Part shown: piece after piece, positions 1-64,000 of the stretch | Numbering within the stretch: position 1 is the first letter of the stretch | Layout: the number at the start of each line of letters is the position of its first letter | Assembly (NCBI GenBank): GCA_017467625.1 | Contig: JAFUSN010000004.1 | Coordinates: 146,259 to 210,258, forward strand | Source of the DNA: Clostridia bacterium | Lineage (GTDB): Bacteria > Bacillota > Clostridia > Christensenellales > UBA1242 | Reading direction: 5' to 3' | DNA length: 64,000 nucleotides | Translations under genes and position numbers: made by a program | The notes under the pieces: model-generated | The model's input: the letters and a program-made list of their open reading frames with translations, nothing else | The model's database searches: none | What the model was told of the DNA's origin: nothing

Positions 1-329
1 ACGGTTGAATTATTAATAGTTTCATTAATATTAAAGGCAAGTTTTGTTAAACGAATATAAAAAACTTTGGAAATTTTGCGTGAAATAAATTTATATAAAA
101 TAAAAAATATAGTTTCCAAAAGGTCACATAAAAAAACATACAACAAATTTAATTTTGCCTGCTTAAAATCATAAATTGTGAGTGAAGAAATAACTCTTGC
201 GGCAAAAATAGGTGAAAAAATTGAAAGTACTGTTGGAACTAAAATTAAAAAAACTAAAAATATGCACGGTAAAATTTTTAAGTGTGCAAATTTATAGTAT
301 GAATGAATTGCTTTTAAATTTTTAAACAT
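1..329 (-). CDS. Partial CDS (N-terminus only, runs off the window): membrane domain resembling an ABC exporter permease
   Basis: My manual reverse translation from the ATG at 329 is open to position 1 (MFKNLKAIHSYYKFAHLKILPCIFLVFLILVPTVLSIFSPIFAARVISSL...). It is hydrophobic and looks like a helical N-terminus. It is absent from the ORF track because it is truncated by the window edge. Confidence 0.4.
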   Translation of the reverse strand, partial: MFKNLKAIHSYYKFAHLKILPCIFLVFLILVPTVLSIFSPIFAARVISSLTIYDFKQAKLNLLYVFLCDLLETIFFILYKFISRKISKVFYIRLTKLAFNINETINNST

Positions 330-429
330 AGTGATTAAAGTTACCTAAAAATATTGTAAAATCAATATTTTTCATTTATAATGAAATTGTTGACAGAAAT
401 CTTTATTTTAATTCTTCAAGGGGAAAAAT

Positions 430-918
430 ATGAAAAATAATCAAAAGAAACAAATATTTAATAAATGGGACAAAAGATTTATGGATTTAGCCAAGCTTGT
501 TTCAACGTGGAGCACATGTGTGAGAAGTGGAAGGCAAGTTGGATCTGTAATCGTTCAAGATAAAAGAATTATTGCAACAGGGTATAATGGTGCGCCCAGT
601 GGCGTTACAAGTTGTTTAGAAAGAGGAGAGTGCTTGCGAGATAAGCTTGGAATTCCAAGTGGGACAAGACAAGAAGTTTGTTATGCAACCCACGCTGAGC
701 AAAATGCGCTTGTTCAAGCTGCAAAACTTGGAATTTCAACCAACGGTGCAACAATTTATGTAACCCATCAACCATGCACAATTTGCACCAAACTTTTAAT
801 TAATGCTGGAATAAAGAGAATTGTTTACGGATATAATTATCCAGATGAGTTTAGTTTAAATTTATTAAAAGAAGCAGGCATTGAAATTGAGTGTATTCCA
901 TATTCTGAAGGAGAATAA
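430..918 (+). CDS. comEB: dCMP (deoxycytidylate) deaminase
   Basis: 162 aa with the cytidine/dCMP deaminase zinc motifs HAEQNAL and [10 protein letters not shown] purine-rich RBS (aagggga) lies upstream. Confidence 0.9.
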
Positions 919-921
919 TTT

Positions 922-3192
922 ATGGAAATAATGAGTATTGTTACTATTGTTGCTGGTGTGATTTTGTTACTTGGTTTGCTTTTAGGCTTGGTTAGAGGTT
1001 GGAAAAAATCACTAGCGAAAACATTGATTTTAATTGTGAATATTGTTCTTTCAATTGTGTTTGCACCGATTCTTGGATCTGCACTAGTTGGAAAATTTAC
1101 AAATGGAACAACGGTTCAAGTTGCTTCATTTAGGGTGGATTTTTTAGAGATAATTAAATCAATTGTCGGAGAAAGTGGTGCAAGTGATTTATCTGCCGCC
1201 ACTGAAACAACACAAAATCTTGCAAGAGCATTAATGAATTTGGCTGTTAATATTGCTGCATTTTTAATTCTGTTTATTTTTATTGGAATTATTGCAACAA
1301 TAATTTATTGGATTGCGAGTGCCGCAGTGAAATCATCACAAAAGAAAAATGGGACACTTAAAGAAAAAGGAATTGGCAATCGTGCAATTGGTGGTGGAAT
1401 TGGACTTATTGGTGGACTTGTGTTTTTATTTGCTTTGTTTATTCCGGTTTTTGGAGTGATGAATATTTGTGATAAACTTATTGAAGAGGAAACAACAAAC
1501 GAGTCAGCTTCAGCTTATGCAATTACCGCACCATTAAACACCATTGCTGCAAAACATTATTACACAGAAAATGAAAAAATTGGTAAAGTTGAAACATACG
1601 TTGAAAAATATGCCGAATTTAAAGAAAAGTATAATAAATCAATTGTGGGGTCAGTTTTTAATTTTACTAAAATCAACAAAGTTGGTGAACTTTCATTTGA
1701 GAGGCTAACAAATGTTAAATCAGGAAATTTAACATTGGATTTTAAAAACGAAATTGTGTCAGCAATTAGAACCTATAATGCATTTAAAAATACATTCATT
1801 GAAAACACTTTTGATGTAACAAATAATAATTCAATTGATGGTGCATTAACCATTTATAAAGAGGCTGTTAAATCTGAAACCATTAGGCAATATGTCATTG
1901 ATTTAGTTCCAACGCTTTGTGCAAGATGGTCAAACGGTGAATCCTTTATGGGAATTAATTTACCGGTTGATAATAAATATAAAGACTTAGTTATTTCAAT
2001 TTTAAATGTTTTTAATGTAAGCCAAATTGAAATAATTAACAACAATGTTGAAGTTATTGGAAAAACCATAAAGAAAATAAATGATCCATATCAAATTATT
2101 AAAAAAGTTAAAAACGGCGAAAATATTGTTGATGTTTTGACAGATTGTGATGGTGCAGTTAAAGACATTATTATTGAATTGTCAAAATCACAAGAATTTA
2201 GAAGAGCAATCCCAATAACATTAAATAATGTCATGGAACTTGTTTATGAAATTATTCTTGAGAATGAAATTGAATTTACTTCCACTTTGACAAATGAAGA
2301 AATTGATAAGTTAAATTGGGAAGGAGAAGCAACAAAAATTCAAAACATTATCACTAATTTCCTTAATATTTATAATTCATATGTTGGTGGAGCCAGCGAT
2401 GCCACAAATCTTGCAGATAAACTTGAAAATATAGGTGATATTATTGACAGTGCAAGAACATCAAAACTCTTGGGGCCAACGCTCAAAGTTGTTATTAGAG
2501 ATTATTTAACATCAAACAAACTTGGACTTGATGAAAACACAAGAAATAAAATTGAAGAGTATATAAACAATAACTGGGAAACCGAGGATTATAGCTTTAA
2601 AGAGGTGTTTAAAACAATTCAAGAAACAATTAATGTTGTAACAGAAATTGTTAACGAAGTTAATAATATTTCTCTTGAAAGTCTTGAAACAATTATTGTA
2701 AAAATCACTGAAAACGAAACCGTGAAAAATACAATTAAAGATTTGATTATTGGCGAAGACGGAATTATTAAACAGGTTGTTGGGGAAGATTCTTCAAATT
2801 CACAATCAATTGAAGTTATGACAGATTTACTTGAAACATTTATTGATAATTCAACTGCTGAAACTGTTCATAATGATATACTTGCAGCCAGTGAAATTGT
2901 TAACGTTGTTTCAAATTCACTTGCAAATGAAAACCATATAACTTTAAATGGTGAAACCAATGAAGAAAAACAACAATCAGCAGATGACCTTGTTGATAAA
3001 ATTGTTAACTCAAATGCAATTATGATGCTTCTTGAAACGGCAGAGTCAAGCTCAGATTCAGCATTAAATGAAATTATTGGAAATCTTGACGGTGAAGTTT
3101 CATTTATTAAAGACAGCATCTCAAATTTAGATGAAGCAGATCCAGACATGGCTGCAAAAAAAGCAGTGCTTGAGTCACTATTCAATCTTTAA
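922..3192 (+). CDS. Large membrane protein: CvpA-like multi-TM N-terminus plus a long acidic Asn/Ile/Glu-rich C-terminal region
   Basis: 756-aa ORF that starts 3 nt after comEB. Hydrophobic segments occur in roughly the first 190 aa. I recognised no motif in the remainder. A strong terminator follows. Confidence 0.6.
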   Translation: MEIMSIVTIVAGVILLLGLLLGLVRGWKKSLAKTLILIVNIVLSIVFAPILGSALVGKFTNGTTVQVASFRVDFLEIIKSIVGESGASDLSAATETTQNLARALMNLAVNIAAFLILFIFIGIIATIIYWIASAAVKSSQKKNGTLKEKGIGNRAIGGGIGLIGGLVFLFALFIPVFGVMNICDKLIEEETTNESASAYAITAPLNTIAAKHYYTENEKIGKVETYVEKYAEFKEKYNKSIVGSVFNFTKINKVGELSFERLTNVKSGNLTLDFKNEIVSAIRTYNAFKNTFIENTFDVTNNNSIDGALTIYKEAVKSETIRQYVIDLVPTLCARWSNGESFMGINLPVDNKYKDLVISILNVFNVSQIEIINNNVEVIGKTIKKINDPYQIIKKVKNGENIVDVLTDCDGAVKDIIIELSKSQEFRRAIPITLNNVMELVYEIILENEIEFTSTLTNEEIDKLNWEGEATKIQNIITNFLNIYNSYVGGASDATNLADKLENIGDIIDSARTSKLLGPTLKVVIRDYLTSNKLGLDENTRNKIEEYINNNWETEDYSFKEVFKTIQETINVVTEIVNEVNNISLESLETIIVKITENETVKNTIKDLIIGEDGIIKQVVGEDSSNSQSIEVMTDLLETFIDNSTAETVHNDILAASEIVNVVSNSLANENHITLNGETNEEKQQSADDLVDKIVNSNAIMMLLETAESSSDSALNEIIGNLDGEVSFIKDSISNLDEADPDMAAKKAVLESLFNL

Positions 3193-3198
3193 ATAAAA

Positions 3199-3226
3199 AG
3201 CGTGGAAGTGTTCCACGCTTTTTTCT
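3199..3226 (+). terminator. Rho-independent terminator
   Basis: Hairpin agcgtggaa-gtg-ttccacgct followed by a T-run. Confidence 0.8.
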
Positions 3227-3286
3227 TTTAAAAAAAGTATACAAAAATAATCCTTTTATGATAATATACTTATGTAAGAGGATATT

Positions 3287-4222
3287 ATGAAAAGAAAAGA
3301 AGAAAATAAAATACCGGTAATTTTAAATTGCGACACTGGTATTGATGATGCTGTCGCTTTAATTTTGGCTGTTAAATCAAATAAACTTGATATAAAGTTA
3401 ATCACCACAGATGTTGGAAATGTTGCAACAGATAGGGCGGCTTTAAACACCTTAAACATTTTGGAACTTATTGGTGCGCCAATAATTCCTGTTGTTGCAG
3501 GAGAGGGAAAGTGTTTTGAAATTGAGCGTCCAAGAGTTGCTGTTCATGGAAATGGGGGCCTCGGTGAATTTATTTTTGAGCCACATGACAGAAATGTGAT
3601 TCAGGCAGATGCAGTTGACAGAATGTATGAGGTTTTAATGTCATCAAGTGAACCAGTAACAATTATTTGTGTTTCACCAACAACAAATGTTGCAAAACTA
3701 GTGACTAGATATCCAAAGTGCAAAAACAGAATTGCAAGAGTTGTTTTAATGGCTGGTACAATTGAAGAGGTTAAAAGAAATGAAATGCCTTATCCAGAAT
3801 TCAACATTGCGTGTGATCCTGAGGCGGGTGTTGCACTTTTTAAGTCAGGAGTTCCAATTGAAATTGTTCCAATGGAAATGGGGCACACCGCTTATTTGAC
3901 ATGGAGCGAAGTTTTTAAAACAAAAGTTAAAAATTACACTGGTGCAGTGCTTGAAAATATTTATAGGAGTTATAAAGATAGGCATGTTAAAAATGGAATT
4001 GCAACGCATGATGGCTGTGCAATTGCTTATGTAACAAATCCAGAACTTTTTAAAACTAGCCCAGTTAATGCAAAAATTAAATATTTTGACAGCATAAATT
4101 CTGGCGTGCTTGTTATGGATTTTAAAAAGAAACCAAATGCAATCACTTGCGTTTCAATGGATATTCCAAAGTTTAAAAAATTGTATTTTAAATGCTTATC
4201 AATGTGTAAAAAAGAAAAATGA
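3287..4222 (+). CDS. Inosine-uridine preferring nucleoside hydrolase family protein
   Basis: N-terminal DTGIDDAVAL aspartate cluster typical of IU-nucleoside hydrolases. 311 aa. Confidence 0.85.
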   Translation: MKRKEENKIPVILNCDTGIDDAVALILAVKSNKLDIKLITTDVGNVATDRAALNTLNILELIGAPIIPVVAGEGKCFEIERPRVAVHGNGGLGEFIFEPHDRNVIQADAVDRMYEVLMSSSEPVTIICVSPTTNVAKLVTRYPKCKNRIARVVLMAGTIEEVKRNEMPYPEFNIACDPEAGVALFKSGVPIEIVPMEMGHTAYLTWSEVFKTKVKNYTGAVLENIYRSYKDRHVKNGIATHDGCAIAYVTNPELFKTSPVNAKIKYFDSINSGVLVMDFKKKPNAITCVSMDIPKFKKLYFKCLSMCKKEK

Positions 4223-5886
4223 CAAAGAAAAAATCTGAATATGGCATAATCAAAAGTTTTGGACTTTTGTGGAAATTTATGGGAATTCGTGAAAGGATAG
4301 AGTTTATTTCTCTATTCTTTTTTGCCATGATTTCCGCACTTGCAAATGTATATAATGCCCTTATGCCTTCAATTATGATTGCAAAATTTACCGGTGGTGA
4401 TGTTTGGTTTATTAAGGGCGCAAGTTTAGCTGATATGAACATTTGGGTTTTTATGTTGTTGTTTTGTGGATCAATGGGAATATTTTGGGCGTATTATCTT
4501 TTTAATTATCGTTTAATTGATGTGTTTGCAAGAAAGATGATGGCAAAAACCAATGAAAAAGCACAAGAAATTATTTTGCTTGAACGAAAAAATTTAGATT
4601 TTGGAATGACTATTGGTGAAGCAAACTATATTTTGAAAAATGCTGTTGACAACATTTATGCAATGTTTGAGCCGGTTTGTTGGCGATTTGCAATAAACAT
4701 AATGAGCATGATTTTCATGATAATTCAGTTGTTTGTTTTAAACACAACAATTGGATTTGTTGCGCTTGGACTTATTGTTTTAATTTTAACTCTTGTTATG
4801 TTGAGAACAAAAATTGAGGAACCGATTATTCGTGGAATTGAAAAAACCAATGCAAAAATTGGAAACCACTTTTTAATGTCGCTCACAAATCTTCCAATGA
4901 TAACAATTTTTGAATCAAAGAAAAAAGAACTTGAAGAACTCAAAAAACTCAACACATCGTTTTATAAATCGCACAAGAAAAAAGCGAACATAATTTTTTG
5001 GTATTGGACGCTTGTTTCATTTGTTGAATACATTGGACTTGCGGTTTTGCTTGCAACTTATGTAACAATTATTGGAGAGGGTGTTCAAGCCACAAACATA
5101 ACCACAATTATAAATGAAATGCTTGCCGTGTTTGGTTATGTTGAAGTTTGGGGGTATTTGCTTGGAGATCTTCAGGCGGCCTCAATTAAGTTTGGAAATT
5201 TGCGTAAACTTTATCCAGATGATTCACAAGCCTTAAAAGAGAAACGTAAATTTAATGAAGCCGTTGCAAATTCCAAAATTTATAGTTTGAAAGTTGAAGA
5301 TATTGAAGTGAAACTTGGAAACTTCAAAAAAACTTATAATGTTGAATTTGATGCAGGAAAAATTTATGTCATAAGCGGGCAAAGTGGACAGGGAAAAACA
5401 ACTTTAATCAATGCAATGTGTGGGTTGCGTGAAATGACTTCTGGACATATTGTGGTGAATAATAATCATAAGATCAAAAACCTTTATGATTATAAATATA
5501 AAATATCATATTTATTTCAAGATTCAGTTTTGTTTGATAGGAGCATTGAAGCAAATATTGCCTATCCAGAAGATGAACTTAATGAAGAAGCCCAACAGTT
5601 AATTAAGCGTTTTGATTTAACAAAGGTGATAACCAGACAAGAAGAAAAGGGATCAATTGCTGCAACGCTTTCTGGGGGAGAAAAAAAGAGAATTGATATT
5701 GCAAGAACATGTAGCAAAGATAAAGACATTTATTTCTTAGATGAGCCAACCAATGATTTAGATGCAAAAAATGTTTCACGAGTTCTTGAAACAATTAAAG
5801 AACTTGCTGAAAAAAACAAAATTGTTATTGTTGTTTCTCATGATGAGAGATGTATTCAAATTGCTGATGAAATCGTAAATTTATAA
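4219..5886 (+). CDS. ABC transporter, fused permease/ATP-binding protein
   Basis: N-terminal TM region. Walker A GQSGQGKTT, signature LSGGEKKR, Walker B IYFLDEPT. ATGA overlap with the upstream gene. Confidence 0.85.
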   Translation: MTKKKSEYGIIKSFGLLWKFMGIRERIEFISLFFFAMISALANVYNALMPSIMIAKFTGGDVWFIKGASLADMNIWVFMLLFCGSMGIFWAYYLFNYRLIDVFARKMMAKTNEKAQEIILLERKNLDFGMTIGEANYILKNAVDNIYAMFEPVCWRFAINIMSMIFMIIQLFVLNTTIGFVALGLIVLILTLVMLRTKIEEPIIRGIEKTNAKIGNHFLMSLTNLPMITIFESKKKELEELKKLNTSFYKSHKKKANIIFWYWTLVSFVEYIGLAVLLATYVTIIGEGVQATNITTIINEMLAVFGYVEVWGYLLGDLQAASIKFGNLRKLYPDDSQALKEKRKFNEAVANSKIYSLKVEDIEVKLGNFKKTYNVEFDAGKIYVISGQSGQGKTTLINAMCGLREMTSGHIVVNNNHKIKNLYDYKYKISYLFQDSVLFDRSIEANIAYPEDELNEEAQQLIKRFDLTKVITRQEEKGSIAATLSGGEKKRIDIARTCSKDKDIYFLDEPTNDLDAKNVSRVLETIKELAEKNKIVIVVSHDERCIQIADEIVNL

Positions 5887-5918
5887 AAGGAGTGATGGCT
5901 CCTTTTATTTTTTTTTTA
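5886..5918 (+). terminator. Rho-independent terminator
   Basis: Hairpin aaaggag-tgatgg-ctccttt followed by a long T-run. Confidence 0.75.
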
Positions 5919-5986
5919 ATTTGGTGGCACGGGTTTAACCATTTTGCCTAAATTGTGTGTTATGATGGTTTTAGCAGGGGGCAAAA

Positions 5987-7504
5987 ATGGCAAATATAAT
6001 TAATCTCACTGAAAAGGGGAACAGACTTGACATAACCGACACCTACACACCAATTGTGTGTGGAAATTCAAACTATTCTATTCATTTTTCTTTTAGTGAA
6101 ATGTGGCAAAGTGTGGTTCATAAAACCGCAATTTTTATTGTTGAAGGCAAAAAATATGCCGTTGATTTCACAGGAACCGATGTAAAAGTTCCAGCGCTTC
6201 CAAATGCGCCATTTGTTTTTGTGGCACTTATTTCTGCAGATGAGGGAGATGAAATCATTTCAACAACAGCCGTTAGGCTTAGACTGGAAAAAACACCCAT
6301 TTTAGATGACATGGGTGATTTTAGCCCAGTAAAAAACTATATAAGTCAAATTAACACGCTTCTTAATAAAATTGAAACGGGTGATTTTGTGGTTAATCAA
6401 GCAGAAAATGCCATCCATGCAGAAAGTGCAACAATTGCAACTTCTGCCACCTCTGCTGAAAGCGCGTCTTATGCAGAAACAGCCGGCAGCGCATCAACAG
6501 CCGAAAGTGCTGATTATGCAACGAGTTCCGGACACTCTGAAACTGCTGGCTCTGCAACAAGCGCTAACACAGCAACTACTGCAACCACTGCAGACAATGC
6601 AACGCATGCAACCACTGCAGACAACGCAACGCATGCAACTAGTGCAGACACGGCCACAACTGCAACAAATGCAACTAGTGCAGACAATGCAACACATGCA
6701 ACCAGTGCAGATACAGCCACAACCGCAGCAAATGCAACGCATGCAACTAGTGCAGATTCTGCAACCACTGCGGAAACATCTGCAAATGCAACATATGCAA
6801 CAAGTGCTGGAACGGCCTCAGTTGCAATAGCTGCACAAAATGTTTCAAATGTAAATTTGCTTATTAATGGCGATTTTAAAATAAACCAAAGAGGGAAAAC
6901 CACATATTCAACAGCAAACAAATATACTGTGGACAGGTGGAAGCTTGTTAGTGGTTCATTGTCAGTTGTTTCAAATGGAATAAACTTAAATGGAACAATA
7001 ACTCAAACATTAGAAAAAGTTCCACAGGGAAATGTTGCTGTAAGCTCAAATGCTGGGACTGTTTCTTATTCAAACGGTGTAGTAACGCTCACAGCTTCAA
7101 ACAAAGTTATAACATGGGTAAAGCTTGAAATTGGAAGCGCAAAAACACCATTTTCACCTAAAACATATGCGGAAGAACTAAGTGATTGCCAACGTTATTA
7201 CAACAAGCTGAATGTTGCTTATTTGAATGGTTTCAACTCAGGGAATGATATTCGTTCTGTTCGTGCATTTCTTCCACTTCCGGTTGAAATGAAGTCAGGT
7301 GTTTCGCTCATTAAAGAAAACACAAGGTGTTGGATTCATGGCTCATCTGGATATTTTGGTGAAGCCACAAATATTGAATTATTTGGCAGATATTCAAATG
7401 GACTTGCTTTAACAATTACGTTAAGTTCAAGTGTTAGCCCAGCAGCAGATGTAACCTTTATTTGTGAAATAACAAACAATATTGAATTTGAATCTGAAAT
7501 ATAA
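5987..7504 (+). CDS. Phage tail-fibre-like protein (orphan) with an Ala/Thr/Ser-rich repeat shaft
   Basis: 505 aa. The central section of about 145 aa consists of A/T/S repeats (ADNATHAT/SADTATTA). The C-terminal region carries NLLINGDFKINQRG and ELSDCQRYY, motifs I associate with phage tail-fibre tip domains. AGGGGG RBS. Own terminator. Confidence 0.6.
   Translation: MANIINLTEKGNRLDITDTYTPIVCGNSNYSIHFSFSEMWQSVVHKTAIFIVEGKKYAVDFTGTDVKVPALPNAPFVFVALISADEGDEIISTTAVRLRLEKTPILDDMGDFSPVKNYISQINTLLNKIETGDFVVNQAENAIHAESATIATSATSAESASYAETAGSASTAESADYATSSGHSETAGSATSANTATTATTADNATHATTADNATHATSADTATTATNATSADNATHATSADTATTAANATHATSADSATTAETSANATYATSAGTASVAIAAQNVSNVNLLINGDFKINQRGKTTYSTANKYTVDRWKLVSGSLSVVSNGINLNGTITQTLEKVPQGNVAVSSNAGTVSYSNGVVTLTASNKVITWVKLEIGSAKTPFSPKTYAEELSDCQRYYNKLNVAYLNGFNSGNDIRSVRAFLPLPVEMKSGVSLIKENTRCWIHGSSGYFGEATNIELFGRYSNGLALTITLSSSVSPAADVTFICEITNNIEFESEI
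6587..6775 (+). repeat. In-frame imperfect tandem repeats (27-nt core unit ACTGCAGACAATGCAACGCATGCAACC, with 36- and 45-nt variants)
   Basis: Directly visible: units begin at 6587, 6614, 6641, 6677, 6704 and 6749. The wider low-complexity A/T/S-coding tract spans about 6401-6841. Confidence 0.8.
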
Positions 7505-7506
7505 AA

Positions 7507-7524
7507 AGACGCAATTTAGCGTCT
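7507..7524. terminator. Bidirectional terminator hairpin between convergent genes
   Basis: agacgc-aattta-gcgtct flanked by an A-run and a T-run. Confidence 0.65.
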
Positions 7525-8568
7525 TTTTATTTTGTGATAAATTTTTAATAAAAATTTTTTAAGTTTTCCGTTGCCAGCAGTCAAAAATTTAAATTTAGTT
7601 AAAATAATTTTATCTAAATGGGAAATGTGGTATAACTTTTTGCGCTGCTTAATTTCTTTTTTCGTAAACTGTTTCAGTTGTTTGCATTCTTCAAAAAAGG
7701 CATAGCATTTTTCCCCATAAAATTTAATTTTTTCAATATCGTTTTTTGAAACTTTTTTTGACTGAATAAATTTTTTGTAGTAATAACCAAAGCGTTCAAA
7801 TAAAAGTTCTTCAGTAACACACAACAGTTCCGGGTTTAGTTCAAGTGATTTATAAAGTTCAATTCTTTCAAAAATAGCATCAAGGTCATCAAAGTGTTTT
7901 GCAACAGACGAACTCGTCATAATGCTTCCTGAGCGAATTCGGTAAAAATATTTACAAGCACTTGTTGTTGCAACTTTATTGCACTTCAAATAAATTTTGT
8001 GGGCAACAAATTGATCTTCATTAATTTTTCCAACAGGGTAGGTTATTCCATTAAAAAGTTCTTTTTTATAAAGCTTACACATCGCAACAACAAAGGGCAT
8101 TGTGTTTCCAGGTTTAAGCATAAAAAGTGTTTCGGTTGAAGTCAAAATATTGTCACCAACATCAAAATTATAATCTGGCTCACCTGAATCATGTTTTTGA
8201 CAAATTCCACAAATTGAAACATCTGCTTTTGCTTGTTTTAATGAGTTGTAAAGTGTTTCAAAATAATTGAGATCTAAATAGTCATCGCTATCAACAAATG
8301 AAAGATATGCTCCCGTTGAAATTTCAATTCCAACATTTCGAGCTGAGGATAGGCCTCCATTAGTTTTGTGAATAACAACAATGCGTGAATCTTGTTTTGC
8401 AAAATCGTCACACATTTTTCCTGAATTATCAAGGCTTCCGTCATCAACTAAAATAATTTCCAAGTTTTTATATGTTTGATTAAGAACACTGTGTATACAT
8501 TCATTTAAGTATTTTTCAACATTAAAAACAGGGATTATAACTGAAATTTTTTCCATAATTTTTTCCAA
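7516..8568 (-). CDS. Glycosyltransferase family 2
   Basis: ISVIIPVFNVEKYLNECIHSVLNQTY...ILVDDGSLD and a DSDD motif, consistent with a GT-A fold. Confidence 0.85.
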   Translation of the reverse strand: MEKIMEKISVIIPVFNVEKYLNECIHSVLNQTYKNLEIILVDDGSLDNSGKMCDDFAKQDSRIVVIHKTNGGLSSARNVGIEISTGAYLSFVDSDDYLDLNYFETLYNSLKQAKADVSICGICQKHDSGEPDYNFDVGDNILTSTETLFMLKPGNTMPFVVAMCKLYKKELFNGITYPVGKINEDQFVAHKIYLKCNKVATTSACKYFYRIRSGSIMTSSSVAKHFDDLDAIFERIELYKSLELNPELLCVTEELLFERFGYYYKKFIQSKKVSKNDIEKIKFYGEKCYAFFEECKQLKQFTKKEIKQRKKLYHISHLDKIILTKFKFLTAGNGKLKKFLLKIYHKIKRR

Positions 8569-8582
8569 TAAAATATTTTAAA

Positions 8583-9785
8583 CTAAGCTATGGCATTTTC
8601 GGGTAGGGTTCGGTTTTGTTTAAACCAATCTGTTTCCTTTAAAATGGTTGTATTATTTGAACATGAAACCGTAGAATTGTTTGTTCCAGAAGAATGAACA
8701 ACAATATTTCCATTAAACGAGGTAAATGTTCCTGCGTTATAGTCAATGCAAAGCGTTGTTACAAAAATTTGTTTTGTGTAAATTGAAACCCTGTCAACAA
8801 ATTCTTGAGTTGGAAACTGATTTTCATTCTTTTTAGTATATTCGCTTGATCCTGCACAGCAACAAACACAAACAATTTTTGGTTGAATAACGTTTAAAAG
8901 TGCTTCACTTGAAGATGTTTTTGAACCATGGTGTCCAGCCTTATAAAGTTCAACAGGTCCAAGCGAGTTTTCTTCAACAAGTGACTGTTCGCCATCCTTT
9001 TCAAGGTCACCAGTAAACAGGTATTTTTTTGTTCCTTGAACAATTTGAAAACAAACAGAGAAATTGTTTTCGGTTGATGTTTCATCTTTGTTTGATTCCT
9101 CATAGAACTTTTGATATAAAAACTCTAAAGAAATTCCATTTTCAAGCGAGTAAGTTCTTTGCGACGCAACTCCATTAACAATTTCGTTATTCCAACAGTT
9201 TAGAGCAGTGAAAACATTTGTTCCAGTTGATTTAACTTCCGTTAATTCACGATCAAAATTTTTAAACATTGCGTTGGCTGTTGTTTTGTGTGTTTGAGCA
9301 AATGTTACAACCGTTTCAATTGACCTTCCGTCTTTTGAGTAATAATCAAAAAGACTTTCGGTGTTTGCAGGCGTTACAAACCCAGCATAGTGATCTTCAT
9401 GGGCATGGGTGATAATGATATACTCTAAAACATTATCAGTGCAGTATGTATCAATGTAAGATTCTATTGTGTTTATGCTGCTTGCTTTTGATCCCGCATC
9501 AACCAAAATTTCAGTATTTCCAGTTTTAATCAAAACACAGTCTCCGGTATACTTATTTCCAAGTTCAATAAAATGAATTGAAAGATCTTCGCTTTTAATT
9601 TCATCAACATCAATTCCGTCGGCAACAGCAGGTGTTGACGAACCATTGATTTTTGATGGTATTGAATATGACCCTGGAAGTGTTGAATAAACAAAAAATA
9701 CAAAACCAGCAACAAGGCCTAAAATCAAACACAAAATAGAGGTAAAAATATTTTTAGCTTTTGAAAATTGTTGTCTAGCCATCAT
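8583..9785 (-). CDS. Membrane-anchored metallo-beta-lactamase-fold hydrolase (ComEC C-terminal-domain-like)
   Basis: N-terminal TM helix. HAHEDHYAG (HxHxDH) and KAGHHGSKTSSS motifs typical of ComEC/Rec2-related MBL domains. AGGAGG RBS. Confidence 0.75.
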   Translation of the reverse strand: MMARQQFSKAKNIFTSILCLILGLVAGFVFFVYSTLPGSYSIPSKINGSSTPAVADGIDVDEIKSEDLSIHFIELGNKYTGDCVLIKTGNTEILVDAGSKASSINTIESYIDTYCTDNVLEYIIITHAHEDHYAGFVTPANTESLFDYYSKDGRSIETVVTFAQTHKTTANAMFKNFDRELTEVKSTGTNVFTALNCWNNEIVNGVASQRTYSLENGISLEFLYQKFYEESNKDETSTENNFSVCFQIVQGTKKYLFTGDLEKDGEQSLVEENSLGPVELYKAGHHGSKTSSSEALLNVIQPKIVCVCCCAGSSEYTKKNENQFPTQEFVDRVSIYTKQIFVTTLCIDYNAGTFTSFNGNIVVHSSGTNNSTVSCSNNTTILKETDWFKQNRTLPENAIA

Positions 9786-10296
9786 CTTCCTCCTTTAAAA
9801 CAATAATGTTTCTAATTAGTTTCACATTTCTATATTTTAAATTTGGGCAGCTATAAACGGCGTAGTAAATTCCCGGTGTGTTTTCATCAACACCAGAAAC
9901 CAAAGTTTCATCTTTTGTTAAATCATCTCTAAAATAATAGGTTACTGTGCACTCACTTGAAATATCTTTTCCAAACGCAATGCATCTAACTCCTGGTTCA
10001 ACATATTCTGTAAGCATACCGTCTTCTTCATCAAACCCAATTGTAACATCAATGGTGCCAGTTGATGACGCAATCATTTCATATGTGTCATTTTTCAAAA
10101 AGAATTTTGCACCAAAGTAACCACCAACCAAACCAATCACTAGCGCCAAAGCAATTAGAATAATGCTAACACCCATTTTGGTTGAAAGTTTTTTAACGGC
10201 TTTTTTTGAGTGCTTTTTATTAGATGAATCAAAAATATTACTAAAATCTAATGATTGTTTAGACTGTTTCGTCGCTTTCATGTTGTCATAACTCAT
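9775..10296 (-). CDS. Membrane-anchored protein with a bacterial Ig-like (DUF5011-like) domain
   Basis: 173 aa with one TM helix. The C-terminal pattern EPGVRC...DISSECTVTY...TPGIYYAVY is Ig-like. It overlaps the downstream MBL gene by 11 nt. Confidence 0.5.
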   Translation of the reverse strand: MSYDNMKATKQSKQSLDFSNIFDSSNKKHSKKAVKKLSTKMGVSIILIALALVIGLVGGYFGAKFFLKNDTYEMIASSTGTIDVTIGFDEEDGMLTEYVEPGVRCIAFGKDISSECTVTYYFRDDLTKDETLVSGVDENTPGIYYAVYSCPNLKYRNVKLIRNIIVLKEEDDG

Positions 10297-10386
10297 AAAA
10301 TTTTCCTCACAGTTTAATAATAAAACAAATTATAAAAAAATCAAAATGTAATTTTCGGTTTTTAAAATTTTGATAAGAAGGTTTTA

Positions 10387-10416
10387 TTGACTTAAGCTTG
10401 TTGTCTATGTTATTAT
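10387..10416 (+). promoter_or_regulatory. Sigma-70-type promoter candidate
   Basis: TTGACT, 18-nt spacer, TATTAT upstream of the GT2 gene. Confidence 0.4.
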
Positions 10417-10432
10417 AATTAAGGTAATTAAA

Positions 10433-11668
10433 ATGGAAAAAGTATCACTAATTATATGTGTTTATAATACTGAACTTTCGTTTTTTGAAGAATGCTTAAA
10501 TTCAATTCAAAACTCTTCGCTGAAAAATTATGAAATTATTGTTATTGATGATGGCTCAAGCGTTGATTACAGCAAACTTCAAAAAAAGTTTTTGCGTGCA
10601 AAATTTATTAAAACTGAAAATCACGGAACACTTTCAGCTAGACTTGAGGGAATAAAAAACGCCACAGGTGACTGGATTTATTTTATTGATTCTGATGACA
10701 CATTTTCTTTTGACTATGTTGAGGCAATGCTTCTTCGTGCTCAGCAAACCGGTGCTGATCTCGTTCTTAATGATTGGGCTTTTCACACTGACAACTCTAA
10801 ATATTTTTGCTATAAAGATTCAACCATTGCAACAAACTTCATGTTAGAAAACGAAAAAATTCTATTAAAGTTTTTTGAAACTCAAGGCAGGGAACATGCA
10901 TACTTTGCACTTTGGAATAAGTTATTCAAAAAAGAACTTGCATTAAAAATGGTCAATGAAATTGAAAACTTGAACATTTCAAGACTGGTTTTTGCAGAAG
11001 ATATGTTAATGACATATTTCTTATTTAAAAATGCAACAAAACTCACCAATGTTCATGCTGGTTATTATTTTTATAGAATGAGAAACGGCAGTGAATGCAG
11101 TGAAGATAATTCTGAAAAACTAAAAGGGCATATTGAGCAAAGGGTTTTTGTATTCAACTTAATTGAAGATGACTTAAAAAAACAGAATAAGTTTGAAGAT
11201 GTTGAAAGGAATTTTAAAGCGTGGAAGGTTTTAGATTACACTTCAAATTTACAAAAAATCAAACATAACAAATTTACAGAATTAGAAAATATTCTTGCAA
11301 CCTATCAATTTCAAGATCAAAAGATAAAAAAGGCAAAAGAAAATTTTTATTATGGAGACAACAATCTTCTTCCAAAAAATTTAGATCAAATTGATGCAGA
11401 ACTAAAAAAAGTTTTCTTTGCAAATAAACATATGGTCGTTTATGCAAAGAAAAACACATATGCATTTAAACAACTGGTAATGTTTAAAAAGCTATTTAAA
11501 CGCAACATTGATTTAACAAATAGCAAAAAAATTGCAGATGTGAAAATAATCAATGAAAAGTATAGTTTAAGATCAAAACTTATGCATATCCCATTTTTTT
11601 ATAAGCTTGGAATGATTTTGATTCCAAAGGGGAGCAAGCTAAGAAAAAAAATAAAATCAAAGGTGTAG
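10433..11668 (+). CDS. Glycosyltransferase family 2
   Basis: VSLIICVYNTELSFFEECLNSIQN...IIVIDDGSS and a DSDD motif. Confidence 0.8.
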   Translation: MEKVSLIICVYNTELSFFEECLNSIQNSSLKNYEIIVIDDGSSVDYSKLQKKFLRAKFIKTENHGTLSARLEGIKNATGDWIYFIDSDDTFSFDYVEAMLLRAQQTGADLVLNDWAFHTDNSKYFCYKDSTIATNFMLENEKILLKFFETQGREHAYFALWNKLFKKELALKMVNEIENLNISRLVFAEDMLMTYFLFKNATKLTNVHAGYYFYRMRNGSECSEDNSEKLKGHIEQRVFVFNLIEDDLKKQNKFEDVERNFKAWKVLDYTSNLQKIKHNKFTELENILATYQFQDQKIKKAKENFYYGDNNLLPKNLDQIDAELKKVFFANKHMVVYAKKNTYAFKQLVMFKKLFKRNIDLTNSKKIADVKIINEKYSLRSKLMHIPFFYKLGMILIPKGSKLRKKIKSKV

Positions 11669-11670
11669 AG

Positions 11671-12465
11671 ATGAATTTTAGAGAAAAATTTGCAATACAA
11701 AAAAACATAACCTATGAACTCGTTAGAAAAAGCATTAAAACTCAATACAGAAATTCAGTTCTCGGTATGCTTTGGACAGTGTTAAATCCGCTTTTAAATA
11801 TGCTTGTGATGTGGCTTGTGTTTTCAAGATTTTTCGGTGACGGCGATGAACTTTACCCAATTTATCTTTTAACGGGAAACATTTTGTTTGCATGTTTAAG
11901 GTCGGCAACAGAAGGGTCGCTTGGCTCAATTGTAAACAACCGTGATTTAATTACGAGAATTAGGGTTGAAAGTCATATGTTTCCATTATCATCAACCATT
12001 GCTTCATTAGTAACTTTTGGATTTTCAATGATTGCACTTCTTTTAATTATGGCAGGAATGCAAATTTTTGGTGGATACCAAATTTTTAAAGTTGAAATTT
12101 TGCTTGTTCTTTTAATGATTCCAGCCTTTGTACTTTTTGAACTTGGAATTGGATTGTTTTTATCAGCGCTTTATGTGTATGCACGAGATGTGAAATATTT
12201 ATATAGCGTGTTTTTAACCTTATGGACCTATGCAACTCCAGTGTTTTATAAAGTTGAAAGGCTTTCAGGTTCAACATTTGGAAATTTAATTAAGTTTAAT
12301 CCAATGTTCCACTTCTTAAATTTTTTCAGAAGTGCAACATACCTTGGATTTGATGGAATGTTTTGGAAACAAATGTTAATCATGTATGGCTGTGCACTTG
12401 CAAGCATGCTTATTGGGACTGTTGTGTTTAAACTATTAAAGAAAAATTTTGTAATGAACATTTAA
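11671..12465 (+). CDS. tagG: ABC-2 type polysaccharide/teichoic-acid export permease (TagG/Wzm-like)
   Basis: 264 aa, about 6 TM segments. N-terminal ELVRKSIKTQYRNSVLGMLWTVLNPLL is typical of ABC-2 permeases. Adjacent to the cognate ATPase. Confidence 0.8.
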   Translation: MNFREKFAIQKNITYELVRKSIKTQYRNSVLGMLWTVLNPLLNMLVMWLVFSRFFGDGDELYPIYLLTGNILFACLRSATEGSLGSIVNNRDLITRIRVESHMFPLSSTIASLVTFGFSMIALLLIMAGMQIFGGYQIFKVEILLVLLMIPAFVLFELGIGLFLSALYVYARDVKYLYSVFLTLWTYATPVFYKVERLSGSTFGNLIKFNPMFHFLNFFRSATYLGFDGMFWKQMLIMYGCALASMLIGTVVFKLLKKNFVMNI

Positions 12466-12474
12466 GGAAAGTAT

Positions 12475-13254
12475 ATGGCAGTTAAAAAAACAAAAAAAGA
12501 TGTATTAGTTAAAGCCGAAGGCATTTATATGTCATTTAACCAACCCGACAGAAAATACACAACTTTAAAAGAAAGAGTTGTGGCATTTTTTAATGGCAAA
12601 AGAGCAAGAAATAGAAAACTTGAAATTTTAAAAGATATTAATTTTGAAATTATTCGTGGGGAATCTCTTGGTGTTATTGGACACAATGGGGCTGGGAAAT
12701 CAACGCTTTTGAAAATTGTTGCTGGAATCTTCACTCCAACTGCTGGAAAAATTGAAACGAACGGAAAAGTTATGCTTCTTAATATTGGCGCTGGGTTTGA
12801 TATGGAGGCAAGCGCAGAAGAAAACATTTATTTAAGTGGCGCAATTTTAGGGTTTACAAGAAAACAAATGAGAGAGCGTTTTCAAAGCATTATTGAATTT
12901 TCGGAACTTCAAGATTTTATGAAAATGCCTCTTAAAAATTATTCGTCTGGAATGATTTCAAGACTTGGTTTTGCAATTGCAATTGATGTTGAACCAGACA
13001 TTATGCTTGTTGATGAAGTTCTTTCAGTTGGTGATGAGAATTTTCAAAAGAAGTGTATGGTTAAAATTGAAGAACTTAGGAAAAAAGGAACTTCCTTTAT
13101 GTTCGTTTCTCACAACATAAACCAAGTTAAGGCAATTTGTGAAAAAACCATTTGGATTGAAAATTCAATCGTTAAGGGCTATGGTGATTCTGAAACGGTT
13201 TGCAAACAATATTTAGATTATTGTGAAGCTGAAAGGGAAAACGCAAAAAATTAA
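12475..13254 (+). CDS. tagH: Polysaccharide/teichoic-acid export ATP-binding protein (TagH/Wzt-like)
   Basis: Walker A GHNGAGKST, signature YSSGM, Walker B MLVDEVLSVGD. Confidence 0.85.
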   Translation: MAVKKTKKDVLVKAEGIYMSFNQPDRKYTTLKERVVAFFNGKRARNRKLEILKDINFEIIRGESLGVIGHNGAGKSTLLKIVAGIFTPTAGKIETNGKVMLLNIGAGFDMEASAEENIYLSGAILGFTRKQMRERFQSIIEFSELQDFMKMPLKNYSSGMISRLGFAIAIDVEPDIMLVDEVLSVGDENFQKKCMVKIEELRKKGTSFMFVSHNINQVKAICEKTIWIENSIVKGYGDSETVCKQYLDYCEAERENAKN

Positions 13255-13263
13255 GGAGCAGCT

Positions 13264-14058
13264 ATGTTAATAAATAATAAAGAATTTATACCATTTCGCT
13301 TTAATAGTGGCGAAATGAGAATAATGCATTCAAAACTTGACAAGTTCATAAAAAACAATGAAGTAAGCATTTGTTTTAACAACGACATGTCAATCTTTGA
13401 TTTATTTTTAATTGTTGAATATTATCGTGATCGTGGCGTTGAGGTAAATTTAACAATAACTTATTTGCCATATCAAAGAATGGATCATCCTGATAAAGAC
13501 GAAATTGAAACGCTAAAGCTCGTTGCAAAACTTTTTAATAATTTAAAATTGAAAAGTCTTAAAATTTGTGAGCCTCACAGTTCAATTGCCTATTTTAATA
13601 ATGCAACCAAAATCAGTTTTGTTGAGTTAATATTCAAGTCTGTTTGTGAAAAAATTAATTTTGATGTTGAAAAAGATGTTATTGTTTTTACAGATAAAGG
13701 TTCAACACAAAGATATTTTAATTTAGCGAAAAATTGTGTATATGGTGAAAAGAGAAGAGATGAAAAAACAGGGCTTGTAAAAAAATTAAAACTTGTTGGG
13801 AAAATTAAACCCGGTCAAAAGATAATGATTATTGATGACATTATTTCAAGTGGCGACACCATTTTGAGCACACTTGATCAAATTGAACTCCAAACAAAAG
13901 AAAAAGTTTATATTCTTACTGGTCACTTTGAAAAAAATAGAAGAAACGGAAGGCTTATAAAGGATCCACGTGTCAAAAAAATATTTTCAACCAATTCATT
14001 AACAAAGAAAAGAAAAACAAAACTATTTTTGTATGATGCAGAAAAATTAGCGAAATAA
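13264..14058 (+). CDS. Divergent ribose-phosphate pyrophosphokinase-like / phosphoribosyltransferase-fold protein
   Basis: FNSGEMRI and YLPYQRMDH resemble the Prs N-terminal domain. IMIIDDIISSGDT is a PRPP-binding loop. It is short at 264 aa. Confidence 0.6.
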   Translation: MLINNKEFIPFRFNSGEMRIMHSKLDKFIKNNEVSICFNNDMSIFDLFLIVEYYRDRGVEVNLTITYLPYQRMDHPDKDEIETLKLVAKLFNNLKLKSLKICEPHSSIAYFNNATKISFVELIFKSVCEKINFDVEKDVIVFTDKGSTQRYFNLAKNCVYGEKRRDEKTGLVKKLKLVGKIKPGQKIMIIDDIISSGDTILSTLDQIELQTKEKVYILTGHFEKNRRNGRLIKDPRVKKIFSTNSLTKKRKTKLFLYDAEKLAK

Positions 14059-14061
14059 ATG

Positions 14062-14090
14062 TTGACAAATGCGACAATTTATATTATATT
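14062..14090 (+). promoter_or_regulatory. Promoter for the tRNA pair
   Basis: TTGACA, 17-nt spacer, TATATT, about 25 nt upstream of the first tRNA. Confidence 0.6.
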
Positions 14091-14114
14091 ATTCTCGTTA
14101 GCCAAAAATAGTAT

Positions 14115-14191
14115 GGCGGCATAGCTCAGTTGGCTAGAGCGATCGGTTCATACCCGGCAGGTCATAAGTTCGAATCTTATTGCCGCTACCA
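14115..14191 (+). tRNA. tRNA with CAT anticodon (elongator Met or lysidine-modified Ile2; not initiator-like)
   Basis: Hand-folded cloverleaf: acceptor GGCGGCA/TGCCGCT, D arm GCTC-AGTTGGCTA-GAGC, anticodon loop TTCATAC, T arm ATAAG-TTCGAAT-CTTAT, encoded CCA. It lacks the three G-C pairs in the anticodon stem expected of an initiator. Confidence 0.85.
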
Positions 14192-14195
14192 ATTT

Positions 14196-14270
14196 GGCCC
14201 CATCGTCAAGCGGTTAAGACATCACCCTTTCACGGTGAAGTCAGCGGTTCGAATCCGCTTGGGGTCACCA
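14196..14270 (+). tRNA. tRNA-Glu (TTC)
   Basis: Acceptor GGCCCCA/TGGGGTC, anticodon stem TCACC/GGTGA with loop CTTTCAC, T arm AGCGG-TTCGAAT-CCGCT, encoded CCA. Confidence 0.9.
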
Positions 14271-14277
14271 AAAGAAA

Positions 14278-14308
14278 AGAGATTGGATTTCCAATCTCTT
14301 TTTGTTTT
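14278..14308. terminator. Bidirectional rho-independent terminator (tRNA operon and convergent idi)
   Basis: agagattgg-attt-ccaatctct with flanking A-run and T-run. Confidence 0.75.
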
Positions 14309-14828
14309 ATTTGTTTAAGTTTTCAATATAGCGAATTACAACTGGTGCACAAATTTTAAACCATGATGAATATTTTTCTGGATAGAGTTCAAGTTCTTTT
14401 TTAAGTTCGTCTGTGCCAATCCACTTCATATCATTCACTTCATTTGGGTTTATAACAAAATCGCCATTATATTCTCCAACTAAAACATGGTCAAATTCAT
14501 GCTCATATAGATGTTCATTAAATTTTGTAAGATAAATAAATTTATAAATTTCTTTTAAATTATCACAGTGAATTCCAACTTCTTCAACAAGTCTTTCTTT
14601 TGCATCCAAAACAATGTCGTCGGTTCTTGGATGACTGCAGCAAGTGTTTGCCCAAAGTCCACCAGAGTGATATTTGTGAAAGGCTCTCTGCTGAATTAAA
14701 ATTTTGTTATCATGAAACAAAAAAACAGAAAAAGCCCTGTGCAAAATAGGTTTTTCATGGGCTTCTTGTTTTGAGATTTTTCCAATAGGGTTGTCGTTTT
14801 TATCAACCATAATAAGTTCATTATTCAT
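14307..14828 (-). CDS. idi: Isopentenyl-diphosphate delta-isomerase, type 1 (Nudix)
   Basis: HRAFSVFLF...IQQRA...GGLWANTCCSHP...ERLVEEVGI matches the type-1 IDI signature. Confidence 0.85.
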   Translation of the reverse strand: MNNELIMVDKNDNPIGKISKQEAHEKPILHRAFSVFLFHDNKILIQQRAFHKYHSGGLWANTCCSHPRTDDIVLDAKERLVEEVGIHCDNLKEIYKFIYLTKFNEHLYEHEFDHVLVGEYNGDFVINPNEVNDMKWIGTDELKKELELYPEKYSSWFKICAPVVIRYIENLNK

Positions 14829-15342
14829 TGTTTCTTTTCCTTAAATTTTCAAAAAATTCTCTTGCTTCGGGAATAATGTAGTCAATATATTTTTCTGGAT
14901 TTTCACGAATGGTGGTTGCGCTAATGTTGATTTTGTGTCTATCAAAACAAACAAATTCGCATTCAGGGAAATATTTTTCATTAAGTTCCCGATATGTTTC
15001 ATCTGCAAATTTCATGTTTACTTTGTGATGTGTAATTTCTTTAAACTTATCACTCCAAATTTTCATACCGTCTGGAAATTTTGGAAGTCCATCTTCACAC
15101 ATATAAATAATTTTTATTTTAGGGTTATTTTTGAAATGATTTTTTAGCCATTTTATTCTTAATTTTACAGGAATAAAAGGGATTCCAGCCTTAGCGCATA
15201 ACATTTTTGAGTTTTCTGTGTTGTCTGCAACAACAACATAAAGCACGTCACAAAGTTTTGCTGAATTTTCTATTTCGGTTATATGCCCAATGTGAGGTGG
15301 CAAAAATTTTCCAGCAAATCCACCTATTTTTTTAATTTTCAT
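14821..15342 (-). CDS. Nicotinamide-nucleotide adenylyltransferase (NadR/cytidylyltransferase-like)
   Basis: GGFAGKFLPPHIGHI (GxFxPxHxGH) nucleotidyltransferase motif. I prefer the internal start MKIKKIGG at 15342, which has an AGGAAA RBS, over the ORF-track start at 15411. Confidence 0.75.
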   Translation of the reverse strand: MKIKKIGGFAGKFLPPHIGHITEIENSAKLCDVLYVVVADNTENSKMLCAKAGIPFIPVKLRIKWLKNHFKNNPKIKIIYMCEDGLPKFPDGMKIWSDKFKEITHHKVNMKFADETYRELNEKYFPECEFVCFDRHKINISATTIRENPEKYIDYIIPEAREFFENLRKRNNE

Positions 15343-15414
15343 TTTTTTATTTTCCTTTATAACAAAAATATTATATAATTTATTTGAAAATAAAACAACA
15401 TAAAAGGGCACAGT

Positions 15415-16155
15415 ATGAAAAAGTTAAAAACGGAAATAGTTGGATTTATAAAAAAATATGTTGCAGAGAGTGGGGCAAAAGGTGCTGTTATTGGAATGAG
15501 CGGAGGAAAGGATAGTTTTGTTGCAGCGGCTCTTTGTTGTGAGGCTTTAGGGAATGAAAATGTTTTTGGTGTAATAATGCCAGACGGTAAAATGCAAGAT
15601 TTAAAAATTGCAAAAGAAGAGTGCGAGCTTTTAAAAATTAAGTATAAAGTGATAAATATTGCAAAAATAACAAAAAATATTAAGAAAAACACTCAAAAAT
15701 CCTTAAAAATCTCACTTTTGTCTGATATAACAACATTAAATATTGCACCTCGCGTTAGAATGACGGTTTTATATTCACTAGCAGGAACGCTTGGTTATTT
15801 GGTTGTAAACACTTCAAATTTATCAGAAACAATGATTGGTTACACAACTAAATGGGGAGATAATGTTGGAGATTTTGCCCCACTTGCAAGCTTAACAAAA
15901 ACTGAAGTATGTGAGCTTGGAATTGAAATGGGTTTACCTCAAAATTTGATTTTAAAAAAGCCAGCAGATGGACTTTCTGGGCAAACAGATGAAGAAAAAA
16001 TTGGATTTTCATATGTTGAACTTGACAATTTGATTAGAGATGGAAAATACGCAAAAAATTGTGAAAAAATATTAAAAATGCAAAAAAATTCCATTCACAA
16101 ACGCACATTTCCTCCAAAATTTGATTTAAAACGCAAAAATTATTTACAAGACTAA
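15415..16155 (+). CDS. nadE: NH3-dependent NAD+ synthetase
   Basis: PP-loop GMSGGKDS. 246 aa. Divergent from the NMNAT gene. Confidence 0.85.
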   Translation: MKKLKTEIVGFIKKYVAESGAKGAVIGMSGGKDSFVAAALCCEALGNENVFGVIMPDGKMQDLKIAKEECELLKIKYKVINIAKITKNIKKNTQKSLKISLLSDITTLNIAPRVRMTVLYSLAGTLGYLVVNTSNLSETMIGYTTKWGDNVGDFAPLASLTKTEVCELGIEMGLPQNLILKKPADGLSGQTDEEKIGFSYVELDNLIRDGKYAKNCEKILKMQKNSIHKRTFPPKFDLKRKNYLQD

Positions 16156-16177
16156 GCTAAAGGTTTATAATTTAAGT

Positions 16178-16492
16178 ATGGTAAGATATATTGAAGTTAA
16201 AACAGTTTTTGATTCAAAGGAAGAGGCTGAAAAGATGGCTGAATTTTTACTTGCTGAAAAATTAGTAGCATGTGCTCAAATCAGTAAAATTGAAAGTCAT
16301 TATGAATGGAAAGGCCAATCATATAAAACAGATGAATTTATGCTCACAATGAAAACAAAATCAAAACTTTTCAAGGAACTTGAATTTAAAATAAGAGAAA
16401 AGCACTCTTATGAACTCGCGGAAATAATTGCAACTGAAATTAAATTTATTTCGCGAAGTTACGCAGAGTGGATTGATGTAAGCACAAAATAA
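16178..16492 (+). CDS. cutA: Divalent-cation tolerance protein CutA
   Basis: 104 aa. LVACAQISKIESHYEWKG pattern of CutA1. Confidence 0.8.
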   Translation: MVRYIEVKTVFDSKEEAEKMAEFLLAEKLVACAQISKIESHYEWKGQSYKTDEFMLTMKTKSKLFKELEFKIREKHSYELAEIIATEIKFISRSYAEWIDVSTK

Positions 16493-16493
16493 A

Positions 16494-16520
16494 AATGAGG
16501 CATCGCCTCATTTTTTTTAT
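16494..16520. terminator. Bidirectional terminator
   Basis: aatgaggc-atc-gcctcatt followed by a T-run. Confidence 0.75.
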
Positions 16521-17341
16521 TCTTCATTTTCAGCTTTTGTAACTTCTTTCATAATTGCTTTATTATGAAGTTCGGGATAAAATTCAACATAATTATTTTT
16601 CTTAATTTTTGATGCGAGCTGAAGCCCCAACATATATTGATCTTCATTAATTTTTCTGGTTCGCTTCATATAATCAGCATAGTAGTATTCTTGTTGTTTA
16701 ACTTGTGTTTTATCTTCTTCTTCATTTGAGTGTGTTTCACCAGGGCTTTTGAAAAGGGAAATAAATGTGTAAAAGAAAATTTTTAAATCGTATTTAAATG
16801 AAATATTGTGAGTGTAGTTTATGTCCTTATCAAAAACCTGTTCCCAAGTGTTTTTGTTTCTCCCAAAGGCTTGTGTTGGTCCAGTTAAACCCGGGCGAAC
16901 AATATAAAACTTATAAACATCTTCGCTGTAAAAAATCATATCTTTAACAAGTCTTGGGCGTGGTCCAACAATGCTCATGTCGCCTTTTAAAATGTTAAAC
17001 AGTTGTGGAAGTTCATCAATTGAAAGTTTGCGAATCAATTTTCCATACCAAGTAACTCGTTTTTCATCTGGAAGCAAGTTTCCATCTTTATCGCGCTTGT
17101 TAGTCATTGAACGGAATTTATATAAATTGAACACCTTATGATTTGCCCCTGGTCTTGGCTGTTTCAAAATCCCAGGGAAGCCCATAAAAAGAATGTTTAA
17201 AAGATAAAATAAAATAAGAAAAGGAGATAGAATAATTATTCCAAGAAGCGAAATAACTATATCTAAAAACCTCTTCATAAACACTGAATAAAAAGAATAT
17301 GTGATACCCAGTTCTTTATAAATTTTTCTTTTATCTTTCAT
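16517..17341 (-). CDS. Undecaprenyl-phosphate sugar-phosphate transferase (bacterial sugar transferase family, priming enzyme)
   Basis: KRFLDIVISLLGIIILSP..., LYKFRSM and DELPQLFNILKGDMSIVGPRP motifs. Confidence 0.85.
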   Translation of the reverse strand: MKDKRKIYKELGITYSFYSVFMKRFLDIVISLLGIIILSPFLILFYLLNILFMGFPGILKQPRPGANHKVFNLYKFRSMTNKRDKDGNLLPDEKRVTWYGKLIRKLSIDELPQLFNILKGDMSIVGPRPRLVKDMIFYSEDVYKFYIVRPGLTGPTQAFGRNKNTWEQVFDKDINYTHNISFKYDLKIFFYTFISLFKSPGETHSNEEEDKTQVKQQEYYYADYMKRTRKINEDQYMLGLQLASKIKKNNYVEFYPELHNKAIMKEVTKAENEE

Positions 17342-17409
17342 GGTTACGATAATTATATCTTAATTATTGTTTAAAATCAAACAAAAACACTTATAAAGAG
17401 TGCATATTA

Positions 17410-17438
17410 TTGACAAAAACCACCAAAATGCTTATATT
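17410..17438 (+). promoter_or_regulatory. Sigma-70-type promoter
   Basis: TTGACA, 17-nt spacer, TATATT upstream of the GT4 gene. Confidence 0.55.
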
Positions 17439-17458
17439 ATAAAAGCGAGGTAAAAACA

Positions 17459-18532
17459 GTGTCAAAAATTTTATATGTTGCATCCACAATTGGACACATC
17501 ACAGACTTTCATTTGCCATATATTGAAAAATTGAAAGAAAAACACGATGTTTTTACTATGGCAAAGAGTTCTGAAAGCGTTAAAGCTGATTTTGATGTTC
17601 CTTTTGAAAAAAAGATGTTTTCAAAAACGAACTTTAAAAATAAAAAGATTATTCGTGAAATTTTGGAATCGGAAAAGTTTGATGTTGTAATTTTAAATAC
17701 AGCACTTGCTGGCTTTTGGGTTCGCTATGCAATGAAGGGCATGAAAAACAGACCAAAAGTTATAAACATTGTTCATGGCTATTTGTTTGATAAAAAATCA
17801 TCATTTATGCGTAAATTTGTTTTTAGTTTGGCGGAAAAGTTTTTACGCAAACAAACCGATAATATAATTACAATGAATGCAGAAGATTTTGTGTATGCAT
17901 GCAGCCACAAACTTTGTTTAAAAAGTGTCACAAACATCCGTGGAATGGGAATCAATTCTAAAAGAATTCTTGAAAAAAAAGATTTAGATAAAGACAGAAT
18001 AAATTTGTGTTTTATAGGTGAGTTATCTGGACGAAAAAATCAAGAGTTCTTAATTCACGCAGTAAAGAAATTAAAAGATGAAGGAATTTGCGTTCATTTA
18101 AACTTAGTTGGAACTGGTGATAAACGCCGTGAGTATGAAGAGCTTTCCGTTAAACTTGGAATTGACAATCAAATTCATTTAGTTGGATACACCAGAAATA
18201 TTGAGCAATTTTTAGCGAAAACAAATTTTTATGTTTCCGCTAGTAAAATTGAAGGTCTTCCATTTAACATCATGGAGGCAATGCTTTGCAAACAAGTAAT
18301 TATTACTGCCGATGCAAAAGGTTGTGTTGATTTAATTAAAGATGGTCAAAACGGACTGGTTTATAAGTTAAATGATATTGATGATTTTGTGAAAAAATTT
18401 AAGCAAGTTTATTATGATTCAAAGCTCCAAGCAAAACTTGCTAAAAATGCGGAGGAAAGTGCAAAAGACTATTTGCTTGAATCCGTTTTTGATGAAAATA
18501 TAAATTTAATTAACGAACTTATTGGGGAATAA
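17459..18532 (+). CDS. Glycosyltransferase family 4 (GT-B)
   Basis: 357 aa with a GTG start. C-terminal EGLPFNIMEAMLC...G..GLV pattern of GT4/GT1-type transferases. Confidence 0.75.
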   Translation: MSKILYVASTIGHITDFHLPYIEKLKEKHDVFTMAKSSESVKADFDVPFEKKMFSKTNFKNKKIIREILESEKFDVVILNTALAGFWVRYAMKGMKNRPKVINIVHGYLFDKKSSFMRKFVFSLAEKFLRKQTDNIITMNAEDFVYACSHKLCLKSVTNIRGMGINSKRILEKKDLDKDRINLCFIGELSGRKNQEFLIHAVKKLKDEGICVHLNLVGTGDKRREYEELSVKLGIDNQIHLVGYTRNIEQFLAKTNFYVSASKIEGLPFNIMEAMLCKQVIITADAKGCVDLIKDGQNGLVYKLNDIDDFVKKFKQVYYDSKLQAKLAKNAEESAKDYLLESVFDENINLINELIGE

Positions 18533-19916
18533 TATGTTTGAGGCCGTAAAAGAAAAATATATTAGCTTTGAAAATAAGTTGCCAAAAATTGTAAGAGAGA
18601 ACAAAAGTTATATTGTTCTTGCAATTGTGGCAACTCTTTTGATGCTGTCAATTTTTTGGTGGCCAATGTATATTTTCGCAATTATATTGATGAGCATATA
18701 TTTCGTTTTTAGTGATTTGTCAGGCATTGTTGGTGGGTTGTTTTTGTCCGCATGTTTTTCCAGGGTAAGAGTGTTTTTTGTGTCAATGACCATTTTGGGA
18801 AGTATTGCAATTTTAGGACATTACATTTATGATGTTATAAGAAAAAAGCAAAAAGTTTATGTTTTGCCACTTGCAGTGACATGTTTTATGGCTCTTTTAT
18901 TTATTGTAGCAAGTTCTGGCTACGATTTCATGGGAAGCCTTATCGGTCTTGAAATGCTTGGAATTATGTTTTTAATTTATATTGTTTTCTGCTATAGAAA
19001 AGAATTAAATTTGCCAAGAATTTATAAACTCTTAGTATTTTCAATTGCATTATCTGCATTTATGTTTTTGTTTATTTATCTATTTCCAAAATATCGCATC
19101 AATTTAATTTATGATGACGGAACAAATTGGAGATTTCAATATTTTTCAAACAATCCAAACAGAATGGCAATACTCTGCATATTTGCTCTTAGCTACTATA
19201 TTTACAAGCTTATTCATCAACAGGGAAAGTTTGTTGCAAATGTGTTAATTATAATTGCATTAGTTGTTGCAGGTTGTCTCACCATGTCAAAAGCATTTTA
19301 TATTCTTTGTCTTGGATTTTTGATATATTTAATTATTTGGTTAATACTTAAATACAAAGTAAAATCACTTCGTGTAATAATTCCACTTGTAGTAATTTTA
19401 GCGCTGGTTGTTTTAATTGATAGACCTCTTTTTGTGAAAATGATAAAACGCTTCACTTATGGAGAAGATACAAAATCACTTATCAACAGAATCACAACCG
19501 GTCGCAGTGCAATTTGGTATGCATATATGGAAGCTATTTATGCTTCTGTTCCAAAAATGTTGTTTGGTTATGGACTAATTGCACCTGATGTGATTGATAT
19601 TGGTTCGCACAGTGTAATTTTGCATATTTTATATAGAGTGGGTTTTGTTGAAGTAATTTTGTTTGGAGTTTTAATTTACTTATATATCAAAGAAGCAAAA
19701 CCAAAATGGTCTTTTAATTACTCTAAAATTCTTCCACTTTTAACATATTTGGTCATCTCTATTGAAGAACAAATTTTTGATGGAATTAATGTGTGGTTCT
19801 TATTTTTTGGAATTATTTTGTTTTTTGCTCGTCACAGCGAAATTGAAAAAAAATCGACTGATGATTTTGGATATAACAAAATGACGGAGTATTTAAAAAA
19901 AGATTTTAAACATTAA
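18522..19916 (+). CDS. O-antigen polymerase/ligase-like polytopic membrane protein (Wzy-like)
   Basis: 464 aa with more than 10 hydrophobic segments. Its position inside the glycan locus is supportive. No strict motif was verified. Confidence 0.55.
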   Translation: MGNNMFEAVKEKYISFENKLPKIVRENKSYIVLAIVATLLMLSIFWWPMYIFAIILMSIYFVFSDLSGIVGGLFLSACFSRVRVFFVSMTILGSIAILGHYIYDVIRKKQKVYVLPLAVTCFMALLFIVASSGYDFMGSLIGLEMLGIMFLIYIVFCYRKELNLPRIYKLLVFSIALSAFMFLFIYLFPKYRINLIYDDGTNWRFQYFSNNPNRMAILCIFALSYYIYKLIHQQGKFVANVLIIIALVVAGCLTMSKAFYILCLGFLIYLIIWLILKYKVKSLRVIIPLVVILALVVLIDRPLFVKMIKRFTYGEDTKSLINRITTGRSAIWYAYMEAIYASVPKMLFGYGLIAPDVIDIGSHSVILHILYRVGFVEVILFGVLIYLYIKEAKPKWSFNYSKILPLLTYLVISIEEQIFDGINVWFLFFGIILFFARHSEIEKKSTDDFGYNKMTEYLKKDFKH

Positions 19917-19933
19917 AAATTTAGAGGTGAGTT

Positions 19934-20884
19934 ATGCCAGTTGGTCCTTCACATTCTCATAGTGGTGGCGGTGGTGGTCATTTTTCAGGTGGCCACGGAG
20001 GATTTTCAAGCGGAAGAGTGCACATTGCGCCCCATTCATTTATATTTTTTGGACGACCATTGCGCCTATTTAGTGGGCTGGGGTCGGCTATTGCAGTATT
20101 TTCAATTTTTTTAATTATTTCAGCAGCTGTAACAATTTTTGGCGCACTTAAAATTAACTCTGCAAAAAGTGAAATTTTAACAATGGAAAAAGATGCTGTT
20201 GAGTATCAAGAAATTATTGAAAGAGCGGAAGCGCATAGCCTTGACAATTCTGTTTATAGCGACTATGGGATTTATGTATTAACAAATATTCAACTTGAAT
20301 TTAGTCACAAATCATATAATAGCCATACAGGAAAAAAGGTTGACATATATGAAGATCAAAACAGTTTGAAATATTCGCTTTATGCAGATTCGGATGTTTT
20401 TCGTGACGGTGTGTCTTGGTATTTTATTGATTTTTTAATCAATGATGGATCTGTTGTGTTAAACGGATCAACATATACCCAGTATTCACAAAATCAAATA
20501 CAATCCATGACTTCGCTTCGCTTGGCATATCATTCAACGGGGTCATCAACTGATGTAATTAATGCAGATTACAAGTTAACTGACAACCAGCAGTATTTAA
20601 GTGCATTTGACAACAAAGCGGTCGGCGAGAAAATGGTGGTGTTTGGAATTGTTTTTGGTGTAATCGCTATTTTAGTAATCATTTTGTTAGGGATTAAATT
20701 TTCAAAAAAAGCCAAACTTGAACAACTTAAAAAAGAGGCTGAAATTGAACAAACAAAGGCACGAACTGAACAAGAAAAAGCGAAACTCAAAGAAATAAAT
20801 AGAGTTTGTGAATATTGCGGGTCATTGGTTCCAGATGGCGAGAGAAAGTGTCCAGCATGTGGATCAAGCAAATTTAAAAACTAA
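19934..20884 (+). CDS. Hypothetical bitopic membrane protein with a Gly/His-rich N-terminus and a C-terminal zinc ribbon
   Basis: SHSHSGGGGGHFSGGHGG, two TM helices, a Lys/Glu coiled segment, and CEYCGSLVPDGERKCPACGS. Confidence 0.55.
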   Translation: MPVGPSHSHSGGGGGHFSGGHGGFSSGRVHIAPHSFIFFGRPLRLFSGLGSAIAVFSIFLIISAAVTIFGALKINSAKSEILTMEKDAVEYQEIIERAEAHSLDNSVYSDYGIYVLTNIQLEFSHKSYNSHTGKKVDIYEDQNSLKYSLYADSDVFRDGVSWYFIDFLINDGSVVLNGSTYTQYSQNQIQSMTSLRLAYHSTGSSTDVINADYKLTDNQQYLSAFDNKAVGEKMVVFGIVFGVIAILVIILLGIKFSKKAKLEQLKKEAEIEQTKARTEQEKAKLKEINRVCEYCGSLVPDGERKCPACGSSKFKN

Positions 20885-20945
20885 AAGCAATCGCTTTTAG
20901 TTTTTTTAAATTTACAATTTAATCAAAAGGTGGTATGATATATTC

Positions 20946-21539
20946 ATGGAAAAAGAACAAAGAGAACAATTTAAAGAACAGTTTTTGCAAATTGCCCGCG
21001 AAAACATTAAAAGGGAAGGAATTGAAGAACTTTTAAAGTATTTAGAAACGACAGATTTTTTTGAAGCGCCTGCAAGTTCAAAATTTCATTCTGCGGAAGC
21101 TGGTGGGCTTTGTATGCATTCAATCAATGTTTATAAGCGTATGCTATTTTTAGCCGAACATGAATTTGGTGAAGAAAATGTAAACAAAGAAACAATTGCA
21201 ATATGTGGACTTTTTCATGATGTTTGCAAAGCCAATTTTTACAGAGAAGAAATGCGAAATGTAAAAGAAAATGGTGAGTGGGTTCAAAAACCTTACTATG
21301 CTGTTGATGAACAACTTCCTTATGGCCACGGCGAAAAGTCGGTGTATATTGTCAATGGCTTCATGCGTCTCACGAGAGAAGAAGCTCTTGCAATAAATTG
21401 GCATATGGGAGGATTTGATAAAAGAGTGCTTGGAGGAGATCAAAGTTTTTCAAAAGCATATTACAAATATCCAATTTGTGCAATAATGCACCTAGCAGAT
21501 GTTATGGCAACTTATTTAGATGAAGTTGCACCAAATTAA
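20946..21539 (+). CDS. HD-domain phosphohydrolase
   Basis: HS...H...GLFHDVCK H..HD metal-binding motif. 197 aa. Confidence 0.7.
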   Translation: MEKEQREQFKEQFLQIARENIKREGIEELLKYLETTDFFEAPASSKFHSAEAGGLCMHSINVYKRMLFLAEHEFGEENVNKETIAICGLFHDVCKANFYREEMRNVKENGEWVQKPYYAVDEQLPYGHGEKSVYIVNGFMRLTREEALAINWHMGGFDKRVLGGDQSFSKAYYKYPICAIMHLADVMATYLDEVAPN

Positions 21540-21547
21540 AGGAGAAA

Positions 21548-23197
21548 ATGATGGACTATAAAAGAATTGCAGATTTAATATTTCCAAATTTAAAGTATAC
21601 AGTTGATGATATTGAAAAGCGTTATAAGCCAAGGAATCTTGAAAAAGGGCAAGTAGTTTCAAGGTATGCTCCAAGTCCAACTGGCTATATGCATGTTGGA
21701 AACTTTTTTCAAATGTTTATTTCTTATAATTTAACAAGAGTAACCAATGGCAAATTCTTTTTAAGAATTGAAGATACAGATTCAAAGCGTGAAAAGAAAG
21801 ATGCAACTAAGGTTATATATGACATTTTGAACAAATTCAACATCAAATTTGATGAATACCAAACACTTGATGGTGTTGACATTGGTGATTATGGACCATA
21901 TGTTCAAAGCCAAAGAACCGACATATATAAAGCTTATGCAAAAAAATTAGTTGAAGAGGGAAAGGCATTTCCATGTTTTTGCAAAAAAACAGAAGGCAAG
22001 GAAGATGTTTTAAAACTCAGGCAAGAGAAGTTTGCAGAAGATGACGAAAAAGAATATGACCCATGCAGAAATTTAACTTATGAAGAAGTTAAGGCAAATT
22101 TAGATGCTGGAAAAACTTTTGCAATAAGGCTCAAAACAAAAAATGACGGAACACAGAGAATTAAATTTTATGATTTAATTAAAGGTGAAATTGAAGCCAA
22201 GGCAAATGCTAAAGATTTCGTTATTTTAAAAAATGACGGAATTCCACCTTATGCTTTTGCGCACGCTATTGATGATACGCTTATGGGAACAACAATCGTT
22301 GTTCGTGGTGAGGAATATATCAGTTCAGTTCCGGCTCACATTGAACTTTTTGAAGCACTAGGTTTTAAACTCATCACCTATTGCCACAATCCACTTATTT
22401 GTAAAATTGGTGACAATGGCAACAGAAGAAAAATTTCAAAGCGTTATGACCCAGAAGCTGACATGCGTTTCTATTTTGAAAATGGTTATCCAACTGATAG
22501 CGTTTTGGAATACTTATTAAACATCATCAATTCAAAATTTGAAGGATGGAGAGCTCAAAATCCAACAGCCCCTTGGACGGATTTCACATTTGGTGTTAAT
22601 GACATCACAACCGTTGCTCCAATTTTTGACCTAGTTAAACTTAGCGACATTTCAAAAAACATCATTTCCAGAATGACAGCTGGTGAGGTTTATCAAAATC
22701 TTCTTAATTGGGCGGAAGAGTATGATGTTGAATTTGCGAAGTATTTAAAAGCAAATAAAGATTATGCTCAAAATGTGCTTAATATTGACAGGGAAACTCC
22801 AAAACCAAGAAAAGATATTTTTAAATGGAGCATGGTTAAAGATTATTTTGATTATATGTTCTTCAAACCAACCAAAAATGAACTTGATGATGCTGATAAA
22901 GAAAAGTTTGTTGAGTTTATTGAAGAATATAGTAAAAATTATAAGCTTGAATCAACCAAAGAAGAATGGTTTGCAAATGTTAAAGCTGTGGCTGAAAAAC
23001 TTGGATATGCAACAGATAATAAAGCTTATAAGGCAAATCCTGAAGCATTTAAAGGAAACACAGCCAAAGCATGTGAATTTATTAGGATTGCATTAACTGG
23101 GCAAAAGAATTCGCCAGACCTTTATGAAATTATGAAACTTTTGGGCGAAACTGAAATTAAAAATAGATTTGAAAATGTGTTGAAAAACACAAAGTAG
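21548..23197 (+). CDS. gltX: Glutamate--tRNA ligase
   Basis: SRYAPSPTGYMHVGN (HIGH-type motif), RIEDTD, and the KMSKS-type motif KISKR. Confidence 0.85.
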   Translation: MMDYKRIADLIFPNLKYTVDDIEKRYKPRNLEKGQVVSRYAPSPTGYMHVGNFFQMFISYNLTRVTNGKFFLRIEDTDSKREKKDATKVIYDILNKFNIKFDEYQTLDGVDIGDYGPYVQSQRTDIYKAYAKKLVEEGKAFPCFCKKTEGKEDVLKLRQEKFAEDDEKEYDPCRNLTYEEVKANLDAGKTFAIRLKTKNDGTQRIKFYDLIKGEIEAKANAKDFVILKNDGIPPYAFAHAIDDTLMGTTIVVRGEEYISSVPAHIELFEALGFKLITYCHNPLICKIGDNGNRRKISKRYDPEADMRFYFENGYPTDSVLEYLLNIINSKFEGWRAQNPTAPWTDFTFGVNDITTVAPIFDLVKLSDISKNIISRMTAGEVYQNLLNWAEEYDVEFAKYLKANKDYAQNVLNIDRETPKPRKDIFKWSMVKDYFDYMFFKPTKNELDDADKEKFVEFIEEYSKNYKLESTKEEWFANVKAVAEKLGYATDNKAYKANPEAFKGNTAKACEFIRIALTGQKNSPDLYEIMKLLGETEIKNRFENVLKNTK

Positions 23198-23203
23198 GAA
23201 AAT

Positions 23204-24268
23204 ATGAAAGAAAGGCCAAAAATTTATTATATTGGAGTTCCTGAAACGGGCAATATGGGCGATCATGCGCTTGTAATTTCCAGTGTAAATTTCATTAAAA
23301 AAGCAATTCCAAAGGTTAAAATTATTAAAATGCCATCTAAAACTTGGCTTTTGCAGCGTGACAAAATCAAACAAGCGGTAAAACCTCAAGATATTTTTGT
23401 TTATAACCCCGGTGGAAACATGGGAACACAATACATTGACGAAGAGTTTGCTAGGGAAGAACTTATTTTGAACTTTCCAAACAATCCAATCATATCTCTT
23501 CCACAAACAATTTATTTTGTTGATGATCATGAAGATTATTACAAGTGGTTTAGTTTTCATCTCAAAGAAGAAATGAAGTATGATAAGGAACTAAAAATCA
23601 CAACATCAAAAGACGAAGATATCAAAATTTTTCATGATGTTTATGCGTCCCACAAAAATTTATATGTTTTTGCAAGAGAAGAAAAATCATTTGAAATAAT
23701 GAAGTCAGTTATTCCTGAATGCAATTTGTTTTTGACGCCCGATATGGTTATGAGTTTTTCTTATAAGCAACCAAAAGCCCAAAGGAATCAAGTTTTAATG
23801 AGTCTTAGAAGCGACTGTGAAGGGCTTTTAAATGAGCAGCAAAAACAGGATATTAAAGTTGCGCTTCAATTAAAATTTGATGGTGTTCCAATTAAAGAAC
23901 TAGACACAAATCTTCCATTCAAGGTTAAAAATGAAAATGCTGATGCCATGCTCACAAACATGCTAAATGAATTTGCATCATCAAAACTAGTTGTTACTGA
24001 CAGGCTTCATGGAATGATTTTTGCAGCAATAACAAACACCCCTTGCATTGTTTTGTCAAATTATAATCACAAGGTTAAAGAAACTTATAAATGGATTAAG
24101 GATTTAAAGTTTATTCAAATGGTTGATGATGTAAATCAGGTTGAGGGGTGGATAAATGAATGGCCTTACGAAATGAATAAATCTTTCAGCAATTTAAAAC
24201 TTAATAAAAAATTTAAAAATTTAAACAAACTTCTTAAAAAAATTTATAGAGAACAAAAAAGGAAATAA
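23204..24268 (+). CDS. Polysaccharide pyruvyl transferase family protein
   Basis: C-terminal VVTDRLHGMIFAAI motif typical of CsaB/WcaK-type pyruvyl transferases. Confidence 0.65.
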   Translation: MKERPKIYYIGVPETGNMGDHALVISSVNFIKKAIPKVKIIKMPSKTWLLQRDKIKQAVKPQDIFVYNPGGNMGTQYIDEEFAREELILNFPNNPIISLPQTIYFVDDHEDYYKWFSFHLKEEMKYDKELKITTSKDEDIKIFHDVYASHKNLYVFAREEKSFEIMKSVIPECNLFLTPDMVMSFSYKQPKAQRNQVLMSLRSDCEGLLNEQQKQDIKVALQLKFDGVPIKELDTNLPFKVKNENADAMLTNMLNEFASSKLVVTDRLHGMIFAAITNTPCIVLSNYNHKVKETYKWIKDLKFIQMVDDVNQVEGWINEWPYEMNKSFSNLKLNKKFKNLNKLLKKIYREQKRK

Positions 24269-24276
24269 ATTAAACA

Positions 24277-27200
24277 ATGGAAAAGAAAACTGAAATTAGT
24301 GTAATTATGTTAGTGTTTAACACTCCAAAAAAACTTTTGGAAAAAAGCATTGGGAGTGTTTTGGCTCAAACTCAAAAAAACATTGAACTCGTCATTGTTA
24401 ATGATTGTTCAACAAGAAAAGAAACATTAAACGCACTTTCAGAATTTGAAAAAAAATATAAAAATATAAAAGTGGTTAATCATGATGAAAACCATGGAAT
24501 GCTTCGTGGAAGACTCACCGGACTTAAAAATAGTTCAGGCGAATATGTTGCATTTTTAGATAGTGATGATTCAATGGAAATTGATTTGCTTAGAAAAATG
24601 AAAAATGCTGCAGTAAAAAACAAAGCTGATGTTGTGGTTTGTCCGTTCGTTTTTGATTATGATGAAAACGGTGAAAAAGCATACCTTGCTCATGACCCAT
24701 TCATAAATAAAGAATTTGACTTAAAAGGTGATGAAATTTCTGCTGCTTATTTCAATCAACAGGGAAAGTGTTTTTCATGGACGCTCACATGGAATAAGCT
24801 TTATGACCGAAAGTTGCTTGAAAAAACATTTAATGAGACCCTTAATTTCAGTGAAAAACACAATGGCCTAAATATGACTGAAGACGTTGCCTTTACAACG
24901 CCAGTGTTTTTAAACGCATTTCACATGGTTTCAATTAAAGATGATTTTGTTTATTATTACACACATCAAAAACAGAGTATTCAACAAAACAAGAGTTATA
25001 AAAAGTGGCTAAAAAATGTTGATGATGTTAGTGCTGTATTTGGATTTGTTGAAGAAGAATTAAAAAAATATGAAAAGTTTGAAGAAAATGAAACAAATTT
25101 AAAGCTGTGGAAAAACCACTATGTAAGAACCTATTCAACCAATAAACCCGCAAATCACACAGAGCGAGAAACCCGCAAATATTTAACTGGCAAGTTTAAT
25201 TTAAGTGAATTTGTTGACTTTGGAAGTCAAAATGAAGATTATTATTACACTCAACAAAATTTCATTACCAACGATTTAAAATCAAAAACCCAGCTTTATG
25301 AAAAGATTGTAAATCCTAAAACCAAGGTTGTAAGTTTTGATATTTTTGACACGCTTTTGCTTCGCAATGTTTTTGAACCAAGTGATATTTTTAGAATTTT
25401 AGGTGTTGAATATAACAAAATAAACAAAGGTTCATACATAAATTTGGCAGATATTCGTATAACTGCAGAAAGTGAAGCTAGAAAACTGAAAAAAGATAAT
25501 GAAGATATTGTTCTTGATGATATTTATAATTATATGAACAAGTTTTATTTCTTTGATAAAAAGGAGTGTGAATTTTTGAAAAAGAAAGAACAAGAACTTG
25601 AACTTAAATTTGTAAGGGAAAGAAAGTTTTGCAAACAACTTTTTGAACTTTCCAAATATTTAGGCAAAAAGGTAATTTTAACCTCTGATATGTATTTATC
25701 AAAAGAATTTATTGAAAAATTGCTAAAAAAATGTGGGTATGAAGGCTATGATGAATTTTTCCTATCAAATGAAATTGGAAAAACCAAACACACAGGAAAT
25801 TTATTTAAGCACATTGTGAAAGTTCTTGGAGTTAAGCCATCGTCAATTTTGCATATTGGTGATAATTATGCTGCAGATTTCACAAATGCAGTTAAAAATC
25901 ATTTGCAAGCCCATCATATTGAAAATGTTCGCGAAAAATTTTGGGATGGTCCAACATACAGACATTTATTTATTGAAAACCCAACTTTCACGCGAAATCA
26001 AGGATTTGTTGAAAGAACCATGGTTAAAAACATGTATGGCTTAATCAACAATAAAGTTTTTGATAATCCATACATTGGCTTTAATCCTGACACAATGTTC
26101 AATGCGTCCCCTGCAATTTTGGGATATTCTGCAGTTGGAATGGAACTTGTTTCACTTAACCATTGGATTCAAGAGCATTCAACAAATTCTGCAAAAATTC
26201 ATTTTGTTGCTCGTGATGGATATCTTCCAATGCGAGCTTTTGAAGAGTTGAGAAAATATAATTCAGAACTTCCACAGAGCAATTATTTCTATATGTCGCG
26301 AAAAGCACTTTTCCCATTAGATATTGCCTGCCAAGATGATTTGCGTTCAATTCCAGCAAAAATGAATTTTAAGTCGCTTTCTCCAAAAAAATTAACTAAA
26401 TTTTTCAAAGAAGAATTTGTTGATGTTGAAAAAATTAAAAAGCTCTGTGAAAAAAAGGGTATTGGTTTTGAAGAAAAATTTAAAGACTATCCTGAGTTTT
26501 TCAAGGGGATAAATCTGTTTACTGATGATGTTGTAAACTACAAAAAGCACAGAGAATATTCAGAACAAATCATTAAAAAGTTTAAAGATATTGTTAGTCC
26601 AAACAACAAATTTTTTGATATTGGTTACTCTGGAAGAGCAGAAAGTGTTATAACAAAAATTTTAGGTTATCCAGTTGATTCTCTTTACATTCACACAAAT
26701 CTTGACACAGCAGAAACCCGTAGTCAAATGGCAGGATTTAAAATTGATTGCTTTTTGAAAGATCAGCCAAAAGTAACTGGCACAATAAGGGAACATATTT
26801 TTATGAAATATGCGCCATCGCTTATTGGCTATAAACTTGAAAATAACGAGTTAAAATATATCTTTGAAGAATTGAAATTTGATCAAACCACAAAAGCGGT
26901 AACAGAAATGGTTCAAGATGAAGCCATTAAATTTGTTCAAGATTTTTATTCACTTTTTTATGATTATATTCCATGGTTTGCATTTCAAGAAAACTTCATT
27001 TCTTTCCCATATGAAAGATACTTAAACAATCCAATGCTTCTTGATAAACGCATTTTTGAATGTGCAATTTTTGAAGATGATATGGGATTTGGAAAAAAGA
27101 GTATGATGGAAATGTGGGAAAGTCAAGATATTCAATTTGATGCAAACATGCCATCAAGTCGTGCTGCTCAAAAAATTGCAATAATGTTAAACAAAATGTT

Positions 27201-27288
27201 CCCAGTTGGAACAAAACGCAGAAAGTTTGCAAAAAAGTGTTACAATGGTTTAAGAAAAATTAGAAATGCTTTTAGAAGAAAAAAATAA
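24277..27288 (+). CDS. Multidomain glycosyltransferase: N-terminal GT2 fused to a HAD-like hydrolase domain and a large uncharacterised C-terminal region
   Basis: GT2: ISVIMLVFNTPKK...VIVNDCST and LDSDD. HAD: VVSFDIFDTLLLR (motif I) and HIGDNYAADF (motif IV-like). 1003 aa. Confidence 0.7.
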   Translation: MEKKTEISVIMLVFNTPKKLLEKSIGSVLAQTQKNIELVIVNDCSTRKETLNALSEFEKKYKNIKVVNHDENHGMLRGRLTGLKNSSGEYVAFLDSDDSMEIDLLRKMKNAAVKNKADVVVCPFVFDYDENGEKAYLAHDPFINKEFDLKGDEISAAYFNQQGKCFSWTLTWNKLYDRKLLEKTFNETLNFSEKHNGLNMTEDVAFTTPVFLNAFHMVSIKDDFVYYYTHQKQSIQQNKSYKKWLKNVDDVSAVFGFVEEELKKYEKFEENETNLKLWKNHYVRTYSTNKPANHTERETRKYLTGKFNLSEFVDFGSQNEDYYYTQQNFITNDLKSKTQLYEKIVNPKTKVVSFDIFDTLLLRNVFEPSDIFRILGVEYNKINKGSYINLADIRITAESEARKLKKDNEDIVLDDIYNYMNKFYFFDKKECEFLKKKEQELELKFVRERKFCKQLFELSKYLGKKVILTSDMYLSKEFIEKLLKKCGYEGYDEFFLSNEIGKTKHTGNLFKHIVKVLGVKPSSILHIGDNYAADFTNAVKNHLQAHHIENVREKFWDGPTYRHLFIENPTFTRNQGFVERTMVKNMYGLINNKVFDNPYIGFNPDTMFNASPAILGYSAVGMELVSLNHWIQEHSTNSAKIHFVARDGYLPMRAFEELRKYNSELPQSNYFYMSRKALFPLDIACQDDLRSIPAKMNFKSLSPKKLTKFFKEEFVDVEKIKKLCEKKGIGFEEKFKDYPEFFKGINLFTDDVVNYKKHREYSEQIIKKFKDIVSPNNKFFDIGYSGRAESVITKILGYPVDSLYIHTNLDTAETRSQMAGFKIDCFLKDQPKVTGTIREHIFMKYAPSLIGYKLENNELKYIFEELKFDQTTKAVTEMVQDEAIKFVQDFYSLFYDYIPWFAFQENFISFPYERYLNNPMLLDKRIFECAIFEDDMGFGKKSMMEMWESQDIQFDANMPSSRAAQKIAIMLNKMFPVGTKRRKFAKKCYNGLRKIRNAFRRKK

Positions 27289-27315
27289 AAAGGGGATGCC
27301 CCTTTTTATTTTTGT
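27288..27315 (+). terminator. Rho-independent terminator
   Basis: aaaagggg-atg-cccctttt followed by a T-run. Confidence 0.8.
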
Positions 27316-27348
27316 TTACTTTCTTTTAAAAAATGATATAATAATTAT

Positions 27349-28638
27349 ATGAAATTAAAGTTAAAAAGTTTTTTTAATTTTATAGTTTTGTTCGTGTTAA
27401 TCATTCCTGTAATGATAATTTTTTCTGCTTGCGGTTCTGATTATTCAGCAAAAAATTTAGCCGTTGAACTTGGCTACACTTCCGTTGAAGAAATGGTTGA
27501 AGGCTTAAAAGGAAAAGATGGCGAAAAAGGAGCAGATGGAGCTGACGGGCGTGATGGAAAAGATGCTGTTAATGCTTATGAACTTTATGAAACGGCAGTT
27601 GCAAATGGCGAATTTTCTGGAACTTTTATTGAGTTTTTAAAAGAGTTTAATGTTGTTGCTGATGATGGAAACGCAATTGCATCAAAGGCAATTTTGTCCG
27701 TTGTAAGAATAAATAATGGTGCAAAAGACATTGGAACTGGAGTAATTTACAGCATTGATAAAGACGAAGGAAACGCCTTAATTATAACCAATTTTCATGT
27801 GGTTAGTTCGGGAAACACAACTTCAAAAGGTATGAGTTTCAAAATTTATTTATATGGTGAAAGTTCTGGAATCACAGCAACTGTTGTTGGAGCGGTTAAA
27901 ACCTATGATTTAGCTGTTTTAAAAGTGAGTGAAAGTGAAGTTATTAAGCAAAGTCATGCCCGAGCAATTGATTTTGCAGAAAGCTATCATGTTGGTGACA
28001 AGGTTTATGCGCTTGGAAATGCAAATGGAAATGGAATTTCAGTAACTCAAGGCGTGATTAGTGTTGAAAGTGAAAAGAACACTATGAAATTTTCAACAAC
28101 CAGTCAATATAAAATTCGTATGCTAAGGCATGATGCATACATAACACATGGAAACAGTGGTGGTGCGCTTGTGAACACCGATGGGGACCTAGTTGGAATT
28201 ACAAATGGCGGAATTGAAAACACTGACATGAATAATGCTTATCCGGTTGATTTGGTTCAAAAGGTTGTAAATGCAATTTTAAGATATTGTGAAAACACTG
28301 AAAGCACAAACATTAAAGTTGTGAATTTAGGAATTGAAGAATCAACAGTTTCAACCACAATTGAAGAAGTGGATGGCGTTTTAAATGTTGTTTACACACA
28401 AAAAATTGAAGCGCTTTCAGGAACTGCTGCGGATGCTGGAGTCTTGCAAGTTGGCGATATTCTTAAACGAATCGAAATTGGACCAAAGGTTTTTGAAATT
28501 ACTAAAAATTACTCACTTGAAGAGTCTTTGCTTCTTGCAAAGGTTGGGGATGAAATTAAAATTGTGACAAACCAAGGTGGAAGTGAAGTTGTTTGGACCA
28601 TAACACTTGAAGATTCTAATTTTAAATCAATAATTTAA
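27349..28638 (+). CDS. Trypsin-like serine protease lipoprotein (S1C/HtrA-like) with a short collagen-like GXY tract
   Basis: Lipobox IFSAC. Six GXY triplets (GKDGEKGADGADGRDGKD). Catalytic TNFHV..., D and HGNSGGALV motifs. Confidence 0.75.
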   Translation: MKLKLKSFFNFIVLFVLIIPVMIIFSACGSDYSAKNLAVELGYTSVEEMVEGLKGKDGEKGADGADGRDGKDAVNAYELYETAVANGEFSGTFIEFLKEFNVVADDGNAIASKAILSVVRINNGAKDIGTGVIYSIDKDEGNALIITNFHVVSSGNTTSKGMSFKIYLYGESSGITATVVGAVKTYDLAVLKVSESEVIKQSHARAIDFAESYHVGDKVYALGNANGNGISVTQGVISVESEKNTMKFSTTSQYKIRMLRHDAYITHGNSGGALVNTDGDLVGITNGGIENTDMNNAYPVDLVQKVVNAILRYCENTESTNIKVVNLGIEESTVSTTIEEVDGVLNVVYTQKIEALSGTAADAGVLQVGDILKRIEIGPKVFEITKNYSLEESLLLAKVGDEIKIVTNQGGSEVVWTITLEDSNFKSII

Positions 28639-28664
28639 ACAGGTTAATTTAACCTGTTTTTTAT
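28637..28664 (+). terminator. Rho-independent terminator
   Basis: aaacaggtt-aattt-aacctgttt followed by a T-run. Confidence 0.75.
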
Positions 28665-28701
28665 TTACATAAAAGCACCTGGTTTTGCACAAATTAAAAT
28701 T

Positions 28702-29397
28702 ATGAAAAAATTTTTAATATTGCTTTTTATGGTGGTTATTCTTTATCCGTTTGGTAATTATGCTTTAGCATTTGCAAAAACCAATTCAACTGAAATTTTA
28801 ACCGACACTGTTCCAAGTCGAAACTACACCGTTGTGATTGACGCTGGTCATGGTGGAAGCGATCCCGGTTCAATTGGCTTCAAAACCAAAGTGCGTGAAT
28901 CAGACTTAAATTTAAAACTTACTTACATGCTCAAAGAAAAACTTGAAAATTCAGGAATAAATGTTGTTTTAACAAGAACTGGTAATGATGCACTTTTGGA
29001 AGGCTCAGGACGAGGTTGGAAAAAACTTGAAATGGAAAAGCGTAAAGAATTAATTAAACAAATTCGTCCAAATCTTGTAATTTCAATTCATCAAAACAGT
29101 TACACAAATCATTCACTTCGTGGTGCACAGGTGTTTTATGACAAAACCAGTGAAATCAGCAAACAAATTGCTGATTCAATTCAAGAAGAATTCACAGATG
29201 ACCTTGTTCACGGCAAAAAATGGACCAGCCCTGGTGACTACTTTATGTTAAAGTGCACATATGCGCCGTCAGTTATTGTTGAGTGTGGATTTTTGTCTAA
29301 TGAGGAAGATGAAAAGCTTCTGTTAACAAGTGATTATCAAGAAAAAATCATCAACGCAATTTACATGGGAATCATTAAATTTCTGCAAATAAAATAA
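28702..29397 (+). CDS. N-acetylmuramoyl-L-alanine amidase (CwlD-like, Amidase_3)
   Basis: Signal/TM segment, then VIDAGHGGSDPG, SIHQNS and VECGFLSN motifs. Confidence 0.8.
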   Translation: MKKFLILLFMVVILYPFGNYALAFAKTNSTEILTDTVPSRNYTVVIDAGHGGSDPGSIGFKTKVRESDLNLKLTYMLKEKLENSGINVVLTRTGNDALLEGSGRGWKKLEMEKRKELIKQIRPNLVISIHQNSYTNHSLRGAQVFYDKTSEISKQIADSIQEEFTDDLVHGKKWTSPGDYFMLKCTYAPSVIVECGFLSNEEDEKLLLTSDYQEKIINAIYMGIIKFLQIK

Positions 29398-29398
29398 A

Positions 29399-29421
29399 TT
29401 CAGGCACTTGCCTGAATTTTT
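29399..29421 (+). terminator. Rho-independent terminator
   Basis: ttcaggc-actt-gcctgaa followed by a T-run. Confidence 0.7.
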
Positions 29422-29456
29422 ATGTTGAATTAAAACATATCATTTATTTATATTTG

Positions 29457-29485
29457 TTGCAAGCGGGGGCCAAAATTGTTATAAT
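29457..29485 (+). promoter_or_regulatory. Sigma-70-type promoter of the mrnC-rlmB-sigH cluster
   Basis: TTGCAA, 17-nt spacer, TATAAT. Confidence 0.6.
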
Positions 29486-29506
29486 TATTGCATAAAGGAT
29501 AAGTTT

Positions 29507-29911
29507 ATGCTGGGAAAGAAAGAAGATTTAAGTTTAACTGAAGCAAAACAAATTCAACCACTTGTGCTTGCCATGATTGGTGATGGTGTTCAAACGCTTT
29601 TTGTTCGTGAGTTTGTTGCAAAAAATTTAGGCGTTAAAGTTAATAAAATGACAAAACTTGTGTCAGGTGCAGTAAATGCGAAAGCGCAGTGTGAAATTTT
29701 TCAAAAAATTGAGCCACAACTTTTAGAAGATGAAATTGATGTTGCAAGGCGTGCAAGAAATGCACATATTCACACAAAGGCAAAAAACTTTAGTTATTTT
29801 GAGTATATTCATGCAACGGCGTTTGAAGCGCTTTTAGGATATTTATATTTAACTGGGCAAACTGAAAGATTAAATACCTTTTTAGAAATGACAGTTGAAA
29901 ACATAAAATAA
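29507..29911 (+). CDS. mrnC: Mini-ribonuclease 3
   Basis: 134 aa. LAMIGDGV...ATAFEALLGYLYL RNase III-like motifs. Conserved mrnC-rlmB-sigH synteny of Bacillota. Confidence 0.8.
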   Translation: MLGKKEDLSLTEAKQIQPLVLAMIGDGVQTLFVREFVAKNLGVKVNKMTKLVSGAVNAKAQCEIFQKIEPQLLEDEIDVARRARNAHIHTKAKNFSYFEYIHATAFEALLGYLYLTGQTERLNTFLEMTVENIK

Positions 29912-29929
29912 TAAATTTTTGGAGTTATT

Positions 29930-30655
29930 ATGAAATTTGAAGGTAAAAATGCGGTAAAAGAATTGCTTGCAACCAATGGAAAAATTGAAAAAATTATGCT
30001 TGCCGATGGAACAAGTGATGCCGATATTCGTGCCATTTTCAAACAGGCAAAATCTCTTGGAATTCAAGTTCAATGGGTTCCTAAGGCTGCGCTTGAAAAA
30101 GCCAGTGAAACTGGTCATCATCAAGGGGTTATTGCAATTGGCGCTGAATATGAATATGCCGAGCTTGAAGATGTGATTTCAAAATGTAAAAACGCAGGCA
30201 AAGAAATGTTTTTCATTATTCTTGACGAAATTTTGGATCCACATAATCTTGGCTCAATAATAAGAACTGCTGAATGTGCGGGACTAACGGGCGTTATTAT
30301 TCCGGCACGCCGAAGCGCAATGGTAAATGAAACCGTTGTAAGAACTTCTGCTGGTGCAACTGCATACATTCCAATTATCAAAGTTCAAAATGTAAACTCT
30401 GCAATTGAAACATTAAAAAAATCTAATGTTTGGGTTTATGCGCTTGATATGGCCGGCGAACCAATGGGGAAAACCAACCTAACTGGAAATCTTGCACTTG
30501 TTGTTGGAAACGAAGGAGATGGAGTTCATTCGTTAACTCGCAAAACATGTGATGGAGTTATTTCAATTCCAATGTTTGGAAACTTAAATTCACTTAATGC
30601 AAGTGTCAGTGCAGGAATTGCAATTTACGAAGCTGTTAGACAAAGGAGCAAGTAA
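29930..30655 (+). CDS. rlmB: 23S rRNA (guanosine-2'-O)-methyltransferase, SpoU/TrmH family
   Basis: LDEILDPHNLGSIIRTAECAG, LVVGNEGDG and SLNASVSAGI motifs. Confidence 0.85.
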   Translation: MKFEGKNAVKELLATNGKIEKIMLADGTSDADIRAIFKQAKSLGIQVQWVPKAALEKASETGHHQGVIAIGAEYEYAELEDVISKCKNAGKEMFFIILDEILDPHNLGSIIRTAECAGLTGVIIPARRSAMVNETVVRTSAGATAYIPIIKVQNVNSAIETLKKSNVWVYALDMAGEPMGKTNLTGNLALVVGNEGDGVHSLTRKTCDGVISIPMFGNLNSLNASVSAGIAIYEAVRQRSK

Positions 30656-30656
30656 C

Positions 30657-31211
30657 TTGAAAGAAGTAAAATCTAGTGATATAATCAAAATTGTTGATAA
30701 ATATTCTGGGTTTGTGAATTCGCTTTGCAGAAGATATTTTTTAATTGGTGGCACACATGAAGATCTTTATGAAGAGGGAATCATTGGAATTTTAGAAGCA
30801 ATAAGAAATTTTAAAGGTGAAAGTCTTTTTTCAGAAGAGTTTGACATATTTGTAAAACTTTGTGTAAAAAGACAAGTTATTGATGCAATCAAAAAATCCA
30901 ACACAAAAAAAAGTAAAGTTTTAAACGAGGCTGTTGCACTTGAAATTACACTTGAAAGTGGAGAGGAAAGAAACATTCTTGAAACTTTTCAAGACCCCAC
31001 AACTTCCAACGATCCACTTGACTTAATTTTAGATTCAGAAAAGTTTAATGAAAATCTAGAAAAATGCAAAAAAAAGCTAAGTAAACTTGAAATTGAAGTA
31101 TTAAACCAGTATTTATCAGGAAAAAAGCAAAGTGAAATTGCTGAATCATTAAACAAAACAACCAAAAGCATTGACGACACAATTCAAAGAATAAAAGGAA
31201 AAATGAAATAA
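30657..31211 (+). CDS. sigH: RNA polymerase sigma factor, SigH-like
   Basis: DLYEEGIIGILEAIRNF and CVKRQVIDAIKKSNTKK resemble sigma-H regions 2 and 3. C-terminal HTH SEIAESLNKTTKSIDDTIQRIK. I prefer the TTG start at 30657, which has an AAAGGAG RBS and follows the rlmB stop, over the ORF-track ATG at 30597 that overlaps rlmB. Confidence 0.75.
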   Translation: MKEVKSSDIIKIVDKYSGFVNSLCRRYFLIGGTHEDLYEEGIIGILEAIRNFKGESLFSEEFDIFVKLCVKRQVIDAIKKSNTKKSKVLNEAVALEITLESGEERNILETFQDPTTSNDPLDLILDSEKFNENLEKCKKKLSKLEIEVLNQYLSGKKQSEIAESLNKTTKSIDDTIQRIKGKMK

Positions 31212-31221
31212 GGAGAAGAAT

Positions 31222-32361
31222 ATGTATTTAGCTCTTTACAGAAAATACAGACCTCAAACTTTTGATGAGGTTATTGGTCAAAATCACATTGTAACCACTT
31301 TAAAAAACCAAATTAAGATGGATAAAATTTCACATGCGTATTTGTTCACTGGAAGCAGGGGAACTGGGAAAACCAGTACAGCAAAAATTTTTGCTAGAGC
31401 AATCAATTGTGAAAATAATGTAAATGGTTCACCATGTGGCAAATGTGAAACATGCAAAGCACTTTGTGGAAACAATATTGATGTGCTTGAAATTGATGCC
31501 GCATCAAACAATGGAGTTGATGAAGTTAGAGATCTTCGTGAAAAAGTTAAATATCCACCAGTTGTCGGTAAATATAAAGTGTATATCATTGACGAAGTTC
31601 ACATGCTTACGGGCGCTGCATTTAATGCTCTTTTAAAAACTCTTGAAGAGCCTCCTCAAAATGTTGTGTTTATTTTAGCAACCACTGAAGTTCATAAGCT
31701 TCCGGCAACAATTCTTTCAAGATGTTTAAGGTTTGATTTTAAACTTGTTTCAGTTGATGAATTATCAAGTTTGCTTGCAAAAGTTTTAAATGAGGAACAA
31801 ATCAAATTTGAATCAGAGGCAATTAATATAATTGCAAGAGCAGCAGAAGGAAGCGTTCGTGACATGCTTTCAATTGCTGACCGCTGTGTTTCATTTGCCG
31901 GTGATAATTTAACTTACAGCAAGGTTGTTGAAATTTTGGGTGTTTCTGAAAAAGAAGAACTCATTTCAATCACAAATTTGTTATTGTCCAAAAACACAGG
32001 AGAAACACTTGTTGAACTTGATAAAATTTTAGCAAGTGGGAAAAATCCGTTGGTGTTTGCAAACAACCTGGTTTCTTATTTAAGGGATTTGCTTATTTTA
32101 TACACAATGGGCGACAAGGCAAAAAACATCATTATGGCCAAAAGTGATGAATATGAAAAAATGAAGCTTCAAGCTACAAAAGAAAATTACGATGAAATTG
32201 TAAGTGCAGTTGAAATTTTAAGTGAAATTGAGCAAGATCTTCGTTATAGTAATCTTCCAAAAATGGTGCTTGAAGCAGCAACAATAAAAATTATTAACGA
32301 AAACTCACTTTTGAAAAGAGTTGAAAAACTTGAAGAAATTGTAAATAAGTTTCCCAGATAA
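31222..32361 (+). CDS. dnaX: DNA polymerase III subunit gamma/tau, 0-frame product (domains I-III)
   Basis: Walker A GSRGTGKTS, zinc module CGKCETCKALC, Walker B IIDEVHML, SRC sensor LSRC. Ends at TAA 32359-32361. Confidence 0.9.
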   Translation: MYLALYRKYRPQTFDEVIGQNHIVTTLKNQIKMDKISHAYLFTGSRGTGKTSTAKIFARAINCENNVNGSPCGKCETCKALCGNNIDVLEIDAASNNGVDEVRDLREKVKYPPVVGKYKVYIIDEVHMLTGAAFNALLKTLEEPPQNVVFILATTEVHKLPATILSRCLRFDFKLVSVDELSSLLAKVLNEEQIKFESEAINIIARAAEGSVRDMLSIADRCVSFAGDNLTYSKVVEILGVSEKEELISITNLLLSKNTGETLVELDKILASGKNPLVFANNLVSYLRDLLILYTMGDKAKNIIMAKSDEYEKMKLQATKENYDEIVSAVEILSEIEQDLRYSNLPKMVLEAATIKIINENSLLKRVEKLEEIVNKFPR

Positions 32362-32767
32362 ACGCCCAAGCGAAGAAAAATTAAAAGAACTTAAAACTGA
32401 ACTTGAGGAAATTAAATCACAAACTAAACTGGTTCAGTTTGAAAATTCAAAAACAAATTCAGAATCACAAAATCCAGAAATAAAACTTTTAAGTGAGCTC
32501 CTTGGAACGCTTCGAAAAGAAAAACAAATGGCTCTGCTTGTAATTTGCAGGCAAATACGAAAAATTGAAATAGTGAATGGAGTTGCGGTTATTTCAGGTG
32601 AAAATGATTCAGTTTATGAAATTGAAAGTGATGAAAAATATAATTTAGAAATCACAAAATTTTTTAGAGATAGGAACTTGGGCTTTAAAATACAAAAAAG
32701 GACTTCAATTGAACAGAAAATTGAAGAACTAAAAAAATATTTAGGCGATAAGCTAAAAGTTGAATAA
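32345..32767 (+). CDS. dnaX: dnaX C-terminal segment, readable only in the +1 frame (no independent start until M at 32528)
   Basis: The +1 frame is open from 32345 (..FPDKRPSEEKLKELKTELEE...LLVICRQIRKIEIVNGVAVISGEN...). It continues the 0-frame sequence seamlessly if one nucleotide of TTTCCCAGATAAA is skipped. Confidence 0.6.
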   Translation: MSFPDKRPSEEKLKELKTELEEIKSQTKLVQFENSKTNSESQNPEIKLLSELLGTLRKEKQMALLVICRQIRKIEIVNGVAVISGENDSVYEIESDEKYNLEITKFFRDRNLGFKIQKRTSIEQKIEELKKYLGDKLKVE

Positions 32768-32815
32768 TAGTTTGAAAAATAATAAATTGTTAGTATAATA
32801 GTTATGAGGTGAATT

Positions 32816-33139
32816 ATGAATAATAGATTTGGTGGATTTGGTGGTCCAAACAATATGCAGGCAATGATGCGCCAAGCACAAAAGCTTCAACAAGAGGCAA
32901 TGCAAGCAAAGCAAGAGGTTGAAGAAACAGTTTTTGAAGGCAGTGCAAGCGGTGGTTTAGTTACTGTTGAAATCAATGGAAAATATGAAATGCTTTCTGT
33001 TAAAATTAAGCCAGAGGTTGTTGACCCTGAAGATGTTGAAATGCTTGAAGATTTGGTGGTTGCTGCCTACAATGACGCATCAAACAAAGTTGAAGTTAAA
33101 AAGAATGAAAAACTTGGTTCATTTGGGGGCTTAATTTAG
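32816..33139 (+). CDS. ybaB: Nucleoid-associated protein YbaB/EbfC
   Basis: 107 aa. [14 protein letters not shown]...[20 protein letters not shown] pattern. dnaX-ybaB-recR synteny. Confidence 0.9.
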
Positions 33140-33735
33140 TGGACATAAATCAAATTGGACCAATTGCAAAACTTATCAATGAGTTTTCAAGGCTTCCAAG
33201 TGTTGGCAAAAAAACAGCTGAAAGGTATGCTTATCATGTAATTAAATCAAGTGATGATTATGCCCGTAGTCTTGCTGATGCAATTTTAGAAGTTAAGGGA
33301 AAAATTAAGTTTTGTGAGGTGTGTGGAAATTACACAGATGTTTCACCTTGTAAAATTTGCAGCACGCGCGAAGCTAAAATTTTGTGTGTTGTGAAAGAGC
33401 CAAAAGATGCTATGGCAATTGAAAAGTCGGGCGTGTTTAATGGTCAATATCATATTCTGCATGGAACAATCAACCCTCTTGCTGGTATTGGTCCAAACGA
33501 TATTAGAATTAAAGAATTGTTAAACAGGCTTTCGGCTGGTGAAACAAATGAAGTTATTATTGCAACTAACCCCGATGTTGAAGGTGAGGCAACAGCCATG
33601 TATATTGCAAAACTCATAAAGCCACTTGATATAAAAGTAACAAGAATTGCACAGGGAATTTCAATGGGAAGTGAACTTGAATATGCAGATGAAGTTACAC
33701 TTTCAAAGGCACTGTCAGACAGGAAAGAAATTTAA
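33139..33735 (+). CDS. recR: Recombination protein RecR
   Basis: [15 protein letters not shown] (HhH), zinc finger [16 protein letters not shown], and a Toprim region. GTG start. Confidence 0.9.
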
Positions 33736-33742
33736 AACAATA

Positions 33743-33775
33743 AAAAATCACTGAAATTCAGTGATTTTTATTTTT
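33743..33775. terminator. Bidirectional terminator between recR and the convergent TGase-like gene
   Basis: aaaatcactgaa-at-ttcagtgatttt, a perfect long hairpin with flanking A-run and T-run. Confidence 0.8.
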
Positions 33776-34603
33776 GATGTTTAAAAGTTCTTTATAGGAA
33801 TAATTTTTCATGTCGTTTGCCCACAATCTGCTTTTGCTTAACAAATTATCATCAATTAAAAAATATTTGTTTTCTTCGTTATTTAAATCCCATGTAACAT
33901 CAACATGTTTCCATTTTCCATCAATGAAAACCTGATTCCAGGCATGAGCTTGAGAGTCTAAAATATATCCATGGATAATTTTACATTTCACATTAGCTCT
34001 GTCTAAAATAAATTTAAAAGCATTTGCAATTCCAGAGCAAACTGCATTGTGATTTACCAAGCATCCATAAATTGTGTAGGCTGAATCATCTGAAAGAAAA
34101 AAGTTTTTGGCGCCATATTTATAGGTCGTATTTTTTCTTAAATAATTGTAAACAAATTTAATTTTTTCAAAATCTGTTTTTCCTTTAATCAAATTTAAAA
34201 TTTTAGTAGCTTCTGCTTCAACCTGAATAATTTTAGCATTCACATTTTCAGTGTATTCAATTTCTGTAAGTTGATAAACAGGAAGAGTGTAAAAAATTTC
34301 AGGATGATCAATTTTAAGGCATTTATAAATTAAAATTTTGTTTTCATTTGATGAAAATCGTACTTTTTTTGGAAGAAGAAGAAAATTAATATTGTGTTTC
34401 AAATTTTTAAGTGTATCATAAAGAACATCATAAAAAATTTTATCAGTATTGCTTAATTGTTCTCTGTAATAGCAATAAACACCGTCAAGCCATCCATCAT
34501 GTGACTGCTTTGGTTGTTTCTTTTTCTTTTTACAGTAAATAAGTATATAGATTGATGGTGAAAAAATAAATAAAAATAGAAATATAAAAGATAATATAGT
34601 CAT
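33758..34603 (-). CDS. Membrane-tethered transglutaminase-like (papain-fold Cys-His-Asp) protein
   Basis: N-terminal hydrophobic helix followed by KKKKKQPK. Transglutaminase-core motifs AVCSGIANAF (Cys), AHAWNQVFIDGKW (His) and HVDVTWD (Asp). Confidence 0.75.
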   Translation of the reverse strand: MTILSFIFLFLFIFSPSIYILIYCKKKKKQPKQSHDGWLDGVYCYYREQLSNTDKIFYDVLYDTLKNLKHNINFLLLPKKVRFSSNENKILIYKCLKIDHPEIFYTLPVYQLTEIEYTENVNAKIIQVEAEATKILNLIKGKTDFEKIKFVYNYLRKNTTYKYGAKNFFLSDDSAYTIYGCLVNHNAVCSGIANAFKFILDRANVKCKIIHGYILDSQAHAWNQVFIDGKWKHVDVTWDLNNEENKYFLIDDNLLSKSRLWANDMKNYSYKELLNIKNKNH

Positions 34604-34605
34604 AA

Positions 34606-36405
34606 TTAATTTTCATTATCTCCTGGTTGACCCTCTGGTTTTGTTGAAGAATTGTTATTACCTAAAATGTCATTTCTTAAAGTGAAGAAACCTTGCTCTG
34701 AAAACAACATAATAAATTCTTCAAGAGTTCCAATTATTGAAGTGTTGGCATTATCAGAATAAAATTTAACAACAACATCTCTAAATGAAGGGTTGTAGTT
34801 GTTTTTTGAAATTGTGTAACTAACATTGCCATGGCAAAGTGCGTGTCTAATTAAAGTTAAAACATAAGTTTTATCACGAACGTTTTCAATATGTTGAATT
34901 TTAGAGTTTTTAACAGACTCTCTGTAATGTATTCCACTAGCAACACTTATTGAAGAAATTAAATCACGGTGAGCTTTATATTCATCAGTAAAAATTTTAT
35001 TATGTGGAAGTTCAGACAAAACTTCTTCATAAAAACCGCTTGTGATTAATGCGTTGTAAGCATATAAACACATTGTGTTAAAAGCAATGTCAACAGGGGC
35101 ATGCTTAAGACCATTTAAATCTATCAAATTCATGTTCATAGTTTCATATTTTAGTTGGTCAAGCAAGATTTTTTCCGTTTGCAAAATGCGTTTGTTGAGA
35201 TTTTCAAGCTGGGTTTTTTGATATAAAAGCAGTGCTTTATTTTTAGAAGAAAGGTTTGGACCTTTTAATTCGTAAACAATTTCTTTAATTCGTTTTGCAA
35301 TCTCTTTCTTTTCATTTGAAAAATCATAATCAGTATCATTAAAAAATTCAAGTCCATATTCAGGGGTTTTTTCAGTTACGGTTTTTGCGATAAGTTGTTG
35401 CAGGTTATATAAAATATTAAAATTAATTGTTTGATATTTATCTTTTGAATAAATGTTGTCTGCAACAAATTTTGAAACAATTTCAACTCTTTTATCAAAT
35501 GGCTTAAAGTTAAAATTTGGAAAGCAGGATATATGAGTTTCAATGAGTTTTTCAAGATTAGGATTAATGTCATTCCCATATCTTTGTTTTAAAAGAGTAA
35601 TTAAAGAAGGGACATCTCGTTTGTCTTCAATTGAATTTCTAAATGCTTTAAGCCTAACTGATAAATATTCATAAACATCATTAAAACTTACGGTTGGTTT
35701 TGAAAAATTTCCCATTTGTGAAAACATTTCTGAAAAACCACGGAGCCACATTTTTGACACAACAAGTTCGTCATCAAATTTATTTCCAATAAATGTGAGA
35801 GTTGAATGCATAATGTATGGAACTGAATGAACAAGTCGGTTTCTAACGGCTTTCAATGTTTCAAATGATGAAAGCTCGTGGTCAGCATTTGAGGTATATG
35901 AAATTGGATCCGTGGAAAGTGTTAACAATCTAACAACTTCTCCATTAATTTTGTGCTTTTCAATCTTATAGGTTCCATCTTGAATTGTGCATAATGTAAT
36001 TTCGTTTTGGCTTTGATTTTTTTGCAATTTAACTTTATATGTTTCAAGCATGTTTTTAGCTTCATCACTGGTTAATTGTTTTAAAACAAAATGTCCGTCT
36101 AAAATTTCTTGTGATTCAGACTCTTTTTGTGCTAAATCTTCTGAAAGGGATTTTTCAAAATTTTGAACAGCCAAAAAGCCTGATGTGTAAACCCAAAAAT
36201 CTTTTAGATTTAAAACATCAAAATCGTCAAGCTGAATATCTGTGTTAAATTCAAAAGTATCAATATTTTGATAAATTCTATCTAAAATTTCTAGTTGTCG
36301 AAGCGAAAGCGCAATTTTTTGTTTGGATTCTTCAGCTAAATCAAGCTCATTTTCTCCGCTAAAATTTTCTTCAATTTGGCTACTTTCAATTTCATCAAAT
36401 TCCAT
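34606..36405 (-). CDS. Hypothetical 599-aa protein with two HEPN-type Rx4H motifs (putative RNase effector)
   Basis: RNRLVH (aa 188-193, nt 35827-35844) and RHALCH (aa 520-525, nt 34831-34848), each preceded by hydrophobic helix-like context (LKAVRNRLVHS; LTLIRHALCHGN). Acidic N-terminus. Its stop lies 2 nt before the TGase-like start. Confidence 0.55.
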   Translation of the reverse strand: MEFDEIESSQIEENFSGENELDLAEESKQKIALSLRQLEILDRIYQNIDTFEFNTDIQLDDFDVLNLKDFWVYTSGFLAVQNFEKSLSEDLAQKESESQEILDGHFVLKQLTSDEAKNMLETYKVKLQKNQSQNEITLCTIQDGTYKIEKHKINGEVVRLLTLSTDPISYTSNADHELSSFETLKAVRNRLVHSVPYIMHSTLTFIGNKFDDELVVSKMWLRGFSEMFSQMGNFSKPTVSFNDVYEYLSVRLKAFRNSIEDKRDVPSLITLLKQRYGNDINPNLEKLIETHISCFPNFNFKPFDKRVEIVSKFVADNIYSKDKYQTINFNILYNLQQLIAKTVTEKTPEYGLEFFNDTDYDFSNEKKEIAKRIKEIVYELKGPNLSSKNKALLLYQKTQLENLNKRILQTEKILLDQLKYETMNMNLIDLNGLKHAPVDIAFNTMCLYAYNALITSGFYEEVLSELPHNKIFTDEYKAHRDLISSISVASGIHYRESVKNSKIQHIENVRDKTYVLTLIRHALCHGNVSYTISKNNYNPSFRDVVVKFYSDNANTSIIGTLEEFIMLFSEQGFFTLRNDILGNNNSSTKPEGQPGDNEN

Positions 36406-36411
36406 ATCTTT

Positions 36412-36440
36412 ATTTTACAACCATAGGCTCAATAAGTCAA
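36412..36440 (-). promoter_or_regulatory. Promoter of the HEPN/TGase operon; the geometry suggests a leaderless mRNA
   Basis: On the minus strand: TTGACT (36440-36435), 17-nt spacer, TAAAAT (36417-36412). Only 6 nt separate the -10 from the ATG and there is no SD. Confidence 0.45.
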
Positions 36441-36531
36441 TATTTAACAAAATATTGGTTTTTTGTTATTTTGCTAAATTTAGTTGTATAAATGGATTTA
36501 AAAATATAAAATAATTATATGTGAGGTAAAT

Positions 36532-38265
36532 ATGAAATTTAAATTAGCAATGACATTAAAGGAGCTCAAAAAAAGAACATCAAAATCAGCTTATCGACCA
36601 GTGAAATTTTTAAAATTAGATTCTCGTGAGGTAAAAAAGCTTTCAAATGATGATCTTTTAGTTTTAATGCATTTAACAAGGGCGGCCAAACAATTTGATG
36701 TAATAAATTTAAAACTTGAAAATCATCATAACCTTGAGTTCTTGGAATTTTTAAATAAAGAAATTGAAAACGGGAACAAAAAAGCAGTTCTTGCTAAAAA
36801 AATGTTTGATTCACAAAAAAGTATGTTTTCACCTGACGCTCTTGGAAATCAAACTAAACTTGTTTTAAATGTTGAAAGGACTGATGGGCAAGGTTATTTT
36901 CCTGAAGACTTGAAGGTTGCGGAGTTTCATGAAATTTTAAGCCGAATGCTTGATAGGGGTGAAATTGAAAAAGTTCGTGAAATTTTGAACCAGCGATCAA
37001 TTGTTGTTCGTGATGGAGATGAACTTGTTGCAATTGATTTTGTTGAGGCCCTTCCTGAATTTCAAATTGTTGCAGATGAACTTGAAAAGGCAATTCATTT
37101 TTCAAGCGACAAAAAATTTAACAAATATCTTGAACTTCAAGTAAAAGCGCTTCGCACCGCAGATCCAAAACTTGATGTTGAGGCAGATAAGGCTTGGGCA
37201 AAACTTGACGGTGGAAAATTTGAATTCACAATATGCCGTGAATGTTACACTGAAAAGTTGACTAAATCAATTTATGAAAATAAAGAACTTTTAAAGCGCA
37301 TTGAAGATGCTGGAATCACTGTTTATGCAAAAGACACTCTTGGTGCACGCGTTGGAATTGTGAATAAAGCTGGAACCAAACTTCTTAAAAAATTAAAACA
37401 GCTTTCAACCATTTCTGCAAAGTTTATGCCTTATCAAAATGAATATAAAACTGAAGATGAAACTGATGAAATTTCACAAACAGCTGTTGATGTTGACCTT
37501 ATAACTTTAACTGGTGATGAGGGTGCATATAGGGCAAGTTTGGTGCTTGCGCAAAATCTTCCAAATGATGACAAACCTTCGCTTGCAGCGGGTGGTGGCA
37601 GAAGGAATGTTTATCACAGGCAAGTTAGGTTGGGTGTAAATAAAAAACTATACAAAAATTTAATAAATGATGAGCAGTTTAAATATTTCAATCCAGATGC
37701 AGACCATTGGGCAGTTATTTGTCATGAAAACACACACTCGCTTGGTCCTCGTTCACATTCTTCTCTTGGGAAATTCAGTTCAATTCTTGAAGAGTATAAG
37801 GCCGATATGGGAATGTATGCCTTTTTAGATGAGTTTGTTGCAGCTGGTGCAATCACAGATGAGCAGAGCAAGGAAATTATTTTAACAAGTTTAACCTATG
37901 GTTTTTTAAAGGGGAAACCAACGCTTGATCAAGCACACAGAACAAGATCCGTTATGATTTGCAACAGAATGTTTACTGAAAAAGCAATCACACTTGATGA
38001 TGACGGAAAATTAAAATTCAATTTTGAAAAAGTTAAAGCAGTAACAAAACAAATGATGAGAGAAGTTATTCGTCTTCAAATTGATCGTGATGTTGAAAAA
38101 GCGAGAGAGTATGTTGAAAAGTGGTTTGTTTGGTCAAATGAAATTCAACATATTGCTGATATAATCAATAAGCTCAGCAAAAAACTTAACGGCTATTTAA
38201 GTCAGCCACTTGCAGATGCAATGCTTGAAGATAATTTTGAAGAAATTTTAAAAACGCGAAAATAA
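36532..38265 (+). CDS. Zinc metallopeptidase, M49 (dipeptidyl-peptidase III)-like
   Basis: HENTH (HExxH) followed by a second acidic motif EEYKAD, resembling the M49 HExxGH...EExxAE/D arrangement. 577 aa. Confidence 0.55.
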   Translation: MKFKLAMTLKELKKRTSKSAYRPVKFLKLDSREVKKLSNDDLLVLMHLTRAAKQFDVINLKLENHHNLEFLEFLNKEIENGNKKAVLAKKMFDSQKSMFSPDALGNQTKLVLNVERTDGQGYFPEDLKVAEFHEILSRMLDRGEIEKVREILNQRSIVVRDGDELVAIDFVEALPEFQIVADELEKAIHFSSDKKFNKYLELQVKALRTADPKLDVEADKAWAKLDGGKFEFTICRECYTEKLTKSIYENKELLKRIEDAGITVYAKDTLGARVGIVNKAGTKLLKKLKQLSTISAKFMPYQNEYKTEDETDEISQTAVDVDLITLTGDEGAYRASLVLAQNLPNDDKPSLAAGGGRRNVYHRQVRLGVNKKLYKNLINDEQFKYFNPDADHWAVICHENTHSLGPRSHSSLGKFSSILEEYKADMGMYAFLDEFVAAGAITDEQSKEIILTSLTYGFLKGKPTLDQAHRTRSVMICNRMFTEKAITLDDDGKLKFNFEKVKAVTKQMMREVIRLQIDRDVEKAREYVEKWFVWSNEIQHIADIINKLSKKLNGYLSQPLADAMLEDNFEEILKTRK

Positions 38266-38266
38266 A

Positions 38267-38292
38267 AGTGGAGGAAACCCTCCACTTTTTTT
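38267..38292 (+). terminator. Rho-independent terminator
   Basis: agtggagg-aaac-cctccact followed by a T-run. Confidence 0.8.
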
Positions 38293-38491
38293 ATCAAACC
38301 ATGGGGAAATCAAAATAAACCTTTGTGATTAAAATTTTTGAAATTTTATATATGAGAAAAATTCTCGCCAAAATCACACTGTTTATAGGTCAAGTTGACC
38401 TATTACATTATATGCAAAAAGGTATTCCATTTTGCACCAAATAAGTAAATTTATAAAAATAAAATAAATTTTGCAATTTTTTAGTTAAAAA

Positions 38492-38520
38492 TTGACAAAG
38501 AAAAATTAATAATGTATTAT
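38492..38520 (+). promoter_or_regulatory. Sigma-70-type promoter
   Basis: TTGACA, 17-nt spacer, TATTAT. AAAGGAG RBS before the ATG at 38547. Confidence 0.55.
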
Positions 38521-38546
38521 AAAAATAGAAAAAGGAGATTAAAAAA

Positions 38547-38885
38547 ATGGTTGATAACGGAAAACAAGTTAGAAAACAAATTTTTGATGTAATTGGAGGC
38601 ATTGCAGCATTTTTAACAGTTGTTGTATTTTTGTTGCTTGTAATCAATGCAAAGTGGGCATTTATTCCAGAAGGCAGCTTTGTTATGAATGTTTTGAATA
38701 TCTGCAAAACATGGGCTCCACTCGTAGTTGTTGCAATTGTTGGTCTTGAATTTGTTTCAACAAAACATTTTGTGTTCAGAATTCTTTTCTATGTTATGAT
38801 GGCTTTGGTTGTAATTTCAATGTTCTTCCCAAGCACATGGGAACAAGTTGTTGGATTCGTAAACAGAACAACTGGCGCAAACTAA
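38547..38885 (+). CDS. Small integral membrane protein (3-4 TM), unknown function
   Basis: 112 aa, hydrophobic, with a strong RBS and a downstream terminator. Confidence 0.6.
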   Translation: MVDNGKQVRKQIFDVIGGIAAFLTVVVFLLLVINAKWAFIPEGSFVMNVLNICKTWAPLVVVAIVGLEFVSTKHFVFRILFYVMMALVVISMFFPSTWEQVVGFVNRTTGAN

Positions 38886-38900
38886 TAAAAGCGAGAAAAA

Positions 38901-38927
38901 AGAGAAGCAAATTGCTTCTCTTTTTTT
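38901..38927. terminator. Bidirectional terminator
   Basis: agagaagca-aat-tgcttctct with flanking A-run and T-run. Confidence 0.75.
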
Positions 38928-38931
38928 GTGA

Positions 38932-40191
38932 TTATTTTTTCAAAAATTCTTTCATATAGGCCTTGTATTGTTCAACACCAGGTTGGTTGAATGGATTAAC
39001 ACCCAAAAGATAACCGCTAACGGCGCAAGTTAGTTCAAAGAAGTAAACGAGATATCCATAATAAACTTCGTCAATATCATCAATTTCAATAATAGCAATT
39101 GGAACGCCTGCTTCGCTGTGTGCTTTAATGGTTCCATCAAAACCAGCTCTTGAAAGTTCGCTAAATTTTTTCCCATCCAAAAACTTAATTGGGCTTCCAA
39201 GTGGAACATTCAAAATTTCATTATCTTTTTGAACATTTTTAACATCAATAAATGTTTCAGCCAAAATTGGTGAACCATCTTGAACAAACTGTCCAACAGA
39301 GTGAAGGTCAGTTGAGTAGGTTAAACTGGTAACAAACAGTCCTTTTTTGTCCTTACCTTCGCTTTCATCAAAAAGTTGTTGAAGCCAATCGCCAAATGAA
39401 CCAAAGCGTTTTGTGAATGATGTGAAAACTTCAACCTTTTTTCCAAGTTTTTTGTTTAAAAGGTGACGATAAATTGCATATTGATAAGCGGGATTGTTTT
39501 CAATGTTGTTTGTGAACAAATCGCTGTATGCAAAGCTTGCACCCTCCATAATTTTTTTAATGTTAACATCTGCAACAGCAAATGGCAAAAGTCCAACAGC
39601 TGACAAAACTGAATATCTTCCACCCATATTGTCAGGAACGCAAAGAGTTTCAAAACCTTCAAGGTTTGCACGCTCTCTTAAATAGCCTTTTTGTTTGTCT
39701 GTTGTGAAAATCATGCGCTTTTTATATTCGCTCTTATATTTGTTTTTCATAAAGCGTTCAATTATGTTAAGCGTGCTTAAAATTTCAACCGTTGTTCCAG
39801 ATTTTGAAATTACATTAACTGTAACATCTTTATCTTTAAGCAATTCAAGTTTTTCATTCAAGTCAAAGTAGTCCATATTCATTCCCACAAAAACAACTTC
39901 AACTTTGCTCTTTTTTGAAAGTAGCTCAAGCCCTGACCTTGCCCCTAAATATGAACCACCAATTCCAACAACCAAAAGTGCATCACTGTTTTCCTTTATT
40001 TCTTTTGAAAGTTTTAAAATTTTTGAAAACTCTTTTTTATCATAACAAAGTGGCCAATCAATCCAAGTTGTTCCAGGTGTGTGATCGCCGGAGTGCAAAA
40101 AGTCATGAATTTCATTTATCTTTTTTTGGTAGTCCCTTGAATAGATTTCATAGTCCTTTAATTTACTAAATTCTAAATTTACTTTTAACAT
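38932..40191 (-). CDS. pgi: Glucose-6-phosphate isomerase (short Bacillota type)
   Basis: 419 aa. VVGIGGSYLGAR, ISKSGTT.E and GGRYSVLSAVGLLP motifs. Confidence 0.9.
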   Translation of the reverse strand: MLKVNLEFSKLKDYEIYSRDYQKKINEIHDFLHSGDHTPGTTWIDWPLCYDKKEFSKILKLSKEIKENSDALLVVGIGGSYLGARSGLELLSKKSKVEVVFVGMNMDYFDLNEKLELLKDKDVTVNVISKSGTTVEILSTLNIIERFMKNKYKSEYKKRMIFTTDKQKGYLRERANLEGFETLCVPDNMGGRYSVLSAVGLLPFAVADVNIKKIMEGASFAYSDLFTNNIENNPAYQYAIYRHLLNKKLGKKVEVFTSFTKRFGSFGDWLQQLFDESEGKDKKGLFVTSLTYSTDLHSVGQFVQDGSPILAETFIDVKNVQKDNEILNVPLGSPIKFLDGKKFSELSRAGFDGTIKAHSEAGVPIAIIEIDDIDEVYYGYLVYFFELTCAVSGYLLGVNPFNQPGVEQYKAYMKEFLKK

Positions 40192-40200
40192 AAGTACCCC

Positions 40201-41127
40201 CTAAAATAAAAATCTTGCGCCAATAATTCCAGCGTCATTTGTAAATTTTGCAATCTTAATTTCAACTTTTTCATTGCCATGTCTTTTAAACACATGTTCA
40301 TTTACATATTTTGTAAGTGGCTTTAAAACCACATCTTTTTGTGCTGAAATTGCACCACCAATAATAATAACATCGGGATTAAGAGTGTTAACAATATTAA
40401 CAATTCCAGTCCCGGCGTATGTAATAAACCGATCAAAAACCTCTTTTGCAGTTTTGTCTTTATCTAAAAACTCAAAAATAGTTTTTCCAGAAATAGACTC
40501 TAGTGGGTAAGTGTTGAGAAGTGAGTTTGGATTGTTCTTCACAGCCTCCTTAGTTTGCCTAATAAGTGCCGCAGTGCTTGCCATGGTTTCATAGCAACCC
40601 TCTTCACCGCATGTACATTTAATTCCATTTGAAAATAGTTTCATGTGGCCAATTTCGCCAGAGTAGTTCACTGGCAACAGGTGGCCGTTAAGCGCAAATC
40701 CGCCGCCAACGCCGGTTCCAAAGGTAAACATAAATGCACTTCCAAAACCCTTTCCTGAACCCAAAATAAGTTCTGCAAGAGTTGCAGCGTCTGCATCGTT
40801 TGCAAGTTTGATTGGAACTTTAGTAAACTTTTTCATCTCCATTTCAAGTGGATAGTTCGTCAAATTTAAATTTCCTGCAAATTTAACAATTCCATTGGTT
40901 GAATCAATCATTCCAGGACAAGCCACTCCAAGCCCCAAGGCTTTTTTTAATTCAAAGCCCGACGAATTTTCAATGTTTTTCAGCAATATTATTATATTCT
41001 CTGCAAGTGAGTTTGTTTTTAAATTGGTGGGACACTTGTCTTTAAAAAGAATTTTTCCCTTTTCATCAACAACCCCAGCTTTTATGTATGTTCCACCAAC
41101 ATCAACGCAGTAATAAAAATTCTTCAT
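40201..41127 (-). CDS. glcK: ROK-family glucokinase
   Basis: CVDVGGTYIKAG ATP motif, GIGGGFALNG, and the ROK zinc motif GHM...CTCGEEGCYE. Confidence 0.85.
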   Translation of the reverse strand: MKNFYYCVDVGGTYIKAGVVDEKGKILFKDKCPTNLKTNSLAENIIILLKNIENSSGFELKKALGLGVACPGMIDSTNGIVKFAGNLNLTNYPLEMEMKKFTKVPIKLANDADAATLAELILGSGKGFGSAFMFTFGTGVGGGFALNGHLLPVNYSGEIGHMKLFSNGIKCTCGEEGCYETMASTAALIRQTKEAVKNNPNSLLNTYPLESISGKTIFEFLDKDKTAKEVFDRFITYAGTGIVNIVNTLNPDVIIIGGAISAQKDVVLKPLTKYVNEHVFKRHGNEKVEIKIAKFTNDAGIIGARFLF

Positions 41128-41207
41128 GAAATTCTCCTAATTTCATAATAACACAAATTTTGCAAAATTAAAAATTTTTTCCAACAAAAAAAGAATTAAA
41201 CTTATGT

Positions 41208-42095
41208 TTAATTCTTTTGCATCAAAAATTCAAGGAATTTTTTAGGGGCATATGAAATCTCATTTGTTAAGTAGCCACAATAAACATCAAGTTTTGGTGT
41301 TGAAAAAGCTAAATTAATTTTCTTAAGTTCGCCAGTGGCAAGGTCTTGGGCAACATAATCTTCTTGAATATACCCAACGCCATTTCCGTCTTTAACAAAT
41401 TTGATAACAGCATCTGCTGAAGCGGCTTCAATAATTGGATTAATTTTAATGTCAACATATGTCGATTTTAAAAGTTTAATTTCTTCAGAAGTTTGAGAAG
41501 TAATTATAAGCGGAAGGTTGTTAACGCCTTCAATCCCAAGGGTTTTTCCGGTGTAAAATTTATCTGTTGCAACAAAACAATGTTCGTATGATTTTATATA
41601 TGTTGTTTCAACTCTATTTTTTTCTCCAGTAACTGGGCTTGAATCAAAAATTATATCAAGGTTTTGAGAAGAGAGCATGTTGTTAAGTTCATTAATTGGT
41701 TTGTTTACAATTTCAATTTTAACATTTGGATGTTCTTTTCTAAACTCTGTTATAATTTTAGAAAGAAAAATAACTGAAATGTAAGCTGGTGCTCCAATTT
41801 TAACATAACCTGTGTTTAAGCCCGCCATATCGGTGATTGTGTGTTCACCCTTCCAAATTGAATTGAATGCACTTGAAATATATTTATAAAGTATATCTGC
41901 TTCATTAGTGGCATTCATACCATTTGCCTTTTTGTAAAACAATTGAATTCCAAGTTGCTTTTCAAGTTCTTTGATGTTGTGGCTAACTGCTGGTTGTGAA
42001 ATAAACAATGATTCAGCGGCTCTTGAAATGTTTTGGGTTTCATAAACCACCAAAAAACTTTTATATAAATTGTAATTAATATTAGAAAATTGCAT
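41208..42095 (-). CDS. LysR-family transcriptional regulator
   Basis: N-terminal wHTH ISRAAESLFISQPAVSHNIKELEKQLG. I prefer the start at MQFSNINY (42095) over the ORF-track start at 42119. Confidence 0.8.
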   Translation of the reverse strand: MQFSNINYNLYKSFLVVYETQNISRAAESLFISQPAVSHNIKELEKQLGIQLFYKKANGMNATNEADILYKYISSAFNSIWKGEHTITDMAGLNTGYVKIGAPAYISVIFLSKIITEFRKEHPNVKIEIVNKPINELNNMLSSQNLDIIFDSSPVTGEKNRVETTYIKSYEHCFVATDKFYTGKTLGIEGVNNLPLIITSQTSEEIKLLKSTYVDIKINPIIEAASADAVIKFVKDGNGVGYIQEDYVAQDLATGELKKINLAFSTPKLDVYCGYLTNEISYAPKKFLEFLMQKN

Positions 42096-42168
42096 AATTA
42101 TCCTCACTTTATAAAACAAATTTATTATAAATCAAAATAATTATGATGTCAATATTCATAAACAAAAT

Positions 42169-44154
42169 TTATTGATTGTTCTTGTCATCAAAATAAGTTT
42201 CAAGTTTTGAAAGAAACTCAGTTTTTTCCGTCCATTCATCGGCAAGTTTATCAACTGAAATTTGAGTCCTTTCAATTTCTGCTTGAATTTCCATAAGCTT
42301 TTTAAAATCGCTAGCAATTTCAGGATTTACAAAGTTTTCATTTAATTTTTTTAAATTTTCCTCTAATTTTGCAGAATTTTCTTCAATTTTTGCAATTCTT
42401 GCTTTAAGTTTATTTTTTTCTTTTGAAGCTAAATATGGTGACATTGTTTTAATTTCATCATCAGAATCTGGCTCGCCATAGTTTTCAGGGTATTCAATTT
42501 TTTCTGGTTTCTCTTCAAACAGTGCTTTGTTTAAATCTTTCACTTGGCGGGTGTAAGGTTCAGAAAATTCTGTATATGTTCCATTAAAAAATTGAGCGCT
42601 ATTTTCAGTAAAAACTAAAAGTTTTGTTGCAATTTTTTGAATGAAATATCTATCATGTGAAACAAATATAATTGTTCCCGTGTAATTGAGAAGTATGTTT
42701 TCAAGTGTTTCCTTTGAAATAATATCCATGTGGTTAGTTGGTTCGTCTAAAATTAATAGGTTTGGTTTCTTTTCAAAAATTTTTGCAAGTTCAAACCTAA
42801 CAAGTTCACCACCTGAAAGAGTTTTCATTTCTTTTAACACGTCTTTTCCTGAAAACAAAAATGCACCCAGGCTCGTTCTAATGTCATTTGATGACAAATC
42901 GGGAAAAGCTTTTTGAAATTCATCAAAAATTGTGGTTTTTGAATCATATTTTGAAGATAATTGTTCAAAATAAGCAGGTTCAACATTAAACCCAAATTTA
43001 AAATGTCCAGAAATAGGTTCAATTTTTCCCATAATTGTTTGAAGAAAGGTTGATTTTCCAAGTCCATTACCACCAATAATTCCCAGGCGGTCGCCCCTTT
43101 GAATTTTGAAATCAATTGTGGCTAGTGGGTTTAAATTTGAATAGCCAATAACCAGTTTATTGCAAGTTAAAACATCTGTTCCACTAACAACATTTGGATT
43201 TATTTTTGTATGAAAAGGCCTTCCATCGGCCTTTTGTGGTGGGGGAATAATTTCAAGTTTTTCTAAATATTTGATTCTTGATTGAACCGCATTGGCTTTT
43301 GTTGCTTTATATCTAAAGCGCTCAATAAATTCATTAATATCAGCAATTTCACGCTGTTGCGCTTCATATTTTTTCAAATTTTGTTCATAGTTTGCATTTT
43401 TTGTTTCAATAAATTTTGAGTAATTTCCAATATATTTTGTAAGTTTTTTATACTCAATTTCATAAATAGTGTTAACTGTGTTATCTAAAAATGTTCTATC
43501 ATGAGAAACAATTAAAACAGCGCCCTTGTAAAGTGAAATATATTCTTCAAGCCATGTGACTGCGCGAATGTCTAAATGGTTTGTTGGTTCATCTAAAAGC
43601 AAAAGGTCGGGCTTTGAAAGGACGAGTTTAATAAATGCAATTTTTGTTTTTTGACCGCCAGAAAATTGATTTAAATTTTTGCCCTTGTCATCTTCGCTAA
43701 AACCAAAAGATGAAAGTGCTTTGTTGAGTTCTGCAGAATACGAATATCCTCCAAGCATTTCAAATTGGTCGTGGAGTGAAGAAAATTCGTTGATAAGTGA
43801 TTCTGAATAATTATTTTCCAATTTTTCCTGTATTTTTTGCAGTTTATTTTCAATTTTTATAATTTTTTCATAGCACTTCAACATTTCATCCCAAAGTGAA
43901 ATATTCTCGTTATCAAAAGTCATTTGTTTAAGTGATGAAATTGTTGGTTTTCCAACAATAGAAAAAACTGGCGGCATGTTGTCTTCTTGATGAAGTTCAA
44001 TTTCACCAGTCAAAATTTTAAGCAGGGTTGTTTTACCACTGCCATTTTTACCAATAATTGCAATTTTATCGCCAGTGTTAACTTCAAAATTCACATTTTC
44101 AAAAAGTGTTTCACCGCCAAACCCAAAAGTTCCATTAGTAATTTTTATCTGCAT
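42169..44154 (-). CDS. ABC-F family ATPase (two ABC cassettes, C-terminal coiled coil)
   Basis: Two Walker A sites (GKNGSGKTT; GGNGLGKST), two signatures (FSGGQKTK; LSGGELVR), no TM domain. Start at MQIKITNG (44154) with an AGGAA RBS. Confidence 0.85.
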   Translation of the reverse strand: MQIKITNGTFGFGGETLFENVNFEVNTGDKIAIIGKNGSGKTTLLKILTGEIELHQEDNMPPVFSIVGKPTISSLKQMTFDNENISLWDEMLKCYEKIIKIENKLQKIQEKLENNYSESLINEFSSLHDQFEMLGGYSYSAELNKALSSFGFSEDDKGKNLNQFSGGQKTKIAFIKLVLSKPDLLLLDEPTNHLDIRAVTWLEEYISLYKGAVLIVSHDRTFLDNTVNTIYEIEYKKLTKYIGNYSKFIETKNANYEQNLKKYEAQQREIADINEFIERFRYKATKANAVQSRIKYLEKLEIIPPPQKADGRPFHTKINPNVVSGTDVLTCNKLVIGYSNLNPLATIDFKIQRGDRLGIIGGNGLGKSTFLQTIMGKIEPISGHFKFGFNVEPAYFEQLSSKYDSKTTIFDEFQKAFPDLSSNDIRTSLGAFLFSGKDVLKEMKTLSGGELVRFELAKIFEKKPNLLILDEPTNHMDIISKETLENILLNYTGTIIFVSHDRYFIQKIATKLLVFTENSAQFFNGTYTEFSEPYTRQVKDLNKALFEEKPEKIEYPENYGEPDSDDEIKTMSPYLASKEKNKLKARIAKIEENSAKLEENLKKLNENFVNPEIASDFKKLMEIQAEIERTQISVDKLADEWTEKTEFLSKLETYFDDKNNQ

Positions 44155-44263
44155 ACTTGTTCCTTTATACGCAAACATTGTATAACAAACTAATTTTTTT
44201 CGCAAGTTGTAAATATTGTTTTAAATTATGAAATTGATTCTGCTTGAAGTGTTTACTAAAAGG

Positions 44264-44292
44264 CAATAAAAAAAGTAGGTTGAACCTACTTT
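44264..44292 (-). terminator. Rho-independent terminator after degV
   Basis: aaagtaggt-tga-acctacttt, with a T-run on the minus strand. Confidence 0.7.
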
Positions 44293-44295
44293 TAC

Positions 44296-45144
44296 TTATT
44301 TATTTCCGCCATCATTGATATAAAGCACTCCCAAAACATGTTCACCGCAGTGTGAAGTTATTGTTCCACCTGCCGTGGTTTCATAAATTGTTTCAAACCC
44401 CGCCGCAACCAGTGCGGTTTTTGCAGCTTCAATCATTTCTGGAGTTGCGGTTGTGTAAGTTATGAAAGCCACTGATTTATCTGGATTGTTAAATTCTTCA
44501 ATTGTGTCTTTTGTATATTCTGCAATAACCTTATTCATTTTTCCACGATATTTTTTTGCTGGTTTCATTTTTCCATCAACAAGTTTAATTTGTGGGCGAA
44601 GCCTAAGTAGGTTTGCTCCAAGAAGAGCAATTGCGTTACATCTTCCGCCCTTGTAAAGGTAATCAAGTCTTTCAACAACAAAACTTGCTTGAACAAAAGG
44701 AACTCTTGCTTGAACCATATCGGCAACTTCTTTAGCAGTGTGTCCAGCATCAATCAATTTTCTTGCATAAAGAACCAATAGACCAATTCCAGTTGAAAGT
44801 GATTTTGAATCAACAACAAAAACATTTTTAACGCGTTTTGCAGCCGCTTCTGCATGTTCCACTGATGAAGTGATTCCACCTGAAAGGGTGATGTGAACAA
44901 CTGCATCATGAGTTTTTAATAATTTTTCAAAGTACTCAGCATAAACATCTTCATTAATTGCACTGGTTTTTGGAAGTTTTTTTGTTCTTTCAACAAATTC
45001 GAAAATTCTTTGTGGAATTCCTTCACCATCAACAACTTCTTCATCACCTAAAATGATGGTGTATGGAATAACTGAAACTCTGTTTGTTTTAATAAGTTCA
45101 TTTGAAAGGTCACAGGTAGATTCTGTGGAAAGTGCAATTTTCAT
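44296..45144 (-). CDS. degV: DegV-family fatty-acid-binding protein
   Basis: 282 aa. MKIALSTESTCDL..., TSAINEDVY and SGGITSS patterns typical of DegV. Confidence 0.8.
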   Translation of the reverse strand: MKIALSTESTCDLSNELIKTNRVSVIPYTIILGDEEVVDGEGIPQRIFEFVERTKKLPKTSAINEDVYAEYFEKLLKTHDAVVHITLSGGITSSVEHAEAAAKRVKNVFVVDSKSLSTGIGLLVLYARKLIDAGHTAKEVADMVQARVPFVQASFVVERLDYLYKGGRCNAIALLGANLLRLRPQIKLVDGKMKPAKKYRGKMNKVIAEYTKDTIEEFNNPDKSVAFITYTTATPEMIEAAKTALVAAGFETIYETTAGGTITSHCGEHVLGVLYINDGGNK

Positions 45145-45902
45145 AAATTCTCCTTTATAGCACTGTTAAAATTTTCGGCTTTTGGTTTGTTTGGTGCATT
45201 TCTTTCATCTGCCAAAAGTTTATCTTTTAATGCTCTCGCATTACAAATTTCTCGTGTTTCGTTTGTAATATCCACTTCAACACTTTTTCCAGTTTCTGCC
45301 TCATAAATTTGAAGCGTTTCATATGTAAAAATATAAATGTAGTTATACCTTTTTTCATATTTTCTTTTATCAAAATTGCGAATTAGGTTTCCAATTGTGG
45401 TGGTGTCACAGCCGGCAGATAAATTTATTGCAAAAATAAACAAGTCATTTTCATCAAATTGTTCGTATTCTTGCAATTTTTTATATTTAATTTCAAGAGT
45501 TCTTGCGATTCCTGAAAGTCCTTTTTTGATTGTGCGTTCGCCCCTTGAACCTAAAACAATTAAATTTCCATGCTTATTCACCCCAATAATACCCTTTAAA
45601 ATTGTTGGCACATGTGAGGCAAGTCCTTCAATTGACATTTTAGAACTTGAAGCAAACCGTCTAAACCTTGCAAGCGCATTACGATAAGTGTCCATCAGCG
45701 TTGTAACTTCAATGCCAATGCTTGGTGTTGGGTTTGATCCTACTTCATGGCGTGATTCAAGCTGAATATCTGGTTTGTCACGAACAACGGCAAATTTAAA
45801 CTCAGGGCTATACTCTTCCATTAAATATTTGGCATAGCTTTCATTAAAACATTTATTATTGATTGCAATTTCGAAATCATTTTTTGTTTGCTGTTCACCC
45901 AT
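45141..45902 (-). CDS. Hypothetical protein (possible PD-(D/E)xK-like core), translationally coupled to degV
   Basis: 253 aa. VVRDKPDIQLES....IGIEVTT resembles a PD...ExK-type motif but lacks the Lys. ATGA overlap with degV. Confidence 0.45.
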   Translation of the reverse strand: MGEQQTKNDFEIAINNKCFNESYAKYLMEEYSPEFKFAVVRDKPDIQLESRHEVGSNPTPSIGIEVTTLMDTYRNALARFRRFASSSKMSIEGLASHVPTILKGIIGVNKHGNLIVLGSRGERTIKKGLSGIARTLEIKYKKLQEYEQFDENDLFIFAINLSAGCDTTTIGNLIRNFDKRKYEKRYNYIYIFTYETLQIYEAETGKSVEVDITNETREICNARALKDKLLADERNAPNKPKAENFNSAIKENL

Positions 45903-46066
45903 ATTTTCATTATATCATATATTTTTTAAATGTTAAACATTTTTATTTAAATTTTATGCTTGAAAAGAATAGATATGCCGCTTTTAATTTGAAAATTATC
46001 ATAAAATTTGTTATAATTAAAAGTGTTAAAAATCAATTTTAACTAATACAGTAGAAGGAAATATTT

Positions 46067-48307
46067 ATGGAAATTTATCAGGCACTTGCCAAAGAATTTA
46101 ATATTCGTGAAGAATATTCAGCAAATCTAATTGCATTACTTGATGAGGGAAGCACAGTCCCATTTATTGCGAGATACAGAAAAGAAATGCATGGAAGTTT
46201 GGATGATCAAGTTATCCGTAATTTTGCGGATCGTCTTCAATATTTAAGAAATTTTGAGGACAGAAAAAAATCAATAATCAAAAATATTGATGAACAGGGA
46301 AAACTTACTGATGAAATTGTAAAAAAGCTTGATGAAGCTAAAACGCTCACAGAGCTTGAAGATATCTATAGGCCATTTAAACCTAAAAGACAAACAAGGG
46401 CAACCATTGCAATTGCAAAGGGGCTTGAACCTTTGGCTGAAATTTTTATGGCTCAAAAAGAAGAAGGAAAAACACTTGAAGAACTTGCAGCTCCATTTGT
46501 TGATGCTGAAAAAGGTGTTGAAACAATAGAAGATGCCATTGCTGGAGCAAAAGACATTGTTGCCGAGAAAATTAGTGATGACAGTGATTTAAGAAAAGAA
46601 CTTAGAGAGTTCATGCAAAAAACATCATTCATTTTATCAACAATGAAAAAGCAAAAGGAAGATAAAAAGAAAAAAGAAACGGTTATTGACAACTCAAATA
46701 AATATGAAGATAAAGAAGGAAGTGATAAAACTAAAGGAGCTGAAACCTACGAAGGTTATGATGGCTTTAAACAAGAAGTTGCAAAAATTCCTTCTCATAG
46801 AATTCTTGCAATAAACCGTGGTGAAAATGAAGGTTTTTTAAAGGTTGAGCTTGAGTTTAATGAAGATAAGTGTTTGGAAATTATTGAGAAAAACTACAAG
46901 GTGAAAGAAACAATTTTCAAAGAGCTTTTGCTTGAAGTTCAAAGAGATGCTTTTGAAAGACTTATTGAACCAAGCCTTGAGCGTGAAATTAGAGCAGATT
47001 TAACAGATGCAGCTAATGAGCAAGCAATTAAGAACTTTGAACTTAACTTAAAGCCACTTTTAATGGAAGCCCCACTTAAAGGGAAAAGAATTTTAGGATT
47101 TGACCCAGGATATAGAATGGGTTGCAAACTTGCTGTTATTGATGAAAATGGAACAGTGCTTGACACTGCAGTTATTTATCCAACTGAACCATTCAAAAAA
47201 ATTGATGAATCAAAGCGAATTATGACTGAACTTATTTCAAAACACAAAGTTGACGTCATTTCAATTGGAAACGGAACGGCAAGCAAAGAAAGTGAAATTT
47301 TTGTTGCGGGTTTAATTAAAACCCTTTCAAGAAAAGTCAGTTACGCCGTTGTGAGTGAAGCCGGTGCATCTGTTTATTCAGCAAGCAAACTTGCAGCTGA
47401 AGAATTTCCAGATTATAATGTAAATTTAAGAAGTGCAGTTTCAATTGCAAGGCGTTTGCAAGATCCACTTGCCGAACTTATTAAAATTGATGTTAAATCA
47501 ATTGGTGTTGGGCAATATCAACACGATATGCCACAAAAAAGGCTGACAGAAGTTTTGGATGGTGTTGTTGAAGATTGTGTTAACGCAGTTGGTGCAGATG
47601 TAAACACGGCAAGTTATTCGCTCTTAAAGCGAATTGCAGGACTCAATGAAGGTATTGCAAAAAACATTGTTGCTTATCGTGAAAAAAATGGAGCGTTTAA
47701 GCTTAGAAAAGATATTTTAAATGTGCCAAAACTTGGTGAAAAAGCATTTGAACAATGTGCGGGCTTTTTAAGAGTTGTTGGTGGTGATGAAATTTTAGAC
47801 AACACTTCAGTTCACCCTGAAAGTTATTCAAGTGCTAAAAAACTTTTAAAGATTTTTAAGATGACGGAAGAAGATGTTAAAAACGGAAAGGTTTCAAAAC
47901 TTCCAGAACTTGTTGAAAGTGCAGGTGAAAACAAAATTGCTGACGAACTTGGCGTTGGTGTTCCAACTCTTAATGATATTGTTAGTGAACTTGTTAAACC
48001 TGGCCGTGATATTCGTGATGAAGCTGAGCACCTTGAACTTAGAACCGATGTTCTTGGAATTGAGGATTTAAAGGAAGGAATGATTTTAAACGGAACTGTT
48101 CGCAATGTTATTGACTTTGGTGCCTTTGTTGACATTGGTGTTCATCAAGACGGACTTGTTCACATCAGTGAAATTTGTGACAGGTATATAAAGCACCCAA
48201 GTGAAGAACTTACTGTTGGTCAAATAGTAAAAGTTAAAGTTATTTCAATTGATCTTGCCAAAAAGAGAATTGGTCTTTCAATTAAAAAGGCAACTAAGGA
48301 AGAATAA
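46067..48307 (+). CDS. tex: Tex-like transcription accessory protein (YqgF/HhH/S1 domains)
   Basis: N-terminal VPFIARYRKE signature. C-terminal S1 domain GTVRNVIDFGAFVDIGVHQDGLVHISE. Confidence 0.9.
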   Translation: MEIYQALAKEFNIREEYSANLIALLDEGSTVPFIARYRKEMHGSLDDQVIRNFADRLQYLRNFEDRKKSIIKNIDEQGKLTDEIVKKLDEAKTLTELEDIYRPFKPKRQTRATIAIAKGLEPLAEIFMAQKEEGKTLEELAAPFVDAEKGVETIEDAIAGAKDIVAEKISDDSDLRKELREFMQKTSFILSTMKKQKEDKKKKETVIDNSNKYEDKEGSDKTKGAETYEGYDGFKQEVAKIPSHRILAINRGENEGFLKVELEFNEDKCLEIIEKNYKVKETIFKELLLEVQRDAFERLIEPSLEREIRADLTDAANEQAIKNFELNLKPLLMEAPLKGKRILGFDPGYRMGCKLAVIDENGTVLDTAVIYPTEPFKKIDESKRIMTELISKHKVDVISIGNGTASKESEIFVAGLIKTLSRKVSYAVVSEAGASVYSASKLAAEEFPDYNVNLRSAVSIARRLQDPLAELIKIDVKSIGVGQYQHDMPQKRLTEVLDGVVEDCVNAVGADVNTASYSLLKRIAGLNEGIAKNIVAYREKNGAFKLRKDILNVPKLGEKAFEQCAGFLRVVGGDEILDNTSVHPESYSSAKKLLKIFKMTEEDVKNGKVSKLPELVESAGENKIADELGVGVPTLNDIVSELVKPGRDIRDEAEHLELRTDVLGIEDLKEGMILNGTVRNVIDFGAFVDIGVHQDGLVHISEICDRYIKHPSEELTVGQIVKVKVISIDLAKKRIGLSIKKATKEE

Positions 48308-48310
48308 AAA

Positions 48311-48336
48311 AACAGAGGTTTAAACCTCTGTTTTTA
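48311..48336. terminator. Bidirectional terminator (tex and convergent pnuC)
   Basis: cagaggt-ttaa-acctctg with flanking A-run and T-run. Confidence 0.75.
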
Positions 48337-48348
48337 TTTTATTTTTAT

Positions 48349-49272
48349 TTAAGCTTCTGACTGAGTTTTAATTTTTTTCTTTTTATTTGAAACTAAAACT
48401 TCAGGGTGAGATTTAATGTATTTTGTCCATTTAATATAACCATAAGTTGTGTTTGTTAAATATCCTGCTTTTAAAACCAACAAAATCCACTGTCCAGCCA
48501 AAATATTTAATGCAATTTCAAGGAATGTAACAAGATACCAAGCAATCCATTGTTCACGATATCTTAAAAGAATAAACACACCATTTGCAATTCCAATTGC
48601 AGATGCACAAGCGTCAAGATAACAACTTAAATCTTGAACAACTTCATTGTATGAATAAATTCCTTCAAGGTCAATCCATGTGAGCATGTAGCCAATTACA
48701 AGCGTCCAAAGTGCTATAGATGCAACAACAATAATGTCTTGCCACCAGTTGAGTTTTCTAACAACTGTGAGTTCATTTTCCTTTTTGTCTTTATGTCTGT
48801 TCCAATTAACAAAACTAATAATATCAATTGGAATCCAGAAAAATATTGTTACAGCCATTGTGGCAAATCTTGATGCCAAAACAATAAGGGTTGCAATTTC
48901 CGTGAGCTCAACGCCAAGTGAAACAATGAAATTCCATTTGCTTTGTTTTGAAATCAAAAGTTCGCACAAAATGTTTAAAAAGATATCAGCGAGATAGAGT
49001 GCTAAAATAACCCCGCCGTTAACCCCATTAAAATCCTCTTCTGGGAAAACAATTGCAAAAACAATTGCGAGAACTGTGATTGAAATGAACCAAATTTTTT
49101 CATATGGAGTGAAATATTTCCAAAGTCTTTTATAAATGTTTTCTTTTTGTGGCTGTCCAAGGGCCACAGCTCTTTGTCTTTTGTTTAAATCAACTAAATA
49201 AATAAAAAGTAAAATTGCCGCAAGCAAAAAAGCGCCAAGCAGGCAAATTAATGTAATTTGTAATGCTGTCAT
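48349..49272 (-). CDS. pnuC: Nicotinamide riboside transporter PnuC, with an N-terminal extension
   Basis: 7-8 TM segments. FFWIPIDIISFVNW and KWTKY patterns of the PnuC family. Confidence 0.75.
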   Translation of the reverse strand: MTALQITLICLLGAFLLAAILLFIYLVDLNKRQRAVALGQPQKENIYKRLWKYFTPYEKIWFISITVLAIVFAIVFPEEDFNGVNGGVILALYLADIFLNILCELLISKQSKWNFIVSLGVELTEIATLIVLASRFATMAVTIFFWIPIDIISFVNWNRHKDKKENELTVVRKLNWWQDIIVVASIALWTLVIGYMLTWIDLEGIYSYNEVVQDLSCYLDACASAIGIANGVFILLRYREQWIAWYLVTFLEIALNILAGQWILLVLKAGYLTNTTYGYIKWTKYIKSHPEVLVSNKKKKIKTQSEA

Positions 49273-49439
49273 AATTTTCCACCTTTAATAATTTTTTTTG
49301 CAGTAAAAAACATTCTCGCCTATGGAGAAAAGTTTGATGTTTTTGGTGAAAAATTTTTAAATGTCATTTTTTTCTTTCCGTAAGTTTATTTTATATGTAG
49401 CATTTTAAACAAAATAAGGGCTTTTTGTCAATTCATTGA

Positions 49440-49468
49440 TTGACACTAATAAAAAAAAGCCATACAAT
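49440..49468 (+). promoter_or_regulatory. Sigma-70-type promoter
   Basis: TTGACA, 17-nt spacer, TACAAT. AAAGGAG RBS before the ATG at 49493. Confidence 0.6.
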
Positions 49469-49492
49469 GTTATGTGTTAAAGGAGAAATAAA

Positions 49493-50749
49493 ATGTATTT
49501 AGGATACGATATTGATGAAAAATTAGTGAAACTTGCTGACGAAGTTGAGCTTGAACTTAAAGACAAATTTAAAGAATATGATGAAATATGTCTTTATAAC
49601 AGCGCAAGAGTTTTAAGAGCTTTTCAAAACAAAAGAGTTTCAAGCAGTGACTTTGTTGAAGTTAATGGATATGGCGCTTATGATGAGGGAAGAAATAAAT
49701 TAGAGGCAATTTATGCTGAACTGTTTGACACTGAAGATGCCCTTGTTCGTCCGCAAATTATGAGTGGAACGCATGCAATTTCACTTGCATTTTTTGGGCT
49801 TTTAAAACATGGTGACACATTAATTTCAATTTCAGGCACCCCTTATGACAGTTTGCAAACAATTGTTGGAACCGCCGGAAATAGCAAAAATTCACTCATT
49901 GCAAACGGAATTAAATATGAAGAAATTGAACTTGTTAACAACGACTTTGATATTCCAGCAATACAAAACAGGCTTAAAAATGGCGGTGTTAAAATGGTTG
50001 AAATTCAAAGAAGCCGTGGATATGCTCATCGTGATAGTTTAACAATTGAAAAAATTGAAAGAGTTTGCAAGGCAATTCGTGAAGTTAATAGAGAAGTTTT
50101 AATTATGGTTGATAACTGCTATGGCGATTTAGTTGAAAGGAAAGAACCAACTGCAGTTGGTGCTGATTTAATTGTGGGATCACTCATGAAAAATCTTGGC
50201 GGTGGAATTGCAAAAACTGGCGGTTATATCGTTGGAAAAAAAGCTGTTATTGATGACATTGCAGAGCGTTTTTCAGCCCCTGGACTTGGAAGGGAAATTG
50301 GAGCAAACTTCAATGAAAATATAAATTATTTCAAGGGATTGTTTATGGCTCCACATGCGGTTTGTTCAAGTTTAAAAGCAATGACATTTGCAAGCAGACT
50401 TCTTGAAAAGCTTGGTTTTGATGTTGATCCAAAATGGGATGCAAAAAGAACTGACATAATTCAATCTGTCAATCTTGGAACACCTGAAAATATGGTTAAT
50501 TTTCATATTGGAATTCAACATGCTTCTCCAATTGACAGCTTTGTAACTCCAGTTGCAGCCCCAATGGCTGGATATCCTCATGATGAGGTTATGGCCTCTG
50601 GAACATTCACTCAAGGTTCAACAATTGAATTTTCATGTGATGGCCCGATGACTCCTCCATACACCGCTTACATGCAAGGTTCACTAACTTATGATTATGG
50701 GAAACTTGGAATTTTGCTTGGAGTGAATGAAATTCTAAAAAATAAATAA
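49493..50749 (+). CDS. Methionine gamma-lyase-family PLP protein (YnbB / aluminium-resistance type)
   Basis: 418 aa. NGYGAYDEGR, RPQIMSGTHAI and GSLMKNLGGGIAKTGGY (PLP-lysine region) patterns. Confidence 0.7.
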   Translation: MYLGYDIDEKLVKLADEVELELKDKFKEYDEICLYNSARVLRAFQNKRVSSSDFVEVNGYGAYDEGRNKLEAIYAELFDTEDALVRPQIMSGTHAISLAFFGLLKHGDTLISISGTPYDSLQTIVGTAGNSKNSLIANGIKYEEIELVNNDFDIPAIQNRLKNGGVKMVEIQRSRGYAHRDSLTIEKIERVCKAIREVNREVLIMVDNCYGDLVERKEPTAVGADLIVGSLMKNLGGGIAKTGGYIVGKKAVIDDIAERFSAPGLGREIGANFNENINYFKGLFMAPHAVCSSLKAMTFASRLLEKLGFDVDPKWDAKRTDIIQSVNLGTPENMVNFHIGIQHASPIDSFVTPVAAPMAGYPHDEVMASGTFTQGSTIEFSCDGPMTPPYTAYMQGSLTYDYGKLGILLGVNEILKNK

Positions 50750-50827
50750 TGCTAAAAATTTTAGCATTTTTATTTTGGAAATTGCTTAAGTTTGAATATA
50801 ATATAATTATGTATAGGAGGTAAATTC

Positions 50828-51205
50828 ATGAAAGAATTAGTTATAAAAAAGTGTTTAAAATGTGGAGCACTTGTAGAAGTTTTAAAAGATTGCACATGTG
50901 ACAATTGTGGAATTCAATGTTGTGGTGAGCAAATGAAACAACTTGTTCCAAACTCAGTTGATGCCGCTATTGAAAAACATGTTCCAACCTATGAGGTTAA
51001 AGGGCAAAAACTTTTTGTAACAGTAAACCATGTTATGGAGCCAGATCACTACATTGAGTGGATTGCACTTGCAACTGAAACTGAAGTTTACAAAAAGTTT
51101 TTTAAACCAGGTGAAAAAGCAGTTGCTGAATTTCCATATGTTCCAGGAAGCACAGTTTATGAACTTTGCAATAAACATGGTCTTTGGAAAGCTGATGTAA
51201 AATAA
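50828..51205 (+). CDS. dfx: Desulfoferrodoxin (superoxide reductase, 2Fe type)
   Basis: N-terminal desulforedoxin cysteines CLKCG...CCGEQM. EKHVP and HYIEWI centre II motifs. Confidence 0.85.
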   Translation: MKELVIKKCLKCGALVEVLKDCTCDNCGIQCCGEQMKQLVPNSVDAAIEKHVPTYEVKGQKLFVTVNHVMEPDHYIEWIALATETEVYKKFFKPGEKAVAEFPYVPGSTVYELCNKHGLWKADVK

Positions 51206-51287
51206 AATTAGTCCCTAAACTATGGGACTTTTTTATTTGCAACATTTTTATTCGTGTGGTAGTATAAGAAAAAAAAGGAAATAAAAA

Positions 51288-52370
51288 ATGTATAAACTTT
51301 GCATTTGTGATACATCGGTTTTCACAATAGAAGATATTTCAGGTCTTGTTGATCTTTTGCCAAAATCTCGTCGTGAACGTTATGACAAGTTTATGTTTGA
51401 GCGTGATAAAATTCACACAGTTTTGGAATATTTTATTGTGAAACAAATGTTGGGATTTTCTGAAAATGTAGATTTTGTTTATGGAAAAAATGGAAAACCA
51501 AGCATTCCAGGCAAGTTGAATTTTAATATTAGCCATTCTGGAAACATTATGGTTGTTGCGGTTGCGGAGGCGGAAATTGGTGTTGATATTGAAAAAAATG
51601 TCAAGCCAAGCAAGGAACTTGTTGATAGAATTTTATCTGAAAATGAGCAAGATGATTATAACAAGTTTGGTGAAAAAGAATTCACAAAACTTTGGACTCA
51701 AAAAGAAGGTTATATAAAGTATTATGGCGGAACTATTGCCGATGGAATGAAACATATTTTGACTGATACACATATGGTGGAATTCTTTTTTTATGATTTT
51801 AAAAATTATCAAATATGTGTATGCTTAACATCAAAAATAAGGCCGACTGATTCAATTAAAAAAAGGATTGAAAACAAGCCACTTGATCCTAATGTTGTTG
51901 GCGTTATTCATCAAGATGACGGAACTGAACAATATTTTGAAGAAGGCAATGAATTTAATATCAAACAAATGATTGTTTCCAAAAACAAAAAAATTCTTGC
52001 ACTCAATAACCGTGTTTCTAAAATTGTGAAAGATATGGCAGTGAATCGAAGTAAGGTGTTAAAATTTGGATTTTCTAAAATTTTTTCAAAAGTAAAATTT
52101 TTTACCGAAAGTCAATTAAAAGCAATGTTTGGAAAAGGATCAAAAAGTGAAAGGCATCGTTTAATTTCAAGCATATATAAAACCATTTTTGTGCTTGATG
52201 ATGAGGAGATGGTTCCAGGGATGGATTATTTTGGAGAACTTATAATGTTTAATCCAGCCATTCAAGATGTTGTCACCATCAATCAAGTTGGAATTAATGA
52301 AAATGGAAAAGTGATTGTTTATGATGTTAACTCAAAAGAAGAGGAGTTTGCCAAACAAAAAAGCAAATAA
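51288..52370 (+). CDS. Sfp-type 4'-phosphopantetheinyl transferase fused to an uncharacterised C-terminal region of about 180 aa
   Basis: FNISHSGNIMVVAVA..IGVDIE and WTQKEGYIKYYG PPTase motifs lie within roughly the first 180 aa. I recognised nothing in the rest. Confidence 0.65.
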   Translation: MYKLCICDTSVFTIEDISGLVDLLPKSRRERYDKFMFERDKIHTVLEYFIVKQMLGFSENVDFVYGKNGKPSIPGKLNFNISHSGNIMVVAVAEAEIGVDIEKNVKPSKELVDRILSENEQDDYNKFGEKEFTKLWTQKEGYIKYYGGTIADGMKHILTDTHMVEFFFYDFKNYQICVCLTSKIRPTDSIKKRIENKPLDPNVVGVIHQDDGTEQYFEEGNEFNIKQMIVSKNKKILALNNRVSKIVKDMAVNRSKVLKFGFSKIFSKVKFFTESQLKAMFGKGSKSERHRLISSIYKTIFVLDDEEMVPGMDYFGELIMFNPAIQDVVTINQVGINENGKVIVYDVNSKEEEFAKQKSK

Positions 52371-52480
52371 GTAATAAACATTTTGAATGAAAGTAATTAA
52401 AAATATGCATGGAGCAAAAGTAACTTCAAGCATATTTTTTTGGACTTTCAAATAAAAATTTAGTATACTAATCATAAAAT

Positions 52481-53314
52481 ATGAGGAAAAAAATGACACA
52501 GAAATTCTTTACAACCAATGATGATTTTAAAGCAATAATAACTCGCAATTTGCCAAAGGTTAATAACATTCATCAAATTGAAACGGGTTGGACAAACTTT
52601 GTTTTTAAGGTAAACAGTGATGGGAAAATTTTTTATTTTCGTTTTCCACGAAATGACTTTTTTTCTGATGCTCTTGTAAAAGAGGTTAAAGTAACTGAAT
52701 TTGTGAAAGACAAAATTTCACTTGAAACTCCAAATTTAAATTTACTTTTTGATGCTGGAAGACCATACACAATGCATGAAGAAATCCCAGGTGAAAGTTT
52801 AACGAATTGTTATGCCGATTTAACGATTGAAGAAAAACTAACTTTAGCAGACGATATTTGCTTGCTTTTAAAACAGTTTGAAAACATTTCAATTGCTGGT
52901 AAAAAAAATCTTCAGTTGGTTTCAAACTTTTTAGACAATCTTGCAGGTGTTAGCCAAAATAATTATGATTTAAAAAAGCATGACGCCATTAAAAGATGCG
53001 AAAAAGAAAAAATGGTTTTTTCACATGGTGACTTCAATCAAGGTAATTTGATTTTAAGAAATCATAAACTCGTTGCAGTTATTGATTTTTCATTTGCAGG
53101 CATTTCAAGCGGGCTAGTTGATGTGTCGCGAATTGCAGGGAGGTGTCCAGCAGAATTTAAACCAATTTTGCTTGCAGCTTACAGTAAAATTTTGCGTTCT
53201 GTTGAGCAAAGTGATTTTGATGAAATTGAACAGGCTTGGAACTATGTTGATTCGCAATACATTTTATACATAAAGCAAAATCATCCAGAAATTAAATTGA
53301 GTTCAATTGCATAA
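52481..53314 (+). CDS. Aminoglycoside-phosphotransferase-like kinase (APH/ChoK fold)
   Basis: Catalytic loop HGDFNQGNLIL and metal-binding VIDFSFAG. The substrate cannot be inferred. Confidence 0.7.
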   Translation: MRKKMTQKFFTTNDDFKAIITRNLPKVNNIHQIETGWTNFVFKVNSDGKIFYFRFPRNDFFSDALVKEVKVTEFVKDKISLETPNLNLLFDAGRPYTMHEEIPGESLTNCYADLTIEEKLTLADDICLLLKQFENISIAGKKNLQLVSNFLDNLAGVSQNNYDLKKHDAIKRCEKEKMVFSHGDFNQGNLILRNHKLVAVIDFSFAGISSGLVDVSRIAGRCPAEFKPILLAAYSKILRSVEQSDFDEIEQAWNYVDSQYILYIKQNHPEIKLSSIA

Positions 53315-53351
53315 TTAAAATGTTATATGGGAAAGTTGTAGAGGTGAAAAA

Positions 53352-53792
53352 ATGAAGTTAGTAACTCAAATTGTGAGTGATGCAGAACTTTCTGTTGATG
53401 GAAAAATAATTTCAAAAATTGGATATGGACTTGTTGCATATTTTTGTGTTGAAAAAGGTGATGAAGAAGAAAAATTGCAATTTTTCGCAAAAAAGATTGC
53501 AGAAATGCGAATTTTTCCAGACGACAATGGAAAAACAAATCTTTCAATTAAAGATGTTAATGGTGAGGTTTTGTTAATTTCTCAATTTACTCTTGCCGGA
53601 GATTATCTTTCAAGTCGTCGGCCATTTTTTGGAAATGCTGAAAATCCAGAAAGAGCGGAAAATTTATATCTTAAATTAAAATCAATTTTAGAAAAAGATT
53701 ATGGTTTAAATGTAAAACTTGGTGTGTTTGGTGCGGATATGACGGTTAAACAAACCGGAAGAGGGCCATTTACAGTTTATTTAGAAAGATAA
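53352..53792 (+). CDS. dtd: D-aminoacyl-tRNA deacylase
   Basis: 146 aa. LLISQFTLAGD and GADM motifs. Confidence 0.85.
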   Translation: MKLVTQIVSDAELSVDGKIISKIGYGLVAYFCVEKGDEEEKLQFFAKKIAEMRIFPDDNGKTNLSIKDVNGEVLLISQFTLAGDYLSSRRPFFGNAENPERAENLYLKLKSILEKDYGLNVKLGVFGADMTVKQTGRGPFTVYLER

Positions 53793-53825
53793 ATAAAAAA
53801 TAAAAACTAGGAGTATTCCTAGTTT

Positions 53826-54779
53826 TTATTTTAGCATCATTTCAATTGCTTCTTTGTAAATATTTTTCACTGATTCATAATTTTCTGGGTGCATTCCAAC
53901 ATACTTATTTGTTCCAATTCCACTATTAACTTCTAAAACCAAAAGTTCATTATTTTCGGTTTCAATAATATCAACGCTAACAAACCCCAAATTTAGTTCA
54001 TCAACAACTTTGGTTGCAATTGATAATAACTGGTCATATAATTTTTTATCTTCAATTGGCTTTGTTGTTGAGCCTTGTGATAAATTAAATTTCCAACCAA
54101 AAGTGTATTTTTGGCCAGTCTTTAAAATGTCATCAAACTCACTTCCATCAAATTCATGATTTTCAAAGTAATTAGAATTTAAACTTAAAAGGAGTTCTTT
54201 AATTGTGTGCTTTCCATCACCAACAACTTCAGGCAAGCACTTTGCATAAGAAAGTTTAACTTTTCTGCCAAGCATAATAAATCTATATTCATGGCGAATT
54301 TTATAAAACGGACAAAAGCTCACAGAACGAGATTTTTCAAAAAGTTGTTTGAGAGCTGGGCGAATTTGTGATGCTTCAGTTATATGAAAAACACCTCTGC
54401 CACACATTCCGTCATTTGGTTTAATGACAATGTTTTTATCATGATTTTCAAAAAAATCTTCAACCACATCATAAGAATTTAAACCATTAACATATTCTGA
54501 TAAATTGTCTTCGCTGTAGAGTAGGTTATGTTCAATAACTGGAATGTTCTTTTCTTTTAGAGCACAGTAAAGTGCAAATTTATCGTCTAAAATTAATCCA
54601 GTTGCATGTCCATTAAGGTCAAATTTTCTTCCAATCAAATAACCAGTTTTTCCATTTTTTTCAAAAACAGTAACCCAGTTGTTTGATAAAAACGAACACT
54701 TTACACCAATTTCGTTGCAAATTTCTAAAAGCATTTCATTAAAGTTTCCTGCCATTGTTTTCTCCATTAGTAAACTCAA
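53826..54779 (-). CDS. ATP-grasp domain protein (RimK/cyanophycin-synthetase-like ligase)
   Basis: VIKPNDGMCGRGV (P-loop-like), YRFIML and LLVLEVNSGIG patterns of the ATP-grasp fold. Confidence 0.6.
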   Translation of the reverse strand: MSLLMEKTMAGNFNEMLLEICNEIGVKCSFLSNNWVTVFEKNGKTGYLIGRKFDLNGHATGLILDDKFALYCALKEKNIPVIEHNLLYSEDNLSEYVNGLNSYDVVEDFFENHDKNIVIKPNDGMCGRGVFHITEASQIRPALKQLFEKSRSVSFCPFYKIRHEYRFIMLGRKVKLSYAKCLPEVVGDGKHTIKELLLSLNSNYFENHEFDGSEFDDILKTGQKYTFGWKFNLSQGSTTKPIEDKKLYDQLLSIATKVVDELNLGFVSVDIIETENNELLVLEVNSGIGTNKYVGMHPENYESVKNIYKEAIEMMLK

Positions 54780-54860
54780 TTAATTATAGCACACTCAAAA
54801 TAAATAAAAAAATAAAAAACCACTAAACAAAAAGTTTAGTGGTAGTGTTTTTTGTAAAAA

Positions 54861-55442
54861 TTAAACGGTGCGTCTAATTTTTCTTTTTGCTCGTGTTAAA
54901 TAAGTAACCCCAAATGCACCAGTCATAATTATTGGTGTGAAAATTGAAACATACATCATTACAACAGGAACAATTGTTTTGCTCAAATCTCCAACTGTTT
55001 CAACATTGGCGGTTATTGTGGAATAAATTGAAAAGGTTAAAGATAAAATAGCAGCAACAAAAATTAAAATATTGGCTAATTTAAACTTGTCTTGTGCAAC
55101 CATAAATGCACCCATTGTTCCAAATAGCAATGTTAAAAGTATTTTTTGAAAGGTATCTCTATATGGAAGAATGTTGTTTATGAGAATGGCTAGCAAAAAG
55201 AAAGCTATTGCTGCAATATAATAAAATTTTGATTTTCCATATCCAAATAAAGCATAAACAAATAATGACAAAAAAGATAGAATTATTGCAATTGAATTTG
55301 CAAGCATATTATTAAGCCCATTTTTCACAATGAAAGTTAGCAGGCCAATTTGTGCAACAAATCCAACAATTGTTAAAATCATTTGCAAAAACAACATCAT
55401 TGCATTGTTTTTGGTTAAACCGAATTTTGTTTCTGTATCCAT
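54861..55442 (-). CDS. Integral membrane protein (about 6 TM), unknown function
   Basis: 193 aa, hydrophobic, followed on the minus strand by the hairpin accactaaac/gtttagtggt at 54819-54843. Confidence 0.55.
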   Translation of the reverse strand: MDTETKFGLTKNNAMMLFLQMILTIVGFVAQIGLLTFIVKNGLNNMLANSIAIILSFLSLFVYALFGYGKSKFYYIAAIAFFLLAILINNILPYRDTFQKILLTLLFGTMGAFMVAQDKFKLANILIFVAAILSLTFSIYSTITANVETVGDLSKTIVPVVMMYVSIFTPIIMTGAFGVTYLTRAKRKIRRTV

Positions 55443-55814
55443 ATTTTCTCCTAAGTTTAAAGTAATTATATTTTATTACAAACATTGTTTTTGTGCAAAC
55501 AAATACAAATAATTTAAAGAACAAAGATAATAACAATTTTTAATGATAAACTTTAATATTGTTTATTTTGTGAAAAACAAAAAGATAGTGTTAAAGAAAT
55601 GTCCGATGAAGAAATGAACGATATTCTTGAAAGATTACTAAGCGTTCGTCAATAACGAAAGAAAAAAAAGAAAGAGATTTTGAGATGTAAATTTAATAAA
55701 AATGGCACTCAAGTATTTATTTTCAAAAATTTCATGATAGAATGAAAGAAAAAGGTTGGAGAGGTTTTAATGTTTCTCCGACCTTTTGCATTAAATGAGG
55801 AGATTTGATATAAT

Positions 55815-56429
55815 ATGGGTATATTTGATGATTTATTAGGAAACTGGATTCAAATAATTGATGAGCAAAATGAAATTACAATAGATAATTATGGATATGA
55901 GACAGGTGTAATTGAAGGAACGACAGGAAATCACTGTGTGAAATGTGTTGCTGTAAATAAATGTTGGTTTAAGAACGAAAAAGAAAAGAAACCAGAAAAA
56001 TTTAACTATACAGGGGTTAGTATTGTTGATACGATTGCAAAAGGTTTATTTCCTGGCTTATATCACTATAGATGTCATTGTAAAGATATACCAATTTAAG
56101 TGTCTTCAATAGAATCTATCCAATTGTTAGTATCAGAAGGTAAGAAAAATTGGCTCATAAAAGACAAAATTGATTGGATAAAATCGTTTGGATATCACGA
56201 TGTTAATGCTTTTGTGAATACTTTATTACATAAAACTCAAGAAGCATATTTTTACGGAAACTATATTATAGTTAATCATACAAAATATGGATGTAAAATT
56301 AATTTACAAGTAGATATTCCTGGTGTAAACGAAAAAAGTGGAAAAATTTACAAAGTTAAAACTAATTATATGATTTTTCCAAACGGAAAATTAAAATGCA
56401 ATACTTTATTAGGAGGTTGGCAAAATTGA
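55815..56429 (+). pseudogene. Remnant of a MuF (SPP1 gp7)-type polymorphic-toxin C-terminus: MuF-end fragment plus a DUF6883-like cargo domain, interrupted by an in-frame TAA
   Basis: ORFs 55815-56099 and 56100-56429 share one frame and are separated only by TAA at 56097-56099. The first carries NHCVKCVAVNKCWF...PGLYHYRCHC (compare the MuF C..C...G..F...P.H.NCRC pattern). The second carries SFGY...TKYGCKINLQVDIPG...KVKTNYMIFPNGK. The N-terminal bulk of MuF is absent. Confidence 0.5.
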
Positions 56430-56800
56430 AATATTTAGATGATGTTAGAGTCTTAAATGACAATTACAAAGATGAAGGCATAACAAAAGACATGGTAGGA
56501 ACAATTATTGAACCAGATATAAGGTGGAATAGTTTTTTTGTTGTTTTTCAAGATCAACGCGCTTATGATAAAAAATTTATAAGTACAGAGGGCAATATTT
56601 ACAAATTAAATGATGATATTTGTACTGGAATAAAAATAAAAGATTTAGAATTAGTTAAAGATAATAATTGTACAGACTTATTAATATTGAATGACTTACC
56701 AGAAAATCACAAAGATTGGTGGTGTAAGGTTGAAGATGGGTTTATTTTAAACTTAAAAGGTGAAAGAAAAAATAAAATCCCATATGATTATGACAGTTAA
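56426..56800 (+). CDS. DUF4926-like (SH3-like) putative immunity/antitoxin protein
   Basis: KYLDDVRVLNDNYKDEGITKDMVGTIIEPD...FFVVFQD matches the pattern I recall for DUF4926. A TTG start at 56426 has an AGGAGG RBS 9 nt upstream and a TTGA overlap with the preceding stop. The ORF-track ATG at 56396 is the alternative. Confidence 0.5.
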   Translation: MKYLDDVRVLNDNYKDEGITKDMVGTIIEPDIRWNSFFVVFQDQRAYDKKFISTEGNIYKLNDDICTGIKIKDLELVKDNNCTDLLILNDLPENHKDWWCKVEDGFILNLKGERKNKIPYDYDS

Positions 56801-56812
56801 ATGGTGACAAGA

Positions 56813-56990
56813 ATGAAAAAATTAGATTTAGTAAAGTTAAAAAATGATAAGCCTTATTAAAATTAAAGAATATGATATGGTGGAATTGCTTGTTGAATAA
56901 GATAGATACGCCAAGTTTGGGATACATAAAGGCGATAGAGGTTGTGTTATGGATAATAATGCAGTCCAAAATTATATTGTTGATTTTTTT
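56813..56990 (+). pseudogene. Decayed second immunity-like gene (frameshift plus in-frame TAA)
   Basis: MKKLDLVKLKNDKPY* then, in the +1 frame, IKIKEYDMVELLVE*DRYAKFGIHKGDRGCVMDNNAVQNYIVDFF. It has the same architecture as the neighbouring DUF4926-like gene but is broken twice. Confidence 0.4.
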
Positions 56991-56994
56991 ATGC

Positions 56995-57080
56995 TGGAGC
57001 TATATGTGCGGGAATAAGGTCTTCGACCTTTGTCTCCGCTTACGCTTCGCCGAGCGAACCAGTCCGATTCAAAAACCCCG
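56995..57080 (-). repeat. Degenerate copy of the 3' half of tRNA-Thr (integration/att footprint or tRNA pseudogene)
   Basis: Plus strand TGGAGCTA-tatgt-GCGGGAAT (56995-57015) compared with TGGAGCTA-ctg-GCGGGAAT at the tRNA 3' end (57147-57165). Similarity continues through a GGTCG variable-loop block. The segment is locally GC-rich and non-coding. Confidence 0.45.
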
Positions 57081-57112
57081 TTTCTAAAAGCTGACGATTT
57101 TCCGCCTTAACC

Positions 57113-57138
57113 ATAAAAAAAAGAAGACTTCCGTCTTC
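57113..57138 (-). terminator. Rho-independent terminator of tRNA-Thr
   Basis: On the minus strand: gaagac-ggaa-gtcttc followed by T8. Confidence 0.7.
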
Positions 57139-57146
57139 CCTTTTTA

Positions 57147-57221
57147 TGGAGCTACTGGCGGGAATCGGACCCGCGACCGCCGCATTACCAATGCGGTGCT
57201 CTACCACTGAGCCACAGTAGC
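57147..57221 (-). tRNA. tRNA-Thr (GGT)
   Basis: The reverse complement folds as acceptor GCTACTG/CAGTAGC, D arm GCTC-AGTGGTA-GAGC, anticodon stem CCGCA/TGCGG with loop TTGGTAA, T arm GCGGG-TCCGATT-CCCGC, encoded CCA. Confidence 0.9.
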
Positions 57222-57242
57222 ACTATTTTTGTAAACGTTGTA

Positions 57243-57272
57243 ATTATAAAACAAAAGAACAGACATTGTCAA
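57243..57272 (-). promoter_or_regulatory. Promoter of tRNA-Thr
   Basis: On the minus strand: TTGACA (57272-57267), 18-nt spacer, TATAAT (57248-57243). Confidence 0.55.
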
Positions 57273-57309
57273 TAATTTTAATAAAAGTTATTGAGCGTCT
57301 GTTTTTTTA

Positions 57310-58293
57310 TTACTGAAATGTTTTCATATATTCAAGAAGTTCTTGTTCAAGAGATTCAAGCCTTGAAATTTCGTCATTCGTTGTGGCTTTTGCTCTTGCT
57401 GATTCAATGCGCGCCTTGAGGGATTGAGCACAATCAAATTTATTAATTTTTCTTTCATATTCAACAGCTTGTTTTGGTGTAACAATAAAATCTGTTTGCG
57501 TTAAATTTTGAGTTGGAAAATCCATTAAGTTTAAAATGTTAATTTGTTCAGCAGAAAGTTTATTATTTATTGTTCTGTAAATAGGAACTGGCTCTAATTT
57601 TGATGTTGCGCCTCTCTTTAAAATTTCAATTATGTCGCAAGCTCCAGTTTTGTACATATAGTCAATTGTTTCAGGGAGCCCATTATAAGCCAAGTCATGA
57701 TTTTCTGGGGGAACCCATCTGCAACTTCCAGTTTGCGCAAGTTCCAATTGACATCTTTCAATCATTGACATTTTGCTTTCAAAATCAGATACAGCGAGCG
57801 CTCTAACAATAACAATGTATCCAGCCTTTTTTAATTTTGCGATTGCGTTGTCAACAATAAAATTGTTTTTAAGTGTTTGATGCAAAATGATGTTATATTT
57901 TCCCTCAATCATTTTATCAATCATTCTTGGTGTTGCAGCAAATGATAACTGGTCTGTTAAATCCGTAAAAAGCTCAGGATAGTTTTCATTTATTTCTGCA
58001 ACAGCTGGGTGAGAATGCCTGTAAATATCATTATCAATAATTGCAGTATTTTCATTTAAATAGGAAATTGAATTTCCAATTATACTTGTTTTTCCAGCCC
58101 CAGGCTGTCCACCTGCAACAATTGCAATTGGGTGTTTTTGTGGTGAAATTGAACAAATTTGTGATTGGAAAATATTTTCTAAAACTTTTTCAAATTCTTC
58201 ACCTTTAATATTATAATCGTCAATTGTTTTTCCGTATTTTTTTAGTCTTTCGTTTATTTCATTTTGCCTTTTACTCATATTAGCATTAGCCAT
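57310..58293 (-). CDS. Zeta-toxin-family P-loop kinase (paralog 1)
   Basis: Walker A GGQPGAGKT. IIDNDIYRHSHP (compare the zeta/PezT IDxDxFR..HP pattern). TDQLSFAATP. HQTLK. Start at MANANMSK (58293) with an AAGGAG RBS, rather than 58356. Confidence 0.8.
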   Translation of the reverse strand: MANANMSKRQNEINERLKKYGKTIDDYNIKGEEFEKVLENIFQSQICSISPQKHPIAIVAGGQPGAGKTSIIGNSISYLNENTAIIDNDIYRHSHPAVAEINENYPELFTDLTDQLSFAATPRMIDKMIEGKYNIILHQTLKNNFIVDNAIAKLKKAGYIVIVRALAVSDFESKMSMIERCQLELAQTGSCRWVPPENHDLAYNGLPETIDYMYKTGACDIIEILKRGATSKLEPVPIYRTINNKLSAEQINILNLMDFPTQNLTQTDFIVTPKQAVEYERKINKFDCAQSLKARIESARAKATTNDEISRLESLEQELLEYMKTFQ

Positions 58294-58501
58294 TATTTCT
58301 CCTTCGTAGCATTGGTAAATATTCATCAATAGCTTTATCAATTGTGTTTTTATCATTGCGCAAAATCAAGTTTCTTTCTAATGTAAGCATTTTAACAAAT
58401 TCTTTATCTGTCACTTCATTTGAATTTGCAAATATCATTAAAAGTTCATTAACGGTGTCAAATGCCAAATCCTTTTTCATTTCGTCATTCATAAGCTCCA
58501 C
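58286..58501 (-). CDS. Small acidic helical protein, putative cognate antitoxin (epsilon-like position)
   Basis: 71 aa. It overlaps the zeta paralog 1 start by 8 nt. The start is ambiguous: GTG at 58501 or ATG at 58492. It is a weak paralog of ORF 59457-59678 (..IDKAIDEY.. against ..VIDELLEEY..). Confidence 0.55.
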   Translation of the reverse strand: MELMNDEMKKDLAFDTVNELLMIFANSNEVTDKEFVKMLTLERNLILRNDKNTIDKAIDEYLPMLRRRNNG

Positions 58502-59464
58502 CTATTTTTTTGCACGAATTTCTTTAACTGTTTGTCTCAAAATTTTAATTCTGTCTTTTGCTTCGCTTGGTTCATGCCCACAAATCAAAAAGTCGTCAAA
58601 AGCAGCATCAATCAAACGATCATCAATTTTTTTAAGAGTTTCATCTTCGCTTAAAATTCTTCCATTTTTAATTGCGTCCACAGAGTTTTTATAAGTGTTC
58701 TCAATATTTGTTTTAAAATATTTTTCAATTAGTTCGTTTTCTTGCGCAGTATTTTTTTCATTGAGTTTGCAATAAATAATTCTTGGCGATGTTGGGTTTG
58801 TTTTTCCACGCATTACAACTTGAATGAAGTTGTAGTTTTTAATATCATTTTCAATGTATGAAAGGGTATCGGGGATTGAATTAAAAGCTTTGTCGTGATT
58901 AATTGGGTCAACCCATCTGCAAGTTCTGTCAATTTTAAGTTGAACCAAGCATCTTTCCATCATTGAAAGGTAACTTTCAACACTTGCTACGGCAAGTGCC
59001 ATAACTCCAACGGTGTAACCATTGTCTCTAAGTTTTTGCATTGCGTCATCTGCAATTCTTTTGCTTTTCAATGTTTGGTGAATAACAAGGTTATATTTTC
59101 CCTTAATCATTCTATCAATAATGATTGGGGTTGCATAAAAACTTAATTGATCAGTGCAATCTGTCATAAGTTCCGCATATTTTGAATTTATTTCTTTAAT
59201 TTTAGGATGAAATTCACGATATGTATCATTATCAATAATAATATTGTCATCTTTCAAACACTTTTGAGCATATCCAATAATTCCAGTTTTTCCACCACCT
59301 GATTGTCCACCAACGACAACAGCGATTGGATGCTCATGTGATTGAACTCCAAGTGTTAAACAATCACAAATAAGGTCAATTGTTTTATCAAGTTCTTCTT
59401 GGCTGAGTTCATATTTTTTTGCAATTTCTTGAATTTCTTCTGATGAATATTTATCGTTAACCAA
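58502..59464 (-). CDS. Zeta-toxin-family P-loop kinase (paralog 2)
   Basis: Walker A GGQSGGGKT. IIDNDTYREFHP. TDQLSFYATP. HQTLK. CRWVDPINHD. Collinear similarity to paralog 1 throughout the core. Confidence 0.8.
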   Translation of the reverse strand: MVNDKYSSEEIQEIAKKYELSQEELDKTIDLICDCLTLGVQSHEHPIAVVVGGQSGGGKTGIIGYAQKCLKDDNIIIDNDTYREFHPKIKEINSKYAELMTDCTDQLSFYATPIIIDRMIKGKYNLVIHQTLKSKRIADDAMQKLRDNGYTVGVMALAVASVESYLSMMERCLVQLKIDRTCRWVDPINHDKAFNSIPDTLSYIENDIKNYNFIQVVMRGKTNPTSPRIIYCKLNEKNTAQENELIEKYFKTNIENTYKNSVDAIKNGRILSEDETLKKIDDRLIDAAFDDFLICGHEPSEAKDRIKILRQTVKEIRAKK

Positions 59465-59678
59465 TTGCGTTCCCCCTTGAATTTTCGTATTCTTCTAAAA
59501 GTTCATCAATAACTTTTTTGTTAAAGTGATAAACTTGTTTGCGCATTTCTAAAATACGCAAAACTTTTTCATTGTTAATGTTTTTACTTTGAACACATGC
59601 TTCGCCAAGCATTTTCTCAACTATGGCTTTTGCAAGTTCAATTTTTGTGTTATTTTCCATAAAATTGCTACTTCCCAT
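59457..59678 (-). CDS. Small helical protein, putative cognate antitoxin of zeta paralog 2
   Basis: 73 aa, with an 8-nt overlap onto the downstream zeta gene. Confidence 0.55.
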   Translation of the reverse strand: MGSSNFMENNTKIELAKAIVEKMLGEACVQSKNINNEKVLRILEMRKQVYHFNKKVIDELLEEYENSRGNAIG

Positions 59679-59872
59679 TTAATTTTACAGTGAAAATTAT
59701 AGCATTTTAAAATTATTTTAGTCAATGAAGAAATTTACAAAATTTCACACTAATTTTTTATAATAAATATTACTTATTTTTATATCAGCAAACATAATAA
59801 AACAAAATAATTTCATTTTGAAAATATCTGAGTTTATGATACAATAAAAATAGATTTTTAAAGGAGAATTTT

Positions 59873-60412
59873 ATGGAAAATAAATATAAAGGAACACAAA
59901 CCGAAAAAAACTTACAGGCAGCATTTGCTGGTGAATCACAAGCAAGAAATAAATACACTTATTTTGCTTCAGTTGCAAAGAAAGAAGGGTATGAACAAAT
60001 TGCAGAAATCTTTTTGAAAACAGCTGAAAATGAAAAAGAGCATGCAAAAATGTGGTTCAAAGAGCTCGCTGGAATTGGAACAACAGCTGAAAATTTGGCA
60101 GCTGCAGCTGATGGTGAAAACTATGAATGGACTGATATGTATGAAGAATTTGCAAAAACTGCTGAAGCAGAAGGTTTTTCAGCTCTTGCATTTAAATTTA
60201 GAGCAGTTGGGGCAATTGAAAAAACGCATGAAGAAAGATATAGAGCCCTTTTAAAAAATGTTGAAACAAAGGAAGTTTTTGAAAAGGGAACTGTTAAAGT
60301 TTGGGAATGCAGAAATTGCGGACATATTGTTGTTGGAACAAAAGCTCCAGAAGTTTGTCCAGTTTGTGCACATCCACAAAGCTATTTTGAAGTTAGACAG
60401 GAAAATTATTAA
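59873..60412 (+). CDS. rbr: Rubrerythrin
   Basis: Ferritin-like EKEHAKMW / EKTHEERY di-iron motifs plus the C-terminal rubredoxin CRNCG...CPVC. Confidence 0.9.
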
Positions 60413-60416
60413 TACC

Positions 60417-61127
60417 ATGGCAAGTAAAAACTATAGAGCAGAAGTTGTTCTTTACAATGGATATTTTGATTGTAATGACAAGTTAAAACCATCTGCAATT
60501 TTTATGCTGTTTCAAGACATTGCAAGTATTCATGGTGAAGAAATGGGCGTCGGTTTTGAAGCAATGGTGAAAAGTGGTTATTATTGGGTTGTAACGCGAG
60601 TTAAGTATGATGTTTTAATTCAACCTCAAGTTTATGAAAAGGTTATAATTGAAACTTGGCCACACGCTCCAGGAAGAGTTGATTTTGACAGAGATTTTTT
60701 AATTACAAACACAAGTGGAGAAGTGTTAATTAAAGGCACGAGCAAATGGTGTATAATTAGCACTGAAACAAGAAAACTTGTTCCAATTTCAAATATAAAT
60801 TATTTAACTGAATTTGATTCAAAAATAAATTATGAAGAAAGATTTTTAAGAACCCCTTCCGTTGAAAATTTTGGAACGCCGGTTTTCACTCATAAAGTTA
60901 CCTACAATGAAATTGATCATAACAAGCATTTAAACAACACTCACTATGCCGATTATGTTTTCAATGCTGTATGTGGAAAACTTTCGTCACATGTTGAAAT
61001 AAGTTTCATTGCAGAGTGTAAACTTGGTGATGAAATTGAAGTTTTTAAAATGAAAAACGAAAGCGGTGAAACGCTTATTTCAGGATATGTGAATGGCGAA
61101 ATTAAGTTTAGCGCAATGGTTAAATAA
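60417..61127 (+). CDS. Acyl-[acyl-carrier-protein] thioesterase
   Basis: Double hot-dog pattern (YWVVTRVKYDV...; IDHNKHLNNTHYADY). I prefer the start at MASKNYRAE (60417). The ORF-track start at 60258 overlaps rbr. Confidence 0.7.
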   Translation: MASKNYRAEVVLYNGYFDCNDKLKPSAIFMLFQDIASIHGEEMGVGFEAMVKSGYYWVVTRVKYDVLIQPQVYEKVIIETWPHAPGRVDFDRDFLITNTSGEVLIKGTSKWCIISTETRKLVPISNINYLTEFDSKINYEERFLRTPSVENFGTPVFTHKVTYNEIDHNKHLNNTHYADYVFNAVCGKLSSHVEISFIAECKLGDEIEVFKMKNESGETLISGYVNGEIKFSAMVK

Positions 61128-61195
61128 ATCTATTAAAAATGTATAATTATTTTTAAATTTAGCATAAATTTACAGTTTAAGACTAAAACAATAAT

Positions 61196-61226
61196 AAAAA
61201 GAACTTGGAATTTCCAAGTTCTTTTT
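61196..61226. terminator. Bidirectional terminator
   Basis: gaacttgga-att-tccaagttc with flanking A-run and T-run. Confidence 0.75.
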
Positions 61227-61228
61227 GT

Positions 61229-61720
61229 TTAACAAATTGTTGTAATTTTATTTTCTTTTAAAGATTTTTGAACATCAATAACTCGTTGATTTGATGAACC
61301 ACGCCATTGAAGTGTGAAATCATGAAGCTCATCAACATATTGTCCGTCAACTAAAACATCAATATATTTAAGGGCTTCTTTATCTTTTAAATCTCTGTCA
61401 AAAAGAAATCCACTCCAAACCCAAACATTTTTGTTTGGATATTTTTCTTTAAAAGCCTTTGCAAGCATTGTTGTTGCTTCAATATTTTTTGGGTGCATTG
61501 GTTCGCCACCCAAAATTGATAAACCTGCGATTGTTTCATCTTCGCAAAGTGACAAAACTTTTTCAACGGTTTCTTTAGTAAATTCTTTTCCGCCTTCAAA
61601 ATCCCAAGTTTCAGGGTTAAAGCAGTTTTTGCAATGAAATGCACAGCCTTGAAGGAAAACAGAAACTCTAATTCCAGGACCGTTTGCAATATCCATTTTG
61701 CGAATCAAATTATATCTCAT
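61229..61720 (-). CDS. nrdG: Anaerobic ribonucleoside-triphosphate reductase activating protein (radical SAM)
   Basis: GPGIRVSVFLQGCAFHCKNCFNPETW cluster motif. TAATG overlap with nrdD. Confidence 0.9.
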   Translation of the reverse strand: MRYNLIRKMDIANGPGIRVSVFLQGCAFHCKNCFNPETWDFEGGKEFTKETVEKVLSLCEDETIAGLSILGGEPMHPKNIEATTMLAKAFKEKYPNKNVWVWSGFLFDRDLKDKEALKYIDVLVDGQYVDELHDFTLQWRGSSNQRVIDVQKSLKENKITTIC

Positions 61721-63906
61721 TAGTCACAAACCTTGTTATCAACATGCAAAACTCTTTCTTTTATTTCTTGAGTTCTGCCTTTATTCCAGAAGTTTGAACC
61801 AATGTAACCGCAAGTTCTTCTTGCAACATTAAGCAAATTGTGATCTCTGTTGCCACAATTTGGACAATACCATTCAAATTTATCATCAATCAAAATTTCG
61901 CCGGTATAACCACATTTTTGACAGTAATCTGACTTCGTGTTAAGTTCAGCGTACATAATGTTGTCATAAATAAATTTAATAATTTCCAAAACAGCATCAA
62001 GGTTGTTTTGAAGATTTGGTGTTTCAACATATGAAATTGCACCACCAGGTGAAAGTCTTTGGAATTCGCTTTCAAGTTTGAGTTTTGAAAAGGCATCAAT
62101 TTCTTCAAAAACAGGAATGTGATATGAGTTTGTGATGTAGTTTCTATCAGTAATTCCTTTAACAATTCCAAATCTATTTTTCAAACATTTAGCAAATTTA
62201 TAAGTTGTTGATTCAATTGGAGTTCCATAAACAGAGTAATCAACGTCTTCATCAGCCTTCCATTTTGCACAAGCATCATTAAGTGCTTGCATAACTTTAA
62301 GGCCAAATTCTTTTCCAACGCCACCATCAGTGTGTGAATTTCCCGTCATATATTTAACGCATTCATAAAGTCCTGCATAACCAAGTGAAATTGTCGAATA
62401 ACCATGTTTCATAAGTTCACTAATTGATTCGCCTGGTTTAAGCCTTGCAAGTGCGCCATCTTGCCAAAGAACAGGTGCAACATCACTTGTAACGCCGCAA
62501 AGACGTTTGTGTCTAATTTGAAGTGCTCTGTGGCAAAGTTCAAGTCGCTCATTCATGATTTTCCAGAACTTATCCATGTTTCCGCCTGATGAAAGGGCAA
62601 CATCTGGAAGGTTGAGTGTTACAACACCTTGGTTAAATCTTCCGTAATATTTTCCTTTTCCATCAACATAGTCTTTTGCGTTTGCAATGTTTCCTTTAAC
62701 TCTGTCTGGGGTTAAGAATGAACGGCAACCCATGCATGGGTAGCAATCTCCATGGCCATATTGATTAATTTTAAATTCCCTCATTTTCTTTTCAGAAATA
62801 TAGTCAGGAACCATTCGTTTAGCAGTGCATTCTGCAGCGAGTTTGGTTAAATACCAATATTTTGAGCCTTCTTTAATATTATCTTCTTCAAGAACATACA
62901 GAAGTTTTGGGAATGCTGGTGTAATATAAACGCCCTTTTTATTTTTGAAACCAAGAATTCTTTGTTTCAAAAACTCCTCAATAATCATTGCAAGTTCTTC
63001 TTTATATTCTTCTGTTTCACCTAAATACATGTTAACTGACAAAAATGGAGCTTGACCATTTGTGTTTGTCATTGAGTTAACTTGATAGTTAAATGTTTGA
63101 ACACCATCTTCAACTTCTTTTCTTGTATCTTGCTTTGCAAATGATTCACAATCTTCTTTTGAAAGCCCGCGTTCTTTATATTTTGCGTAATATTTGTCAT
63201 AACTTGCTCTAACAAATGGAGCGAGGTGAGTGAGTGAAACGGTTGCTCCACCATAGCTTGATGATGAAACGGCCAAAATAATTTGTGTTGCAATTGTTGC
63301 AGCAGTAATAAACCTGTGTGGTTTTTCAATCATAACACCGTTGATAATTGTTCCATTTTGAAGCATGTCATTCAAGTTAATAAGTTCACAATTATGAAGT
63401 GCATTTTGAGCGAAATAGTCAGCATCATGGAAGTGAATAATTCCTTCTTCATGAGCTTTAACAATTTCTTCAGGAAGCAAAATTCTCTTTGTGATATCAG
63501 TGCTTGTAATGCCTGCAAGATAGTCTCTTTGAGTTGTAACAACCATTGCATTTTTGTTTGAGTTTTCACTGTTCCAGTATTCGCTGTTTCCCTCAACAAG
63601 TTCTTTAATGGTTTGATCGGTTGTGTTTGATTTTCTAATCAAGGCTCTGTTATATCTATAAATGATATAGCGTCTTGCAAGATTAAATTTTCCAATTTCC
63701 ATCAATTTTTCTTCAATGGTATCTTGAATGTCCTCAACCAAAATTCTTTTTTTGTTAAGACCTAAAATGTATTCAATGATATCTTGAATATCTTGTTTGC
63801 TTGCTCTTTCTGAAGGTTTAACTTCAGCATTTGCTTTTGTGATTGCAGTTTCAATTTTACTTTGATCAAAATCAACCACATCACCATTTCTTTTAATAAC
63901 TTTCAT
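61720..63906 (-). CDS. nrdD: Anaerobic ribonucleoside-triphosphate reductase (class III) with an ATP-cone
   Basis: N-terminal ATP-cone VIKRNGDVVDFDQSKI, zinc ribbon CQKCGY...CPNCG, glycyl-radical tail RTCGYIG. Start at 63906 with a GGAGGG RBS, rather than 63933. Confidence 0.92.
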   Translation of the reverse strand: MKVIKRNGDVVDFDQSKIETAITKANAEVKPSERASKQDIQDIIEYILGLNKKRILVEDIQDTIEEKLMEIGKFNLARRYIIYRYNRALIRKSNTTDQTIKELVEGNSEYWNSENSNKNAMVVTTQRDYLAGITSTDITKRILLPEEIVKAHEEGIIHFHDADYFAQNALHNCELINLNDMLQNGTIINGVMIEKPHRFITAATIATQIILAVSSSSYGGATVSLTHLAPFVRASYDKYYAKYKERGLSKEDCESFAKQDTRKEVEDGVQTFNYQVNSMTNTNGQAPFLSVNMYLGETEEYKEELAMIIEEFLKQRILGFKNKKGVYITPAFPKLLYVLEEDNIKEGSKYWYLTKLAAECTAKRMVPDYISEKKMREFKINQYGHGDCYPCMGCRSFLTPDRVKGNIANAKDYVDGKGKYYGRFNQGVVTLNLPDVALSSGGNMDKFWKIMNERLELCHRALQIRHKRLCGVTSDVAPVLWQDGALARLKPGESISELMKHGYSTISLGYAGLYECVKYMTGNSHTDGGVGKEFGLKVMQALNDACAKWKADEDVDYSVYGTPIESTTYKFAKCLKNRFGIVKGITDRNYITNSYHIPVFEEIDAFSKLKLESEFQRLSPGGAISYVETPNLQNNLDAVLEIIKFIYDNIMYAELNTKSDYCQKCGYTGEILIDDKFEWYCPNCGNRDHNLLNVARRTCGYIGSNFWNKGRTQEIKERVLHVDNKVCD

Positions 63907-63935
63907 AATTGTGCCCTCCGAAACATTCTGCACCC

Positions 63936-63965
63936 ATTTTACCTATATTTTGTGAAGGTTGTCAA
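63936..63965 (-). promoter_or_regulatory. nrdDG promoter
   Basis: On the minus strand: TTGACA (63965-63960), 18-nt spacer, TAAAAT (63941-63936). Confidence 0.55.
63940..63955. promoter_or_regulatory. Possible second NrdR box (proximal, weaker)
   Basis: The minus-strand TCACAAAATATAGGTA matches at about 11 of 16 positions. Its centre is about 33 bp from the distal box, and it overlaps the -10/spacer region. Confidence 0.35.
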
Positions 63966-63972
63966 CAAAAAA

Positions 63973-63988
63973 ACACAAGATATAGTGG
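63973..63988. promoter_or_regulatory. NrdR box (distal)
   Basis: ACACAAGATATAGTGG matches the recalled 16-bp NrdR palindrome consensus acaCwAtATaTwGtgt at 14 of 16 positions. It lies just upstream of the -35. Confidence 0.55.
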
Positions 63989-64000
63989 TTTTTAAAATTT

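Follow-up and report, generated by a model that had tools for sequence, protein, structure and literature searches.

The fibre genes of the Clostridium siphophages HM T (HMT_40, gp40) and Amboise (WAK79312) lie in a canonical module of tape measure, Dit, Tal, fibre and endolysin genes, and in both phages a small accessory ORF of the phrog_24451 type is found 3' of the fibre gene. A related tip is known from NO16, a non-tailed vibriophage whose spike, GP13, is a trimer built from two perpendicular beta-sandwiches and a short helix, the first sandwich having a CBM-like carbohydrate cleft, although it is a prediction that GP13 binds carbohydrate (PMC13552765). In lactococcal phages, the head type of the receptor-binding protein corresponds to the variable cwps genotype of the host (PMC4010823). 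The gene transfer agent (GTA) of Rhodobacter capsulatus, RcGTA, has tail fibre and head-spike genes that are kept by the host at loci apart from the other phage-like genes; these recognition genes undergo frequent virus-mediated exchange, and their products bind the producer species' own capsule or surface polysaccharide (PMC5026251, PMC10218006).

Here we describe a fibre gene in a 64-kb window, that is, the whole stretch of 64,000 nucleotides analysed from contig JAFUSN010000004.1 of a Clostridia bacterium. We hold with moderate confidence that its product is a complete receptor-binding fibre of phage type which no longer belongs to a phage, and that the gene has become fixed on its own in the chromosome of uncultured gut Clostridia, where it borders a variable cell-wall glycan island and is kept by selection.

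The gene (5987..7504, + strand, ATG start) encodes 505 aa, as an earlier, sequence-only reading of the window had claimed, and its product is a 100% match to the NCBI entry 'MAG: hypothetical protein IJ538_02885 [Clostridia bacterium]'. That reading divided the protein into an N-domain, a shaft and a C-terminal domain, a division borne out by the AF2 model, which is of the monomer only. The N-domain (aa 1-135; 5987..6391, +) consists of a beta-sandwich (aa 1-108, pLDDT >90) and a helix (aa 113-131). The Ala/Thr/Ser repeat shaft (aa 136-282; 6392..6832, +) is present, at a length of 147 aa rather than the approximately 145 aa first given. It is a Thr/Ser-rich array of strict Ala-X-Y triplets, in which Ala occupies 93% of the periodic positions, encoded by DNA with a 9-nt period (6434-6820); residues 137-288 are unmodelled, and across the family the shaft ranges from 4 to 171 aa in length. 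The tip comprises subdomain 1 (aa 283-393; 6833..7165, +), a CBM-like beta-sandwich that starts with NLLINGDFKINQRG, and subdomain 2 (aa 394-505; 7166..7501, +), in which the YAEELSDCQRYY helix is followed by a second beta-sandwich. Within the modelled C-domain (aa ~290-505), block pLDDT is 84-97 up to about aa 410 and 66-89, and more variable, beyond. Both C-terminal motifs quoted earlier are present and form the most conserved columns of the family; the invariant columns are N294, N300, Q301, R302, D316, W318, K379, E381 and C401. The window copy ends in ESEI-stop as against the near-invariant DAEIY of the family and is missing the terminal Tyr.

No export signal was found in the 505-aa protein (maximum 19-residue hydropathy 1.5, and 0.8 in the first 40 residues), nor a lipobox, an LPXTG motif, a membrane segment or a wall-anchoring Pfam domain (LPXTG, SLH, CWB2, LysM and similar). 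Signal peptide, TM segment, lipobox, LPXTG, SLH and other anchors are likewise absent from all family members aligned from residue 1. Searches of Pfam, NCBIfam and PADLOC did not assign the protein to any genuine family, a Plasmodium_HRP match being a low-complexity artefact of the shaft, and by sequence the tip is not a member of a curated CBM family (CBM4_9 / CenC-like). The protein represents a new, well-defined family that has no name in these three collections, and no described family or paper covers this host-kept fibre gene.

Sequence and fold comparisons identify the tip as homologous to genuine phage fibre and spike tips. The link between its motifs and tail fibres, which the sequence-only reading had made, proved right: the protein matches the phrog_4492 'tail fiber protein' profile (E 3.8e-21), tblastn yields annotated phage tail fibres, and hhalign aligns the tip with the fibres of HM T (E 2.4e-32) and Amboise (E 3.3e-28). 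Structure comparison pointed the same way, with 75 significant fold matches in BFVD (E<=1e-3), essentially all of them phage fibre or structural proteins. The family profile also matches GP13 (PDB 9t9r; E 1.9e-4), and the alignment covers both motifs; the window protein by itself gives a marginal match (E 0.031). Subdomain 1 shares 65% identity with the phage fibre P0072 up to the helix. A search with subdomain 2 alone returned no match, its own parent protein included, and is hence uninformative.

A profile search with the N-domain retrieved 3004 carriers, among them 76 core and 1386 distant ones, and the distant carriers have C-termini of tail-fibre type. The tail genes of the gut siphophage MT835537.1 run from tape measure through Dit and Tal to an N-domain protein and a tail spike, and hhalign relates the N-domain to the N-terminus of the ORF product right after Tal with a probability of 96% (E 1.9e-9). 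This remote homology marks the N-domain as phage-type, of the kind with which tail proteins from genes behind Dit and Tal begin; presumably, it serves for attachment. Core N-domains score at 1e-30 and phage N-domains at 1e-18. Comparison of relatives gave omega values of 0.07-0.16 at saturated dS, and the N-domain is under strong purifying selection. This conservation, combined with the large gap from phage N-domains, is easier to reconcile with a partner passed on vertically than with the varied baseplates of phages. No N-domain relatives were found in IMG/VR by single-sequence and profile scans, and a tblastn search of phage genomes with the N-domain produced chance-level matches only. The window copy has no close relatives suited to a selection test on that particular copy.

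A terminator-like hairpin (5883..5908, +; 11-bp stem followed by a T-run) ends the upstream ABC-exporter gene, which makes the fibre gene a separate transcription unit. Alignment of the family's upstream regions revealed a G-rich box, TGGCACGGGT (5925..5934, +; about -48 to -39; family consensus TG[T/A/G]CA[G/C]GGGT), separated by a fixed 23-nt gap from an extended -10 element, TGTTATGAT (5958..5966, +), whose T-A...T positions are invariant. A Shine-Dalgarno sequence, AGGGGG (5976..5981, +), lies 5 nt 5' of the ATG. All three elements are conserved in the family even though protein identity is only 30-50%, and it is this conservation that supports the gene's own promoter and ribosome-binding site proposed earlier; a generic promoter scan of the window, which was not above chance and missed TGTTATGAT, was of no help. 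The G-rich box is a candidate activator or regulator site. A sigma-54 reading of its TGGCAC sequence was rejected, since there is no -12 element and TGTCAG or TGACAG stands in its place in most relatives, and so was a -35 element, as the box lies 23 nt 5' of the extended -10 (TGnTAnnnT) and 26 nt before the -10 hexamer. The 42-nt promoter architecture occurs once per locus and always 5' of the fibre gene, except in loci L005 and L006, where it precedes a small operon whose last gene is an N-domain-only ORF. The 64-kb window holds no second copy of the box, and in phage contigs the box was not found (31 IMG/VR matches, all chance-like), which speaks against a phage late-promoter element; given its absence from phages and from the rest of the window, there is no sign of a regulon. 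No riboswitch or known RNA element was detected upstream of the gene in the window or in seven relatives. At the 3' end, the terminator that had been claimed corresponds to a hairpin with a 12-bp stem (7501..7530), which lies between the convergent fibre gene and GT2 operon and probably acts in both directions.

As stated in the sequence-only reading, the gene is flanked by an ABC exporter gene (4219-5886) and a GT2 gene. The latter belongs to a convergent operon on the minus strand (7516..10296) comprising p173 (9775-10296), a membrane-anchored Ig-like protein, MBL (8583-9785), a ComEC-type hydrolase, and GT2 (7516-8568). The description of the fibre gene as an orphan without capsid, tail, terminase, integrase or lysis genes nearby was also right: a scan of the window's ~50 larger ORFs, all but a few small ones, turned up none, and no phage structural, particle, baseplate or lysis genes lie within +/-10 kb of the gene in ~25 related loci. 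Over these ranges, the fibre gene is encoded outside any phage or prophage tail-morphogenesis module. Its neighbourhood is conserved in these ~25 loci, which derive from uncultured Clostridia MAGs including 10 GTDB species MAGs, with a deaminase, a 757-aa membrane protein, an IU-nucleoside hydrolase and the ABC exporter / p173-MBL / glycosyltransferase (GT) genes as recurrent neighbours. A sporulation or exosporium reading was discarded, as the window has no clear sporulation genes and its SigH-like and CwlD-like proteins score below the curated cutoffs.

In relatives of the window gene, a small accessory ORF (phrog_24451) directly follows the fibre gene, as it does in HM T and Amboise, and an ORF of the relatives' type also follows the gene for P0072. 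Together with the 65% identity up to the helix, this common ORF is evidence for phage-chromosome exchange of the tip. The relatives' small downstream ORFs are hydrophilic, and one is the phage fibre accessory protein, so that a holin reading was rejected; the window has no copy of any of them, the accessory ORF included.

Tips are exchanged cassette by cassette, and the breakpoints fall at the conserved CQRYY helix: loci L003 and L010 have flanks that are 98% identical and tips that are 35% identical. In one species, with five genomes available, we compared tips with the adjacent glycan genes. Identity of subdomain 2 reaches 96-97% in just two pairs, L003-L023 and L010-L026, and these are the only pairs that clearly share downstream glycan genes (67% and 81% of the DNA aligned, at 93-97% identity). 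In the other eight pairs, subdomain 2 identity is 27-37% and 0-17% of the downstream DNA is common, except for L003-L024 (40% coverage, 81% identity). In these five genomes, the last tip subdomain is thus inherited together with the adjacent glycosyltransferase genes. By our own arithmetic, an exact-partition permutation gives p about 0.07 for this association. Physical linkage is a confounder, as the tip and the glycan genes lie only ~0.8 kb apart. The signal becomes visible only once the tip is split at the helix; whole-tip identity shows no clear correlation with glycan-locus similarity (Spearman 0.24), and the glycan genes are not tracked by subdomain 1, whose counterpart in GP13 is the proposed carbohydrate binder. 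Subdomain 2 of the window copy is unlike any other among the loci fetched.

The best reading of these observations is a receptor-binding fibre domesticated by the host, with a tip that matches the wall glycan of the strain, and the comparisons among strains favour the earlier suggestion of a domesticated receptor-binding protein functionally linked to the polysaccharide genes. The protein would form a trimer, as its homolog GP13 does. Its conserved N-domain would dock onto a conserved, vertically inherited partner, while the exchangeable tip would bind a strain-specific surface polysaccharide, most probably that made by the neighbouring genes; for the tip, glycan binding is suggested by homology. 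Keeping the tip beside the glycan genes would let targeting specificity and self glycan type be co-inherited. The fibre could be deployed on a phage-like particle from elsewhere, at the cell surface or as a decoy. Since the protein has neither a signal peptide nor a membrane segment nor a wall anchor, and since relatives retain the accessory gene, we prefer the particle route and tentatively propose that the fibre is supplied in trans to a GTA- or tailocin-like particle, released by lysis and encoded elsewhere in the genome. That the exchangeable tip and the wall-glycan cassette form one co-inherited unit, a host-owned 'self-glycan reader', is a more speculative proposal, possible rather than probable.

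Deployment at the surface would imply a wall-bound lectin or adhesin that leaves the cell by non-classical export, sits with its tip on the cell's own wall polysaccharide and displays the N-domain, maybe together with p173 and MBL. We consider this rather unlikely, although tip cassette and glycan genes are inherited jointly and p173-MBL adjoin the fibre gene in L001, L007, L009, L013-L015 and the window despite inversions. Both p173 and MBL are membrane-anchored with extracytoplasmic domains, and in the window they are co-oriented with the GT2 gene in an apparent operon. However, p173-MBL are not next to the fibre gene in the L003/L008/L010 group, the upstream ABC exporter is not regularly linked (absent by tblastn in L001 and L007) and has a terminator between it and the fibre gene, and no aligned member has any of the export or anchoring signals listed above, which leaves the adhesin once suggested for this gene unsupported. 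A surface protein of another family conserved at this position is a description that holds for the position only; the family is that of phage fibres, and signal peptide and wall anchor are lacking. An anti-phage decoy, improbable in our estimate, would either mask the wall-glycan receptor, which needs an export that the protein has no signal for, or enter the baseplates of infecting phages and spoil their assembly or host range. The tip modules are indeed common to phages of the same habitats (65% identity to P0072), the N-domain superfamily is used by phage tail proteins, and alleles are extremely diverse within one species, as expected for arms-race loci. Yet the N-domain is strongly conserved and well separated from phage N-domains (1e-30 versus 1e-18), and PADLOC has no match for the fibre, p173 or the small ORFs, its MBL and ABC matches being generic domains.

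The missing export signal would be accounted for if the fibre stayed inside the cell, bound the finished end of an undecaprenyl-linked polymer in an ABC-transporter-dependent pathway and used its shaft as a spacer or ruler; WbdD and the CBM of Wzt in E. coli O9a biosynthesis offer a functional analogy. The range of shaft lengths (4 to 171 aa), the co-inheritance of the tip with GT genes and a TagGH/Wzm-Wzt-type ABC-2 transporter in the window locus and in L009 are in line with such a role. We nevertheless judge it very unlikely: a phage fibre acting in this way is without precedent, relatives keep the phage fibre accessory ORF, the gene has its own dedicated promoter outside the GT operons, and many relatives show no ABC-2 transporter close to it. 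Hardly credible, finally, is a functionless, decaying prophage remnant kept by chance beside a tRNA-Met/tRNA-Glu integration site. Such a remnant would agree with the lack of other phage genes nearby, with the tRNA pair close to the block in several loci, with degraded copies (L015 truncated to 115 aa, L012 with another C-terminus, the N-domain-only ORF of L005) and with the loss of the terminal Tyr and the accessory ORF in the window. It is countered by intact fibre ORFs at one shared site in dozens of divergent genomes, by N-domain omega values of 0.07-0.16 at saturated dS, by the conserved non-coding promoter and by the absence of att-like direct repeats around the block. The prophage relic that the sequence-only reading had offered as one option is disfavoured for a gene that is intact, syntenic and under purifying selection across the whole lineage.

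The glycan target of a phage receptor-binding protein is hard to predict, a long-standing obstacle for phage biology and host-range engineering. If the coupling of tip and glycan genes is functional, each strain pairs a tip with the cassette for its probable ligand, and the family offers natural training data on which glycan a given tip recognises in Gram-positive gut bacteria. The domesticated fibre, if that reading is true, would be a single phage structural gene kept by selection without the rest of the virion nearby; it raises the question of what the conserved N-domain docks onto, to which an undescribed GTA- or tailocin-like system is one possible answer. As a 'self-glycan reader', the fibre may be used for kin-directed delivery by a particle with dispersed genes or for recognition of the cell's own surface, and the loci would then be natural cases in which a binding tip comes paired with its ligand's genes. 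Should the coupling reflect linkage only, a new family with a conserved dedicated promoter still remains.

Comparison with the described systems sets this locus apart in several respects. The HM T and Amboise fibres, of PHROG family phrog_4492, are homologous to the window protein over ~215 aa of the tip, including NLLINGDF..NQRG..DRW and AEEL.CQRYY, but their N-terminal parts are unrelated to that of the window protein, and their genes sit in phage modules whereas the window gene is solitary in a chromosome. GP13, the only solved structure with a sequence match to the family, has the same order of elements as the AF2 model of aa 290-505; it is, however, a protein of 235 aa with a 20-residue N-terminal stalk that plugs into the capsid penton, and it has neither the N-domain nor the shaft. 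In Bacillus and Clostridioides, the exosporium glycoproteins of BclA type lack a signal peptide and combine a conserved targeting part at the N-terminus with a Thr-rich triplet shaft of polymorphic length and a trimeric beta-sandwich C-domain, and they are encoded beside glycosylation genes. The fibre protein shares this layout, its trimer being a prediction, but its shaft, which contains four Gly residues and no collagen-like Gly-X-Y repeat, has Ala at the periodic position (Ala-X-Y), and its C-domain is the variable part and homologous to phage tips instead of being C1q/TNF-like. In the lactococcal system the phage carries the modular head and the host the glycan genes, whereas here both lie side by side in the host chromosome. 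The likeness to RcGTA, for which the particle genes and regulators are known, is one of logic, with no relationship in sequence expected: there, the recognition genes occupy separate loci, while the window fibre gene sits inside a glycan locus.

The gene at 5987–7504 (+) is a phage-type fibre gene that is fixed in the chromosome, with a dedicated conserved promoter and an N-domain under purifying selection. It encodes a 505-aa protein identical to the "hypothetical protein IJ538_02885" deposited at NCBI for a Clostridia MAG (longest carrying contig, 660 kb). In an AlphaFold2 model that drew on 72 homologs, an N-terminal beta-sandwich (aa 1–108, confident) is followed by a helix (113–131), an unmodelled stretch (aa 137–288), and a C-terminal region (aa ~290–505, confident up to ~aa 410) comprising a beta-sandwich (293–382), a short helix with the YAEELSDCQRYY motif (394–402), and a second beta-sandwich (405–503). 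The shaft (6392–6832, aa 136–282) is a strict triplet repeat of ~46 Ala-X-Y units; Ala occupies 93% of the positions in its phase, the shaft is otherwise mainly Thr and Ser, and Thr, Ser, Asp, Asn or His predominate at X and Y. It resembles collagen in its triplet repeat, yet Ala replaces Gly at the periodic position. The underlying DNA is a 9-nt periodic array with higher-order units of 27 and 63 nt. Shaft length ranges from 4 to 171 aa across the family, and repeats of the Ala-X-Y type are shared by other family members and by unrelated proteins recovered through the repeat. A sequence scan of the window protein found no hydrophobic segment, lipobox or LPXTG, and an export signal is absent from every family member.

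The sequence-only reading had recognized a tail-fibre tip in the C-terminal domain, and the comparisons bear this out. The tip matches phrog_4492, "tail fiber protein" (E 3.8e-21), annotated tail fibres of several phages in tblastn searches and, in profile–profile comparison over ~215 residues, the fibres of the Clostridium siphophages HM T (E 2.4e-32) and Amboise (E 3.3e-28). Foldseek against predicted viral structures returned 75 matches at E ≤ 1e-3, essentially all of them phage fibre, minor-structural or "CenC-like carbohydrate-binding" proteins. Among solved structures the family profile matched one, 9t9r "Spike (GP13)" (E 1.9e-4), and the alignment takes in both signature motifs. Going by the name and size of the molecule, it appears to be vibriophage NO16's vertex spike, the PDB code being absent from the main text of the paper; the NO16 spike is described as a trimer in which a small helix joins two beta-sandwiches, the first of them bearing a CBM-like cleft (PMC13552765). 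One homologous protein (P0043, 876 aa) lacks the N-domain and carries ~4 tandem copies of tip subdomain 1 (aa 283–393 in the window protein), an architecture unseen in the chromosomal family.

The N-domain belongs to no Pfam or PHROG family and has no close relatives in phage collections. An exhaustive profile search yielded a core family of 76 representatives at E ≤ 1e-30 and, beyond a score gap, >1000 proteins of 125–1025 aa with the domain at their N-terminus; in the distant carriers tested, the C-terminal parts are of tail-fibre or minor-tail type. A 37.7-kb phage from human faeces (MT835537.1) encodes such a protein (hhalign probability 96%, E 1.9e-9) in the gene order tape-measure, Dit-like, Tal-like, N-domain protein, tail-spike. 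Because both tip and N-domain are phage-fibre parts, the window protein is, as judged from its sequence, a complete fibre with a predicted attachment-type N-domain, a shaft and a receptor-binding tip.

The surroundings of the gene are ordinary chromosome. A deaminase, a 756-aa membrane protein, a nucleoside hydrolase and an ABC exporter flank it on one side. The opposite flank is a ~20-kb cell-wall glycan region with housekeeping genes in between, and carries GT2 genes, a TagGH-like ABC-2 transporter, an initiating sugar transferase, a GT1 gene, a Wzy_C-like protein, a pyruvyl transferase and a GT2-HAD protein; housekeeping genes follow beyond it. Homologs on ~25 other contigs have the same neighbourhood, without phage structural genes within 10 kb of the fibre gene; among these contigs are 10 GTDB species representatives, each an uncultured Clostridia or Eubacteriales MAG of animal or human gut origin. 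None was found either among the ~50 larger ORFs scanned in the window, and the description of the gene as an orphan holds. The N-domain shows an omega of 0.07–0.16, indicating strong purifying selection. There are a few decayed copies, as expected for any gene family: in L015 (10001–10348) the gene is truncated to 115 aa and directly abuts the MBL gene, and in L012 (7531–8574) a 347-aa protein has an unrelated C-terminus; both illustrate how the gene has decayed or been replaced in the lineage.

Several other genes accompany the locus. The ~757-aa membrane protein (922–3192, +), which has a borderline CvpA match only, does so throughout the lineage, as does a 446-aa protein without an informative family (L003 5017–6357) that is absent from the window. 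In every locus checked (window 14115–14270, +; L001 7880–8048; also L007, L009 and L013), a tRNA-Met(CAT)/tRNA-Glu(TTC) pair sits next to the block of p173, MBL and fibre genes or no more than a few kb away, a position that would fit an ancient integration site; a search for att-like repeats around the block found none. Elsewhere in the window, two adjacent proteins (57310–58356 and 58502–59464, both −) each have a zeta-toxin domain (E 1e-30 and 3e-29) and are possibly a toxin–antitoxin or UNAG-kinase-type module, with a tRNA gene just upstream (57150–57221, −). Divergent large ORFs of 599 and 577 aa (34606–36405, −; 36532–38265, +) without a Pfam or NCBIfam match adjoin a transglutaminase-core protein (33758–34603, −); L005/L006 have a transglutaminase-core gene beside the fibre gene. 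A CwlD-like amidase (28702–29397, +) and a SigH-like sigma factor (30597–31211, +) both score below NCBIfam equivalog cutoffs.

The gene had also been credited with a promoter and terminator of its own. Hairpin terminators are present on both sides of it, and a conserved composite element supports the promoter much better than a generic promoter scan. The order is a G-rich box, TG[T/A/G]CA[G/C]GGGT, a spacer of exactly 23 nt, the extended −10 TGnTAnnnT and a strong RBS, and it is kept among members with just 30–50% protein identity. The 42-nt element from box to −10 lies at 5925–5966 in the window and upstream of each fibre gene in the fetched relatives (L001–L026); it occurs once per locus across 473 kb of fetched DNA and has no match in phage contigs. 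Its place is always 5′ of the fibre gene, with L005/L006 as the exception: there it heads a small operon whose last gene is an N-domain-only ORF. This second, rearranged copy of the module (L005 18367–19306, −, and L006) consists of the promoter, a 60-aa ORF, a 100-aa phrog_24451-type ORF and the 121-aa N-domain-only ORF; the same genome has its full-length fibre gene ~8 kb away. The G-rich box was rejected as a −35 element; its position, about −48 to −39, is that of an activator site and suggests that a dedicated activator may act here.

Tips are exchanged as cassettes, phages included, and the last subdomain is co-inherited with the glycan genes. Across loci, the identities of N- and C-domains are decoupled: six loci of one species share upstream flanks at 97.5–99% and N-domains at 97–100% identity, with tips of several types at only ~30% mutual identity. 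We split the tip at the conserved helix and compared the five of these loci with enough downstream sequence (10 pairs). Subdomain 2 is 96–97% identical in two pairs, L003–L023 and L010–L026, the only ones in which the glycosyltransferase genes downstream are clearly shared (aligned over 67% and 81% of 7 kb, respectively, at 93–97% identity). In the other eight its identity is 27–37% and 0–17% of the downstream DNA is shared, except in L003–L024 (40% coverage at 81% identity). Subdomain 1 does not track the glycan genes; L026 combines an L003-type subdomain 1 with subdomain 2 and glycan genes of L010 type. With five genomes, an exact-partition permutation (our own arithmetic) gives p about 0.07, and as the tip lies only 0.8 kb from the glycan genes, hitch-hiking with glycan-island replacement could produce the pattern without a functional link.

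The window's subdomain 2 is 25–31% identical to those of the fetched loci and has no close relative among them. A fibre in a 16-kb phage-like contig (P0072) is 65% identical to the window protein over aa 287–410, the similarity stopping right after CQRYY, the same breakpoint as between same-species tips. Relatives carry a small accessory ORF (phrog_24451) 3′ of the fibre gene, as do HM T, Amboise and the P0072 phage; it is not present in the window. There the protein ends ...EFESEI-stop (7490–7504), versus ...DAEIY in >90% of the family: a stop (TAA) replaces the near-invariant Tyr codon at the end, and two adjacent conserved positions differ too. The altered C-terminus and absent accessory ORF imply that the window copy may be slightly degenerate.

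We propose that the fibre would form a trimer whose tip would bind a wall polysaccharide specific to the strain, probably one made by the adjacent genes, and whose N-domain would dock onto a conserved host-encoded partner. A partner that differs from one infecting phage to the next is made less likely by the conservation of the N-domain and by the score gap separating it from phage N-domains. How the fibre is deployed is the weak point. Since the family lacks an export signal and relatives retain a fibre accessory gene, we tentatively favour a role as the trans-supplied fibre of a phage-like particle whose genes would lie elsewhere, at less than an even chance. An unlikely alternative on present evidence is a wall-bound lectin acting with two neighbours, the membrane-anchored p173, which has a weak Ig-like match, and MBL, a ComEC/Rec2-type hydrolase that also matches the phage "tail protein" family phrog_7043 (E 4e-28). 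Both have clear membrane anchors, their genes overlap (8583–10296, −), and the pair recurrently adjoins the fibre gene in many relatives, inversions notwithstanding; candidate substrates for the pair are DNA and a phosphodiester in a wall polymer.

The window protein falls outside every curated CBM, surface-protein, defence or exosporium family tested. Service as an anti-phage decoy seems improbable to us, and a cytoplasmic reader of glycans more improbable still. Least probable is the prophage relic that the sequence-only reading had allowed, against which stand the shared neighbourhood, the low omega and the conserved promoter. Tip and ligand genes may constitute one hard-wired unit; we regard this as doubtful, and it would be of high interest if true.

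Literature searches returned no description of a lone tail-fibre gene fixed within a wall-glycan locus. The window tip belongs with phage fibre tips of the phrog_4492 type and the NO16 GP13 spike; unlike phage tail fibres, it is not encoded in a phage tail module, and we rate the gene among host-domesticated phage receptor-binding genes. Particle genes were seen neither in the window nor within 10 kb on either side in relatives. For a fibre supplied in trans, the multi-locus RcGTA provides a precedent: viruses exchange its recognition loci, and these bind the capsule of the producer itself (PMC5026251, PMC10218006).

What the first reader, a model, noticed from the sequence alone, without database searches (positions are those of the whole stretch)
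55815..56800. Orphan MuF-type polymorphic-toxin tip interrupted by an in-frame TAA, followed by a translationally coupled immunity-like gene
ORFs 55815-56099 and 56100-56429 are in the same frame and are separated only by TAA at 56097-56099. The first ends with a C..C...F...P..H..C.C pattern (NHCVKCVAVNKCWF...PGLYHYRCHC), which resembles the C-terminal end of the SPP1 gp7/MuF head-morphogenesis domain. The second resembles the small cargo domain I recall as DUF6883. The next gene (TTG start at 56426, AGGAGG RBS, TTGA overlap) resembles DUF4926. Established knowledge: temperate-phage MuF proteins can carry C-terminal toxin domains followed by an immunity gene (MuF polymorphic toxins). In this window the MuF N-terminal bulk and all other phage genes are missing. 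The cassette therefore looks like a displaced or orphan toxin-immunity tip, of the kind kept for recombinational swapping or for immunity alone.
Basis: partly seen in the sequence, partly recalled or inferred. Interest (0 to 1): 0.55.

Follow-up and report, generated by a model that had tools for sequence, protein, structure and literature searches.

The report
Broken RNase toxin gene with immunity
This is an ordinary small toxin–immunity gene pair of a recently described kind (a predicted RNase toxin plus its protective partner); in this one assembly the toxin gene carries a very recent premature stop codon, and the immunity gene is intact.

Summary
ORFs 55815-56099 and 56100-56429 share a frame and are split only by TAA. 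A 124-aa gene starts at TTG 56426 in a TTGA overlap.

The "orphan tip" interpretation is wrong. The two ORFs are one complete, stand-alone ~204-aa gene that is widespread in uncultured gut Clostridia. More than 100 homologue clusters span both halves, and the 124-aa partner always follows directly.

A contig from the same lineage is 99.95% identical over 6.4 kb. Its only three differences lie within 11 bp and include GAA→TAA. Seven contigs encode the intact protein. Only this MAG has the stop. It is therefore a very recent loss-of-function allele or a consensus error.

- The C-half is a divergent DUF6883/BECR-Tox3 predicted RNase (hhalign 99.2%).
- The partner is SH3-like, with sub-threshold DUF4926 hits.
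- The N-half carries the MuF C-terminal Cys/His signature, with weak statistics.

No window protein reaches any Pfam threshold, and no phage genes are nearby.

In 12 of 79 species representatives the toxin is independently broken while the immunity gene stays intact. True 3' toxin fragments with immunity genes do occur in relatives. This is a new member of a known kind, of low to moderate interest.

The parts
55815..56429 (+). Complete ~204-codon toxin gene (mini-MuF-like N module + DUF6883/BECR-Tox3 C domain), interrupted by one in-frame TAA
   Evidence: 103 homologue clusters of ~203-209 aa cover 100% of the fused translation. The intact allele P0224 lies in the syntenic contig L013/L015.
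55797..55802 (+). GAGGAG Shine-Dalgarno-like sequence, 12 nt before ATG 55815; conserved in relatives
   Evidence: Read from the sequence. AAGGAGATTTGATATAATATG is invariant in the window, L009, L010 and L011.
55815..56096 (+). N-terminal 94-aa Cys/His module (C41-x2-C44 ... F52 ... P60 ... H84-x2-C87-H88-C89); probable zinc binder resembling the C-terminal signature of the MuF/SPP1 gp7 domain
   Evidence: C44, H84, C87 and C89 are invariant across 35 diverse N-domains. The AF2 model has pLDDT 90.9. The top BFVD hit is 'Minor capsid protein', E 2.4e-4. hhalign aligns the module to the MuF motif with P = 0.008. There is no Pfam hit.
56087..56097 (+). Cluster of the only three differences from a 6375-bp syntenic contig: 56087 G>T (E90D), 56090 G>A (M91I), 56097 G>T (E95 to stop)
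   Evidence: blastn and base-by-base comparison with L013.
56097..56099 (+). Premature TAA (GAA/Glu in the closest relatives), in the variable linker between the two domains
   Evidence: Protein and DNA alignments.
56100..56429 (+). C-terminal toxin domain (residues 96-204): divergent DUF6883/BECR-Tox3, two helices plus a four-stranded sheet; family-wide conserved K110, K118, G126-Y127, Y150, N196-T197
   Evidence: The profile hits Pfam-positive DUF6883 C-termini. hhalign gives 99.2%, E 1.1e-19 over 106 columns. Secondary structure comes from the AF2 model.
56411..56416 (+). AGGAGG Shine-Dalgarno sequence for the immunity gene, inside the end of the toxin gene
   Evidence: Read from the sequence.
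56426..56800 (+). Intact 124-aa immunity gene (TTG start, TTGA overlap): SH3-like barrel plus a C-terminal tail; distant DUF4926 relative
   Evidence: 345 homologues, almost all 124-126 aa. 18 of 56 give weak DUF4926 hits. AF2 pLDDT is 94.6, with SH3/KOW-like fold matches. The gene directly follows the toxin in essentially all 79 GTDB loci.
56813..57017 (+). Decayed second immunity-like gene: short ORF MKKLDLVKLKNDKPY*, then a frame-shifted stretch with an in-frame TAA at 56898-56900
   Evidence: Six-frame translation. With X at the stop it hits DUF4926 at E 0.0018, 18.1 bits, profile positions 1-38 of 57.

Best explanation
The locus is a self-contained two-gene toxin-immunity cassette.

Gene 1 (55815-56429) encodes a ~204-aa protein. 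Its N-terminal module is a ~95-aa Cys/His, probably zinc-binding, unit that looks like the last third of the phage MuF domain. Its C-terminal domain is a ~105-aa divergent member of DUF6883/BECR-Tox3, a family predicted to be a metal-independent RNase of the colicin-like BECR fold.

Gene 2 (56426-56800) is translationally coupled through a TTGA overlap. It encodes a 124-aa SH3-like protein distantly related to DUF4926. Its inferred role is to bind and neutralise the toxin.

In this assembly the toxin gene is knocked out by a premature TAA in the inter-domain linker, and the immunity gene is intact. The stop belongs to a cluster of three substitutions within 11 bp that is private to this MAG. 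I think it is most likely a very recent loss-of-function allele. That would match a recurrent pattern in this family, in which toxins decay and immunity genes persist. A consensus error cannot be excluded.

Shown here: the anatomy, the full-length family, homology of the C-domain to DUF6883, conserved pairing with the immunity gene, the privacy of the TAA, and the asymmetric decay of toxin versus immunity. Inferred: RNase activity, neutralisation by direct binding, zinc binding, and whether the toxin acts inside the producer cell (TA-like) or is delivered to other cells.
For: **Full-length family.** 103 homologue clusters of ~203-209 aa cover both halves. Glu aligns with the stop.

**Private TAA.** L013 is 99.953% identical over 6375 bp, with only 56087 G>T, 56090 G>A and 56097 G>T differing. 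The intact protein P0224 is on 7 contigs. The 94-aa product is known only from NCBI MBQ8451752.1, on a single 660-kb MAG contig.

**C-domain.**
- An hmmsearch of 1.84e9 proteins finds the domain at the C-termini of long proteins at E 1e-9 to 1e-11.
- Of the ten scanned, eight score 27.8-38.7 bits on Pfam PF21814, above its 27-bit gathering cut-off, and two score 22.4 and 25.8 bits.
- Three of these proteins carry N-terminal Tox-PAAR-like or PG_binding_1 domains.
- hhalign gives 99.2% probability, E 1.1e-19.
- The AF2 model (pLDDT 90.9) shows two helices plus a 4-stranded sheet.

**Literature.** DUF6883 = BECR-Tox3. It is commonly followed by DUF4926 and often fused to Phage_Mu_F (bioRxiv 10.64898/2026.08.28.747851). 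MuF-PBECR fusions were described earlier (PMC5512222).

**Immunity gene.**
- 345 homologues, almost all 124-126 aa.
- Weak DUF4926 hits in 18 of 56.
- SH3-like model.
- It is adjacent to the toxin in essentially all 79 GTDB loci.
- It also follows the Pfam-positive DUF6883 sister toxin P0305.

**Toxin/immunity asymmetry.** The toxin is disrupted in 12 of 79 species representatives by different lesions, and the immunity gene is intact in all 12. L016 and L018 show the same pattern.
Against: - No window protein, and none of 70 close homologues, reaches any Pfam, NCBIfam, PHROG or PADLOC threshold.
- Foldseek against the PDB gives nothing significant. The best ParE/PrpT-like matches have TM about 0.48 and E above 0.5.
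- No experiment supports toxicity, RNase activity or neutralisation for this family or for DUF6883.
- The homologues are almost all from MAGs, so some frameshifts counted as toxin decay could be assembly errors.
- The three clustered G>T/A changes, seen in one assembly only, could themselves be an artefact.
- The immunity protein has no recognisable DNA-binding domain, and no secretion or delivery apparatus is nearby. The way the toxin is deployed is therefore unresolved.
Confidence: 0.78

Rival explanations
1. One reading: the cassette is a displaced or orphan 3' tip of a large prophage MuF polymorphic toxin, kept for recombinational swapping or for immunity alone.
For: - The N-half carries the MuF C-terminal signature, and BFVD hits are 'Minor capsid protein'.
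- DUF6883 is reported as fused to Phage_Mu_F.
- Real 3' toxin fragments followed by immunity genes occur in relatives: L061, L065, L071, L081, L101, L103.
- A decayed second immunity-like gene lies downstream.
Against: - The window gene is full length for its family. It has a conserved ATG and Shine-Dalgarno sequence, and more than 100 clusters are ~204 aa with nothing upstream.
- It differs by 3 nt from an intact 204-aa allele in the same synteny.
- Neighbourhoods in about 8 distinct contexts hold housekeeping genes, an integrase or a T4SS coupling protein, and no portal, terminase or capsid genes.
- tblastn against 50,697 phage records finds nothing.
Confidence: 0.04
2. The TAA, with the two neighbouring substitutions, is an assembly or consensus artefact or a minor haplotype. 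The organism actually carries an intact, ordinary toxin gene.
For: - Only 1 of 8 contigs of this lineage has it; 7 encode the intact protein.
- The 94-aa product is absent from the Logan and ENA re-assemblies, although at least one ENA record carrying the identical immunity gene is labelled XIEF21-1, possibly the MAG's own study.
- Three changes within 11 bp in 6.4 kb of otherwise identical sequence is an unusual pattern.
Against: - Short-read de Bruijn consensus rarely introduces three clustered substitutions. Such a cluster behaves as one haplotype bubble and so reflects real reads.
- Independent nonsense, frameshift and deletion lesions in 12 of 79 species show that inactivation of this gene is common.
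Confidence: 0.33
3. The split is functional. Termination at TAA and re-initiation at the adjacent GTG 56100 yield a separate Zn module and a free toxin domain, giving a three-component system.
For: - GTG follows the TAA directly.
- The break falls in the variable inter-domain linker.
- L107 is frameshifted at the same junction.
Against: - There is no Shine-Dalgarno sequence before GTG 56100.
- The GTG is simply the ancestral Val codon, also present in the intact allele.
- Lesions in other species are scattered (residues ~25, 58, 77, 82, 121, 126) and include deletions of the toxin core.
- The allele is private to one assembly.
Confidence: 0.04
4. The pair is not a toxin-immunity system at all. 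It is a two-gene operon of unrelated function whose first gene merely shares a fold with DUF6883.
For: - There is no experimental evidence for DUF6883 toxicity.
- No catalytic His is conserved in the C-domain.
- There are no significant PDB fold matches.
Against: - The same domain sits at the C-terminus of PAAR-like and peptidoglycan-binding polymorphic-toxin scaffolds.
- Some genomes carry multiple copies, some loci carry tandem arrays with extra copies of gene 2, and 3' fragments of gene 1 occur.
- Decay is strongly asymmetric: gene 1 is broken in 12 of 79 loci with gene 2 intact in all 12.
- N- and C-domains are shuffled, with rho 0.16.
Confidence: 0.07

Closest known systems
BECR-Tox3 / DUF6883 (PF21814) toxins paired with DUF4926, as defined in bioRxiv 10.64898/2026.08.28.747851
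   Same: The C-domain is homologous to Pfam-positive DUF6883 domains. It is followed by a small SH3-like gene with DUF4926-like signal. It is preceded by a MuF-like element. The gene order is toxin then immunity.
   Different: The window subfamily is too divergent for the Pfam models. The immunity protein is 124 aa, an SH3-like core plus a ~40-aa conserved tail, whereas the DUF4926 model is ~57 positions. The MuF part is reduced to a ~95-aa Cys/His module.
MuF polymorphic toxins of temperate phages (Jamet et al. 2017, PMC5576092)
   Same: The logic is an N-terminal MuF-type element, a C-terminal extension of at least 100 aa carrying a toxin domain, and then a small ORF under 150 aa. The group is enriched in Firmicutes.
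   Different: There is no full MuF domain and no Pfam PF04233 match. The gene is not in a head-morphogenesis module and no portal or terminase gene is nearby. The whole protein is only ~204 aa, and some genomes carry several copies.
PBECR domains fused to MuF or portal in phages (Iyer et al. 2017, PMC5512222)
   Same: A predicted BECR-fold RNase is attached to MuF. The active site is proposed to combine a basic or His residue in the N-terminal helix with a C-terminal Thr/Ser. Here K110 and K118 lie in the helix and N196-T197 in the last strand, all conserved family-wide.
   Different: A direct relationship to the PBECR1-6 clades was not tested. No His is conserved. The context is not phage or virion.
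Orphan toxin-tip/immunity cassettes of CDI, Rhs and LXG polymorphic toxin loci
   Same: Relatives carry tandem arrays of extra immunity genes and of 3' toxin fragments with their own immunity genes. N- and C-domains recombine independently.
   Different: The window copy is a complete gene with a point nonsense lesion, not a 5'-truncated fragment. No large upstream main toxin gene exists.
Colicin D / colicin E5 nuclease domains with their immunity proteins; RelE/ParE toxins
   Same: These have a compact alpha/beta BECR-type topology. There are weak Foldseek similarities to ParE and PrpT, TM about 0.48. The inhibitor is encoded immediately downstream.
   Different: There is no significant sequence or fold match. 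The immunity fold is SH3-like rather than colicin-Imm-like or an RHH/Phd-type antitoxin.

Membership tests
DUF6883 (PF21814) / BECR-Tox3 | Match to the Pfam model at or above the gathering score (27 bits) | tested here: not met
   There is no PF21814 hit for the window C-half, for the fused protein, or for any of 70 close homologues, even at E up to 10 or 0.1.
DUF6883 (PF21814) / BECR-Tox3 | Demonstrable homology to bona fide (Pfam-positive) DUF6883 domains | tested here: met
   The A2 profile hits P0329, P0338, P0342, P0345, P0361, P0363, P0368 and P0371 at E 1e-9 to 1e-11 in 1.84e9 proteins. These score 27.8-38.7 bits on PF21814. hhalign gives 99.2% probability, E 1.1e-19, over 106 columns.
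DUF6883 (PF21814) / BECR-Tox3 | BECR-type alpha/beta topology (N-terminal helices packed on a 4-stranded antiparallel sheet) | tested here: inconclusive
DUF6883 (PF21814) / BECR-Tox3 | Ribonuclease activity and toxicity neutralised by the downstream protein | not testable with these tools
   This needs expression and RNA-cleavage assays. The indirect support is asymmetric decay: the toxin is broken in 12 of 79 loci and the immunity gene is intact in all 12.
Phage_Mu_F (PF04233) / MuF polymorphic toxin | Match to the Pfam MuF model at or above the gathering score (29.6 bits) | tested here: not met
   There is no hit for the window N-half or for 70 homologues. Only 4 of 35 diverse N-domains give hits, best E 0.031, the same level as an unrelated noise family. 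Sister proteins P0263 and P0297 score 12-13 bits on model positions 59/73-111 of 112.
Phage_Mu_F (PF04233) / MuF polymorphic toxin | MuF C-terminal signature (C/T-x2-C/H ... G ... F ... P ... H-P-N-C-R-C) | tested here: inconclusive
   The motif is present and invariant: C44, H84, C87, C89. Sister proteins have a literal HPNCRC. hhalign against 11 phage MuF proteins aligns exactly this motif, but with P = 0.0079 and probability 5%. The top BFVD Foldseek hit is 'Minor capsid protein', E 2.4e-4.
Phage_Mu_F (PF04233) / MuF polymorphic toxin | Full MuF head-morphogenesis domain N-terminal to the toxin | tested here: not met
   The protein starts about 40 residues before the motif. The family length is 203-209 aa and nothing lies upstream.
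Phage_Mu_F (PF04233) / MuF polymorphic toxin | Location in a prophage packaging or head module next to portal and terminase genes | tested here: not met
   Neighbours in the window and in about 8 other contexts are housekeeping genes, other TA genes, an integrase or a T4SS gene. There is no tblastn match in 50,697 phage records.
DUF4926 (PF16277) | Match to the Pfam model at or above the gathering score (29.1 bits) | tested here: not met
   There is no hit for the window protein. 18 of 56 homologues give sub-threshold hits, best E 8.5e-4.
DUF4926 (PF16277) | Small SH3-like beta-barrel encoded directly downstream of a DUF6883 toxin | tested here: met
   The AF2 model (pLDDT 94.6) matches SH3/KOW-like barrels such as 3c4s_A (probability 1.0, TM-target 0.78, E 0.055) and NusG KOW. 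The gene is adjacent to the toxin in essentially all loci. It also follows the Pfam-positive DUF6883 protein P0305.
Orphan toxin-tip + immunity cassette | Toxin part is a 5'-truncated fragment lacking its own N-terminus and start | tested here: not met
   The window gene has the family's complete N-terminus, ATG and Shine-Dalgarno sequence. It is 3 nt away from an intact allele. True fragments exist in relatives L061, L065, L071, L081, L101 and L103.
Type II toxin-antitoxin system | Antitoxin with a DNA-binding domain that autoregulates the operon; toxin acts in the producing cell | not tested
   No HTH, RHH or AbrB signal was found in the 124-aa protein. Regulation and site of action cannot be determined computationally here.

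The most novel reading that the evidence does not exclude
The ~204-aa proteins form a previously undefined, non-phage 'mini-MuF' polymorphic toxin family of uncultured gut Clostridia (Christensenella-like lineages).

In this reading, a constant ~95-aa zinc module derived from the MuF C-terminus is recombined with variable DUF6883 RNase tips. The swapped cassette would be [toxin C-domain + 5' two-thirds of the immunity gene], exchanged between two conserved flanks: the N-module and the 3' tail of the immunity gene. The immunity tail (residues 86-124) co-varies with the N-module and may bind it. The N-module could act as a delivery signal, for example trans-packaging into capsids of resident phages.
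Probability: 0.25. Interest if true: 0.55.

Novelty: new member of a known kind. Interest (0 to 1): 0.27.

Why it matters
For this window it matters little. The feature is a known type of toxin-immunity pair whose toxin gene has a very recent stop codon, or a consensus error, and genome annotation should mark 55815-56429 as one interrupted gene.

The family behind it is somewhat more useful.
- It is abundant in uncultured gut Clostridia and invisible to Pfam, NCBIfam, PHROGs and PADLOC.
- It provides compact, testable examples of the untested DUF6883/BECR-Tox3 RNase prediction.
- Its repeated toxin decay with immunity retention, and its cassette arrays, give comparative evidence that the pair really is a toxin and its immunity.
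- It raises the question of what a MuF-derived zinc module does outside a phage head.

Tried and rejected
**Direct family scans.** Pfam, NCBIfam, PHROGs and PADLOC scans of the three window proteins found nothing above noise: Oxysterol_BP E 0.076, DruK E 0.033.

**Fold searches.**
- Foldseek of the toxin model against the PDB gave no match with E below 0.5. CorA, NTF2-like, OCP and UEV/E2 hits were rejected as noise.

**Weak profile matches to solved structures, all rejected.**
- E2 ubiquitin-conjugating enzyme UBE2J2 (MIFPNGKLKCNT against MITPNGRFKCNT), E 1.6. The aligned Cys is not conserved in the family, and the position of the catalytic Cys is Gly-Gly.
- Cas12f zinc ribbon for the N-domain, E 0.24. 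This only suggests a CxxC...CxC zinc-ribbon-like core.
- Beta2-microglobulin for the immunity protein, E 0.78: noise.

**Stop-codon reassignment.** Rejected, for four reasons.
- Long ORFs in the window end mostly in TAA: 46 TAA, 7 TAG, 3 TGA.
- Relatives have sense codons at the position.
- Same-lineage contigs have GAA.
- The 207-aa gene calls (P0003, P0224) are table-4 read-through artefacts of the TGA in the overlap.

Premature TGA or TAG at Trp positions in L018, L081, L082 and L106 are ordinary TGG>TGA/TAG mutations. L082 and L106 also end other long ORFs in TGA.

**Searches that found nothing.**
- The last word-indexed protein search, with the N-domain profile, returned only family members and no MuF proteins.
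- Exact-pattern scans for all eight haplotype combinations found nothing in GTDB genomes or JGI metagenomes.
- tblastn against phage records found nothing.
- No att-like direct repeats or tRNA fragments bound the cassette, and there are no Rfam hits other than tRNA-Thr.
Full report
**1. Observation**

- ATG 55815 opens a 94-codon frame that ends at TAA 56097-56099.
- GTG 56100 continues in the same frame for 109 codons to TGA 56427-56429.
- A third ORF in another frame starts at TTG 56426-56428, giving a TTGA overlap, and is preceded by AGGAGG at 56411-56416.
- The motif NHCVKCVAVNKCWF...PGLYHYRCHC is present.

**2. The two ORFs are one gene**

I searched with the fused translation, with X at the stop. 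This returned 103 clusters, nearly all 203-209 aa, covering 100% of the query. None carried a precomputed Pfam domain for this region.

In protein and DNA alignments the TAA aligns with a sense codon. It is Glu/GAA in the closest relatives and lies in a variable linker between two conserved blocks.

The family is therefore a stand-alone ~204-aa protein with its own conserved start and Shine-Dalgarno sequence. It is not the 3' end of something larger.

**3. How old is the stop?**

The window's 124-aa downstream protein occurs with an identical sequence on 10 contigs. One of them, L013, shares the window's synteny: D-Tyr-tRNA deacylase, an ATP-grasp gene, a 193-aa membrane protein, the toxin and immunity genes, then two zeta-toxin genes.

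L013 is 99.953% identical to the window over 6375 bp. The only three mismatches lie within 11 bp.

| Position | Change | Effect |
|---|---|---|
| 56087 | G>T | E90D |
| 56090 | G>A | M91I |
| 56097 | G>T | E95 to stop |

The intact protein (P0224) is on 7 contigs. The 94-aa product is recorded only as NCBI MBQ8451752.1 (IJ538_03135, 'MAG: Clostridia bacterium') on one 660-kb contig.

The lesion is therefore private to this MAG. It is either a very recent allele, perhaps one multi-nucleotide mutation event, or a consensus error. Read mapping is the only way to decide. I lean slightly towards a real allele because inactivation of this gene is common in the family (section 6).

**4. What the proteins are**

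Direct scans of the window proteins, and of 70 homologues, against Pfam, NCBIfam, PHROGs and PADLOC gave nothing. Remote homology is informative.

*C-domain.* A profile of 70 family members was searched against 1.84 billion representatives and found 364 proteins.
- The C-domain (profile positions ~84/100/117 to 203) recurs at the C-termini of 300-530-aa proteins at E 1e-9 to 1e-11.
- All ten that I scanned hit Pfam DUF6883. Eight score above the 27-bit gathering cut-off, up to 38.7 bits.
- Three of them carry N-terminal Tox-PAAR-like or PG_binding_1 domains, which are classic polymorphic-toxin scaffolds.
- hhalign of the family against these DUF6883 tips gives 99.2% probability, E 1.1e-19, over 106 columns.

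*Literature.* A 2026 preprint equates DUF6883 with 'BECR-Tox3', a colicin-like BECR-fold predicted RNase. It reports that the domain is usually followed by DUF4926 and often fused to Phage_Mu_F. Iyer et al. 2017 had described MuF-PBECR fusions.

*Toxin model.* The AF2 model (pLDDT 90.9, pTM 0.86) shows two helices and a four-stranded sheet in the C-domain. Foldseek against the PDB finds only weak ParE/PrpT-like similarity. Residues conserved in both our family and the bona fide DUF6883 tips include K110, K118, G126-Y127, Y150 and N196-T197. By analogy with the helix-base plus C-terminal-Thr arrangement described for PBECR and colicin D, I infer that K110/K118 and T197 are catalytic candidates.

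*Immunity gene.*
- 345 homologues, almost all 124-126 aa.
- 18 of 56 give sub-threshold DUF4926 hits, best E 8.5e-4.
- The model (pLDDT 94.6) is an SH3/KOW-like barrel plus a conserved ~40-aa tail.
- The same family follows more distant sister toxins, including the Pfam-positive DUF6883 protein P0305.

*N-domain.*
- Across 35 diverse sequences C44, H84, C87 and C89 are invariant, and C41, F52 and P60 nearly so.
- Sister proteins carry a literal ...C-x2-C-VAVNKC-F...P-x-HPNCRC, which is the MuF signature.
- Pfam Phage_Mu_F hits are at noise level: 4 of 35, best E 0.031.
- hhalign against SPP1 gp7 plus ten phage MuF proteins aligns exactly the signature, but with P = 0.008 and probability 5%.
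- The best BFVD Foldseek hits are 'Minor capsid protein' (E 2.4e-4) and a 'Zinc-binding metallo-peptidase'.

I regard descent from the MuF C-terminus as likely, at about 70%, but not proven. The protein is not a member of the MuF family as defined. It has no MuF bulk, no Pfam match and no head-module context.

**5. Context**

About eight independent neighbourhoods hold housekeeping genes, other TA genes, an integrase or a conjugative coupling protein. None holds portal, terminase or capsid genes.

tblastn against 50,697 phage records finds nothing.

In the window the cassette lies between a membrane-protein gene and tRNA-Thr (57147-57221, minus strand). Beyond the tRNA there are two epsilon/zeta-like pairs. 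No att-like repeats bound the cassette.

**6. Family-level behaviour**

A scan of one genome per GTDB species returned 79 loci. Almost all come from uncultured gut Clostridia or Christensenella-like MAGs, and several genomes hold 2-3 copies.

HMM mapping shows the following.
- The immunity gene abuts or overlaps the toxin gene in essentially every locus.
- At least 13 loci hold extra immunity copies, up to four in tandem.
- At least six loci hold 3' toxin fragments, starting at HMM positions 113-172, each with its own immunity gene. These are genuine 'orphan tips'.

The primary toxin gene is disrupted in 12 of 79 representatives.

| Lesion | Loci |
|---|---|
| In-frame deletion | L051 |
| Frameshift | L053, L068, L083, L107 |
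| Multiple lesions | L090 |
| Premature TAA | L091 |
| Premature TAG | L081 |
| Premature TGA | L082, L106 |
| 5' truncation | L075, L103 |

The stops in L081, L082 and L106 replace Trp codons. The immunity gene is full length in all 12. L016 (8 contigs) and L018 show the same pattern.

This asymmetry is what a toxin-immunity pair predicts. Some lesions may nevertheless be MAG errors.

Among 64 intact pairs:
- N- and C-domain identities are nearly uncorrelated (rho 0.16), and one N-type is combined with eight C-types.
- Immunity residues 1-85 track the C-domain (rho about 0.34).
- The immunity tail, residues 86-124, tracks the N-domain (rho 0.45) and not the C-domain (rho 0.06).

This suggests that a cassette [C-domain + 5' part of the immunity gene] is exchanged between conserved flanks. 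The evidence is suggestive and has not been corrected for phylogeny.

**7. Verdict**

The feature is not an orphan MuF toxin tip. It is a complete, stand-alone mini-MuF-like/DUF6883 toxin gene with its SH3-like immunity gene. That kind of system was already described in 2026. In this assembly it carries a private, very recent premature stop or an error.

Novelty: new member of a known kind. Interest: low to moderate.

Noticed in passing
window 56813-57017 (+): A decayed second immunity-like gene lies after the intact one. It consists of a 15-codon ORF whose start resembles the immunity N-terminus (MKKLDLVKLKNDKPY*) and then a frame-shifted stretch with an in-frame TAA at 56898-56900. With X at the stop, that stretch hits DUF4926 (E 0.0018). 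The remnant is also present in the 99.95%-identical contig L013, so it is older than the toxin's TAA.
   Followed up: partly
window 57310-59678 (-): Two tandem zeta-toxin genes (PF06414, E 1e-30 and 3e-29) are each preceded by a small 71/73-aa ORF. They are presumably epsilon/zeta-type TA pairs and lie just beyond tRNA-Thr. The region is therefore a small cluster of toxin modules.
   Followed up: partly
window 57147-57221 (-): tRNA-Thr(GGT) lies immediately downstream of the cassette and has a perfect TTGACA-18-TATAAT promoter match at 57272-57243. No att-like repeat of the tRNA 3' end was found in 55300-57400.
   Followed up: yes
window 55751-55789 (+): An imperfect hairpin (AAAGGTTGGAGA ... 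TCTCCGACCTTT) sits just upstream of the toxin's Shine-Dalgarno sequence and is conserved in L011. Similarity between cassettes in different genomic contexts (L009/L010) begins only about 35 bp before the ATG, which may mark the left edge of the mobile unit.
   Followed up: no
L001 8612-9997; L002 (same locus): In one metagenome the immunity gene is present as two identical tandem copies plus a third partial copy (73 aa). A near-identical locus from another sample shows no called immunity genes at all after the toxin.
   Followed up: partly
P0003, P0224 and other 207-aa gene calls (L001, L013, L015): Public metagenomic gene calls extend the toxin by 3 residues (…WQNWNI). The low-GC contigs were called with genetic code 4, which reads the TGA of the TTGA/ATGA overlap as Trp. 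This is an annotation artefact, not recoding.
   Followed up: yes
64 toxin-immunity pairs from L030-L108: The last ~40 residues of the immunity protein co-vary with the toxin's N-terminal zinc module (rho 0.45) and not with the toxin domain (rho 0.06). The SH3-like part tracks the toxin domain. The explanation may be cassette-swap flanks or a physical contact. The analysis is not corrected for phylogeny.
   Followed up: partly
window 55600-55656 (+): A tiny ORF (MSDEEMNDILERLLSVRQ*) lies in the 370-bp spacer upstream of the cassette. It was not examined further.
   Followed up: no

Follow-up and report, generated by a model that had tools for sequence, protein, structure and literature searches.

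Two neighbouring gene pairs in the genome of an uncultured gut Clostridia bacterium each combine a small, predicted helical protein with a kinase of the zeta toxin type. We think it likely that these are two side-by-side, two-gene modules of the epsilon/zeta (PezAT) type, that is, putative toxin-antitoxin (TA) systems of separate lineages, in each of which a three-helix protein is coupled to a zeta-type phosphotransferase. The locus is a fairly ordinary TA-like locus, but it comes from a rare branch in which neither the substrate pocket nor the partner protein is like that of the studied examples.

Gene arrangement and expression signals

The window, by which we mean the whole stretch of 64,000 nucleotides that was analysed, contains the following features around the two modules:

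59696-59725, minus strand: promoter of the four-gene block, 5' of small A; sigma-70-type TTGACT-18-TATAAT with TG extension, 11/12 consensus match
59457-59660, minus strand: small ORF A, 67 aa from ATG 59660; identical to NCBI MBQ8451758.1 (67 aa)
59457-59678, minus strand: longer version of small ORF A, 73 aa, as first read
58502-59464, minus strand: kinase 1 (zeta1), 320 aa, TTG start, ribosome-binding site (RBS) AAGGGGGA 5'; 8-nt overlap with small A
58286-58492, minus strand: small ORF B, 68 aa from ATG 58492, RBS AGGTGG; NCBI MBQ8451756.1 (68 aa)
58286-58501, minus strand: longer version of small ORF B, 71 aa, GTG start, as first read
57310-58293, minus strand: kinase 2 (zeta2), 327 aa, ATG start, RBS AAGGAG 5'; 8-nt overlap with small B; NCBI MBQ8451755.1
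57243-57272, minus strand: promoter of tRNA-Thr itself, TTGACA-18-TATAAT, 12/12 match
57147-57221, minus strand: tRNA-Thr(GGT), 88 nt past the zeta2 stop
57123-57138, minus strand: intrinsic terminator 3' of the tRNA, hairpin GAAGAC-GGAA-GTCTTC and T-run

The order small-kinase-small-kinase on a single strand, the position upstream of tRNA-Thr and the 8-nt overlaps (TTGGTTAA and ATGGCTAA, one per module) are as an earlier note on this DNA described them. In both modules the small gene lies directly 5' of its kinase and is translationally coupled to it, as in the epsilon/zeta type, and the small proteins and kinases are encoded by separate ORFs in different frames, not by a single chain of the EzeT type. 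For the small ORFs, ATG 59660 and ATG 58492 are the more likely start codons, and the resulting lengths match the NCBI proteins. With the latter start the modules are 9 nt apart and therefore do not abut at 58501/58502, as had been supposed; the RBS of small B begins inside the stop codon of zeta1. For the four genes together only one strong promoter was found, that 5' of small A, and the hairpin beyond the tRNA is the only terminator-like site found downstream of the block. No omega-like gene was found, and no third gene lies between the promoter and small A.

Family and fold of the kinases

Both large proteins are P-loop kinases of the Zeta_toxin family, as shown by profile and sequence matches and, for zeta1, by the predicted fold; this agrees with the name already given by NCBI ('zeta toxin family protein'). 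Against Pfam PF06414 (Zeta_toxin), zeta1 scores 102.4 bits (E 2.9e-29) and zeta2 107.1 bits (E 1e-30), far above the gathering cut-off of 22.3. In sequence searches of the PDB, either kinase matches PezT and zeta alone; PezT of Streptococcus pneumoniae (2P5T) is the best match of zeta1 (1.3e-18, followed by zeta at 1.7e-16), and the order is reversed for zeta2 (zeta 1.9e-18, PezT 1.1e-16). The AF2 model of zeta1 (pLDDT 88.5, pTM 0.84) returns 1gvn, 3q8x and 2p5t as its top eight Foldseek matches, with E-values of 1.6e-15 to 1e-13 and target-normalised TM-scores of 0.74-0.81. The profile search that the earlier note had proposed thus bears out its assignment, as do the hallmark motifs on which it relied, GGQSGGGKT and GGQPGAGKT together with IIDNDTYREFHP and IIDNDIYRHSHP, all of which are present.

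When aligned to zeta and PezT, both kinases retain the catalytic set, comprising the Walker A motif, the Asp of IIDND (D67 in zeta) and the Arg residues of ER/CR (R158 and R171 in zeta). From the intact Walker A Lys, the catalytic Asp and the two lid Arg, each kinase would be expected to use ATP to phosphorylate a small phosphate-bearing metabolite. Extensions of 90-100 aa had been claimed at the C-termini, a figure counted from the end of the Pfam match; the true surplus is about 20 aa when full-length zeta (287 aa) is the reference and about 53 aa when PezT is, and the Foldseek alignment to zeta covers about 300 columns. The idea that these tails contain an antitoxin-like domain acting in cis was rejected because the small-ORF profile finds no match there.

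A divergent substrate pocket

Similarity to the characterised toxins does not extend to the region that recognises the substrate. In zeta, the GTXR motif (G117-T121) is needed to bind UDP-N-acetylglucosamine (UDP-GlcNAc, UNAG) (PMC6362051), and Glu100 and Thr128 contact the uridine and ribose (PMC3062530). In both window kinases the zeta sequence EGTGR (EGTxR) is replaced by HQTLK, so that GTXR reads QTLK, with the Thr kept and the Arg changed to Lys; HQTLK is invariant across the close clade. In gap-free alignments, E100 and T128 correspond to Pro113 and Ala141 of zeta1, and the uridine contacts are not conserved; alignment A2 shows no variation at Thr112 and Ala141, and Pro113 is found in both window kinases. 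Among the 150 top-ranking cluster representatives, about 20 carry the H[QK]T[LF]K variant, the zeta-like family having 2772 representatives in all. On the substrate side, the two kinases keep the phosphate-binding Thr and a basic residue, but other residues stand where zeta recognises the uridine of UDP-GlcNAc. With QTLK in place of GTXR, Pro in place of E100 and Ala in place of T128, neither protein can be assumed to act as a UNAG kinase.

A more far-reaching and decidedly tentative proposal is that the H-Q-T-L-K clade constitutes a functionally distinct class of zeta-like toxin, controlled by a new family of three-helix antitoxins that act in trans and are fused, in relatives, at either end of the kinase. 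The substrate might then be something other than UDP-GlcNAc, since the uridine-reading residues are lost and the phosphate-binding residues kept, and the repeated placement of modules at tRNA and yebC-ruvC sites might mark recombination-driven module exchange without mobile-element genes.

The small partner proteins

The small ORFs belong to a conserved, unannotated family of predicted three-helix partner proteins that lack a helix-turn-helix (HTH), which we regard as putative antitoxins. The AF2 model of small A (pLDDT 83.7) consists of helices at residues 2-24, 31-44 and 48-63. Small A and small B are weak paralogues, as previously suggested, with 21-23% identity and a pairwise E-value of 0.014; both fit one family alignment (A3, 23 sequences), in which small B is the most diverged member, with at most 29% identity to any relative. 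Searches of Pfam, NCBIfam and PHROGs found no DNA-binding domain in the small ORFs, consistent with the earlier reading that they lack an HTH. The companion statement that they resemble epsilon holds for size and helix count only; homology to epsilon or PezA is not detectable, there being no match between the profile and the PDB, hhalign probabilities below 1% and Foldseek E-values above 1.

Several observations tie the small proteins to the kinases. The tight small-kinase arrangement recurs in about 20 related loci, and the small ORF is directly upstream of the kinase in all but one of the loci examined in detail, the exception (L024) having it downstream. Distances among small proteins and among kinases are correlated across 19 pairs (Mantel r 0.815, p 2e-4). 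The small domain is also found fused to the kinase, at its N-terminus in P0070, P0195, P0130 and P0149 and at its C-terminus in P0065, P0067, P0074 and P0108, and in the second kinase (B) of locus L020. Copy number varies among relatives and orphan small ORFs are present. Given this linkage, co-variation and fusion, and by analogy with epsilon and PezA, each small protein may bind its own kinase and hold it in an inactive state; blockage of the ATP site would be the most likely means, as the same analogy suggests.

Origin of the tandem

The two kinases had been described as collinear paralogues well below 50% identical, and this is the case: they share 46% identity over a 225-aa core (E 9e-72) and 36% over their full length. 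Residual DNA similarity between the modules amounts to 72% at a constant offset of 1198 nt. This similarity, the collinear genes and the same 8-nt overlap design in both modules would be expected if one module had been duplicated in tandem at this position and the two copies had diverged there. Such a local pair does exist at L020, whose kinases A and B group as sisters with 95% bootstrap support, and the zeta1 and zeta2 lineages are themselves sister clades, at 69%. Nevertheless, we consider duplication in place unlikely here. Zeta1 and zeta2 were never recovered as sisters in 200 bootstrap replicates (0%); zeta1 groups with L001, L002 and L004, whose modules lie between yebC and ruvC (99.5%), and zeta2 with L010, P0005 and P0006 (88.5%). 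Each kinase is more similar to relatives from other genomes (57% and 45-46% identity) than to its neighbour in the tandem, and these relatives sit at different loci, those of zeta1 at yebC|ruvC and those of zeta2 at tRNA-Thr. Moreover, genomes with a zeta2-type module at tRNA-Thr have one module only, with single modules upstream of tRNA-Thr(GGT) in L010, L111, L112 and L113; this tRNA is the landmark common to all zeta2-lineage modules.

The pair is therefore not a recent local duplication, and separate acquisition of old paralogues is the better supported account. Of the two options left by the earlier note, an old duplication or separately acquired modules, the age of the paralogy stands and the tree and the different loci favour the second. 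Since the lineages of zeta1 and zeta2 group as sister clades (69%), an ancient duplication with later relocation may also have occurred. Under separate acquisition, module 2 would be the long-term resident upstream of tRNA-Thr, and module 1 would derive from the yebC|ruvC-associated lineage and have been placed directly in front of it. A survey of the locus in related genomes, which the earlier note had recommended, located related modules at both the yebC|ruvC and the tRNA-Thr slots, and the same tandem in an independent assembly (L110); a metagenome scan contributed a single further close locus (L089).

Genomic setting and distribution

All loci are chromosomal and lie beside housekeeping genes (ruvCAB-queA-tgt, tRNA genes), and no mobile-element genes were found at them. 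Three other scenarios were considered and set aside. Origin from a plasmid or phage was rejected, since collections of both contain no relative above 33% identity. Nor is the locus an integrative island at the tRNA, as the window has no integrase, no repeat of either tRNA end and no GC shift; the modules are located 5' of the tRNA, which also counts against an island. Finally, a functional kinase-tRNA operon was rejected on the evidence of relatives, in which an intrinsic terminator follows the kinase and the tRNA, with a conserved promoter of its own (the -35 region is kept in L010, L111 and L112), forms a separate transcription unit.

The suggestion that the modules adjoin an island of toxin remnants in a defence hotspot lacks support. 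The neighbouring 'remnant' ORFs are parts of a single conserved gene, 204 aa long and of unknown function, which one premature stop interrupts here; the region has no integrase, att repeat or GC anomaly, and the kinases have no PADLOC match. The related idea that the modules are mainly anti-phage abortive-infection units, stacked so as to widen the range of triggers, is compatible with the TA reading and not exclusive of it. It would accord with a hypervariable slot with fast turnover, with the recurrent stacking of paralogues (the window, L110, L020) and with the match of phage protein family phrog_25145 to the kinases (E 1e-27 to 1e-30), but PADLOC returned no match for either kinase, no other defence genes were found nearby and phage and plasmid collections hold no close relatives, and as a main function we judge it very improbable.

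Stable chromosomal positions beside housekeeping genes in several genomes could also indicate that the proteins are not toxins at all, but small-molecule kinases that reside in the chromosome, serve metabolism or regulation together with a small regulatory subunit, and are kept for what they do in the cell. Modules free of mobile-element genes, GC anomaly and an autoregulatory DNA-binding domain, and a pocket unlike that of UNAG kinases, fit such a role. Against this, the clade is patchy and rare, with nine word-index matches among 5.8 billion proteins. The kinases also diverge to an extreme degree in an otherwise conserved slot; at yebC|ruvC in four genomes, RuvC is 80-93% identical while the kinases are 28-53% identical. 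Variable copy number, orphan small ORFs and fusions likewise count against this role, and the nearest characterised relatives are all toxins. A resident metabolic kinase is consequently, in our opinion, quite improbable, and we retain paired TA modules as the preferred explanation.

Comparison with known systems

The epsilon/zeta system of Streptococcus pyogenes plasmid pSM19035 (1GVN, 3Q8X) is the best Foldseek match and has the same kinase fold, with the equivalents of Lys46 (Walker A), Asp67, Arg158 and Arg171 kept in the window kinases. It also resembles the window modules in having a small HTH-less antitoxin gene directly upstream (L107) and a three-helix partner. However, kinase identity is only 21-25%, and the pocket differs (EGTGR to HQTLK, E100 to Pro, T128 to Ala); epsilon has 90 aa whereas the window partners have 67-68 aa and no detectable homology to it, and pSM19035 is plasmid-borne and encodes the omega regulator, while the window locus is chromosomal and lacks it. 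PezAT, like the window modules, is chromosomal and consists of two genes, of which that for the antitoxin comes first, but PezA has an N-terminal HTH that the window small ORFs lack, and the window kinases, in which GTXR is not kept, score 93.9 and 65.7 bits, far under the 470-bit cut-off of the PezT equivalog (NCBIfam).

In EzeT of Escherichia coli a cis-acting N-terminal antitoxin domain is fused to a zeta-like kinase (PMC4826407), an architecture shared with the N-terminal fusions among our relatives (P0070, P0195, P0130, P0149). The window genes differ in being separate cistrons, and C-terminal fusions are also found in their family (L020 kinase B, P0065, P0067), whereas no such domain order has been described for EzeT. 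Other non-canonical zeta-like kinases phosphorylate substrates that include UDP-sugars (at the 4' position) and NAD (PMC6362051, PMC5923241). Mycobacterium tuberculosis Rv0366c/Rv0367c, Neisseria gonorrhoeae epsilon1/zeta1 and Xanthomonas AvrRxo1-ORF1/ORF2 combine, as the window kinases do, the zeta fold, an intact P-loop and catalytic Asp with an altered substrate pocket. In a fold search from zeta1 they are far more distant, however (E 2e-5 for AvrRxo1 and 6e-4 for ng_zeta1, against 1e-15 for zeta); of GTXR, the Thr and a basic residue persist in the window clade, which has neither the OB domain found in ng_zeta1 nor the RHH found in Rv0367c.

Implications

These results add a rare branch from uncultured Clostridia to the epsilon/zeta family and name a family of partner proteins that no library annotates. 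They do not overturn current understanding, and for that reason their importance is modest. It can now be tested whether kinases without the GTXR/E100/T128 pocket poison peptidoglycan synthesis or act on another metabolite, how far stacked modules are insulated from one another when their kinases are 36% and their small proteins 21-23% identical, and how two-gene modules may move between conserved chromosomal anchors without integrases.

Organisation of the tandem locus

Two genuine epsilon/zeta-like modules make up the locus. A six-frame ORF listing bears out the four consecutive minus-strand ORFs of the earlier note, here with the small ORFs in their longer versions:

59457-59678, minus: small A, longer version, 73 aa (module 1)
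58502-59464, minus: zeta1 kinase, 320 aa, TTG start (module 1)
58286-58501, minus: small B, longer version, 71 aa, GTG start (module 2)
57310-58293, minus: zeta2 kinase, 327 aa from the ATG overlapping the preceding ORF (module 2)
57147-57221, minus: tRNA-Thr(GGT), by ARAGORN and Rfam, 88 nt past the zeta2 stop

Read on the strand, both modules have the claimed 8-nt overlap of small ORF and kinase (TTGGTTAA and ATGGCTAA), and a good ribosome-binding site stands ahead of each overlap (AAGGGGGA and AAGGAG). The most likely start of small A is ATG 59660, giving 67 aa, and that of small B is ATG 58492, giving 68 aa, with a ribosome-binding site (AGGTGG) ahead whose first bases lie inside the zeta1 stop codon; these are the lengths of the public proteins MBQ8451758.1 and MBQ8451756.1, respectively. 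The revised start of small B places the modules 9 nt apart, and not directly abutting at 58501/58502 as had been thought, a spacing still arranged for coupled translation. The same four genes occur in an independent assembly (L110). In the uncultured Clostridia MAG that the window belongs to they are IJ538_03155 to IJ538_03170, the kinases named 'zeta toxin family protein' by NCBI and the small proteins 'hypothetical protein'.

The kinases and their substrate pocket

Profile searches confirm that zeta1 and zeta2 belong to the Zeta_toxin/PezT family, with Pfam Zeta_toxin matches far over threshold (E 2.9e-29 and 1e-30) and matches among PDB sequences only to PezT and zeta (E 1e-16 to 1e-18). 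The eight best Foldseek matches of the zeta1 AF2 model (pLDDT 88.5) are zeta (1GVN, 3Q8X) and PezT (2P5T), at E of about 1e-15, whereas AvrRxo1 (2e-5) and gonococcal zeta1 (6e-4) match far more weakly. Both kinases have the expected Walker A and keep the catalytic Asp (zeta D67) and two Arg (zeta R158, R171). Aligned pairwise, the two share 46% identity in a core of 225 aa and 36% along their full length. The C-terminal extension of 90-100 aa described previously was counted from the end of the Pfam match; given N-termini offset by 13 and 22 residues in the alignments, the surplus over full-length zeta (287 aa) is about 20 aa. The Foldseek alignment to zeta covers about 300 columns, and the zeta1 tail is predicted to form two long helices (residues 261-295 and 301-319 of the AF2 model).

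In zeta, UDP-GlcNAc (UNAG) is touched by Asp67 (3'-OH), Glu100 (ribose 2'-OH), Thr118 (beta-phosphate), Arg120 (phosphates) and Thr128 (uracil) (PMC3062530), and its binding is considered to need a GTXR motif (PMC6362051). In both window kinases the zeta EGTGR is HQTLK, Glu100 is Pro and Thr128 is Ala, within a gap-free alignment; the catalytic and phosphate-binding parts are thus kept and the uridine-specific contacts lost. An exhaustive HMMER search gave 2772 zeta-like cluster representatives, and among the best 150 of these most carry EGT[ML][RK], and H[QK]T[LF]K occurs in only about 20. The window kinases also score 94 and 66 bits against the PezT equivalog model, missing its cut-off of 470 bits. 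Given the pocket changes, the rare motif and this low score, UNAG kinase activity is possible in zeta1 and zeta2 but cannot be assumed.

The partner family

Small A and small B are weak paralogues, as proposed (21-23% identical), and both fit one coherent family with the consensus MNDNTKIELAxEIMN...LLxExKxM..FN..VIDKII..Y, for which Pfam, NCBIfam, PHROG and PADLOC hold no recognising model. In all the close relatives examined, a member lies directly upstream of the kinase, overlapping or at most 3 nt away. The more distant relative L024 (5962-7118) has it downstream, so the wider family does not keep to one gene order. Distances among the small proteins follow those among the kinases (Mantel r 0.815, p 2e-4, 19 pairs).

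The small ORFs lack an HTH, as suggested, and their resemblance to epsilon extends to size and number of helices only. No homology to epsilon or PezA could be detected: a PDB profile search with the family found neither, hhalign probabilities against epsilon and PezA sequences of annotated plasmids were <1%, and the small A model (three predicted helices, AF2 pLDDT 83.7) had no Foldseek match at E <1. There is no omega-like third gene in the operon. Because such homology is not detectable, we infer a putative antitoxin role from linkage, co-variation and fusions, and by analogy with epsilon and PezA, which are known to occlude the ATP site of the kinase (PMC3062530, PMC6362051). Toxicity, neutralisation and substrate of the window modules are likewise putative.

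Among relatives, the small-ORF domain is fused to the kinase C-terminus in L020 kinase B, P0065, P0067, P0074 and P0108, and to the N-terminus in P0070, P0195, P0130 and P0149; the latter recall EzeT, with its cis-acting antitoxin domain (PMC4826407). The L020 tandem (4679-7131, in the yebC/ruvC slot) comprises a small ORF, kinase A (335 aa) and kinase B (376 aa), which ends in a complete small-ORF domain of 67 residues with its Met still first (MNNNTKIELAKE...); this natural fusion of kinase and antitoxin reverses the order seen in EzeT. Some cluster representatives match the kinase profile in two stretches (P0064, 880 aa; P0066, 606 aa; P0086, P0105, P0122, P0144). In P0064 and P0066, the two inspected, a single polypeptide contains two zeta-like kinase domains, each with its own P-loop: tandem modules that have become one protein. 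In L002 (1609-2079) and L004 (281-750), and also in L005-L007, one kinase is preceded by two paralogous small ORFs (80-81 aa and 69 aa); the extra copy could be an orphan antitoxin-like gene or the leftover of a lost module.

Origin of the tandem

The earlier note left open an old duplication or separate acquisition. In a neighbour-joining tree with 200 bootstrap replicates, zeta1 clusters with the kinases of L001, L002 and L004 (99.5%; 53-57% identity), all located between yebC and ruvCAB-queA-tgt, and small A is closest to the partners of these zeta1 relatives. Zeta2 clusters with L010, P0005 and P0006 (88.5%; 45-46% identity). In L010, L111, L112 and L113, which are all the zeta2-lineage loci whose sequence runs far enough downstream, one module stands alone with a tRNA-Thr(GGT) behind it in the same orientation. 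Most simply read, module 2 has long occupied the tRNA-Thr site, and a module from the yebC/ruvC lineage would have been added ahead of it. Duplication in the distant past followed by relocation is possible, since the two lineages form sister clades (69%); zeta1 and zeta2 themselves were never sisters in the 200 replicates, unlike the L020 tandem kinases, which are true local paralogues (95%). Across L001, L002, L004 and L020, RuvC is 80-93% identical and the kinases of the same slot 28-53%, which indicates an accessory, fast-turnover slot and not a housekeeping gene.

Genomic surroundings

Small A has one strong promoter ahead of it (TTGACT-18-TATAAT with TG), tRNA-Thr(GGT) has a perfect promoter of its own, and no terminator-like hairpin occurs other than the one behind the tRNA. 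Relatives carry a clear intrinsic terminator between kinase and tRNA promoter, so the link between kinase and tRNA-Thr is positional, not operonic. A tRNA lies within about 250 nt (about 800 nt in L016) of clade modules, far above expectation, in L003, L008, L010, L011, L012, L013, L016, L018, L111-L113 and the window (57147-57221). These tRNAs are Thr(GGT), Ser(TGA), Ser(GCT), Arg(ACG) and Leu/Lys, and no integrase or att repeat accompanies the modules. The flanks of more distant zeta-like loci, mostly about 6 kb each side, contained a tRNA in none of 11 scanned. One possibility is that tRNAs serve as conserved anchors for homologous recombination.

Neither an integrative island nor a defence hotspot finds support: the window has no integrase, repeated tRNA fragment or GC anomaly and no further copies of the kinase or small-ORF family, and searches of plasmid and phage collections gave no close relatives. 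A perfect 17-nt inverted repeat (AATTTTATGGAAAATAA, 59650-59666 and 59867-59883) spans the start and first codons of the divergent small A (ATG 59660) and rubrerythrin (ATG 59873) genes, and could be a coincidence of AT-rich sequence or an element that both genes share for initiation or regulation.

The supposed toxin-remnant island nearby is one interrupted gene:

55815-56429, plus: split gene, halves of 94 aa and 109 aa
L110 3725-4339, minus: intact counterpart, 204 aa

ORFs 55815-56099 and 56100-56429 are separated by a TAA stop (56097-56099) that is GAA in L110; two further SNPs lie within 12 nt. The 204-aa protein has no Pfam match and belongs to a conserved family of >100 clusters, uniformly about 205 aa long, in Clostridia and Erysipelotrichaceae MAGs; it is not a fragment of a larger toxin.

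The kind of system is already known and its kinases are labelled in the public record. The window modules fall in a rare chromosomal clade whose substrate pocket is altered and whose partner family is unannotated. New are that family, the variant of the pocket, the relatives with fused domains and the tandem's composite origin.
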